A stretch of 44,711 bases of DNA, the filler included, from Jimgerdemannia flammicorona (taxonomy: Eukaryota): NCBI GenBank assembly GCA_003990765.1. It is 2 parts of 2 records of this genome, joined end to end, with 100 filler letters (N's around TTAATTAATTAA, not from the genome) between each part and the next. Parts side by side here need not be neighbours in the genome. Positions count along the whole stretch, not along the records: positions 22,410 to 44,711 come from RBNJ01001307.1; 1 more part is not named here. One strand, given 5' to 3'. How positions within the stretch are numbered: position 1 is the stretch's first letter; the number at the start of each line of letters is the position of its first letter. Positions 1 to 44,711 of the stretch are shown here, piece after piece. The notes under the pieces were generated by a model. That model ran no database searches and was not told the origin of the DNA. It was given only the letters and a program-made list of their open reading frames with translations. The position numbers were made by a program, and so were the translations under genes.

Positions 1-1777
1 CTATTCACTGAACTCCTTGCACTACACCCAGCAAGTCAAGATGAAGAAGGTCTTATTGAAGCCTTCTTTACTCTTCTCAACAAGAGTTTTGTCAGCTCCA
101 CAAATCCGAGTGACCTAGGACAACCAGCAGCAGTCTTTCTAGCCTTAGTTCCTCACAAAGTCCAAGCCTCTGTAGCCAAGTGGCTCAACTCTACTGACTT
201 CCACTGTACCAGGACCAAGACCACATTATACTACCAATTCCAGAACAGCAAGGCCCACCATATTCTTAAAGAAGAAGCAAGAGAAACCCTTCATCAACTA
301 CCTGACCCTGAATCTGAAGCAGGCCCTACTACAGCCCTACCTGAATCTGAAACCAATACCAAACCTGAACTTGACCTTGAATTAAGTCCATCTGAAATCA
401 AATATATAACTGATTCTGTCTACTTTGATGCCGAGCAAACCCAATTACATGGGGACCAAACTGAAGAAAAGGAGGAGTATCTCAGTGAATTCAATCCCAG
501 ATATACCACCAAAGGAGAAGTACCTCTATCAGGACAGAATACACCTATACAGCAACAAACAGTTATCTATCAAGCCCTCACTCCAGACCTATAACTACTA
601 CTTCAGCAACTTACACAGACCCAAAAAACCCCATCACACTCTGCACCAGTACCTCAAGTAGTATTAGTAACACTACTACCAGCAGTCCAATTACCTCCAG
701 TAAACAATATGGCGAACCAATAGATTCTAGACCTCACAGCCCAGATAGCCATAATGGCAGCAACCATTACTGCCTTAGCTGAACAGACCTGACCTACCAA
801 AAATCTGAGCCTACCTACCTTCAATAGTACTGCACAAGAAGTCCAAAGCTTTATTAGTGTAGTTGACACCAACTTTGAAGCCAATCAATGGACCAATGAG
901 TGAGTTGCTGACCACGTTCTGACAAACAATCAAGACCACACTCTGGAACAACTCTTTGCTACCACTACAGCCTATGTCTGCTGAGTTGTTACATTCTCCA
1001 AAGACCTGTTGAAGAATAGTGGTGAACCCTTCCTGAAAAACCCCTCAGATGGGATACTTGACCTGCAGTAGTTGCTCAGAATGTAGCAAACAATGCCCCA
1101 GAATATGGAGCCCATCCTGCAGCCCCTGGACTCAAACAACTCATGATTGCCCAATACTACAGTGAAACCATGATCGCTGAATCCCAAGTAAAACTCCACA
1201 ACCTCAAATTTGATGTACATGGCAAAGAAGAATTTGAAACCTTCTGTATGAAACTTGAGTCACTCCTGAACACTGTTGGTCTAGGATACATTGCCAATGA
1301 TGAAGCACAAAATGGTACAAGAGCAGACTACTTATTTGATGCCCTGCCTGAATGGCTTACTAGAAAAATCTGAGAACAAGGCCATCCAGTTGGTTGTGAC
1401 CACCAACAATAGTACCTGGCAAGAATCAAGACTATGGTCAAGTGAATCCTAACAGCTGGACTAATTCTGCCCTGAAGACAATTCAACAACAAGAAAAGAC
1501 TTGGACCAAGAAAGAAGAACCCAAGTATGAAGCATCTCAAGCTCCCTCTACATCCACCTCTTGGACACCTAGAAATCATGAACCCACCCAGCCAAGTATC
1601 TTCAAGAAACTCACTGAAGGTGAAAGAAATGAACTTTGAAGAAGTAGAGTATGCTTCTATTGCCGAAAGACAGGACACATGGCCAGTGCCTGCCCTAACC
1701 AAAAACCCCGAACAGCAATATGAGCAACTATTACCACTCTGCACCACCTCAACAACCTAACCACCAGAACACTGGAC
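1..1777 (+). pseudogene. gag: Gag (long, disrupted) with CX2CX4HX4C zinc knuckle
   Basis: Frame 1 reads protein-like from base 1 to about 1140 with sparse stops, then frameshifts. CFYCRKTGHMASAC at 1652-1693 is in the same frame as the downstream dUTPase and pol. Confidence 0.8.
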
Positions 1778-2182
1778 TTTGTTAAGTTAAGACAAACTGC
1801 TAAGGCCCCAACCAAAGGAAGTCAGAAAGCAGCTGAATATGACCTGTATGTAGCCGAAGAAGCTACAGTTTCCAACTGAGAAGTCAAACAAATCTACACA
1901 GGAATCAGTATCCAAATCCCTGAAGGACATGTTGGAAGAATATGCTGTTGCAGCAGCCTAGTATTGAAAGAACTCTCAGTAGAAGGAGGAGTCATTGACG
2001 AGAATTACACAGGCAAAATTATTGTCCTCATCTGAAACCACAGTTGGACACCCTTCAAGATCCCTATTGGTTTCTGCATTGCCCAGATCCTATTCAAAAA
2101 AATCGAGTCAACCCTGATAGTCAAGGAAGTCCCTGAACTACTGCCCACCATCTGAGGATTCAAAGGATTTGGCTCATCAAAC
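1778..2182 (+). pseudogene. dut: Trimeric dUTPase domain, disrupted
   Basis: Manual translation: FVKLRQTAKAPTKGSQKAAEYDL (motif 1), GRICCCSSL (motif 2), GGVIDENYTG (motif 3), CIAQIL (motif 4), *GFKGFGSS (motif 5). Missing Arg residues appear as TGC/TGA, i.e. CpG decay. Confidence 0.92.
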
Positions 2183-2281
2183 AAGGCCCTAGCCCAACCT
2201 ACCATAAGTAAAGAAGAACAATTCTATAAGAAGATCGAAGATGGATATATACCAAGTGGCTGATGCCCTCATGGAATTGGA

Positions 2282-5200
2282 ATGTACTCTTCCCGAATGA
2301 TTGATGATTGCTTCTCTTGTGTCAATGAACTGGCACAAAGAAGAACCAATAGAAGAAAAGCTCCTACAACTGAAATCACCACTATTGGATCAGACAAACT
2401 GCTCACACTTAAGGCTTTTATCAACCGAGCACCTGTCAAGATTATGATAGACAGTGGTGTCTCAGGCAACTTCATCAATGAAGAGACAGCCAACAGACTT
2501 AAGGTCTTCACCTCTCCAGTACAGCAAACTTAAGCAGTTGCTACAGCTGATGAAACCTCACATGTTATTAGTAAAGAAGTCCGCAATCTACCCTTCTAAA
2601 TTGGCAACTACCGAGTACATGTTACCCTCCAAATTGTACCACTTTCTGACAATGAAATCATCCTTGGAACTCTATGGTTAAAACAAGAGAACTCTATGAT
2701 CGATTGGGTAAACCATTCTCTGACCATCAAGAAAGGATGCCACAACTTCAAACTGCAAGCCAAAAAGGACCCACTTAATTCTGGTGACCCTAGACCAAAG
2801 ATCACCCATATCAACAAGCTACAACTTAAGAAATTGGCCAAGAAATTCCCTCTCTTTGCCATCTCCATCTGCCCATCCAAAGGAGAACCTGAGAACTCTG
2901 AAGAAGATTTTTCCAAAGTTGACAGCCATGTCAGACCACTACTCCAGAAATTTCAAGACATATTCCCAAAGAAACCCCCGAAAGGCCTACCTCCTAAACG
3001 AGTGGTAGACCATGCTATCAAGACTATCCCAGATACCAAACCAGCCTTCAAGTCAATCTACCATATGTCTCTGAGAGAAATTGATGTACTTAAGAAAGAA
3101 ATTGACAAACTCCTAGAACAAGAATTCATCAGACCCAGTGTATCACCCTATAGCACACTGGTCCTCTTTATTGTCAAAAAAGGAGGAGACCTGTAAATGT
3201 GCATTGACTACTGTGATCTCAATGAACAGACCATCAAGAACTATTGCCCACTACTGAGGATTGATGAAATATTCGATAGACTTACCAACTCACAATTCAT
3301 GAGCTCTTTTGACCTGTGAAATGGCTATTGGCAAATTGCTATGAAAGAAGAAGACATCTACAAGACAGCTTTCCGAACTCGCTATGGACACTTCGAGTTC
3401 CTGGTTATGCCCTTTGGCTTAACTAATGCTCCAGCAACCTTCCAGACACTGATAAATACCATTCTGCATCCATACCTGGACAAATTCATTGTTGTCTACA
3501 TTGATGACATCCTAGTCTTCAGCAAAACCCTGGAGGAACATCTTGAACACCTTGAACTAGTACTACTGAAACTCCGAGAAAACTGACTCTTTGCAAAACT
3601 CAATAAGTGCAAATTTCTCCTGAAAGAAATTCAATTCCTTGGACACATTGTTACTCCAAATGGAATCAAAGTAGACCCCAGCAAAATCTCCGCAATCAAG
3701 GATTGGCCCAGACCCAAGAAGCTGAAAGACCTCTAGTTATTCCTGGGATTAGCAAACTATTACAGATAATTTATTACCAACTTTGCTAAAATTGCTACTG
3801 CTCTCACCCAAATGACCAAGTATAGCAAGAAACAAGAACAACTCTGGACCATAAAACAAGAGAAAGACTTCAACAATCTTGTAACTTAGGGACCTGAGCA
3901 AGATACCACCTTTCAAGCACTAAAGGATGCCCTGATAACCACTCCAGTACTTCAAGTGGCAAACCCTGCACTGCCATATAAAGTTACCACTGATGCCTCT
4001 GACCTAGCCCTTGGAGCAGTACTCATGCAAGAAGGACACCCTGTGGCCTATCACTCTCGTAAGTTCAATGATGCTGAAATTAACTACACAACCCATGAGA
4101 AGGAAATGCTAGCCATCATAGATACTCTGATCAAATGGTGACCCTACCTAGAAGGAGTATACTTCACTATATTGACTAACCACAAATCATTAGTCAATAT
4201 CAAGACACAGGCTACTCTATCTCAAAAGCAAGCCAGATGGATGAAAGTCCTCACCAACTTTGACTATGAAATCCAGTACTGCCCTGGCAAGGAAAATATT
4301 ATTGCTGATACAATCTCCAGACCACCAATCGAAGAGGTTATCCAAACTCTCATCTTGGTTACAAACTCCATCATGGAACAAATTATCATAGCATATGCTG
4401 ATGTAAGGAAGCTCAAGCACTGTGAGAAATCCTGAATAGTGACAATACCAACAAGCATACACAGTATCATCAATACTAACTAAAGGACAACACTATCTAC
4501 TACAAAGACAGACTATATGTCCCAAACAACTGAGACCTCCAAAGGACTATCCTATTCAAATGTCATGATGTCCCTACAGCTGGACATTTAGGATTCGATA
4601 AATGTTACAAAGTTATCTCCTGAAACTTCTATTGACTCCACATAGCAGATCAGCTCAAAACCTACATCACTTCCTGTGATGCCTGCTAACGAAATAAGTC
4701 CTCAACACTAGCAAAACCCAGCTTACTTCACCCTATCCCAGTACTATCTGCGAATTGGGAACAAATCTCTATGGACTTCATTGTACAACTACTCTGAACC
4801 AAGAATGGGAAAGATGCAATTGTTGTCTTTGTGGACTATCTCAGTAAACAAGCCCACTTTGTGCCTACTACCACTACTGCAACAGTACCAAACATAGCCA
4901 CACTCTTGTTTGACAACATCTTCTGCTATCATGGTCTCCCCAAGATCATCATTAGTAACCAAGACCCAAAATTTACCAGCTATTTTTGAAAAGCCCTCTA
5001 TATACACCTTGGAAAAAAACTTGCACTATCCACAGCCTTTCACCCAGAAACTGATAGCCAAACTGAAAGGATGAACCAAACTCTGGAACAAATGCTAAGG
5101 AACTATGTTTCCTACAGACAAGATGACTGGCATGAATACCTCACTACAGTTGAGTTTGCCTATAACAATAGCAAGCAAGCCTCTCTCAGAATGACCCCAT

Positions 5201-5837
5201 TCTTTACCAATACTGGACAAAACCCAAACACCTCTTTGACACTTATCTGAACCACTGAAGAACCCTCCACAGTTGAAGCTGTTGAAGAATTCTACTTCAA
5301 ATGCACAACTTAAGCCAGATTGCCATTGAGAATTTATCACAAGCTCAAGAACAACAGTCACAGTATATTAACCAACACTGCCAAGAAGAAACCTTTGATA
5401 TTGGAGAAAAAGTTCTACTGGACATCAGAGGATACCGAGTTGACAACCTCAAGCACAGACCATCTACAAAGCTGAACAGCAAGTTTATTGGACCATTTAA
5501 AGTCATTGCATAAGTCTCTCTAACCTCCTACAAATTAGCACTACTGGACACCATTAAGATTCACCCAGTCTTTAATGTTCAATGTCTCAAGTGATACAAT
5601 GAGAATAATGATGAGCTATTTCCAAACCAGACCACCAAACCACCTGCACCTATCATTATTAATGATCAAGAAGAGTATGAAGTTGAACAAATCCTCAACA
5701 AACATGGCAACAAGAGCCACCCTGAGTACCTTGTCAAATGGAAAGGTTACCCAATCCATGATGCAACCTGGGAACCCAAGACCAACCTCCAGAATGCTAC
5801 CAACCTAGTTCAGGAATATGATTCCTTGAATAACTAG
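2282..5837 (+). pseudogene. pol: Pol: aspartic protease, RT, RNase H, integrase, chromodomain
   Basis: IMIDSGVSGNF (PR, about 2450); [28 protein letters not shown] and VYIDDIL (RT); TTDASDLALGAVL (RH); HDVPTAGHLG, SMDFIV, HPETDSQTERMN (IN); EYEVEQIL...YLVKWKGYPIHDATWEP (chromodomain); stop at 5835-5837. Confidence 0.96.
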
Positions 5838-6035
5838 AACCAAATACTCTGCACCTATCCATACTTACTATATACTATCCTCCCGAACATTATAATTATT
5901 GTAAACCAGACCAAGAACTCAGCAAAACAAGACAAGAATACTGACCCTCTGGAAAAATGGCAAAACTAAAAGCAAGCCTATTCTTCCTGTACCACTGAAC
6001 AAAATTAGAAGACCCCAATGAGGATGTCGAAAGCT

Positions 6036-6048
6036 AAGAAGGGAAGAG
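6036..6048 (+). other. Polypurine tract of family A
   Basis: AAGAAGGGAAGAG one base before the LTR start TGTAAG; conserved in the inverted copy at 15499-15511. Confidence 0.85.
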
Positions 6049-6202
6049 TTGTAAGTGCACAATCTCCAAGCCACCGAAATTACATGTCACCCTCTGAACA
6101 AGCCACTGAAATCACATGTGACCTCTGAACAAATCTGGAAATCACCTGCTTGATCATGAAGCTGAGTCAAACCAAAGTTACAGCACACAAAGCTGAGTCA
6201 AT

Positions 6203-7435
6203 ATGAAGTCACAGAACACAAAATTTACACAAACGGAATCTTACCAATCAGGATCAAATGCATATATACTGAGCACCAAGATGCGTCGAATCAGAGAACC
6301 AAAACAAATAACAACTATAACTTCCAAACACACAAACATGACTATCAAGATCTATACCTGTATCTATACTGACATTTGGAATGCCATTATCAACTGAGCC
6401 ACACCCCCTATGCCCCTCATGAATATCCATAGCCTAGCACCCCTCTACTTCGTGAAAGCCTGATGGAATGCTCTGAACATGCTTAGCGAGACCTACCGAA
6501 TCAGACAAATCTCAAGCTACTACCAGATCGGCTGCCTTCTAGAAGACATGATCGAACACTACTATGATACAGACATCACCCAGATGTCTCAACACCAGAA
6601 GCTCATTGCCCGCAAACATCGAGAACTCTTCTACAAGTATAGTACCATTATTCCCCACCTCTGAGTTACCACAGCCGAAATGTTTGCTACTCTGTCCTAT
6701 GGCCAAATCGATGACATGATACAAGAACTTAACCACAAGTACCTCGAGTATATCGAAACCACAGACAGAACCTTCCCACACCCCAATGATCATATCCTGC
6801 AAATGCCCCAAGTTGGATATGCTATGAAGGATATCTATGATATAATCTACTTCGATAAAGACAAAGCAGAAGACAATGATCCCTCTGATGCCAATATGAC
6901 CTCTAGTCAAGGATCTCTGCCAACTCTGATCACACCGCCAACTTTGCTGATAAACTTACAACAATTCATAACAGCATATGAGACTTATTGGGACAATGAC
7001 CACTGGCACGAATACCAACCTGCATTCACTCCCGATTACTTCAACTACAACCAAGAGACCGGAGAACATGACCTGTACCTCCAGACAACCCTTGAGATTG
7101 AACCAACCACTCCACCACCTGAGTATGAGTGACATGAACCACAGCCACTAGCTTACTACAACCCCATGACTCATAGTACTATAACCCACAGAAGGTATGC
7201 AGACAGTGGATCTGATGAAAGTGAAGATGATACACCTCTCCTTCATCCACCAATACCTTACCCAGCATATGAGATGAATGATACCATCTTGTGGGATGGA
7301 GATAAAGTTCCAATGTATTATTACCTCAGCAAACAAGGAGAAGTAATCCGTGAATCACTCTTCCTAGATGACTACTTCATCAGAGATAATGCAATCAATA
7401 GTGATGTCATCGAAGACTACCCAGATAGTGCCTAA
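6203..7435 (+). pseudogene. LTR-internal ORF, unknown protein (predicted helical N-half, acidic C-half)
   Basis: Track ORFs 6203-6397, 6479-6664, 6680-7132 and 7166-7435 share one frame. The four internal stops (6395, 6461, 6662, 7130) are all TGA, compatible with CGA decay. Terminal TAA at 7433-7435; alternative ATG at 6338. Confidence 0.8.
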
Positions 7436-7624
7436 ACCTATAAATAGCCTAGCAGTCATAGTATAGTTAGATTAGCCTTGTACGATGTGACTGTGAACTG
7501 ACTCAGCAGTTAGATGATCTCTTAATATGTCAGATCACACTTGTACTATATGACTACATTCCGACTCAGCAAGATACTTAGTGCTACATCCATATTCAGC
7601 ATAGTCCAGATAGCCCCTCACTAG

Positions 7625-7632
7625 TATAAATA
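7625..7632 (+). promoter_or_regulatory. Putative LTR TATA box
   Basis: TATAAATA followed by a pyrimidine-rich tract, conserved in the inverted LTR copy near 13848-13855; AATAAA about 120 nt downstream. Confidence 0.6.
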
Positions 7633-8112
7633 CTCCCTCTCCCAGATCTCAGAATCTCAGACTCAGATACACAAGAACATTCCTGAAAACTTCTCTACAA
7701 TATCCCTTCATACAACTACTCCTAGCATAGCAATACCATGAATAGCGAATAAACCTATTTAATAATCCACAAACCACTCTTAAGTAAATCTACTCCCTGT
7801 TAGGTCTCACTTCTAACTCTATCACGAAATTTCTTAATTGGGTATTGTCTGCAGCAATACATCAATTCAACTAAGCTGGTATTAGTTTCTTGAACTTTCT
7901 GAAATATGGAAATTCCTAAACATCTAGAACTAGTCCGAAAAAGGACTTTGGTTGAGACGTCAACCTGATCTTGAAATCAATAAGCATAGAGGATGTACTC
8001 CATACGAAATTGATCTTAACCATAAGAAAATGGTCTTCCAGAATACCCAGAATATCCAGAAAACCTTTCTAGAACTATGTAATGGTTATCTTAAAAAAGT
8101 AACCCTCTTACA

Positions 8113-10083
8113 TATACTGGGTCAGGGGGATCTGGGGCTTTCAGCTGGCAGAATGTGGGGAGGGGTTACAGTCTGGAGATGGGGGCCTTTGGAGGGTCAA
8201 AGGGCAGCAAGGGCTCTGGAGGAGGTCCAGTGTCAGGCGGTAATGGGGGGAGAACTGGCCCCTCAAGCTTTGCAGACAAGGTGAAGGGAAGTGGATGGCC
8301 AGCTGAAGATAGGGCTGGTGCTGCTGTGGGGAAGAGCAAGGCAAGCCTTGAGAGGAGGAGAGGCTCTCAGGCTGGGGGTATGAGTATAGGGTCTGGAGAT
8401 ATTGTGGCTGAGGGTGGGACTGCTGATAGAGGTGTGACGGAAAATCAGAAAAAAAAAGGAAATGTGATGGCTGATGGTGGAGTGGGGCAGGGGCTACTGA
8501 TTCAGAAGGGGGACCTGGCTGATAGTGTAATGGGGCTGATGGTGGCACCATTACTCAAGAAGTCAGTTTCGGAGTTCATGGCTACCTTGTGCTTTTGGGG
8601 CTTGGCAGTGATGGCAAGAATGGTCCTGGGGCTTATCTTGCAGCAGGTGGCTGAGGCAGCCTTGATGAGGTTTCTGAAGGGGCTAGAAGGGGTGGAGGTG
8701 GGCTTTGAGAAAGCAGGCCCACTGGAGGAGACAATGAAGACTGGAGTAGTGGTTGGTAAAGTGGTGATCCCTATAGTGTGCTGCCTTAGGTGAGACCCCA
8801 GAGTAGTATAGCTACTAGTTAAAGGGGTCTCTATGGTGATGAAGGTTGAGACTAGGAGGAGGGTAGAGGAGGTGGTGGTGGAGTATAGTGACATGGTGGA
8901 TATCAGATTCCAGGTATGGGAGGGGACGGCGATCAGGACAAATAATGTGGATGTCAGGATTAGGCTGGCAGGGAGGGAGGCCACTGGAAAGATGAATGAC
9001 TGGCCTTCAGTGCTGATATGGAGAGCTGTTATCTGTAGGATATCAAGGATAAAGGAGAGTGAAGAGGAGGAGGAGGACTTGTTGGAGGTGCTGGAAGAGT
9101 TGAGTAGTGCAGTGGAATGGAGAGCAAAGGCCTGAAAGCTCTTTGAAGAGATGATGCATCTGGAGGTAGTGAAAGGGAAGCATATCTGCATAAATAAGAA
9201 GCAGTGGAAGCAGGCGCAGGGATGAAGGAGGCAGAGGGAGCTATTGGTGAGTATGAAAGTAGAGGTGAAGAAGAAGGCGGATGGGGCCAAGGTGTCTGGG
9301 GGTGTCAAAGCCAGTGTCTGAGCTAGTAAAGGAGGAGGAGAGGTAGAGGCAGACAAGGCCAGAGCTGGGAAGGTGCTGAGCAAGAACCCCTATACTGATG
9401 GTACTTTCAAGGTCTGAGAGCAGGAATTGGAGGCCACCCCCCCTCTTATCAGGAGGGGCCTGGCTGTGAAGAGAAGGATAGCAGAGGATATATGGATGTA
9501 GGGGGCCCAGTGAGTGTACTTTAGGGTCTCTGATATGGCAGAAGGGGGCTAGGTGGTGGTGGTTGGTGAGGATGAGCTGGTGGATATCCCTGAGAAGGAG
9601 TGGGATGAGGCTGCCAGTGTAGGTGCTGACACCATGATGTTGGATGCAGGATGGCCAGGGACTCTGAGAGGGAAGGAGGTGGGGAACTTGCTGTGGATGA
9701 GCAAGGTGATGGATAACCTTATGGCTAAGGCATTGAGAGAGGTGGACCTGCAGGTAATGCCTGAAGAGCATTGGGCGCAGATTCTGTATAGAGATGGAGT
9801 GGTGGAAGCTCTAAGGGCAGAGATTCTTGTGATCTTTCTGGAGGAGGAGGGATACAAGATCAATAAGATGAGGAAGGCAGAGCTGGGGGTGGTCACGGGT
9901 GAGCAGGCAGCCTACTGTTGGACTGAGCATCATGGTTTGCAGCTCTGGAGGGAGGCCTGCCTAGAGTATCGTGAGGACTTTGAGGAGAGAGAGGATGGGG
10001 TGATGGTAGAACTTCTGGGAGGGTTGGAGGCACAGGAAGCTGGGGAAAGGGAACTAGCTGCTGAACATGACTTAGACTTGTAG
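8113..10083 (+). pseudogene. LINE ORF1, disrupted
   Basis: Same-family segments 8155-8793, 8833-9135 and 9553-10083, homologous to ORF1 of the other three copies. Confidence 0.85.
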
Positions 10084-10114
10084 AGGATGGAATCGCTATT
10101 TAATATTATTCCTT

Positions 10115-13100
10115 ATAAACAGTACAACTAACATTTTCTCTTTGAATGTGAATGGGTTGAGAGGACCTGGGCAGTGTAAGAACATTTTTACTTGGCTCAA
10201 GAGATTGAAGGCTGATCTCTTTTTACTGCAGGATGTTCGGTATGAGAATGAGGATGATTGAGTGGAGTAGACTAGGGAATGGGGTGGGGCTACTGCTTAG
10301 TTTGGTAAAGTGGCGATTCTAGTGAGGAAGGGTAGAAGAGATTTGGAGAGAATCAGGAGCTGGAGTGATTGCTTGGTCTGGGGAGATTGGCAGCAGCCAG
10401 AGTGGGAGTCAGTGAGAGTTAGCTCTTGCTACTGCCCTGCAGTTAGGGGTAAAAGGACTGTATGGATTGAGGAGCTGCTGGAGGAGAGTATTCTCTTAGA
10501 GAAAGGGGTGGATGTTCTTGGTGGGGACTTTAATATGGTTTGAGATCAGCAGCTAGACAGAACTGATGGAGGGAGGAGTGCAGGGGGGAGAAGTGGAGGT
10601 CTGGATGCATAGGAGGAGGTGGAGAAGTTGAGCTCCTTAGGGGATATGGGCAGAAGATATTGGGGCAATACCAGGGTCTACACACACTGGCTGAATGGCT
10701 TGGGTATGAGGATTGACTGGATTCTGATGGCAGAGTGTTAGGGTTCTGATGTTTGGAAGATACTGGAGGTGGAGTAGTGCCCATAATCTGATCACTGGGG
10801 ACTATTGGAGCAGGGGCAGTTTGGGGGGAGTGGAGATGGACCCAGACATTGGTGCCTTAACTCCTCCCTGCTGGCTGAGAAGGGGTTGTGTGATTCATGA
10901 ATGAAGGACATTCAGGAGAAGGTTTTTATTTAGAGGCATGAGGGTTTGGCTGTAGATGTCCATTGGATAAGATTGAAAGAGGTGGTGATGGTATATTGGG
11001 GAGAAGCTGATAGAGAGACTGGGAGGTGGAGGAGAGAGTACACAAGATGTGCTTTCAGAAGGCTGAGGAGACTGCAAATGGATTGGGTGGATTTGCTTAC
11101 TTATGATGGGGTGGAGAATTGGAGGATAGAACAGGCCAAATTGGAGATAGTGGAACTGCAACAGGTGTTGAGAGAAGAGGAGGAGACTCATATGTGTGGA
11201 ATGGCTGCTAGGCTATAGTGGCAGGGGCTTGAGGAGGGTGAGTGTCCTACTAGATACTTATCAAGACTTCTCAAAGCCAGGAGGGTGTGACATCAGTGAG
11301 ATAGAATCTTAGATGCTGATGGAGCCATGGTGCATGATATACAACAAATCTTGGAGGTTTTGAAAGTGAGATAGCAGGGTTTGTAGAGTGAGGGAGAAGG
11401 AGGTGCTGATAGGGCAGTGATTGCTGATACACTAGGGGAGTGGGGGCCACCGCAAGTAGCTGGACTGGGTGACTTGGTCTTACCAGTGCAAGGAGAGGAG
11501 ATTCAGAGTATCCTTGCAGCAACTAAGCTTGAAACAGCACCAGGGGAGGATGGGTTACCATGAGACTTCTGGAAGAAGATAATCAAGGTCCCCAGTATTT
11601 TGGATGAGATAACTACTCTCTGTAACTATGTTCTTCAGAGTGGTGAGTGGGTTGGAGAGCAGAACCTCAGGCTGGTGGCCTTATTGTATAAAGACAATGG
11701 GAGGAGGGAAGACTGGAAGAATTGGAGACCGATCATGCTTCTGGATATAGACAGGAAGATGGTGACTAAGGTGATTATCACAAGGCTGCAGAAAGTTGCC
11801 CATCAGGTGCTAGGGGAGGAGTAGCAGGGCTTTGTTGGGGGCAGACTTATAAGGGATGAGACTGCATGGGTGCATGGTGTTATTGAAGGGGCCTGGGCTT
11901 GTAGACTGGATGGCAGGTTAGTCTTTCTGGACTAGAAGAAGGCCTATGACTGTGTTTGGCGGGTCTGGCTGGGTAAGGTATTGGATCAGATTGGTATTCC
12001 CCCAAGATTTTGGGCTTCTATGTTGAATCTGCTAGAGAGCAGTAGGGCAGCACTGATGTGTAATGGCCACTGAGGTTTGGCATTCTCCTTGGGTAGAGGA
12101 GTTCCTCAGGGGGACCCTCTGTCTCCTATTCTTTATGATCTTTCATTGGAGCCATTGATGGATAGGATTTGCTGGAAGGTGGTAGGGCTCTCTATGTATG
12201 GGATAGTGTGGAAGATGGGGGCCTTTGCTGATGACATAGTGGTTGGACTTGAGTCTGTGGCAGATGTTGAGGCACTTAAGAAGACAGTAGAATGATATGA
12301 GGCTCACTTAGGGGCGAAGCTCAACTGGTATAAGTGTGAGACAATGGTGCTTAGAAATGGACTAGTGGGTGGAGACATCATTGGAACAATTGTCCCTACT
12401 AGTGAGACAGTGCAGTATCTGGATATCTTCCTTTCTATATATGGTTCTGTCTTGCCACGAGTATGGTGGGAGAGCAGGGTGACTACTTGGGGGGAGGTCC
12501 TTTGAAGTTGGGGAGGCTGTCATATATCTCTGGCAGAGTAGGTGACAATTCTGAATATTTACTGGTTTCCCAAGCTGTGATACATGGCCTATCACCTAGA
12601 CTTTCCAGCTTGGGTGGTGAAGAGACTGACGAAGATGGTAAGAGATTGGATTTGGGCAGGGAGGAGATCTCAGATCAGTTGGGATACTCTTGCAACACCA
12701 GTGGTCAGAGGAGGTCTTGGCCTTGTGGATTTCCCTAAGAGGTTGTACTGCTTGCGAGTCTGATGGTTGAAGAGAGATGCTGAACTGCAGAGAGGAGGGT
12801 GGGTGCCACAGCTACAGAAGGTGTGGGAGATGAGATTCTTCCCTCAAGGATCCTCTGGAGATCTGCTCTCTTTAGTGGAGCTGAATAGAACTCAGCAGCT
12901 ACAGTTTAAGGGTTTTTGGTGGAGGGTGGTAGAAGGAGCACACCACATTGGTCTGTGCTAGCAAGGCAATAAGAGGGAGGTGGTGTGGGGGCCTGATATG
13001 TGGCGATGGGATAGACTGCTCCTGGGGGGTGCTCTGCTTGATATATTTAATTTTGAGGATGGAGTGGAGTGTCAGCAAGGTCATGGCCAGAATCTTTGGC

Positions 13101-13711
13101 CAAGTGGCTGGCAGGTGGCAGGGATTGGTGAGGAGTGGGACTGGGTAGGTATCTGGTCTTGGAGTGCTGAGGTGTGGAGGTGGCTTCCTCCCAAGTTCTG
13201 GGTAGTATGGTGGTAAATACTATGGAGGAATATTATGTTAAATTTTCATGCTGGGCATCTGGTGGATGGTGGCCATTATGATTGTGAGGAGTGTTACAAT
13301 GTAGGGCAAGTTGGGGGACTTGTGCAGACACCAAAACATTGGCTGAGAGAGTGTGAGATTTTGGGGGACTTTTGGATAGTAATAGAGAATAGACTGGGTA
13401 TGGGGCAGAGGCCGGTGGGTGAGAGAGGCTGCTGGGAGGACTTGAGATCTTGGCAGTATAGATGGAACTGGCAGGACATTGGCTTTTTGTATTTGAGGAG
13501 GGGTGGCAGATGGGACTACAGGAGAAGGTTTCATGGTGAGAGGAACTGTTGGGGGATCTGTTGACTAGATGGTAGGTGGGTTGGGGTCCTCAGGGTGGGT
13601 GACATTGTGGTTTGGTGGCAAGGATCTATGAGCAGAGTGGAGGGAGGGTAGTGATTGTGTTAGACAAAGTGGTCTTTCATCAAGAAGGGGTAGGAGGGGG
13701 GGCCCCCCTAG
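10115..13711 (+). pseudogene. LINE ORF2 (EN-RT-CCHC), disrupted; end approximate
   Basis: NIFSLNVNGL, DLFLLQDV, GGDFN, IDWIL, SDH (EN); NWRPIMLLDID, QGDPLSP, FADD (RT); CEEC...HWLREC. Confidence 0.92.
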
Positions 13712-13789
13712 GGGGATCAGATAGGAGGAGGGTTCACTGTATTTATATGGGATAGATAGATATAATAAGGAAGGGAGTCCAAGTAACTA

Positions 13790-13840
<51 letters not shown>

Positions 13841-13843
<3 letters not shown>

Positions 13844-14010
13844 AGAGTATTTATACTAATAAGAGGCTATCTAAACTATGCTAAATATAGATATAACACT
13901 CAGTACCTTGCTGAGTCAGAATTCAGTCACATAGTACAAGTGTAATAAGAGATTGTCTGACTACTGAGTCAGTTCACAGTTATATTATACAAGACTAATC
14001 TAACTATAAC

Positions 14011-14042
<32 letters not shown>

Positions 14043-15497
14043 TGTTTTACAGACTCAAAGTTATACAGATTTTTATTGGAAGGGAATCTAGACTATATAG
14101 GCCAAAACTCTCCTCTACCATACATCAAGTACTGCTCTCTTATTAAAATCTAACTATATTAATGACTACTAAGCTATCTATAAATTTAGATGCTATCTGG
14201 ATAGTCTTCAATGATATCACTATCAATGACATCATCTCAAATGAAGTAGTTATTTAGAAAGAGTAGTTCTCAGATTACTTCTCTCTATTTACTAAGATAA
14301 TAATATATTAAAACTTTGTTACCATCCTATAAGATAGTATCATTGGTCTTATATATTGGATAAGGAGTTAGTGGATAAAGGAGGGGTACATCATCTTCAC
14401 TTTTATCAGATTCACTGTCTGTATATCTTCTATAAATAACAGCACTATGAGTTATAGGGTTATAGTATATAGCTCATTTCATTCATACTTAAGAGGTGGA
14501 GTTATTGATTTAATCTTGAGGGTTATCTGTAGATATAGGTTGTATTCTCTAGTCTCTTTATTATGGTTGAAGTAATTGAGAGTAAATATAGATTGATACT
14601 CATATCAGTAGTCATTATCTCAATAGGTCTTGTAAGTGGTTATGAACTATTATAAGTTTATTAGTAAGATTGGTAGAGTGATCAAGGTTAGCAGAGATCC
14701 TTGGCTTAAGGTTATATTAGTATCAGAGAGATCATTATCTTCTGCTTTGTTATCATCAAACCAGATTATATTATAGATGTCCTTCATAGTATATCTAACT
14801 TGGAGTATTTGCAAAATGTGATCATTGGGGTATAGAAAGGTTTTGTCTGTGGTTTAAATATACTCAATATACTTGTGGTTGAGTTCTTATACCATATCAT
14901 CAATTTGGCCATAAGACAGAGTAGCAACTATTTCAGTGATAGTAACTTAGAGGTAGAGAATAAAGGTGCTATACTTGTAAAAGAGTTCTTAGTATTTATG
15001 AGCAATAAGTTTCTAGTATTAAGATATCTGGGTAATATCTATATCATAGTAGTGTTTGACTATATCTTCTAGGAGGCAGCTGATCTAATAGTAGTTTGAT
15101 ATTTGTCTAATACAATGGGTTTCACTAAGTATATTCAGAGTATTCCACAGACTTCTATGAAGTAGAGATATATCAGACTATAGATATTTATGAGGGTAGA
15201 GAAAGTGTGGCTTGATTGATAATAGTATTCCAAATATCAGTACAGATGCAGTTATAGATCTCAGTAATCATGGTTATATATATATTTAAGAGTTATAGTT
15301 ATTTGTTATAGTTTTCTGTTTCAATACATCTGTATATTCAGTATATATACATTTGATCCTAATTGGTAAGATTCTGTTTGTATAAATCTTGTATTCTATG
15401 ACTTTAAGTTGACTTAGCTTTATAATCTTATATGTGATTTTCAGATTTGTTCAGAGGTAACATGTGATTTCAGTGACTTGGAGATTATATGCTTACA
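13841..15497 (-). repeat. Older, AT-shifted inverted copy of the family-A LTR including the internal ORF, truncated at the LINE poly(A)
   Basis: Reverse complement aligns with 6050-7640; preceded on the minus strand by the PPT and 3' UTR sequence matching about 6000-6049. Confidence 0.92.
14009..14146 (-). mobile_element. Short poly(A)-tailed retro-insertion with 12-bp TSD
   Basis: T-run at about 14014-14038; AATCTAACTATA duplicated at 13997-14008 and 14147-14158; single copy at the equivalent site of the 6050 LTR. Confidence 0.85.
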
Positions 15498-15665
15498 ACT
15501 CTCTCCTTCTTAGCTTTCGACATCCTCATTGAGGTCTTCTAATTTTAGTCTAGTGTTGTTATACTATTTGGATAATCAAAAGTCTGGTAAAGTCCATTTT
15601 TCTCAGAAAGTAGCATACTTATAGTATAGTTTCCTAATATATTGAATTCATATATTAAAGGATCA

Positions 15666-15697
15666 TGTAAGAGGGTTACTTGTTAAGATAACCATTA
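15666..15697 (-). repeat. LTR-terminus fragment, inverted match to about 8080-8112
   Basis: TGTAAGAGGGTTACTTGTTAAGATAACCATTA versus reverse complement TGTAAGAGGGTTACTTTTTTAAGATAACCATTA. Confidence 0.75.
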
Positions 15698-17465
15698 TAC
15701 CTTTCTGACACTTATCTTTCTTCAGTACCATTCAGATTATATAATCTTTGGAAAGTACTTACAACATTGTTTTTTAGAGAAAAGAGACTAGCAATATAGT
15801 GACCAACAGACAATCTGAGGTGTGTACAGGGCAGGGTGGCCTGAGTGTATTCAACTGGCAGTATGTGGAGAGAGGTCCTGGCCTGAGGGGTAGTATGAGG
15901 GGGCTGCTGGCAGGAGGATGTAAAAGAGGAGGAGGTAGTGGTGAAGGACAGAGGTCTGGGAGAGCAAGCTTTGTAGAGATAGTAAAGAGGAGACAGCAGG
16001 TATCTGGGCTGGAGAGGTGGCTGAGAAAAGGTAAGAAGATAGGGAAGATAGCAGTATATGAGGGAGTAGCCCTTGGTGGTAGGAGCAGTAGAACTGGGGA
16101 TAGAGTGGCTGAGGTGAGCATAATGACTGATGGTGATGGGACTACTAATCTGGAAAAAAATCCAGATATGACTGTTAATAGTATGGCTGAGCAGCTGGGG
16201 CTTGGAAGGCAGGGAAATTTGGCAGATAGTATTATGGGCCTGGTGGTGGCCCCATTGCTCAAAAAATCAATCTTGGTATTTATAGTTACACTGTGCTTCT
16301 GAGGCCTAGTGGTGATGGTGAAAATGGTACTAGGGCTTATCACTAAGCAGGTAGCTAGAGTAGCATCAGTAAAGTTTCTGAAGAGATTGGAGGGTATGGA
16401 GGTGGGCTTTGAGGAGAATGGACCTTTGGAGGAGGTACTGAAGGCTGGATTGATGGTTAGGGAGATGTGTGTTCCAATGGCATGGTGCCTGAGATGGGAT
16501 CCCAGAGTGGTACAACTGCTGGTGAAAGAGATGCTCATGGTGATAATAGTGGAGATAAGAAGGAGAGTTGAGGAGGTCATGGTGGAGTATGGAGAGATGG
16601 TAGATATTAGATTCAGAGTCTAGGAAGGGACCTTGCTCAGAACTGGGAATGTTGATGTAAGGATTTAGCTAGCAGAGAAGGAAGCTACCAGAAAGGCAAG
16701 GAACTAGTCTTTGGTGATGGTCTGGGGGCAATTTTATACAAGATAATAAGGGTGAAGGGGAGTGAGAAGAAGGAAGAGGACTTATTAGAAGTACTGAAAG
16801 AGCTGAGTAGTACTATAGAGCAGCAGGTGCAGGCTTAAAAGACTTTTGTAGAGTCAACATACTTAGAGGTGGTGGATGGAAAGCATATTTGAGTAGACAA
16901 GGGGCAGTGAGAAAGAGCTCAGAGATATATATAAGAGATAGAAAGAGTTACTGACTAAGCTAGAGGGTAGACCACAGAAGGATATAAGAGAAATGGTAGA
17001 GGTGGGGGGTATCAAAGTGAGTGTCTGGGCTGGTGAGAGTGGCAGGAGTACAGGGAAGGAGACAGAGAAGGACAGAGAGGAGACTGGCAATGATCTGTAT
17101 ACAGATGGTATGTTTGAGGTCTGGAAGGAGGCCTGGGAGGACTTGCCTACCCCTACTCCTCTTATTAGATGAGGTCCAGCTTCCCAAAGCAGGGTGGCAG
17201 AGGATGTGCCTATGTAGGGGACCCAGCGAGTGCAATTTAGAGTTCCAGAGGTGGTAAATAGGAGACAAGTGGTGGTGGTTGGAGAGAAGGAACTAGTGGA
17301 TGTCCCAGAGGTGTGGGATGAGTCTGTGAGTGCTGGGGCTGACACTATGATACTGGATGGTAAGAGGCTAGCAACTCCTAGAGGGAAGGAGATGGGAAAC
17401 CTACTTTGGATATATAGGATAATGAATAATCTGACAGCTGAAGAGTTGGGAGAGGTGGATCTAAG
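15698..17465 (+). mobile_element. LINE copy 2, 5' UTR and ORF1 only, cut by the gypsy B LTR
   Basis: ORF1 fragments 15799-16302, 16309-16623 and 17230-17465 homologous to the other copies; 5' UTR shares ACACT.ATCTTTC..CAGTACCATT with copy 3. Confidence 0.9.
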
Positions 17466-17871
17466 TATAATGATTATAGTTTCTAAATGAGGAAATGACT
17501 AGTTCTGGGGGTTTTAAGTAGCTTGAAGAGATACTTAAGGATTCAAGTATTCTCAAAGGATTTCTAGGAGAAAAAATATTCTGAGACTTTATTCATAAGA
17601 ACAAAGGAGATATTTATACAAGATCTGAAAGAAGAATCCAGAAGGATCTGAAAAATCAAAGAAAAATGCTAAGAGAAAAGTTCTTGGCAAAGATGACAAA
17701 TGATGACAAATAAAGTTCTACAAGTTTCCAGGACATTCAGTGACTAGCTAAATAAGTACTAGTGGATACTCAGTACCAAGAAAGAATTTCTAAGTATTCA
17801 GAAAGTACTGGAAGATTGTAGAATATTGAGGAAAGATAAAGAAAAGAAATAAACTATGCTAAAATATTACA
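17466..17871 (-). repeat. 3' LTR of B1 (about 405 bp)
   Basis: Starts TGTAATATTTTAG on the minus strand after the PPT; aligns end to end with 20020-20422. Confidence 0.92.
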
Positions 17872-18182
17872 TCTCCCCCTCTTTAAGAATCAATGTTCTC
17901 ATTGAATTCTCAAAGTTATATATAATAAACAATAAGACTAAAAGAAACTTCAAACAAAATATATCAGCTCATTGGTAAGGACTAGTCATCCTTGTATAAG
18001 GCAATAGCCAAAGTGTCATCTTGATCAAATGAGAACTGGTTTGAATCTTATTGATTATAAGATTTATAGAGTTCTCCTATATCTCTTATTTCTGATACTG
18101 TATTCTTTAGAGTACCCTGATGCTTAATGTGCCTGATCAACAGTATGTCATCTACTATCTAAGGAGAGAACCTCATGGGCAG

Positions 18183-20019
18183 TCAATGAGTTTCTTTTTG
18201 CTCAAACTCTTGAATGAGGTCTTGAGAGTTCTTGAGATTAGTGGCAGGTTTACAGGTAGCATCATATTCAGAGTAATCTATCTACTTGACTAGGTATTCT
18301 GTGCAATGGTACTAGACTTGTTTATCTAAGATTTTCTCAACTTCATACTCAATGTAGTCTTCAACTATCACTGGTGTTGATGGTGTTAGAATTCAGCCAG
18401 AATATGAAGGTAACTGGTTCCAGGTCTTGAGTTATGACAAATAGAATACTGGGTATATATGCATGGTTGTTGGCAAGTTGAGGCAGTAAGATCAGGTGGA
18501 GACTTGCTTAGTGATCTCAAAGGGTCTAAGATACTTGGGCTGGAATTTGACTGACTGGTAGTTGACTTGAGATTGAGCCTTAATGTTGTTGGCTTTAAGT
18601 AGAACCATATTACCAATGTTGTATATGATATCTTACTGCTTCTTATCTGCATACTTAGCTTGATGTTGCTGAGCCTTTTGCAGGTTCATAGTGGTGATCT
18701 TGAGAAGGAAATCCATTTTGTTAATAAGGTTCTGGGCTGTGGGAACTTGTGTGTGACTGGATTGCTGAAATGAGACTAGGCTTACAGAGGTCTTGGGGTT
18801 TTGACTATAAAGTAGCTGAAATGGAGAAAGGCCAGTTGATGATTGGATAGCATTATTATAGGTAAACTCAGTATAGATCAGATAGTAGTCCCAATTATCT
18901 TGCTTATAAGATATATAGTTTCTAAGCATTTGTTCAAGTGTTCTGTTCATTCACTTAGTCTGTCCATTAGTTTGAGAGTGGAAGGCAGTAGACATAGCAA
19001 TTTGGGTTCCAAGGGTCTTGAAGAGTGCTTGCCAGAAGTAGCTTGTGAACTTGGGGTTGTGGTCACTGATAATTACTTGGGGAAGTCCATAATGGCAGAA
19101 GATAGTCTTAAAGAAGATTCTTGCAATTTCTAGGACAGTGATATTAGTTGTGGTTAGCTCGGTGATTGTAATCTTGGTGAGACAGTCTACAAATACAACA
19201 ATAGCATCATAGCCTTTTTTGGTTCATAGAAGTTGCACAATGAAGTCCATTGTGACTTGTTTGAACTTTTTGATTGGAATTAACAAGAGTTGTAGAAGAC
19301 CAGTGAGTACTTGGTTGCTTGACTTGTTTCTTTGGCAAAGATTACAGCTTTGGACATACTTCTTGATTTTCTTGAGTATATTTGGCCAGTAGTAGTCTCA
19401 TTGGATATTCTTGATGGTCTTCTCCATTCTAAGGTAACCAGCTAGTGGGGAGTCATGATGTTCAAGAAGGATCTTATACTGTAGTTCAGAGTTGGCAGAA
19501 ATATATACTTTGTCTTGATAGTATATGAGATTGTCCTTGATGGTGTACTTTTCCTTGAATTCCTTGGTGTTCCTTTGTAGAACCAGAGAGTCTTGTTCAT
19601 ATGCCTTCTTGATCTGATTGAGGAATTCAGGTACCATGGTAACTTGTAAAATTGTGACAAGATCAGGTCTGCTTGAAAGTACATCTGGTACAACTAGAGT
19701 TTTGCCAGACTTGTAGATGATATTTGGAGTAAAGGTCTGAAGTAGTTGACTCCACTTGGCTTATTGGTGAGAAAGGGTTGGTTGAGTGTTGATATACTAA
19801 AGGGACCTGTAATCAGTGATTATCAAACTCAACTCCTTCTAGGTAGTGTCACCAAGTCTTGAGGGCATACATGATTGCCAGGAGTTCCTTTTCATGAGTA
19901 GCCAGCTTTTGTTCTGCTAGGGACAATTTTCTTGACTCAAAGGCAATAGGTCAGTATCCTTGACCATCATCTTGAAAAATGACTGCACCAATGGTAAAAT
20001 TAGATATATCTGTAGTAAC
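18183..20019 (-). pseudogene. pol: Pol fragment (RNase H, integrase, chromodomain)
   Basis: Motifs as listed for B1; many stops. Confidence 0.9.
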
Positions 20020-20422
20020 TATAATATTTTAGTATAGTTTATTTCTTTTCTTTGTCTTTCTTCAATATTCTACAACCTTCTGGTACTTTCTGAATACTTA
20101 GAAACCCTTTCTTGGTGCTGAACATCCTCTAGTACTTATTTAGTTAGTCACTGATTGTCCTGGAAACTTGTAGAACTTTATTTGTCATCATTTGTCATCT
20201 TTGCTGAGAACTTTTCTCTTGACATTTTCCTTTGATTTCTCAGATCCTTCTGGATCCTTCTTTTAGATCTTGTATAAATATCCCCTTTGTTCTCATGAAT
20301 AAAGTCTCAGAATATTTTCTCTCAGAAATCCTTCGAGGATACTTGAATCCTTAGTATCTCTTCGAGCTACTTAGGACCACCAGAATTAGTCACTTCCTCA
20401 TTTAGAAACTAGAACTGTTACA
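20020..20422 (+). repeat. 5' LTR of B2
   Basis: TATAAT (decayed TGTAAT)...GTTACA, followed by the PBS. Confidence 0.92.
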
Positions 20423-20424
20423 CT

Positions 20425-20442
20425 TGGTAGCAGTGGGTGGTT
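20425..20442 (+). other. Primer binding site, initiator tRNA-Met 3' end
   Basis: TGGTAGCAGTGGGTGGTT, 2 nt after the LTR; resembles the complement of eukaryotic tRNA-iMet 3' ends (TGGTAGCAGAGGATGGTT). Confidence 0.85.
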
Positions 20443-20489
20443 ACACCTAGCCTTATCAAGATACCTCTCAAGATATCAGTCATAATACT

Positions 20490-21521
20490 ATGGAGGACAA
20501 TGGGTGGAACCCTTCATACAGTACCTATGGTCCAGACAATGCCTTATACAATCAGTACAATTAGCAAGAAGAAGAGGAACAGCAAAACCCTACTCAGTCG
20601 AATGGAGCCATCAAGAGTCTTTTGTAGACTGCATTAGCTCAGATTGCTCAACTTCAAGAATGCATAGAAAGAAAGGAAAGCAAGGCCCCCGCTCATACCT
20701 CCACACCTCCACTGACATCAATACATCTGACAGCAGTCACTATCAAGCCTCAGAAGCCCAATACTTTTGATGGTCAAAGAGGAGGACTGTCTACTGATAC
20801 CTGGCTTTTTCAATTGGAGCAATATGGAGAACTGACCAATTTGGAAGAAGCAACACTAGTCCAATTTGCCACTACACTTCTCCAAGAGAATGCTATAATC
20901 TGATAGTGAAATCATGTCCAGAATACCAGATTCTTTGGCCAAATCAAGACCTGGGGTGAATTCTCTGATGCTATTCAAGGCCAATTCAAACCAGTCAATA
21001 GCACTAAGGCCGCATGAGACTGTTTGACAAATGTCAAACAACCCAAGTCTGTACAATCATACAATGCATAATTCCTGTCAATCCTGCTAGAATTACTACA
21101 TGTCACTGAAGACAAGAAGGTTGACAAGTACATCTGAGGCCTGAAAGGTCAAACCCGAGTTTGTGTTGAACTAGAAGAACCCAAGGACCTAGATACAGCA
21201 ATGAAAATTGCTAATAGGTTTGATATCATCACCTATGGTCACCACTTTGAACAGAAGAGACCACCTTTCAACAACAACAACCACAGAAGGGAGAAACCCA
21301 AAGTCAGAACTGTTGGACCTGCCCCCATGGACTTAGACACTATCGACAAGAACAAGAAAGGCAAACTTACACCTGAGGAAACGGAGTGCCTCAAGAAGAC
21401 TGGAGCCTGCTTCTTTTGCCATCAGCCTGGTCACATTGCAACCAAATGTCCCAAGAAAACTGCTGAACCAAAGAGGATTCTGATCCTGTCCAAACACACT
21501 CAAGGTCAACCAGTTGAATAA
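20490..21521 (+). pseudogene. gag: Gag with zinc knuckle
   Basis: ATG at 20490; KPQKPNTFDG..DTWLFQLEQY, GPAPMDLD, CFFCHQPGHIATKC (21408-21449). Confidence 0.9.
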
Positions 21522-21536
21522 GAAGTTGTACTCAAT

Positions 21537-21937
21537 TTCATGTAAGTCAACCTCAAGGCCCAGATCCCTCAAGTACAGTCAGAAGGAGCCATTGGTTTAG
21601 ACCTTCAAGCAGTACAACAAGTCATATTCTGGCATATGAAAGAAGGCTCATTCCAACTGGCCTCTCAGTCGAAATCTCCAAGGAACATTATGCAAGAATT
21701 GCACTAAGATCTGGCCTCAGTTTCAAGCACTCATTGGATGTTGGTACTGGAGTCATCGACTCTGACTTCTGAGGTAAAATGCAAGTCCTGCTAGTCAACC
21801 ACAAGAACCAACCATATACCATCAATGAAGGAGACAGAATTGCACAGCTCATTCTGGAGTGAGCTACTCTACCAGTCATCAAAGAAGTCACCAAGCTGTC
21901 TTCCACCAAGCAAGATCAGAAAGACTTTGGCAGCACT
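21537..21937 (+). pseudogene. dut: Trimeric dUTPase domain, disrupted (one frameshift)
   Basis: GAIGLDL, RIALRSGLS, GVIDSDF*G, GDRIAQLIL, KDFGST. Confidence 0.92.
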
Positions 21938-21976
21938 GATAAAGTTGTAAGTATAGCTGAGAACTGAGCCAATTCA

Positions 21977-22309
21977 ATGCTCATCTTCAAAGGTCTAGTC
22001 AAGGGACAAGAGCTAGATGTTCTCATAGACAGTAGAGCTGTTGGGAACTTCTTCAATAAGAACCTCATCAACAAGCTCAAGATTCTCACCAAACCAGCCA
22101 GCAAGAATGGTGGAGTTGTCACTACAGATGGCACCACCCTACCAATTGACTCAATTGCTGCTAAACTTCCCCTCAAGATCCAGAAGTACTGGGAATGTTT
22201 AGATTTCGAGGTAGCACCACTAGGAGACCATGACCTGATCCTAGGCAAACCCTGGCTTACATGGCACAACCCTCAGATTGATTGGACCAAGAATGAAGTC
22301 ATCTTGATT
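21977..22309 (+). pseudogene. pol: Retropepsin-like aspartic protease
   Basis: VLIDSRAVGNF (DSG mutated), DLILGKPWLTWHNPQIDW. Confidence 0.9.
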
Positions 22310-22409
22310 NNNNNNNNNNNNNNNNNNNNNNNNNNNNNNNNNNNNNNNNNNNNTTAATTAATTAANNNNNNNNNNNNNNNNNNNNNNNNNNNNNNNNNNN
22401 NNNNNNNNN
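22310..22409. other. Assembly gap with artificial TTAATTAATTAA six-frame-stop linker
   Basis: 100-nt N block with the linker at 22354-22365. Confidence 0.95.
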
Positions 22410-22499
22410 TTTTTTTTAATTGTCACTTGGACTGCCCTTTATTACCGAAGTCTATAGTATTAATATGTAATACAATGTCACTCTCCCCCTCAACCAATG

Positions 22500-25400
22500 C
22501 CCCGTGGACCCAGACCTCCCCCTTCGATCTTCCCATGCCAGAGCACCACCCAATCCCCCACTACCCAAATCCTTCCACCACTCTTCTGGGAGATGCGCTG
22601 CACCAACCCCCTGTGTCTCCCTTCACCCAGTCCCCAACCCCACCACTAGCTATTCAAAATGTCCAAAAGCAACCATTCCCAATGTGCCATCTTGTCCCCA
22701 ACCCCAACCCGACACCCTCCCTCAAAGACATGAACCCAATGTCCAGCCAACCCAATCCACATAGCCAAAGCCCACCCAAGGGTCAGCCACTCGTCCCCAA
22801 CTCCACCCACCAGTTGCCAGCAGAGCTCTCCCCATCGCCCCTCTCCCTCTCCCTCCAGAGCACACAGCCCCACCCAGCTCCCAATACCTCTCCAAAACTC
22901 TTCCAAAACCTCACATTCACCAAGCCAATGTTCAGGCATCTGAACCACGCCTCCCTCCTGGCCAACATTGAAACACTCCTTGCACTTGAATACTCCACCA
23001 TCTACCAAGTGCCCAGACCGATAGTTCAACATCACATTCCTCCACTGGACCCGCCACCATACCATCCAGAACTTGGGGGGCAGCCACTGCCTCACCCTTT
23101 TGCTCCAGAGCCAGAGTCTATTCCAGTCCCACCCCTCACCAATTCCGACCCTCTGCCAAGCTTCAGGCCACAGGTCTCCACCTAGGCCTCACAGATACTC
23201 CAGACCCTTGCCAAGCTTAAAGTCCTCCACCAGGACACCCCCCAGTAGCAACCTGTCCCACTGCCACATCTGGGGTCCCCAATCCTCCTCGGCTTCATCA
23301 CCTCGCCACCGAAGTCCAGTCTTCTTAGTGCTATCCACCACCCCCCACCAGAAGCCCGTAAACTGCATCCTCCCACTCCCCTCCATGGCCACCATCGTGA
23401 GCAGGTCACCCAAGCCACCACGTGGGGAGTGCCAAACCTCCCACAATCACTGCATGAGTGGCACCCACTCCCAACCACGAAGCTTGCTTGCTCTTCTCAA
23501 CCACCAAGCTCTAAGACATAGGAGCCACTTAGTAAAGTCCACTAAGCCCAGCCCACCTCTCTCCAAGGGCAGTGTGAGCACCTCCCAACTGACCTGGCTC
23601 TGTCTCCCTCCCCAGATCCATGACCTCGTCATCTTCAACAGCTCCTTGACCACCCAGGTTGGGAAATCCAAATGATATCCCACATACTACAGCTTCAGCA
23701 TCTAATACACATTCAGCACCATCACCCTTCCAGCTAGGGACATATGCCAGCCTCCCCAACGCAGCAGAACATTTCCCCACTCCAATAATTGATGATCCCA
23801 CCATGCCTGGGGAAGAAGAGATCCGAACACTGAGAAGTATATCCCCAAATATCGCACTGGTTCTCCAGCTGGTACCACTGTGCCAATGACCTCGCCACCA
23901 ACAATCCCAGTATCTAGCACCAGAGTCTCACACTTGTGCCAGTTCAGTTTGGCCCCAGAGCCCCTCTCATACCATTCCACAGACCTCTGTAACTCCCCCA
24001 CATCCACCAGAGAGCCCAGCCTGACCACCATGTCATCTGCAAAGGCCCCCACCTTCCAATTAACCCCTAAAATGTCCAAACCCCCAATTTGGTGCCCAAT
24101 TCTGTCCAGTAGAGGCTCCAGAGAAAGGGCATACAATATGGGTGACAAGGGGTCCCCTTGGGGCACCCCTTGTCCCAGGGGAAAGGTCACCCCCCTGTGA
24201 CCATTAATGACCAACGCTGCCTGACTGTCCTCCAAGAGGCTGAACAACGATCCTTGGAACCCTGGGGGGATACCAATCCGCTTCAGCACCCCCTCCAGCC
24301 ATATTCTCCGCACTCTGTCATAAGCCATCTCCTGGTCCAGAAACACCAACCTGCCATCAACTCCTGCTGCCCGGGTGCCTTCAATCACTCCATGAACCCA
24401 AGCCATCCCATCTCGAATCAACTGACTACCAACAAACCCACACTGCTCCACACCAAGCACCTGCTGAGCAATTCCTTGCAGCCTCATCACTAAAATCTTG
24501 GTCACCAATTTGAGGTCCATGTCGAGAAGCATAATAGGCCACCAATTCTTTCAGTCCTCTCATCTCCACTTATTCTTGTAGAGCAATGAGACCAGCCCTA
24601 AGCGCTGTCCCCCAATCCAGGCACCAGACCGCAGAACTTCATCACACATAGCAATCATCTCCTCTACTGCCTCACCAACTCCAGCCATTTTCTGCCAAAA
24701 ATCCCAGGGAAGCCCATCCTCTCCTGGGGCAGTCCCTTTGCTTGTCGAGGCCATTACTCTGCGAATTTCCTCACCACACACTGGTTCCCCCAATGCCCCA
24801 AGCCCCATCACAGGGTTCAGATGCCAATCCCCCAGCTGCCTCTCAACATCCAGAGCATCCATTCCTCCTTCCTCCTCACTCCACAAATTCTCCCACCAGT
24901 TCCTTAATAGGCCCAGAATCACTGTCGACCCCACCACCAGCTTGCTGTTCATGTCCAGAACCCCCTCCCACCTCTGCCTCATTCGCCGGGCTTGTAACAA
25001 CCTCGATAAAAACCTAGTAGGCCTCTCCCCTTCCTCCAGCCCCTGCCACCGCAAATGGGCCACCATTCCCTGCAGCTTCACCTCCTTCTCCTTCTGTAGC
25101 ACTCCTTTAAGCTCTTTGATCTCTTGTCGGATTCGCGCAATATGCCAATCAGTCACGTCCCCATCCTCCAGCACTCCTGCCCATCTCTCCATGAGTGCTG
25201 CCAGATGCCGTGAGGCCCACAGCACCCTCTGTCTCCACTGAGTACACTTCCCTTTCCCTGCTTCCCCCCAATACCTCTGGGCAGTTGCCTTTAGTCTTCT
25301 CCAATGGTCACCAATTCCCAAGCCCTGTTCCTGCCACCTACTGATATTCCCAACCACCTCCGTCTCCCAACCCTCCCACAACACTGTATTCTCCAATAAG

Positions 25401-26152
25401 GAAGAATTTAGCCACCAATGTCCAGGCCCATCCTCATTACCCCCAAACCTACCCCCTCCCAGCAACCCCCAGTGATCAGACCATGGACACCATACCACTT
25501 CCAGTGCCGACCAGACATCAGTTCCCCAACACTCCGCTGTCAGAACCCAGTCAATCCTGGAGCCCAGTCCTGCTGCCCAATGGGTGTACACCCACCAATC
25601 GGTCCAAAGGTGTCTACCTGAGTCCACTAAAGAATACAATCTCTCTATTTCCAGCCAGTCACCCAGCCCACCACTTTCGCCCCACATGCCTCTTCCACCA
25701 TCTGTTCTATCCATCTCCTTATCCCGTACCATGTTGAAGTCACCCCCCATACAATCCAGGCCAACCTCTCCCAATATACCAGCCTCTTTCAATCTGCGAA
25801 TCCAATCCACCCTCTCCCACCTTTCAGCTGGGCAATAACAAGACCCAACTGTCAATGAGCCCCATCCAGGCCTCTTCCACCTACCCCACACCACTCAAGA
25901 CCCCCAATGTCCAATGTCCACAATATCCCCCATCCCTTTCCGAATGAGAATACACACTTTCCCCCTCCAAACCACCACACTCCCCCATTCCTTAGTCCAA
26001 TCCTGTAAGTCCACATCTTCCTCATATCAGACATCCTGTAGCAAGAAGAGGTCCGCATCCAATCCCTTAAGCCATCCAAATATGTACTTCCTTCTAGCTG
26101 CCCCCCATAATCCATTAATGTTCAATGAGAATATCCTAGTTGTACTGTTCAT
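22500..26152 (-). pseudogene. LINE ORF2 (EN-RT-CCHC); 3' end approximate
   Basis: ATG at 26152 MNSTTRIFSLNINGL; GGDFN, RIDWVL, WSDH, GPGHWWLNSSLL, GERPTRF, FLDQEMAYDRV, QGDPLSP, FADD, CKEC...HWLGEC. Confidence 0.93.
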
Positions 26153-26183
26153 ATTGAAAGAATGTTGAATTGTCGACCCCAAC

Positions 26184-28111
26184 CTAGTATTCCATGCTCA
26201 TCTCATCTCCAGCTAGATCCAAGCGCCATTCCACTTCCAAGTCACCCCCCACATTAGCCTGAGCATCCAGTGCCTCCAAGATTTCCTGGCATTCCACCCC
26301 ATCCACAACCTCCATATCCAACCGGTAGTCCAAGCAGACTGCACGCCACTTCTCCAGTCCCTTCCTCGAATTCCACAAGAAAAGTGCTCTGTCACTTGCA
26401 ATCTTCTGAAGCTCCTCCTCCCACTGATCATCCACTTGATATTCAACTGACTCCAGGAGAACAGCCAGGATCTCATTCCTCATCTTCCTCAGCACCTCCT
26501 CCCCTTGTAGGATCTCCTCCCAATGCCTCTCTTCCATCACCTGGAAGTCCTCACCACCCAGCTCTTCCGCCGCTACCCCTTCCAGGGTCTTCCACATCCA
26601 CTTCTCCTCATCCACTGCCTCCACCACACCTGAGCAATATGTCCCCCATCCACCTCGGGGTCCATCAGCATGCTCCTCCTCACTGACTCATCCCACTCCT
26701 CATCTGGCACATCCAGCAGCTCCTCCTCCCCCTCCGCCCCATCCAGGACACTATACTGAGGATGCACACCCTCACCCATTTCAGCATCTACTTCCAACCC
26801 ACCTTCCTCCTCTTCCCCTACTCCAATCTGAGCCCCACTCTGGGCCATTTCACCCCCCTCAGCCCAAGCGCTCTCCTGCAACCCCACACCTCCCTCCCCT
26901 GAGCTTCCACCAGCCCTACCCCCCCCCAGCCTCACCAGCAGCTCCTTCTGTATTTTCCTCCCCTGCATCTTCTCCCAAGCCCCCTTCTCTATCTGGACCC
27001 TCTTCCCATCCACCTCCCCTACCACCATCCTGGCCTCAAACTCCTTCCAGGCCAATCTCCTCCTTGTAACCGCCCCTTCTAGATCCTCCAGCACCTCCAA
27101 CAGGTCCTCCTCTTCCTCCTGGGTCCCCTTCACCCTCGCGACTTTACACTCCACTGGTCCCCACTGCAGTGTCGCCAGCCAGTCCCTCGACTTCCCCATA
27201 TTCTCCTTCCCAAACAGCCTCACCCTGACATCAATGTCACCAGTCCTAAGTGACATGCCCTCCCAGACCTTGAACCCAACATCCACAATCTCTCCATACT
27301 CCTTGACTGCCTCCACAACCAGCTCCCTGATCCTCTCCTTCGACAAGATTGGGAGATCCAACACCATCAACTGCACCACCCAGGGGTCCCAGCACATGCA
27401 CTGGGCCATAGAGACCACAACCCCACCAACTGTCACCCCCTTCTCCATGGCTGCCAACAAGGCATCTTCCTCCTCAAACCCCACCTCAACCCCTTCCTTT
27501 CCCCTCAGAAACTTCACAGACACCACTCCCTTAGCCTCCTGCGCCACCAGCCCCAAAATCATCCTCGCCATCACCACTAAGCCCTGGAAGCACATCGTGA
27601 CTGCGAATTCCGACCTCGATTTCTTGAGTAACGGGGCTGACACCATGCCTGTCACCCCATCCGCCAGGTTCCCGGGCCTCGTGCCCACTCCCAGTCCTGA
27701 ATTGCCGATGGCCATCACATTTGGATTTTTTGCCAGATCCCCAGTCACAGCCCCATCAACCATCACATCTCCAGCCCCTACTCCGGCCCCTACCCTACCA
27801 CCAGAAGCTCCCCTGGGCACACCTCCCTGTCCTCCAGCAGCAGCCGTTGATGCCTTCCCCAGGCCCAGCCAACTATCTAGCCCAGAGGCCATCTTCCCCA
27901 TCCTGATCTTGTCAGCAAAGGTTGATCTCTCCCCTCCTCTCTGCCTCAGACTGCCCCTTCCTCCATCACCAGAGCCTCGGCTGGCCATTGAGGCCCCTGG
28001 CATCCCCAAACCATCACCCCTCCTCCCCACCTGCTGCCAGCCAAAGGCGCCATCACCCCTCTGGCCAGTACGCTCACCAGTTCGATCGTTGCCATCTATG
28101 TTGTTAGTCAT
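26184..28111 (-). pseudogene. LINE ORF1 (one frameshift near 26630)
   Basis: Track ORFs 26573-28111 and 26184-26627; Gly-rich N-terminus, RRM-like core, acidic Trp-rich C-terminus. Confidence 0.9.
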
Positions 28112-28133
28112 TGGACACCAAAAACGTTAAAAA

Positions 28134-28230
28134 AGTGTTGTCTGAATCTTGTATCACCCAAATGGTACTGGTGAAAGATGAGTGTTGTCTGAGTCTTGTG
28201 TCACCTGAATATTATCAGTGAAAAGTGCTG
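28134..28230 (-). repeat. Tandem monomers (about 45 bp, 2+ copies) in the LINE 5' UTR
   Basis: AGTGTTGTCTGA(A/G)TCTTGT(A/G)TCACC..AAT....GTGAAA repeated at 28134 and 28181. Confidence 0.75.
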
Positions 28231-29772
28231 GAAATGATACTATATATTGATATATTCTATTCTACTATAATATACCAGATTCATAGTAAATGCTATTTTA
28301 ATTAATTATCTTACTTGATTAGTATTGAGTTCTTCTCAGCAAAGCTGAGCTCTTTTAACAGTTTGCAGAGCCATATAGTTTCTTTGATTACTATTGATAA
28401 TACCTAGTATTGATGATATTACTACTAAACTCTACTTATATATTTACTAGAAAATATTAGACTCTTGATCACTGATGTGAAAGAGATACTCAGTCATAGA
28501 TTAGTACTCATTGAGTTTACCTCCTCAATTGGTATTATATATACCAGATAGTTGAATAGTATTGTTGTTGTTATATTATTATTACTCTAGCTCAATCCAC
28601 TAAGAGTAAGTATATAGTATGCTATATCCTTAAGATATCTGAAAATTCTTTTAACAGTTCCCAAATATATATTGTTATAGTAGGTGGAATATTATATCAT
28701 CTTATTTATAGTATATGATATATCAGACCTCATTTCCAGAATGAGATATATAAGATTACTGACCACTTACTAATACAATTATCTTTCATACTGTTTTTGG
28801 CTAGCATATTGTTGTCATCCTTATAAGTAGTGTCTGGCTTTCTTAATTTCACAGAAGTATTTATAAGAATGCTGACAAGCTTGCATTTTTTCATATTGAA
28901 ATGTTTGAAGATTGTTTGAGCATATGTCAAGCTTAGGTTTGGGTTCATTGACCTTATTGTTATCTGTACATTTGATCTCATTTAGTACCTTATCTATATA
29001 ATCCATAGAATATGTTTTCATCATCATTGATAGTACTATTTCCTTGGTATATTTCTTTATTCATGAGGCTCATAATGATATGGGTATAATCTGCAAGCTT
29101 ACTACTTTTCTACATAGCTGTTACCTCAATATAATATATTTCAGAGATATTCCTTATAAGAGTCAAGACCTTGTCTTCATCACTTATATACTATGTTGAT
29201 ATACTTAGAGAATTCACCAAATTTATCAGATTATTAATTCAACTGGCATATTCATGAATGGTTTCCTTAGACTTCATTAATAGATTTAATCTTGAGATTT
29301 CAGATAAAATTAATTCAATATAGATATTTATATGTAATGATTATATAGAATCTCCCATACCTTATAAGCAGTTGTTGTATGTATTATAAGCTTTATTTGA
29401 GAGTTAGATAGTATGAACATGATTGCTTATAATACTAGATGGTCATTTGTAGTATTGTAATCTTGAATCAGTATTTGTAGCTTTATATATATTATCAAAC
29501 TATATTCATTAAAAAGATTCATTATATAGAATACTCAGATTATATAATCTTTCTCATTGAAGATCAGAATGGACCTCTTGGCAGTATTTATACTTATAAC
29601 TGAGATTGTGTTTCCTGTATCTATTGCAGTTGTTATTGTGATTATACTTATAGAAATGCTCATTATTGGTATATCTAGTTCTATACTTATATTACTAGAC
29701 TATTTATTAGATATTTCTATATAGTATATTTTAAAGAGGTATATTTATTATTATTGCCACTTAGTACTAGTG

Positions 29773-29784
29773 GGGCTCATAACC
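29773..29784 (-). other. PBS complementary to the anticodon region of tRNA-iMet (half-tRNA priming)
   Basis: GGTTATGAGCCC 2 nt after the LTR-terminal CA, the copia/Ty5-type PBS. Confidence 0.85.
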
Positions 29785-29786
29785 TT

Positions 29787-30044
29787 TGTAGTAAAAGAGA
29801 GATATTTATTGAAGTTTTTGAAGTTATATATTTCATATATTACTAATAAATAACATAAATCTGATAAAATAGTATAATTACATAATGATATATTGAGTTG
29901 CCATCCCAATATATAATTGATATAAAATAAATAAATATTTATTTATTACCTACTTTTCATTATTATTATTAGTATATTCCTGAAGAGAATCTCCATCTTA
30001 AATTATATATAGAATAATTGTAATAACTGTATCTATATCCTACA
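29787..30044 (-). repeat. Copia 5' LTR (about 258 bp)
   Basis: TGTAG...CTACA termini on the minus strand, adjacent to the PBS; the 5' boundary is inferred from the inverted repeat only. Confidence 0.6.
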
Positions 30045-30483
30045 ATTACAGCTTACTTAGTATATTTAATATCACCTCAAGTTATCTTTTTAAATTTAAG
30101 AATTTAAAGATTAAGATTCATATTGGTATGAAAATATATATATTTCTAAATAGATTCAATAAAAAATATTATAATTAATAAACATATTACATATAATAAT
30201 AATTAATATAATACTAACTGATATATTACTATATATTAGACAGATCTAAGAATTTTATATTATATCAGAAGTATAGAGTAGTGGTCTCTCAATATTGATA
30301 TATCTAATATAGATTACATTATATCACTAAGCAATATTGCATCCTTTATAGATATGTCTAATAGAACTAAATTTATAATAAATTGAAAAGAGAAGACCTC
30401 TATTTATATTACTAGATATTGTCTGAATATATATATAAATAGACTTATCAGTAAATAGAATAGAAAAGAATAGAAAGAGTTAA

Positions 30484-31700
30484 GATAGTCAGATATTTTG
30501 AAATACTCATAAATGAAAACTATCATCAAGCCTAATAGTCAGATATAATAGAAATCTTATGTAAATAAAGAAAGAGAGAGGAAGAAGGAAAACCATCATT
30601 GAAATATAATGAAAATTGAATACTCATAAATAAAAGAAGGAGAAAGTAATGATATCATCAAGATCAATAGCTAGACAAAATAGAAATCTCATATATATAA
30701 ATGAAAGAAGAGAGAGAGAGTGGAGGAAATCCATTATAGAGACCCAATGGAATACCTATAAATAAAGAAAGGAGAGAGAGATCCCATCATCAAGGCCAAT
30801 AGATAGATATAATAAAATACTCATAAATAAAAAATGATGGAAGAAAAGAAGATAATCGTCATCAAGAAAAATAGCCAGAAATAACAGATTACTTATAAAT
30901 GAAAGAAGAAGGATGAGATCCCATCATTGAGACTAATAGTCAGAAATAATAGATATTTTATATAAATAAAAGAAGAGAGAGAGAAGAGACATCATTATGG
31001 AGATATAATGAAATATATATAAATAAAAGGAGAAGAGAGGGATTCTATCATCAAGACTGATAGTCTGATACATATAATGAAATACCAGTGAATCAAAAAG
31101 AAAGAGAGGTATGAGAGTAATCATTATCAAGGCTGATAGCTAGATATAATGAAATACTATGAATAGAAGAGAGGAGAAAGAGAGTAACTATCATCAAGAT
31201 CAATAGCCAGATATAATAGTTAACTCATGAATAACAGAAGGAGGAAGAGATCTTATTATTGAGACTGATAGTCAGCCATAATGAAAATTTCATATAAATA
31301 AAGAGAGGAGAGAGGGAGGATGTATACTATCATAGAGATATAATAGAATATATATAAATAAAGAAAGAAAGAAAGTGAAGAGTATAACCATTATAGTGGC
31401 TAATAGTCCGATATAATGGAATACTATAAATAGAAGAGAGGGATAAGAGGGTAATCATTATCAAGGACAATAGTCAGATATAATGAATAATTCATTAATG
31501 AAAGTAAGAGAAAGAGATGTTATCATTGAGGTCAATAATATTAAAAATCTCATATTAATAATAGAAGAAGAGAGAGAAGAGGAAAACTATTATGAAGATA
31601 TAATAGAATGCTCATAAATAATTAATGGAGAGAGGAATTCCTTCATTTGAGGGTAATAGTCAGATATAATGAAAATCTGTAAATATAAAGGAGGGAGAAG
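30484..31700. repeat. Degenerate tandem array, about 20 units of 50-65 bp
   Basis: Core ATCATCAAGRCTAATAGTCAGATATAATGAAATACTCATAAATAAA alternating with variable A/G-rich linkers. Confidence 0.85.
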
Positions 31701-31967
31701 GTCCTTTTATTAAAAGATAATAAAATGACAACTATCAGATATGGGTGAAAAATAGAATAAAGCTGAATCTAATAGAAAGTATAAAAGGAATAATTAAAAA
31801 GGAGACAATAACCAACCTATTTGCCAAATTTATTTATATGAGTTTATATAATATATTGGCTTCCTTAGCAATCAATAATCTCATCTTCACTGGTCTAAAG
31901 ATGGACTTCTGTACAGTTTCTCTCATTTGGACCATATTTTGACTAGGGAGACAATATAAAAGGGAAC

Positions 31968-32612
31968 ATGTGAGATATAGAAAAGTACAATTCAGATTGC
32001 CAGATCTCATCTAACTATCCAGTAAATAATATAGAATAATATATATCAGATAAATTAAATAATAAAAAAAGGTGCTATTTTAAGTAAAGTTAAATTGAAC
32101 TATGGATGAGAATTGTAGAAAAGCAGGATTCAGATAGCTGAATCCTATCTAACCATTCAGCAAATAAAATAGAATAACATATATTAGATACAGTTTCCAC
32201 TAGAGATAAATTACATAATAGATGAGAGGGGGGGTAGAATTGAATCAAATAACAGATAAGAGACTATGTGAGAATTATTGAAAATCATAATTCAGATTAC
32301 CAGATCCCATCCAACCACCCAGCAAATAAAATAAAATAACAGTAACTATTAACCTATGTATTAGATTTGTTTTTGCTAGAGATAAATTGAACAACAGAAG
32401 GGAAGAGACCTGTTACAAGTAGAATTGATTCAAATAACAGAAAAGGAGCTATGTGAGAAATGTAGAAAAGTACAATTTGAATTGCTGGATCTCATTCAAC
32501 CATCTAGCAAATAAAATAAAATATATATCAGATAAATCAAATAAAGAGAAACTGTTTCAAATAGGGTTGAATCAAACAAATGATAAGAGCTATATGAGAA
32601 TTATAGAAATAT
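31968..32612. repeat. Degenerate tandem array, 4-5 units of about 135-185 bp
   Basis: ATGTGAGAA..GTAGAAAAGTACAATTCAGATTGCCAGATC.CATCTAACCA..CAGCAAATAAAATA near 31968, 32101, 32266, 32451 and partially 32591. Confidence 0.8.
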
Positions 32613-32961
32613 ATATCTATAGCAGAGAATATAATAGAAATGTAGAGAATAACCAAGCCTATATAAAAATATTTGTCAGTTTTAGGTGACAATTTCTATT
32701 CTTGCTTATAAAATTGATATTATCATCTTGATTATATTTATTTTCTCTAATGAGAAATTTGTTTACTTAATATTATTATCCAAATATTAGTTATTAATCA
32801 TCAATAAATATAATCTATTTATTCCTGAAAATATTAATAAATATAAAGTATGTTTTGAAAATAATATATATAGTATAAATATATAATACTATACTACTAG
32901 TAATTGAGGCTGCAGAGAGAGAATCTTCAATTTACTAATAATTTGAATATTTTATACATAG

Positions 32962-34195
32962 TGTAATATAGTGGACACATAATCTTAGAAGTATAGTAGA
33001 TTCTAAGATTTTTGTGAAGAGAGAGAGAAGAGTATATAAAGAAGACTTTTTGACTGAGCTGAACTGATAGAGATTTATTCACTCTAAAATACTGAGTTAT
33101 TTATAAAGATTTGTGCACTAATTCTGCTACATAAGTGTAACTAAGAGACTTAGAGCAGAATATTCAGGACCATGGGAGCTTTGTCCTCATCATTACTGAA
33201 GGGGATGAGATCTACAAACATTTCATTGTATGTTTTGCATATGTTGCATGGGATGACATCATTACTAATGATATCATTACATTCGGTGATGGGAACAAGG
33301 AGGTCTGGGGCTGTCCCGTCTATGAGGTCCTCTTCCACAAAATAGGAAACAAATGTGGAGTCTTGGAGAGATCTAACCTGGATACTTGGACCTTAGAATA
33401 CTGAGATCAATCCTTACAGGAATTGATCTGAGTTATCCTGTAGGATGGGATGTCAGAAGTCTTCTACTTTATCACTATTGAGGGTGATAGTGGACTGGGC
33501 TTCTGTAGCCACCCTGGCTTCTAGTGCATTGATATGGCAGGCTGACAAATCTCTGAAGTCTGAGACTCTAACATACTCTAAGTTGGAGATCAACTATGGT
33601 ATATATCTGAGGATCTGATGAATCTTCTTAGCTATCCTTGTTTTACATATATTCATGGAAGTGGCATCTTGTAACTCTTGAGGGCTGGTCTGTGGGAACT
33701 CCTAGCAGAGAAAGTTTCTTATTTTGTACTCCTGCCATATTTAGAGGCATTCAGTAGTAATGGTGATCCTTGTTTCCATTTCATAGCAGTAGAGAATAAA
33801 GTGATAAGGATCCATAGTACCCAGGTTGAGGCTAAGAGTTCTTCTTGTACAGGTCCTCATAGCTCTTCTGATGTCTTGGAACATCCTTTCTTCAACTGAG
33901 ATGTCTTGGTAGTTTCTTGACCTTGAGGTTTGGCAAGCAGCAGACATTTCATTTGTGGTAAATCTTTGAGCTATTTTGGGATTGATAGGTCTTGTTGAGT
34001 TGCTGCTACTGTAGTTCCTTGATTCTTCTTTTACATTCCTCAAGATGCCTGAACTGTGGTCATGATGACTCACAGTTGGTTATCATTACTCATCTTATAG
34101 CCTGAGTCATGCTGTATAATCTTCTTATACTCTGATCTGGTGGCTTATAAGGAAAGGCTGTCTCTTGTACTGATGTCATCATTCTGAGGTCACTG

Positions 34196-34200
<5 letters not shown>
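32962..34200 (-). repeat. Putative solo LTR (family C, about 1.24 kb) containing an ORF
   Basis: Minus strand begins TATAAC (decayed TGTAAC) and ends ATTACA; TATAAATA at about 33098-33105 just after the ORF stop. Same layout as the family-A LTR. No TSD, PPT or PBS seen. Confidence 0.6.
33150..34073 (-). pseudogene. Unknown protein, apparent homolog of the family-A LTR ORF
   Basis: Track ORFs 33741-34073 and 33150-33338 are one frame with six stops all compatible with C-to-T (CAA/CAG/CGA); likely ATG at 33947. Confidence 0.75.

Positions 34201-34232
<32 letters not shown>
34201..34232. repeat. (AT)n microsatellite at the LINE copy 4 3' junction
   Basis: Direct observation. Confidence 0.95.
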
Positions 34233-34241
<9 letters not shown>

Positions 34242-34299
34242 TAGTCACTTGGACTCTGCCATTTATTACCAGTCTATTGTTAAATATACAGTTCTTCTC

Positions 34300-37200
34300 C
34301 CACTACCCAATCCCCATGTGGGAGCCACTCCCCACCCCAACCCAAGCAAAGACCACCTTCTCCCCCACCACTCATACCCTTCCCCCACTCTGCCTACAAA
34401 TTTTCTCCACCAAATGATGCCTCCGACCCCACTGCATCCCCCAACTGAGCTACCAGCCTGTCAAGGTGTCCTCCATAAGGCTATGCCACCACTGCAGCCA
34501 GACCTCCAAGCCCAGTCTCCTCCCATCTTCAAAAACAAATAATCAGTGGCTAGCCAACCCTACCCAAATGGCCAGAGCCCAGCCTAGTGTGAGCCATTCC
34601 TTTTACACCTCCCCCTACCAGTCTATCTCTCAAATCCTTCCACTGCCCCTGCATGCCTGTTCCCCTGCCCCTTACCCCCAAATGATTCCCAACAGTCTGC
34701 CAAAAGTCACTAAGTACCTCACACTCCCCTAGCCAATGTTCGGGCATCTGTACATATATAACCCCCTTCCTGTCTGACATTATAGCACTCCTCACAGTCA
34801 AAGCAACCCCCCTCAACAAGGTGACCCAAGCGGTAATTGAGCATAACATTCCTCCTCAGCATATACCACCAAGTCACCCAGTACTTTGGCGGCATCCATC
34901 TTCTCACCTCAGCACCCCATGCCCAAATACTATGCCAGTCCCACTCCTCACCAATTCCTACACCTTGCCAATCACTGGGCCACAGATCCTGGCCTGGTCC
35001 TCTCTGGCAGTCTATTCCATCACTAATGTTGAACTCAAGTAATGGGATGCCACCCAGCAGCACCTAGTCCCATCTCTACATCGCTAGGTCCCAATCCTTC
35101 TCTCCTTCATTCCTGCTAATGGATCCTGATGTGGTGCACCCCCTCTGCTATCCCCCACCAGAAGCCTTTATATCGTAATTGATTAGTGTTCTGAAGCCCA
35201 ACCAAAGATAAGATATCACTAGTTGAGCCTCTTGGTGAGGATCACCTCTCCCAAACCTTCTGCAATAGGGGAACCCAACCACCCCCTCTCAATTCCACAG
35301 CCCTCTTCAACCACCAAACCCTCAAGCAGTGTAGCCTTTTCAGATAGTCAACCAGTCCCAGTCCACAACTCACCACTGGTAAGGACAAGACCTCCCAGCT
35401 TGTCTGACTCCTACTTCCAGCCCAGATCCATCCCTTGGCAAGCTTCATCAGCCTCTTCACCACCCAGGATGGGAAATCTAGATGATACACCAGATACCAT
35501 AACTTCAGCAGTCAGTAGATGTTCAAAATTGTAACACACCCTGCCAGGGACAATTGACAGTCCCCCCAACTCTGCAGGGCCTCCCCCCAGATTCCAACCC
35601 ACTGCTCCCACCAAAGCCTGGGTAGTACTGACCCATACACTGATAGATAGATACCCAAGTACCACACTGCCCCACCAGCAGGGACGATTGTTCCAATAAC
35701 CTCTCTGCCCACCAGACTATTGCCTAACACCATTGTTTTGCACTTATACCAATTAAGTCTCACCCCAGAGTTCACCTCATACCACTCCACTGTCTCTTTA
35801 AGCTCCTCGACATCAGCAATTGATCCCAGTCCGACCACCATGTTATCTGCAAAGGCCCCTACCTTCCACCCAATGCCAAAGATGAAGAGCCCCACTATCT
35901 TCTACCTGATTCTATCCAGTAGTGGTTCCAGGGAAAGGACATACAAAATGGGGGACAATGGGTCCCCCTGGGGCACCCCCCTACCCAGGGGAAAGGCCAC
36001 CCCTCAATGTCCATTACATATGAGTGCCACCCTACTCCTTTCCAGTAGACTGACTATTGCTGACTAGAACTGGTGCGGAACCCCAGCCCTATCCAAACTT
36101 TCACCAGTCAGACTCGCCTCACCCAGTCATATGCCTTCTCCTGGTCCAAGAAGACCAGGCACCCATCCAATCCACAAGCTCATGCCCCTTCAATAACTCC
36201 ATGTACCCAGGTCATGCCATCCCTAATGCTACAAGCCCCTCAGCTCAATGCCCAAGATTTGCTGTGCCATCTTTTGTAGCCTCACAACCACTACCTTAGT
36301 AACCAACTTTCTGTCCATATCCAAGAGCATAATCGGTCTCCAGTTCTTCCAGTCCTCTTGCCTTCCTTTGTTCTTGTAGAGCAATGTCACCAACTCCAGA
36401 TCTTGTTCCCCCACCCATCTCCCTGTCTGTAGAATAAGATCACACAATGCCATCATCTCACCCAGTACTCCTAGGATCCTGACCATCTTCTTCCAGAAAT
36501 CCCAGGGCAGACCATCTTCCCCAGGTGCCGTAACTGGTGTTGTCGCGGTGAGAACCTGGTGGATCTCCTCCTCTCAGACTGGTGATACCAAGTCACTCAT
36601 CCCATCTACTTGTGGGGGTTGCAAATCTTTTAATGCATGGCCAATCACATCAGCATCTACCCCACCCTTCTCCTCACTCCACAATCCACTCCAGTGCTCC
36701 TTTGAAGATCCAAGAATATCTTGAATACCATGGACCAGGACACCATCAGAGTCGAGCACCCCCTCCCACCATTGTTGCACCCTCCTTGCCCAAAGGGCAT
36801 GAGAAACTTAGAGGGCCTCTCCCCTTCTTCCAAACCCTGCCAACGTAGCCTAGCTGCCAAGCCCTGCACCCTTGCTTCTTCCTCCTCCCACAGCACCTGT
36901 TGTAGTTCACCAACCTCCTTTTTCACCCTTATGGACCTTCAATTCTCCTCCCCCTCCAATGTCACCAGTCTCACCCAATCTCCCAAGAGCCTAGACAGTC
37001 TACTAGAAGCCCACCTCACCTTTCGCCTCCTCCATTTCCCAGCCTTCTTGCCAGTCTCACTCCAGTATGCCTTGGCCATCTCCTTCATCCTCATCTACCG
37101 AACACCAACTGGGGCACCTTCCTGCCTCCAATACTCTACCTGTAGCTCAATGTCTGCAGCCAATCCATCACACCAGATCCTATCATCTAACAAGGAGGAA

Positions 37201-37946
37201 TTGAGGCACCAATGTCCAGGCCCATCCCCACTTCCCCCAAACTGACCCTGTCTGAAAATCCCCCAATGATCTAACCAAGGGCACCATTCTACATCCAATG
37301 ACCTCCAAACATCCAAACCCCAGCAGCTGGCTGTCAGAATCCAATTAATTCTCATCCCCAAGCCTCCTGCCCAATGCATATATATCCTCCTATCCCCCCA
37401 GCACTTCCTACCCACATCCACCAGAGCACTCAGCCTTTCTACTTCCTCCCATGCCACCAGCCCTCTACTCTGACCCTCAACTCCTTGTCCTCCATCTGTT
37501 CTGTCTAACAGTACCTCTTAAACCATATTAAAGTCTCCACCTAGTACATCCATCCTGGCCTCTGCAAGTGTCCCACTTTCTTGAAGACCCTTCACCTAGT
37601 CCACATACTCACCCCATACAGCAGGGCAGTAACAAGATCCCACTGTAATTGGCTCCCATCCAGTATGTATCTACTCGCCCCAGATCAGTCTATTCCCCCA
37701 GCTCTGCATATCCCTTATCTCCCCTCTACCTTTCCATACCAGAATCCCAACCTTGCTCTTCCAAACTGCCTCACCTCCCCATTCCTTTGTCTATTCCAGT
37801 TTATCCAAATCATCTTCGCACCTGACATCCTGCAGGAGAAAGAGATCAGCCTCCAATCTCTTCAGTAAAGTAAAAATGTTCCTTCATCGAGAAGCACCCT
37901 ATAACTTATTTACGTTCAGTGAAAAAATGTTGGTTATACTATTTAT
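34300..37946 (-). pseudogene. LINE ORF2, disrupted; end approximate
   Basis: NIFSLNVN, DLFLLQDV, GPGHWCLNSSLL, NWRPIMLLDMD, FADN, CEEC...HWLGEC. Confidence 0.9.
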
Positions 37947-37978
37947 ATTGAAGTATAGTGTTTTTATCCAGTCCATCC

Positions 37979-39992
37979 CTACTGCTCCAAGTTCATCTCT
38001 TCCTACACCAAGTCCAGATTATGTTCTGCAGTCACTGCCTCCTCTTCAGCTCTCTGAGCCTCCAATCCAGCCAACAGCTCATTCATCTCTCCATCTGTAT
38101 TCTCCTCAGTATTTCAGGCAGGCCTCCTGCCAGAGCTACAACCCATATCACTTGGCCCAACAGTACTTGGCCCTCTCACCAGCAACCCCTGCTAGTTTGG
38201 CCTCTCACTCCTTATCCGCCTCATACCCTTCCTCCTCCAGATATACTGCAAGGATCTCTGCCTTCAATGCCAACTCCACACCATCTCTCTGCAATATCCA
38301 TGCCCAATGATCATCACTCATTACCCTCAAGTCCACCTCTCTGAGCTCTTCAGCTGCCAGGTTATTCATCATCCTACACATCCAAAGTAGATTTCCCACC
38401 TCCTTCCCTCCCAGGGTCACTGGTCTTCCACCATCCAACATTGTGGTATCAGCTCCAGCACTTGCAGCCTCATCCCACACCTCTGGGACATCCACCAATT
38501 CCTCCTCTCCAACCACTACCACCTGTCCCCCATTTGCCACCTCAGGCATGCCAAATTGCACTTGCTGGGCCCCCTTCATTGGCACATCCTCTTCTGCCCT
38601 ACTCTGGTAAGCTGGTCCTCATCTGATGAGAGGAGTAGAGGTAGGCGATCCCTCCCAGTCCTCCTCCCAGACCTCAAACATACCATTAGCATACAGGTCA
38701 CCACCAGCTGCTTTCCTGTCCTCCTCTGTTCCTTTCCCTGTAGTCCCACCCTTCTTGCCAGCCCAGACACTCACCTCAGCCCCCCCTGGTACTACCATTC
38801 CATCTGCCTCCTTTAGCTATTGACTCTCCATCTTAGCCAGTAACTCCTTCTAACGTTTACAGTCCTGAGCTTTTTCCCATTGCCCCTTGTCTACTCTGAT
38901 CCTCTTCCTATTCATCACCTCCAAGTGTGTCAACTCTTCAAAAGACCTCCAAGCCTTTGCCCACCACTCCACTGCTCCACTCAGCTCTTCCAGTGCCTCC
39001 AGCAAGTTCTCTTCCTCCTCCTCGCTCCCCTTCACCCTTGTCACCTTGCATAAGATTGCCCCCCAGACCATCACTGAAGGCCAGTCTCTTGTCTTCCCTG
39101 TAGCTTCTTTCTCTGCCAGCCAAATCTGTATATCCACATTCTCAGTCCTGAGTGAGGTCTCTTCCCAGACCCTGAACCCGATATCCACTACCTCACCATA
39201 CTCTGCAATGATCTCCTCGACTCTCCTTCTCATCTCCAATGCTGTCACCATGGGCACTCCTTTCACCAGCAGTTGGACCACCCTGGGGTCCCATTTCAGA
39301 CAGTGTGTCATTGGGACACACACCTCCCCAATAATCAATCCAACCTTCAGCACTTCCTCCAGGGGCTCAGCCTCTTCAAAACCCACCTCCACTCCCTCCA
39401 ATCCCTTCAGGAACTTCATGGATACTGCTCCAGCCACCTGCTTAGTAATAAGCCCCAGCACCATTTTTGCCATCACCGCCAGTCCCTGGAAGCACAACAT
39501 CACTGCAAATACCGAGATTGATTTCTTGAGTAATGGTGCCACTGCCAGGCCCATCACACCATCTGCCAAATCTCCCTGCCTTCTAAGCCTCAATTGCTCA
39601 GCTGTACCATCAGTCATCACATCTGGATTTTTTTCCAGATTGGCAGTTCTGTCACCATCAGCCATCCACCCCCCCTAGCCACTACTCCCCCAGCTCCACT
39701 GCCCTCACCCCCAAGCACTACTCCTCCACGAACTGTCATTGTCTCCATCTCCTTGCCTTTCCTCAGCCAACCCTCCAGCCCTGTCATCTGCTGCCTCCCC
39801 TTCACCATCTCTGTGAAGCTCACCCTCCCAGACCCCTGTCCTCCACTGCCGCCTCCACCTCCTCCTCATCCTCCTGCCAACAGCCCTCTCATACCCCCCC
39901 CCCAGGCCAGGACCTCTCCCCACCTACTACCAGTCGAACACACTAGGGCCACCCTGCCCAGTATGCACTCTAGAATACTTGTTGTTTGCCAT
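37979..39992 (-). pseudogene. LINE ORF1, disrupted
   Basis: Track ORFs 38850-39665 and 38205-38585, homologous to the other copies. Confidence 0.88.
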
Positions 39993-40074
39993 TTCCTTAT
40001 TACCTTTCTCCAATAAATGACTTGAGAGAGTGTTGTAAAGTATGTGTAATGTAAATATTAGCTGAGAAAGGTGA

Positions 40075-40099
40075 ATATATATATATATATATATATATA
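40075..40099. repeat. (AT)n microsatellite at the LINE copy 4 5' junction
   Basis: Direct observation. Confidence 0.95.
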
Positions 40100-41133
40100 A
40101 TAAAACTAGTTATAGAAAATTTGATCTCTTATTTCTTTTGAAAAAAGTATATCTCTGAGAGATAGTATACTCTCAGAAGATAGTATACTCTTAGAGAATA
40201 GTATGTCTAAATATAATATATCTAATTATTTATATAAATTAATAGTATATATATAGGTAAATATAAGTAACTATATTAGAATTTTATATATATTATTTAG
40301 CTTTACTATAATATTTTTTCATTATATCAGTCTTTACTAAAAGATAGTATATCTCAGACTATCCTTTAGTTATTATTTTATATTTAAGATATCTTCTGTA
40401 TCTATACTATATTATTATTATTATATAAATATATATATTAGAGTTACTTTATTTTAGAAGTTCTTCTTTTACTAAAAATAGAACTTAAATATAGCTGATG
40501 ATATTTTAGTAAATAGATGGGTTTATCTTTTATATACATATTACTTAGATAAAACTAGATCTATATCAGTATTATAATATTTTAATTTATAAATTATATT
40601 GAGTATATCTATAGTAATAGTATTCTTTTATAACAAACTAATATTATTTCCAATTTATATCTGTTTTTGAACTAAGAGAACTTATAGCTATTCTTTAGTA
40701 GTATAGTATATAAGTCTATAATTAATAAATCTATAGTAACTATTATGCTAAGATGAGATTCTTCTAATATATTTAAATTTATTGGAGACAGTTTCTATTG
40801 ATTTTATAAAACTGAGATAGGGAAATAAGTAGAGCCTAAAAGGAGCTAGGAATAAGGATCTGAAAGTACTGGTCAATTTTGTATTTTATTTTATTTTTTT
40901 CTAAACACTAGACCTCTTTATTAACTAATCTATAATAAATATATAGTTCTTATACTATACTGGTAGCTCCAACTCAATCCTAATATACTCCACTCCAATG
41001 TACTCTCTCTCTTATCTCTACTCTCTTAAAAACTACTAGACTATTAACCATCTCAACCTATTTACTACTCTTTTCATAAATCTCTTCTATCAGATATTTA
41101 TAATAATTTCCTTGAGTAGTGCTCTGATTGAGT

Positions 41134-41300
41134 TAGGGAAATTTGAATCTAATTCAAATTTGCCAACCATGAGACTGATTTGAGCCAGTTTAAATTTATT
41201 AAATGATGAATTCAAATTGATTCAAATTTATTATGTAATGAATTCAAATCAGTTCAAATTTGAATTTATTATATAATGAGTTCAGGCAATTTGAGCTAGA
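41134..41300. repeat. Cluster of TTCAAA/TTTGAA motifs after TAGGG, possible DNA-transposon end
   Basis: Many AATTCAAATT/AATTTGAA motifs in both orientations. Confidence 0.4.
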
Positions 41301-41935
41301 ATTCCAGTAAATTCTTTAGATAATAAACTAAACTAAACTGATAGTCAACTAGTGCAAATTAACAGACCCACAAAAAGAGCAATTCTTTAGTTGAAAAAAA
41401 ACCTGAAGAAAGGATATTATATCTACCAAACTTCTAACAAATATTCAAAAACTAGGACATAATATGAAAATCAGCTACCAAATATACAAAATATCTACAG
41501 ATTTTTTTACTCTCCTAAGTTGCAAAAAAATTTGTTGTAGTAGTGCACAGCTTCCAAAGTTTGGTGACAAACACTTAGAGATAAACTATTTAAAACTTCC
41601 TCATCTCTAATAACTATTGATCCATGTGGTTGATTTGAGTGAAACACTATCATAATATTAGACTCTAGTAGAACTCCAATACTATAAGCCAAATTATAGA
41701 ACAAGCCCCTAGATTATGAGGTATACTGTCCTATACATTTGATGATGCAGAGTAAAACAGGTGTCAGTGTGAGTAGGAGAGCTTACATATTAGTCAAAAA
41801 ATATATTGCTGACTTTCACTATGTTTTGCTCAAACTGAAATTCTCCAAGTCTAAAATGTATTCTAGATTGACCCAGATTCATCTGACCTTCATCTATTCT
41901 AGATAATTTCAAAACTGATAAGAACACTGAAGTTA

Positions 41936-42085
41936 GGAATACTGAGGATACCAGGGATACTGGGGATGCAGGAGATGCCAAGAATGCTGAGAATGCTGAG
42001 GATGCTGGAAATACCAAGAATGCTGAGGATATCAGGGATACTAAGGATGCTAAGGATGCTGAGGATGCCAAGAATACTGGGATAC
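41936..42085. repeat. 9-bp minisatellite (GGATGCTGA-like), about 16 copies
   Basis: Direct observation. Confidence 0.85.
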
Positions 42086-42099
42086 TTCCTGAAATTTCC

Positions 42100-43260
42100 T
42101 TAGAAGATAAATAGTAAAGAGTGTTGAATCAGTCAAAAATTGGGTGAAGTAGGGGAATTTGTCATTATATCTGACAGAAAGTGTTGAAAAGAAGTAAAGC
42201 CATCTCTATAATAGCTATTTCATATTCCTCCCATTTATCTTGTCTAATTTTTGGTTTAAAATTGTTGAGAGATATGATACTATAATACATCCCTCCAGCA
42301 TAGGTTAAAGTGTAGCTAGCTGATATTTAAGATCTAGTTCTAGCATGAACTTTGCCATACAATCCAGCTTTCTGAACTTTGAATGTCTCCTCACAAACAT
42401 CTATCAAAACCTGACTTGTTTGATCTCCCAACATCTCTCTCCAAATGATGACAACAACTTCTTCCATATTAGCATCCAAGAGAATATAATTGCAGTGCAA
42501 ATTTAGAATACCAGCTGATAAGGTGGAGGAGTCCAAAAATGTCACAGTTCAAAAATAATTTTGGTACCCTTTTTCCAAAGACTTGACAGAATATTGCCAT
42601 CCTACTTCTTCCAAATTTTGCATATAAAGCATTGTTGTCTGACCTTCCAGAAGATCAAGCCTTGGAATTCTCAGTATTTTGAAATCTTGCAGACTTGGGA
42701 TATGAAACTATGTCTGGACAAATTTGGCCTTGAGATTTTACTAATTTACTCAATATTGATATTGTTGATTCAAAATATCTGCCAATAGCATTTTATGTCA
42801 ATTCTTCATTGTGTAAAAATTAAAATAAAAAGCAAAATAACCTTATAAATAATTTGGATAGGCACACCCCCACACTCCCTCCCCCCCCTCTAAAAAAAAA
42901 AAAAAAAACAAAAATGCCCCAGGAACTTACTTGAATAGTAGAAAGATGCTGAAAAATTCGATTATATATTTTCTGACCCATCAGAGAAGGGCTCTCAGGA
43001 AAATGAAAATGCCACAGCTCAGACAATCCCCCATGGTAGGGGCTTCTAAATGTATCCTGAAGCACATCAATTTCTTATTCCATATTGATCACATAAGCTA
43101 GCAAACCCAAAAACATTTCCAAAATATCATGTTCCAAGGGTTTTCCAAAATCCAATCTGGGACCAACTCCACCAGATGGAAGGGTTGAGGGAATCACTAG
43201 AGCAGCCTCCAACTCCTGCCTTGAAGCAGTAAAATTATCTTCCATTTCACAATAATGCAC
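42100..43260 (-). pseudogene. Possible decayed intron-containing gene of unknown function
   Basis: In-frame ORFs 43075-43260 and 42820-43065, GTAAGT donor-like site near 42931, CAG acceptor-like site near 42780, then a protein-like frame with C-to-T-type stops. Confidence 0.3.
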
Positions 43261-43355
43261 TAGAAGAACCTAGCAGTGTGAAGAGGAGGATTGTCAGAAT
43301 GGAGAAAAAAAACACAACAGACAAGGGATATCAAGAGATATAGGAGGATGCTAGA

Positions 43356-43790
43356 GACTGGCTATAAGAGGTACTCCTCTGAAGAGAGAGGACATCATTG
43401 ACACAGATCAGGAGTCACTCTCCCAAATGACCTCTGGTCATTCTTGTGACATCTCTACCATAGTGAGATAGGTGAGCCTGGCTGCCAGAAGTCTTCCTCC
43501 CCAGTATGAATACTGGAGGCCAACTGAAAGAGGTTCTCTACCAAAGCAAGAGTATATAGCCAGTATAAATTGAGAGACAACCCCCTGATTGGCCTCATCA
43601 GGATGCTAAAGACCAGCCATGAGAGGTCCTCCTTCAGAGAGAGAGTACATCATCAGTATAAATTGAGAAACACTCTCCCAAATAGCCTTCCAGATGAAAT
43701 ATCAAAGACAGGCTACAAGAGGTCCTTCTCAAAAATGAGAGAGTACATTTTTGGTATAGATCAGGAGACACCCCCACAACCAGTCTTCAC
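43356..43790. repeat. About 4 degenerate units of roughly 95 bp
   Basis: GAGGTCCTCC...GAGAGAGTACATC...GTATAAATTGAGA.ACAC.C.CCC recurring near 43356, 43520, 43611 and 43707. Confidence 0.65.
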
Positions 43791-44085
43791 ATTGTCAGTA
43801 CATCATTATAGCAAACATCAGCTTGGCAAACATCAGCTTGGCAAACATCATTACAGAGAATAAATGTAATATACCAAAAGCAATATACCAAAAGCAGATA
43901 CTAAAAGCAGCAAGGCAAGGTGAGGCAAGGTGAGGCAGATTGGAGAATACACATAAAGCACCTTAGATAGAGAGTGCAGATGGCCTTTTCAAGTGGCAAG
44001 ACATGTCATATTGGGTAGTCAGAATAGAGTATAGATGGCCTTTTCAAACAGTGAGGCATGTGAAAGATGAGCTGTAAGAAATAGA

Positions 44086-44492
44086 GAAGTGAAGTGGAGT
44101 AAGTGAGGGAAGTGAAGTGGAGTGAGTGAGGGAAGTGAAGTGGAGTGAGTGATGGAATGAAAGTGGAGCAAGTAAGGGAATGAAAGTGGAATGAGTGAGG
44201 GAATGAAAGCAGAGTGAGTGAGGGAATAAAAGCAGAGCAAGTGAGGGAATGAAAGCAGAGCAAGTGAGGGAATGAAAGTAGAGCAAGTAAGGAAATAAAA
44301 GCAGTATGAGTGAGGGGAATGAAAGTAGAGCAAGTGAGGGAAATGAAAGTAGAGCAAGTGAGGGAATGAAAGTGGAGCAAGTGAGAAAATGAAAGTAGAG
44401 TGAGTGAGGGAATAAAAGCAGAGTGAGTGATGGAATGAAAGCATTGTGAGTGAGGGAATAAAGCAGAGCAAGTGAGGGAATAAAGTAGACCA
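44086..44492. repeat. 23-bp purine-rich minisatellite, about 17 copies
   Basis: Unit GAGCAAGTGAGGGAATGAAAG(C/T)A. Confidence 0.92.
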
Positions 44493-44711
44493 AGCAAAAG
44501 CCCCCCTCCCTTCCAAAAAAAAAAAAAAAAAAAAAAAAAGCATGGAGAATATATATAACATACCTTGAGTAAGAAGTGTGGACAGTCTTCTCAAGTAGCA
44601 AGGTGAGGCATATAGAAGACAAATCTATGAGAAATAGAGAGCAAGAGAATGAAGTATAGAGAGTAAAGGCCCCTCACTTAAAAAAAAAAAGTACAGAGAA
44701 TATATTTTTTT

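Follow-up and report, generated by a model that had tools for sequence, protein, structure and literature searches.

A decayed accessory gene of a dUTPase-bearing chromovirus family in Jimgerdemannia flammicorona, probably carried in U3 of an unusually long LTR

The window analysed here is a stretch of 44,711 nucleotides from Jimgerdemannia flammicorona (assembly GCA_003990765.1), of which positions 1 to 22,309 come from RBNJ01001306.1; all coordinates count along the window. It begins inside a degraded chromovirus, here called A1, and a long interrupted open frame lies downstream of the A1 pol region. The features on which the discussion depends are the following, with orientation given relative to the strand of the window.

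1..5808, plus strand: degraded gag-pol of chromovirus A1, traced by Pfam in stop-masked frames and running off the 5' edge of the window
6036..6048, plus strand: polypurine tract (PPT) of 13 purines, followed by T and then TGTAAG; the sole purine run of at least 9 nt from the pol stop to 7334
6050..8112, plus strand: proposed 3' LTR of A1, TGTAAG...CTTACA, 2063 nt, its start placed from the PPT and its end lying anywhere from about 7770 to 8112
6067..6222, plus strand: tandem sub-repeats in two pairs, with units of 32 nt (x 2.1) and 31 nt (x 2.1), from Tandem Repeats Finder
6261..6269, plus strand: TATA-like CATATATAC, a candidate gene promoter about 70 nt upstream of the ATG, by motif, kept in the second copy
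6338..7435, plus strand: accessory ORF of 365 codons with four TGA codons (6395, 6461, 6662, 7130) and a TAA end
7625..7632, plus strand: TATAAATA, a candidate LTR promoter for genomic RNA, by motif and as the best local match to the TATA region of family C
7748..7753, plus strand: AATAAA, a candidate poly(A) signal, by motif
8080..8112, plus strand: 33-mer ending in CTTACA, which may be the LTR's U5 end or, inverted, the 5' tip of the non-LTR element B1
13840..15546, minus strand: a second, older copy of the PPT and gene, matching 6001-7640 at about 75% identity

The identity of the host element is clear from its Pfam domains, which run along 1-5808 in the order zf-CCHC, dUTPase (1.9e-25), RVP_2, RVT_1 (1.1e-30), RT_RNaseH (2.4e-30), Integrase_H2C2 (1.9e-13), SH3_Tf2-1 and Chromo (1.6e-13), with the dUTPase between the zinc knuckle and the protease. 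This is the PR-RT-RNase H-IN order of a chromovirus pol, and the chromodomain (PF00385, residues 1892-1933 of frame 3, after SH3_Tf2-1) stands at the integrase C-terminus. The best matches to the A1 pol, at 34-57% identity, are amphibian, plant, algal, fungal and arachnid proteins, too scattered to point to a host. The dUTPase, like the CpG- and CpA-biased decay described below, would suit a fungal host but is no proof of one. No Pfam family was found in the gag region (1-1650), and Rfam and tRNA scans of the window gave 0 hits.

The open frame itself extends over 6203-7435, where ORFs at 6203-6397, 6479-6664, 6680-7132 and 7166-7435 share one common frame of 410 codons, interrupted by four internal stops, all of them TGA, and closed by a TAA. 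Its total of five stops compares with 10-35 in the other five frames, and composition-matched shuffles of the same DNA gave 21.4 +/- 4.4 stops, with five or fewer in none of 5000. When the two related proteins described below, P0001 and P0002, were compared with the window by tblastn, each gave a single HSP in frame +2, so that no frameshift is needed to read the frame from end to end. The first-pass annotation had proposed one frame, four stops that are all TGA and no frameshift, and the frame count, the tblastn comparison and the shuffles agree with it on each point. It had also given a length of 365-410 codons, of which the lower figure stands and the upper does not: codons 1-45 (6203-6337) have a noncoding-like dN/dS of 0.74 between the two copies in the window, and P0002 begins at the methionine of codon 46. 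The gene is therefore taken to be 6338-7435, or 365 codons, while 6203-6337 is probably a leader. Codon numbers below continue to count from 6203.

The database searches yielded only two relatives of the ORF protein, each from a contig of about 1 kb. P0001 (247 aa, ENA, on a 998-nt contig; E 6.5e-101) was the sole relative among 494 candidates in the near-length band of 5.8 billion protein clusters, and P0002 (128 aa, a JGI "hypothetical protein" on a 1180-nt contig; E 8.2e-59) was the sole relative among 37 candidates from the shorter proteins of the cluster search. P0002 aligns without gaps to codons 46-173, with 100 of 128 residues identical (78%), starting at the codon-46 methionine and carrying arginine at each of the three N-terminal TGA sites. 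The alignment of P0001 runs over codons 160-409, with 159 of 250 positions identical (64%) and two in-frame gaps of two residues each; the protein starts at a shared methionine, ends at most one residue from the same stop, and carries glutamine at the fourth TGA site. Both proteins are intact and colinear with the window frame, and they overlap, jointly spanning codon 46 to the end of the frame.

Beyond these two, the searches returned little. The cluster of P0001 is a singleton with no name, and a profile search of 1.84 billion representatives, using a profile of the 247 C-terminal positions only, recovered P0001 alone. No named cellular homologue was found among the 5.8 billion clusters or, for the same 247 C-terminal positions, among the 1.84 billion representatives. 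Searches for related DNA loci in viral contigs, in metagenome contigs (with C-terminal and then N-terminal patterns) and in genome contigs gave pattern matches, none of which was confirmed by tblastn.

The protein is strongly acidic, with a pI of 4.44, a net charge of -36, 13% Tyr/Phe/Trp, 8% Pro and two cysteines. Its C-terminal half has a pI of 4.05, a net charge of -29 and 13% Tyr/Phe/Trp, and its likeness to acidic activation or adaptor regions is limited to composition. The N-terminal 175 or so residues are predicted to be helical, and the remainder, rich in Pro, Tyr, Asp and Glu, is predicted to be mostly coil. We found no membrane segment, as the highest 19-residue Kyte-Doolittle mean is 0.9, nor is the N-terminus hydrophobic, in keeping with the earlier suggestion that a protein with neither signal peptide nor transmembrane segment is not env-like.

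Family and fold searches were negative throughout: hmmscan against Pfam-A gave 0 families for the window protein (E<=1) and for P0001 and P0002 (E<=10), a PDB sequence profile search with the ORF protein reached a best E-value of 0.51, no DNA-binding domain was found in the ORF protein, and the protein has no similarity to the open frame upstream of gag (1-591). The Atlas model of P0001 has a pLDDT of 0.39, with all neighbours at a TM-score of 0.30 or below and no usable relative among them. The AlphaFold check that the first-pass annotation had called for on the repaired protein was run and yielded no usable fold, with a pLDDT of 30.7 for the whole protein (from a three-row alignment) and 43.1 for the N-terminal 128 residues. 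By these searches the ORF protein appears to represent an orphan family, to which neither a family nor a fold can be assigned. With two relatives among billions of sequences, any function found for it would be new.

A second copy of the PPT and gene lies on the minus strand at 15546-13840 and is in much worse condition, with a GC content of 0.30, a CpG observed/expected ratio of 0.03, 16 stops, several frameshifts and heavy C>T decay. It has one unit of each of the two sub-repeats, seen as alignment gaps of 32 and 31 nt, and breaks off directly after its TATA box, where the poly(A) tail of B1 interrupts it. Its homology to the first copy begins at 6001, upstream of the PPT, and hence it is not a solo LTR. 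A pol fragment at 18229-19899(-) was considered as a further part of this copy and rejected, since it has its own PPT and a 403-407-nt LTR and belongs to family C, described below.

Decayed as they are, the two copies retain a coding pattern in their differences. By codon position 1, 2 and 3 the copies differ at 22.4%, 11.9% and 32.2% of sites, and the 3>1>2 pattern persists when C>T and G>A differences are set aside (22, 7 and 40 differences). The NG86 estimate of dN/dS between the window gene and the second copy is 0.205 (342 codons used, 23 skipped), against 0.686 and 0.886 in two shifted control frames of the same DNA, and it is even along the gene, at 0.21 for codons 46-159, 0.18 for codons 160-309 and 0.21 for codons 311-409. 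A dN/dS below 1 had been named beforehand as a check on a genome-wide consensus; the value obtained here, from the two decayed copies in the window, is well below 1. The substitution pattern thus indicates that purifying selection acted on the ORF during the active life of the family.

The same comparison accounts for the breaks in the frame. Between the copies, C has changed most often in CpG (0.71), followed by CpA (0.53), CpC (0.35) and CpT (0.12), and at the four TGA sites the second copy reads CAA, TG-, TAA and TGA. Decay of CGA on either strand fits these codons together with the arginines in P0002. The proposal that the stops arose by CpG decay accordingly agrees with both observations, the arginine in P0002 at three of the four TGA sites and the fastest change of C in CpG, and comparison of the sequences points to CpG-type decay, of the CGA>TGA kind, as the source of the TGA breaks. 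With two colinear homologues and a dN/dS of 0.21, the earlier view of this frame as a real protein gene is upheld. We consider it very likely that the gene is both real and element-borne.

Where the gene lies within the element is best approached through a sister chromovirus family in the same window. The pol of this family, C, is 68-70% identical to that of A at the DNA level, and C also has a dUTPase. Its PPT, AAAGAGGGGGAGA, is followed by TGTAAT, which opens an LTR of 403-407 nt at 17871->17463(-); a second LTR at 20020-20422(+) is 90% identical to the first and ends in GTTACA. The LTR is followed by CT, by a PBS-like TGGTAGCAG... (TGGTAGCAGTGGGTGG), presumably matching the 3' end of initiator tRNA-Met, and then by gag. 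Family C therefore has both two LTRs and a PBS within the window. The proposed A1 LTR, at 2063 nt, is five times the 403 nt of the family C LTR.

In A1, the PPT at 6036-6048 is followed by a single T and then by TGTAAG at 6050, an LTR-like TG start directly 3' of the tract that is kept in the second copy and has the same architecture as the junction of PPT and TGTAAT in family C. The gene starts 288 nt after this junction; the sub-repeats between the LTR start and the gene resemble enhancers. The segment 6001-6055 is the best-conserved stretch of the two copies, about 93% identical where they are otherwise about 75% alike, and in the second copy it still keeps a CpG despite that copy's CpG observed/expected ratio of 0.03. 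Such conservation is what one would expect of a cis-acting site. The only other purine run of at least 9 nt between 6049 and 7936 is AAGGAGAAG at 7335-7343, and it is followed by TAATCC. Downstream of the gene, the A1 TATA region scores 39 against the family C LTR, a marginal result beside a null of 29.5 +/- 3.5 and a null maximum of 38 (60 shuffles). The first-pass annotation had the ORF after the PPT and TG start and before the TATA box and AATAAA, and these motifs are indeed where it put them.

The 3' end of the proposed LTR is less well defined. CTTACA at 8107-8112 is the inverted complement of TGTAAG and abuts the start of homology to B1, a copy of a non-LTR retrotransposon, B, with RVT_1 on its G-rich strand. 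The B1 homology begins about 120 nt inside the 5' end of B, and a junction of this kind is expected if a younger A1 inserted into B1. The 33-mer at 8080..8112, of which CTTACA is the end, matches 15697-15665(-) at 94% over 34 nt, and these are its only two occurrences. Both are at the 5' ends of B copies, in opposite orientations; the one at 15697-15665(-) directly adjoins another B copy, whose 5' end is intact, and relative to B it is oriented the other way. The 33-mer could thus be the 5' tip of B itself, inverted at B1, instead of the U5 end of A. The high conservation of the 33-mer nevertheless suits an LTR terminus better than B sequence, since B copies are only about 68% alike. No inverted repeat was found within 7560-8113 above shuffled controls.

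The conserved junction of PPT and TGTAAG, the match to family C and the downstream TATA box and AATAAA support a placement in U3, and on this sequence evidence we think it probable, by a modest margin over even odds, that the gene occupies U3 of an unusually long LTR of about 2 kb. The earlier claim that the gene is inside the LTR is favoured by the one good PPT downstream of pol, which immediately precedes TGTAAG at 6050, is about 93% conserved and is mirrored in family C; it has been made plausible and is not proven. No 5' LTR or solo LTR of family A was seen within the window, which begins inside the element, and neither 5795-6000 nor 7641-8113 has homology above shuffled controls to the sequence upstream of the second copy.

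The arrangement that competes most directly with U3 is a gene that is real but internal, an additional ORF between pol and a short 3' LTR starting after 7435, for example at TGTACG at 7479, which would make the purine tract at 6036 either a relic or an additional PPT, internal to the element. The family C LTR gives this some weight: it is only 403 nt long with about 250 nt before its TATA box, and a U3 of that length would set the LTR start of A1 near 7375-7480, close to the TGTACG at 7479, which could pair with CTTACA at 8112 as well. Internal sequence precedes both copies in the window, neither of which is a 5' or a solo LTR, and additional ORFs of LTR retrotransposons lie mostly between pol and the 3' LTR in the part of PMC7264820 available to us. 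Such an LTR would, however, have no polypurine tract before 7479, as the only candidate, AAGGAGAAG at 7335-7343, leads into TAATCC and not into TG, whereas the 6036 tract with its TGTAAG is the best-conserved element of the two copies and matches the verified PPT/LTR junction of family C. We regard the internal position as rather unlikely.

More improbable, in our judgement, is that the ORF is a captured (transduced) host gene or the passenger of another mobile element, with selection having acted on a host paralogue. Capture is known in LTR retrotransposons, according to the available part of PMC7264820, and P0001 and P0002 might themselves be cellular genes, given that their contigs measure about 1 kb. 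Against this stand two element-borne copies that are 75% alike and have a dN/dS of 0.21 along the whole gene, a value that between element-borne copies means that selection acted on the copies carried by the element over many rounds of replication, as well as the failure to find a named cellular homologue among the 5.8 billion clusters or the 1.84 billion representatives (the latter with the C-terminal 247 positions). As for a chance open frame in A/C-rich, stop-poor noncoding LTR DNA, some stop codons are made less frequent by the low G content of the sense strand, but not one of the 5000 composition-matched shuffles came down to five stops, two intact colinear protein homologues exist, and the 3>1>2 pattern is joined by a dN/dS of 0.21 against 0.69 and 0.89 in the other frames. 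The shuffles, the homologues and the dN/dS together refute it, and we give it a negligible chance. Our preferred reading is that 6338-7435 is a decayed, genuine accessory gene of a dUTPase-bearing chromovirus (Ty3/gypsy) family, most likely in U3, and we would put the probability of that reading as a whole at roughly 0.55.

Reverse transcription copies everything between the PPT and R to both ends of a new insertion. If the PPT at 6036 defines U3 by priming plus-strand synthesis, then the gene is part of U3, copied to both LTRs and retained in solo LTRs. It might be expressed from the 3' part of element transcripts, on a spliced or subgenomic 3' co-terminal RNA, as are the 3' accessory genes of retroviruses. 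Alternatively, it might have its own promoter in U3, made up of the tandem sub-repeats and the TATA-like box about 70 nt before the ATG, with polyadenylation at the AATAAA of the LTR. The protein would presumably act in trans for the element, and its acidic, aromatic-rich tail might recruit host factors, perhaps activating the LTR. A role as a trans-acting regulator or adaptor (an activator) is suggested by amino acid composition and is, we think, doubtful; the anti-silencing or host-modulating function proposed in the first-pass annotation stays conjectural.

Combining these elements, each LTR, solo LTRs included, could be a self-contained cassette of sub-repeats, TATA-like box, 365-codon ORF and its own poly(A) signal, an idea that we put forward tentatively. 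If it were correct, expressible copies of a trans-acting factor would be scattered at insertions and left behind after deletion of the element, and the factor would perhaps activate its own LTR or serve as a counter-silencing adaptor.

Few LTR retrotransposons have accessory genes; most of these genes have no known function, and they have been described in the internal region. The available part of PMC7264820 assigns additional ORFs to the internal region, where they are found most frequently downstream of pol and ahead of the 3' LTR; some are in sense orientation, env-like and with membrane segments, and others are antisense. The available part of PMC2864245 describes fungal chromoviruses that have an "add. 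ORF" without known function and a dUTPase whose position varies, being at the amino end of Pol in PosPlaTy3-3. The A1 ORF is like the aORF-3S of Athila and Bagy2 and like the "add. ORF" of fungal chromoviruses in being an extra sense ORF downstream of pol that is kept across copies, such ORFs being mostly domainless (PMC7264820 and PMC2864245, as far as the available text goes). Unlike the aORF-3S, which in that text are internal and upstream of the PPT, with membrane-spanning env-like members, the A1 ORF is downstream of the only good PPT. Compared with env-like aORF-3S, it has no transmembrane segment or signal peptide, and its position is not internal, provided that the PPT at 6036 functions as the 3' PPT. 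In its dUTPase, A1 is like the chromodomain Ty3/gypsy elements PosPlaTy3 of Postia placenta, those of Phanerochaete chrysosporium and Tmt1 of Tuber; unlike A1 as interpreted here, none of these is mentioned as having an LTR-borne gene in the available part of PMC2864245. The A1 pol is also distant in sequence, with best matches that are only 34-57% identical.

A literature search, judged by title and abstract and not exhaustive, found no retrotransposon ORF within or encoded by an LTR, and to our knowledge a U3-borne protein gene of this kind is undescribed for Metaviridae. If the gene is in U3, then a gene maintained by selection is present twice per element and survives in solo LTRs, which changes how such a gene is expressed, dosed and persists. 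There is also a caution here for annotators, as long "LTRs" may conceal coding sequence.

The closest parallels are retroviral. Pfam includes families for both Sag and Nef, and the search of Pfam-A with the window protein, P0001 and P0002 (0 families) placed none of them in either. The sag gene of MMTV, a vertebrate retrovirus, is a superantigen ORF of about 320-365 codons in the U3 of a betaretroviral LTR, after the PPT and before the TATA box, and it encodes a type II membrane glycoprotein. The A1 protein is unlike Sag in having no hydrophobic segment and matching no Pfam family, and its carrier is a chromovirus without env. Lentiviral nef, a 3' accessory gene, begins before the PPT and overlaps U3; its product is a protein of the adaptor type that carries acidic and proline motifs and whose fold is not apparent from sequence alone. 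The A1 ORF is unlike nef in starting 288 nt after the PPT and, with its 0 Pfam families, in having no sequence similarity to it. The likeness is thus one of arrangement: as in MMTV sag, the A1 gene would lie between the PPT and the LTR TATA box, and so in both LTRs and at the 3' end of the genomic RNA, and as in nef it would be a 3'-terminal accessory gene extending into U3. If the placement in U3 is true, this chromovirus family would provide a Metaviridae counterpart of the retroviral sag/nef arrangement.

Within A1, the copy of the dUTPase-bearing chromovirus (family A) at the start of the window, CpG content is uneven: the observed/expected ratio is 0.41 in the accessory ORF (6203-7435), the open reading frame lying after the polypurine tract, as against 0.12 in gag-pol (1-5810) of the same element copy. 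Either the two regions began with unlike CpG contents or they have decayed at unlike rates. Also in A1, positions 1-594 hold a stop-free frame of 197 codons, open at the window edge, which continues in the same frame, across one stop, into the gag region. This frame has no Pfam match, and no similarity to the accessory ORF was found; it may be a long N-terminal Gag extension or some other extra coding region.

A sister dUTPase chromovirus, family C, occupies 17463-22410 as two copies arranged head to head, including the following parts:

19899->17463, minus strand, family C copy: pol fragment, polypurine tract and 3' LTR
20020-20422, plus strand, family C copy: 5' LTR

The LTRs of this family are 403-407 nt long and 90% identical to each other. 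In the plus-strand copy the 5' LTR is followed by a PBS-like stretch (TGGTAGCAG...) and then by gag, dUTPase and protease, reaching approximately 22400.

Two blocks, 28000-33000 and 40100-44711, are AT-rich (GC 0.21-0.34). No Pfam match was obtained in any of the six frames of 40201-44711. They are densely filled with repeats rich in purines, each roughly 67-335 nt in length (30500-32600), and also include the following array:

44064-44485: 23-nt tandem array

Family B, a non-LTR retrotransposon of about 5.9 kb, has four copies in the window:

8114-13840: family B copy (B1)
15700-17473: family B copy
22410-27784: family B copy
34189-40085: family B copy

The G-rich strand carries RVT_1, the family shows an extreme GC skew of about +/-0.5, and its observed/expected ratio for CpG ranges from 0.01 to 0.26. 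The 3' terminus of B1 is a poly(A) tail some 50 nt long (13790-13840), and the insertion site of B1 lies in copy 2, the second segment bearing the accessory gene, directly past the TATA box of that segment. Copy 2 also contains an insertion of about 150 nt (approximately 14011-14161, minus strand) that terminates in about 25 consecutive A residues and has a direct repeat of roughly 12 nt (TATAGTTAGATT) on both sides; it has the look of a short retroposed element and its target-site duplication.

A 33-mer occurs only twice, at 8080-8112 and 15665-15697 (94% identity over 34 nt), in both cases at the 5' end of a family B copy, with the orientation relative to B opposite between the two sites. 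Two readings are possible: the 33-mer is the tip of U5 in the LTR of family A, or it is the 5' tip of B itself, inverted at one site.

Follow-up and report, generated by a model that had tools for sequence, protein, structure and literature searches.

Extra genes of LTR retrotransposons are mostly known from plants and insects, and to our knowledge almost none of them has a function. Complex retroviruses carry accessory genes that overlap U3 or lie in it, such as sag of MMTV, nef of lentiviruses and the transactivator of foamy viruses, which has an internal promoter. These genes use their own promoter or a spliced message, and some of them transactivate the LTR. Among LTR retrotransposons, described cases include the sense additional ORFs located between pol and the 3' LTR (aORF-3S), reviewed for plants and presented, in the parts of the review used here, as env-like with transmembrane segments; the fungal case cited there, Boty, is antisense (PMC7264820). 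Excerpts of the work on the rice elements Retrosat2, RIRE3 and RIRE8 describe another case, ORF0, as an orphan and fast-evolving ORF upstream of gag-pol (PMC3485330). In titles and abstracts of the open-access literature, we found no description of an ORF family inside the LTRs of fungal or other chromoviruses.

We analyzed a stretch of 44,711 nucleotides of Jimgerdemannia flammicorona DNA (hereafter the window). A Pfam scan of 75 six-frame ORFs together with a repeat comparison indicated that this window is a nest of eukaryotic repeats. A gypsy/chromovirus element enters on the plus strand from before base 1, with Pfam matches to protease (2264-3193), reverse transcriptase (3320), RNase H (3890-4432) and a chromodomain (5595-5834). 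A second LTR element, family C, also has Pfam matches: gag, dUTPase and protease at 20431-22354 (plus strand), and an integrase at 18389-19760 (minus strand). A LINE with extreme G/C strand skew is found as three copies and one fragment (8113-13839, 15781-17473, 22410-28130 and 34240-40070), and an A+T-rich satellite occupies 30520-32600. Truncated elements are common in the window.

The locus of interest, unit B (32962-34200, minus strand), is a 1,239-bp island of 39% G+C within DNA of 22-26% G+C. It is flanked by the A+T-rich satellite on one side and by the 3' A9(TA)n tail of a minus-strand LINE (34240 to about 40070) on the other, the (TA)n plus A9 at 34201-34240 being the tail and target-site duplication of this LINE, which has (TA)n at both of its ends as its duplication. 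Beyond the LINE, the DNA is non-coding and A+T-rich and is not pol. No further copy of unit B was found in the 44.7-kb window by blastn or tblastx (E<=1e-3).

On the minus strand of unit B, the frame from 34079 to 33146 is open apart from seven stops and contains a decayed ORF at 33150-33947, with its ATG at 33947-33945 and its TAA at 33152-33150 (265 codons plus the stop). Six of the stops are internal to this ORF (TAA, TAG, TAG, TGA, TAA and TAA, in that order), against 11-26 in the other five frames; shuffles had 15.4 stops on average, and six or fewer in 7 of 1000 cases. The minus-strand ORF that had been proposed by eye is real: it keeps a single frame without frameshift, has far fewer stops than the average shuffle and has intact relatives outside the window. 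The peptides read in it earlier were located at 33858-33884 (MFQDIRRAM) and 33795-33833 (SLNLGTMDPYHFI), and those of the family-A unit described below at 6362-6718 on the plus strand, while the two "repaired" peptide strings are literally absent because both bridge stops. All six internal stops fall on positions occupied by Q, W or R in intact relatives, and a single C>T or G>A transition is enough to turn the codon of these relatives into the stop. Moreover, the observed/expected ratio of CpG is 0.04 in unit B compared to 0.50 in L001, an intact copy from outside. Since the stops are single transitions of codons that are intact in relatives and CpG is so low, unit B carries an old pseudogene, decayed by deamination, whose intact counterparts are found elsewhere. 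The copy in the window is thus inactive, and has decayed by the C>T and G>A changes typical of methylated repeats.

A word-indexed search with the B protein recovered four relatives among 268 candidates (57-69% identity, E 1e-45 to 2e-98), all intact ORFs of 174-271 residues on short public contigs of 720-2,375 bases. An exhaustive profile search of 1,835,955,588 representatives returned six clusters at E<=1e-3, made up of the close group, P0012 and P0013 at mid-distance, and the distant P0014 (3.8e-12) and P0015 (7.2e-4). Intact ORFs of 247-342 residues are found in four diverged lineages, in a database that consists of called ORFs only. None of the seven cluster members listed is annotated beyond "hypothetical protein", and no match of this search is fused to pol. 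When used as a bridge, P0015 retrieved only itself among 281 candidates. Pfam returned no family at E<=1 for eight intact or read-through proteins and none in the six frames of the L001 flanks, and a sequence profile had no match in the PDB at E<=10. In the ESM Atlas, P0004 had top scores of at most 0.83, which is chance level, and P0007 had no usable match; the Atlas's own models had pLDDT values of 0.35 and 0.39. For DNA of relatives, a first metagenome scan confirmed none of 229 pattern matches, and a second scan yielded a single outside copy, L001, a contig of 1,535 bases with an intact 291-codon ORF and no pol. Viral contigs held no confirmed relative of B (45 matches) or of family A (1 match), and a search with the family-A protein gave one match among 485 candidates, without the N-terminal domain.

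Proteins of this family would have three parts, namely a helical domain covering the first ~150 residues, a short conserved block in the middle, and a tail that is disordered and strongly acidic. In unit B, the N-terminal domain, which is the part in common with the family-A ORF, maps to 33495-33947 according to the profile alignment and to an AlphaFold model of its L001 counterpart. The acidic C-terminal half follows at 33153-33494 on the same minus strand, with a conserved WxPILQDNPDQ..FxGP block and then a disordered acidic tail ending in LNILL. Acidic C-halves had been noted by eye in both the B and family-A proteins, and our calculations agree: net charge is -16 in B (pI 4.1) and -33 in A, with pI values of 4.1-4.2. 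The same range of charge (-16 to -33) and pI (4.1-4.2) was found in eight of the nine proteins examined, the exception being P0015 at -5. The N-domain is near-neutral to mildly basic and helical, and the tail ends in a conserved acidic-hydrophobic motif.

AlphaFold modeled the whole of P0004 with a pLDDT of 56.9, as a helical core and a disordered tail (tail pLDDT below 50), and, from an alignment of 12 sequences, the isolated L001 N-domain as seven helices with a pLDDT of 83.0 and a pTM of 0.75. Foldseek found nothing in the PDB at E<=0.001 (best E 1.7 for the full model and 1.0 for the N-domain). Likewise, VIA found none of 48,161 chains at Z>=5, with best Z of 4.2 and 4.5, respectively. Its best match was a SopB-DNA complex (Z 4.5, rmsd 4.2, 77 residues), whereas the noise guide that the tool gives for helical models is a Z of 8-13. 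In 8 of the 50 VIA matches listed, the aligned protein was a DNA-binding domain of the ParB/SopB/KorB/VirB/Spo0J type, covering model residues ~71-157, and several more of these 50 were sigma region 4 or other helix-turn-helix proteins. No transmembrane segment of the env-like kind was found in nine proteins, in which the top 19-residue Kyte-Doolittle mean ranged from 0.55 to 1.14. Because a near-neutral to mildly basic helical domain is combined with an acidic disordered tail and a conserved acidic-hydrophobic end motif, our tentative best guess, at less than even odds, is that the product has a regulatory role and perhaps transactivates the element. Its helical domain would bind DNA or protein and its tail would be activation-like, serving the element's own expression. 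Alternatively, the product may suppress host silencing or serve as a chaperone associated with particles.

The same window contains a second unit with such an ORF, family A. In its first copy (A1), the ORF lies at 6338-7435 on the plus strand, counts 365 codons with four internal TGA stops, and starts about 500 nt past the stop of the chromodomain pol (~5837) on the same strand. A1 is hence an additional ORF in sense orientation, downstream of pol and borne by an element, a description that holds for B by homology only. A second, inverted copy, A2 (13840-15632, minus strand), is 79% identical and more decayed, with two frameshifts in the N-domain. A tail-to-tail junction of A1 and A2 at the LINE was considered and dropped, no inverted repeat having been found.

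The sequence-only reading had claimed that the B and family-A proteins align colinearly by eye, with no obvious nucleotide similarity. The latter part was borne out, with a best local nucleotide score of 28 compared to 25.0±2.5 for shuffles (reached by 24 of 200) and nothing found by tblastx either; a 29-base match between the start-codon region of B and A1 6662-6691 (blastn E 0.027) was set aside as chance. For the proteins, a pairwise alignment no better than shuffles had been set beforehand as refuting homology, and this is the outcome that we obtained, with a Smith-Waterman score of 39.0 compared to 35.1±5.4, reached by 108 of 500 shuffles. With hhalign, the A-B comparison had an E of 0.17 with thin profiles and 0.016 with a wider B alignment (probability 0.4% and 2.8%). 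Nonetheless, the same colinear alignment was significant with a profile of outside relatives. This profile HMM, made from 10 outside proteins with window sequence excluded, was scanned over the six read-through frames of the window and scored 319.6 bits on B (33153-33929), 21.2 bits on A1 (6359-6730) and 5.4 bits on the next match. The A1 peptide alone scored 28.3-31.5 bits, whereas none of 1000 shuffles exceeded 7.8 bits and the reversed peptide scored about -1. When the window was cut into 1182 real chunks of 150 residues and these were scored along with their reversals, A1 was the top non-self match with three profile variants (33.0, 31.5 and 19.1 bits), for which the best unrelated chunk reached 7.7, 15.0 and 6.8 bits and the best reversed chunk 7.0-7.4; the 15.0 bits were reached by chunk 4726-5175 with one of the three profiles. 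Across tests, A1 was the best non-self match in the six-frame window at 21-33 bits, with the next matches at 5-15 bits and shuffles at no more than 8.7.

The A1 score fell to 16.5-19.1 bits when P0015 was left out of the profile and was 16.6-19.5 bits when P0014 was left out too. With the close B relatives alone as a profile, it was 3.8-6.5 bits, compared to a shuffle maximum of 4.2. P0015 itself matched A1 by BLASTP with an E of 0.002. HMMER, hhalign, BLASTP and MAFFT all gave one colinear alignment over ~125 residues, identical to the one made by eye. A2 was not detected with the B-family profile (-1.1 bits), also when its two frameshifts were bridged with X (-1.2 bits, reached by 138 of 1000 shuffles). 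The C-halves of A and B, both strongly acidic, did not align. We conclude that the N-terminal ~125 residues of the A and B ORFs are very probably homologous as judged from these comparisons, so that the family-A ORF, which follows a chromovirus pol, would have the same N-terminal domain as B. The colinear homology claimed earlier thus holds for this domain and at the profile level, where A1 is the top non-self match, but not in pairwise comparison. The wider claim of protein conservation across diverged LTR families fares similarly: the shared domain and the intact diverged relatives elsewhere speak for it, while the pairwise score stays within shuffles. A shared N-terminal domain implies a family that predates the split of these LTR lineages and, since it links two lineages without remaining DNA similarity, one that would be old and kept. 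The intact diverged relatives argue that a real protein family, associated with LTR retrotransposons, has been under constraint. The B gene family is rare and without annotation, and the two window genes, distantly but detectably related, appear to define a family of transposon accessory proteins.

The sole bona fide LTR in the window, which we used as a reference, is that of family C (20020-20422, plus strand, 403 bp), ending in ...ACTGTTACA followed by TGGTAGCAG, a primer-binding site. The polypurine junction of this family (17884-17864, minus strand) reads AAAGAGGGGGAGA then TGTAATAT. Unit B had been described as having TG...CA ends, which turned out to be right for one end and wrong for the other. 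The terminus at 32962-32969 reads ...ATATTACA on the minus strand, that is TGTAATAT on the plus strand, the first 8 bases of the family-C LTR. The other end, CTGTTATA at 34193-34200 compared to CTGTTACA in family C, has TA instead of TG/CA, and these TA bases merge into the (TA)n microsatellite, so that only ~4 bases are informative there. No target-site duplication of 4-6 bp was found around unit B, the flanks being TATAT and CTATG in ORF orientation; a duplication may have been lost through the (TA)n and the insertion of the LINE. Unit B has no flanking polypurine tract or primer-binding site, as expected of a solo LTR. It is plausible that unit B is an LTR, and it probably represents either a solo LTR or what remains of the 3' end of an LTR retrotransposon.

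In A1, the polypurine tract AAGAAGGGAAGAG, followed by T and then TGTAAG, is found at 6036-6055 on the plus strand, ~200 nt past the pol stop, as the putative start of the A LTR. A2 carries the same polypurine tract and TGTAA motif at 15511-15493. We searched the window for an LTR-start motif, defined as at least 9 purines, 0-2 bases and TGTAA, and found five, compared to a mean of 1.29 and a maximum of 4 in 200 shuffles. They are located at the family-C junction, in A1 (6036-6054), in A2 (15511-15493), inside pol (3176-3196) and in a G-rich LINE. The ATG is 288 nt from the start of the unit in A, compared to 253 nt in B. From the pol stop to the TATA box, A has a single run of at least 9 purines, upstream of the ORF and followed by TGTAA. 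After the ORF, no run of at least 9 purines was found in A1 before 7937, nor in A2 or B, and none of at least 7 after the B ORF. Since transitions, the kind of decay observed in these copies, cannot break a purine run, the presence of the polypurine tract and TGTAA upstream of the A ORF and the absence of any after it favor an A LTR with its start at 6050 and the ORF within it. In L001, the stop of the ORF is followed by AAGGAGGGAGGA, with a 12-base purine run, then T, then TGTAATAAG. On this sequence, the L001 ORF sits where accessory ORFs are classically found, immediately ahead of the polypurine tract and 3' LTR. A small LTR-ORF-LTR element was rejected, as the regions upstream and downstream of the ORF are unrelated (209 of 300 shuffles reach the score in A1, 234 of 300 in B); those of L001 have only one 28-base repeat in common. 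Comparing L001 with A1, B and C, and B with A1, we found no non-coding similarity above shuffles.

The presence of TGASTCA sites upstream of both ORFs, noted at first sight, was confirmed at 34066 and 34103 in B and at 6163 and 6194 in A. The two B sites (34066-34072 and 34103-34109) are about 125 and 162 nt upstream of the ATG, and the two A1 sites 144 and 175 nt upstream of theirs. In both units, the sites of a pair are 31-37 nt apart and lie 125-175 nt upstream of the ATG. TGASTCA is not enriched window-wide, with 12 sites found compared to 10.4 expected (32 of 100 shuffles reach 12); 8 of these 12 fall in units A1, A2 and B, whose combined length is 11% of the window. TATA-like boxes also occur upstream of the ORF in B and in L001, where TATAAAAG precedes the ATG by ~80 nt. 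As motifs, these upstream TATA-like boxes and the paired TGASTCA sites suggest a promoter of the gene's own. Downstream of the B ORF, the minus strand has TATAAATA (33105-33098), AATAAA (33079-33074) and TATATAC (33038-33032), so that the TATA box and polyadenylation signal of an LTR are both there as sequence motifs alone. In A as in B, the TATA and AATAAA boxes are downstream of the ORF. By eye, the TATA regions of A, B and C look alike, a resemblance without statistical backing.

Given the position of A1 after pol, the polypurine tract and TGTAA after the L001 ORF, and the B end that resembles the family-C LTR, the gene is linked to transposons. We cautiously favor the reading of 32962-34200 as the remnant of a dead LTR retrotransposon of gypsy/chromovirus type, most likely a solo LTR whose U3 carries an accessory gene, and on balance we place the B ORF inside the LTR. 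The gene would have its own upstream control region, made of the paired TGASTCA sites and the TATA-like boxes, and, if the unit is an LTR, would be part of every LTR copied and of every solo LTR that stays behind. In the A and B lineages, a shift to a polypurine tract further upstream would have brought the ORF into U3. Counting against this explanation are the pairwise score within shuffles, the weak hhalign values, the near-shuffle score of A1 with the close B relatives alone, the unrelated chunk at 15.0 bits, the lack of a fold match, the window-wide frequency of TGASTCA, the undetected A2, the single B copy, the missing duplication and the presence of just one clean terminus; counting against an ORF inside the LTR is L001, in which the LTR-start motif comes after the ORF and not before it. 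The latter is what would be seen if, in all lineages, the ORF were an additional ORF of the usual kind, placed internally after pol and before a short 3' LTR, and B were not an LTR as a whole, which we deem rather unlikely. On that reading, unit B would be a 5'-truncated 3' end of an element, with ~250 nt, the ORF and an LTR of ~180 nt (33140-32962). L001, the sole outside DNA copy, has its 12-base purine run and TGTAATAAG directly past the ORF stop, at a junction similar to AAAGAGGGGGAGA then TGTAATAT of family C, the TATA and AATAAA boxes of B and A are all past the ORF, and truncated elements are frequent in the window. However, no run of at least 7 purines is found past the B ORF and none of at least 9 past A1 before 7937, a kind of run that transitions cannot break, whereas the A polypurine tract and TGTAA precede the ORF in both copies. 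In addition, the B edge is 253 nt before the ATG, near the 288 nt of A, which random truncation would rarely give, and the DNA past the abutting LINE is non-coding and A+T-rich rather than pol.

Two further explanations bear on the family itself and on its tie to transposons. The resemblance of A and B could be due to chance or to convergence of helical proteins of similar composition, the two being unrelated, lineage-specific inventions. The pairwise score, an hhalign probability of no more than 2.8%, the failure to detect A2 and the dependence of the signal on distant family members would all fit with this, but 28-33 bits compared to at most 8.7 in shuffles and 7.4 in reversed chunks, the first rank of A1 among 1182 real chunks with three profile variants, and a colinear alignment of ~125 residues on which HMMER, hhalign, BLASTP (P0015 vs A1, E 0.002) and MAFFT agree make it improbable. 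Unit B could also be a pseudogene of a multi-copy host gene, with promoter, ORF and 3' UTR and no tie to a retrotransposon, which we consider very improbable. Both copies of the A homologue follow closely on a chromovirus pol and a polypurine tract, the ORF of L001 is succeeded by a polypurine tract and TGTAA, and B has an LTR-type terminus, against which stand the isolation of B between satellite and LINE, the TATAAAAG box ~80 nt before the ATG of L001, the lack of pol on its 1,535 bases and the lack of any match fused to pol. On contigs of 720-2,375 bases, however, the absence of pol says little.

A bolder version of the favored U3 reading, which we regard as unlikely, is that a family of chromovirus-like retrotransposons carries inside U3 a transcription-factor-like gene, with a helical DNA-binding domain, an acidic activation tail and its own promoter with bZIP sites, so that the element brings its own transactivator, in the manner of complex retroviruses. 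If so, every LTR, including the solo LTRs left by recombination, would be a self-contained gene. The L001 lineage, with the same gene just ahead of the polypurine tract, would then illustrate how an accessory gene of the internal region ended up in the LTR once the plus-strand primer site had shifted upstream. More generally, a location in U3 would make solo LTRs carriers of a gene, and would liken the element to those complex retroviruses in which regulators are self-encoded. If the gene is located before the LTR, it would be one more orphan accessory ORF, still useful as a marker for annotating these elements and as a candidate transposon-encoded regulator.

Like the U3 genes of complex retroviruses, the gene described here would be at the 3' end of the element or in U3. 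Unlike them, it shows no relation in sequence or fold, belongs to another host and another type of element, a chromovirus-like retrotransposon, and is known here from sequence. The helix-turn-helix domains of ParB type provide a fold lead only, with 73-79 residues aligned at an rmsd of about 4.2-4.6 among the best 50 VIA matches listed; the best Z of 4.5 is under the noise guide, and there is no Pfam, PDB sequence or Foldseek match to join the two. As far as the excerpted description of ORF0 goes, both are orphan accessory ORFs of gypsy elements with long LTRs that evolve much faster than pol and have low identity between families, but ORF0 is in the internal region upstream of gag-pol and not near or in the 3' LTR (PMC3485330). 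Closest in layout are the aORF-3S as outlined in part of their review, which are likewise extra sense ORFs past pol, restricted to lineages and without an assigned function, and are kept across related families, as the present genes may be (PMC7264820). As expected of an aORF-3S, A1 comes after pol and in its orientation, and the ORF of L001 stops at the polypurine tract. In contrast to the env-like character given there for aORF-3S (PMC7264820), no 19-residue window exceeds a Kyte-Doolittle mean of 1.14 and the tail is acidic. Also unlike aORF-3S, the A and B ORFs seem to be located behind the polypurine tract, that is inside U3.

We observed a LINE family with copies at 8113-13839 (+), 22410-28130 (-) and 34240-40070 (-) and a fragment at 15781-17473 (+). 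Its G+C content is 50-58%, in contrast to the A+T-rich rest of the genome, and its strand asymmetry is extreme, with a GC skew of about ±0.45. The G-rich strand carries long ORFs, and the opposite strand is likewise open over long stretches. We also observed (TA)n on either side of the copy at 34240-40070.

The first LINE copy, together with A2 (13840-15632, -), the inverted and more decayed copy of the family-A LTR-like unit, is enclosed by a 34-base inverted repeat that is 94% identical between 8080-8113 (+) and 15665-15697 (-). This bracketing hints at inversion or recombination between A2 and A1, the family-A unit downstream of the chromovirus pol. Compared with A1, A2 contains an additional insertion of about 150 bases (approximately 14014-14165) with a 25-base poly(A), flanked on both sides by the direct repeat ATAGTTAGATT, and this insertion looks like a small SINE-like retroposon.

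Inside the family-A pol, with protease on one side and RT on the other, we found a second purine run and TGTAA motif of this element at 3176-3196 (+), reading AAAAAAGGAGGAGA followed by CC and TGTAA, which may be a central polypurine tract. In the family-C gypsy element, a dUTPase domain (21518-21769, +; Pfam E 1.4e-8) is placed between gag and protease. Where the protease of this element meets a LINE copy, there are two N runs (22310-22353 and 22366-22409) that we read as assembly gaps, and the order of the sequence across 22310-22409 is not assured.

A+T-rich tandem or satellite repeats lie immediately left of unit B, the candidate solo LTR, at 30520-31700 and 31934-32600, with units of about 130-185 bases that are 65-80% identical. 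Another tandem array, with a 23-base period and 12 overlapping copies reported, occupies 44064-44485.

In L001, the outside contig with an intact relative of the unit B ORF, a 28-33-base repeat (GTCAGGCGGAAC...CAGAACA) is found upstream of the ORF (170-202) and in the putative LTR start (1481-1513). None of 300 shuffles reached its score, and this repeat may be a shared control element.

Finally, all repeats across the window are nearly devoid of CpG (observed/expected 0.0-0.36), and this depletion is accompanied by a TpG/CpA excess. Together, both features fit heavy cytosine methylation of the repeats of the source organism.
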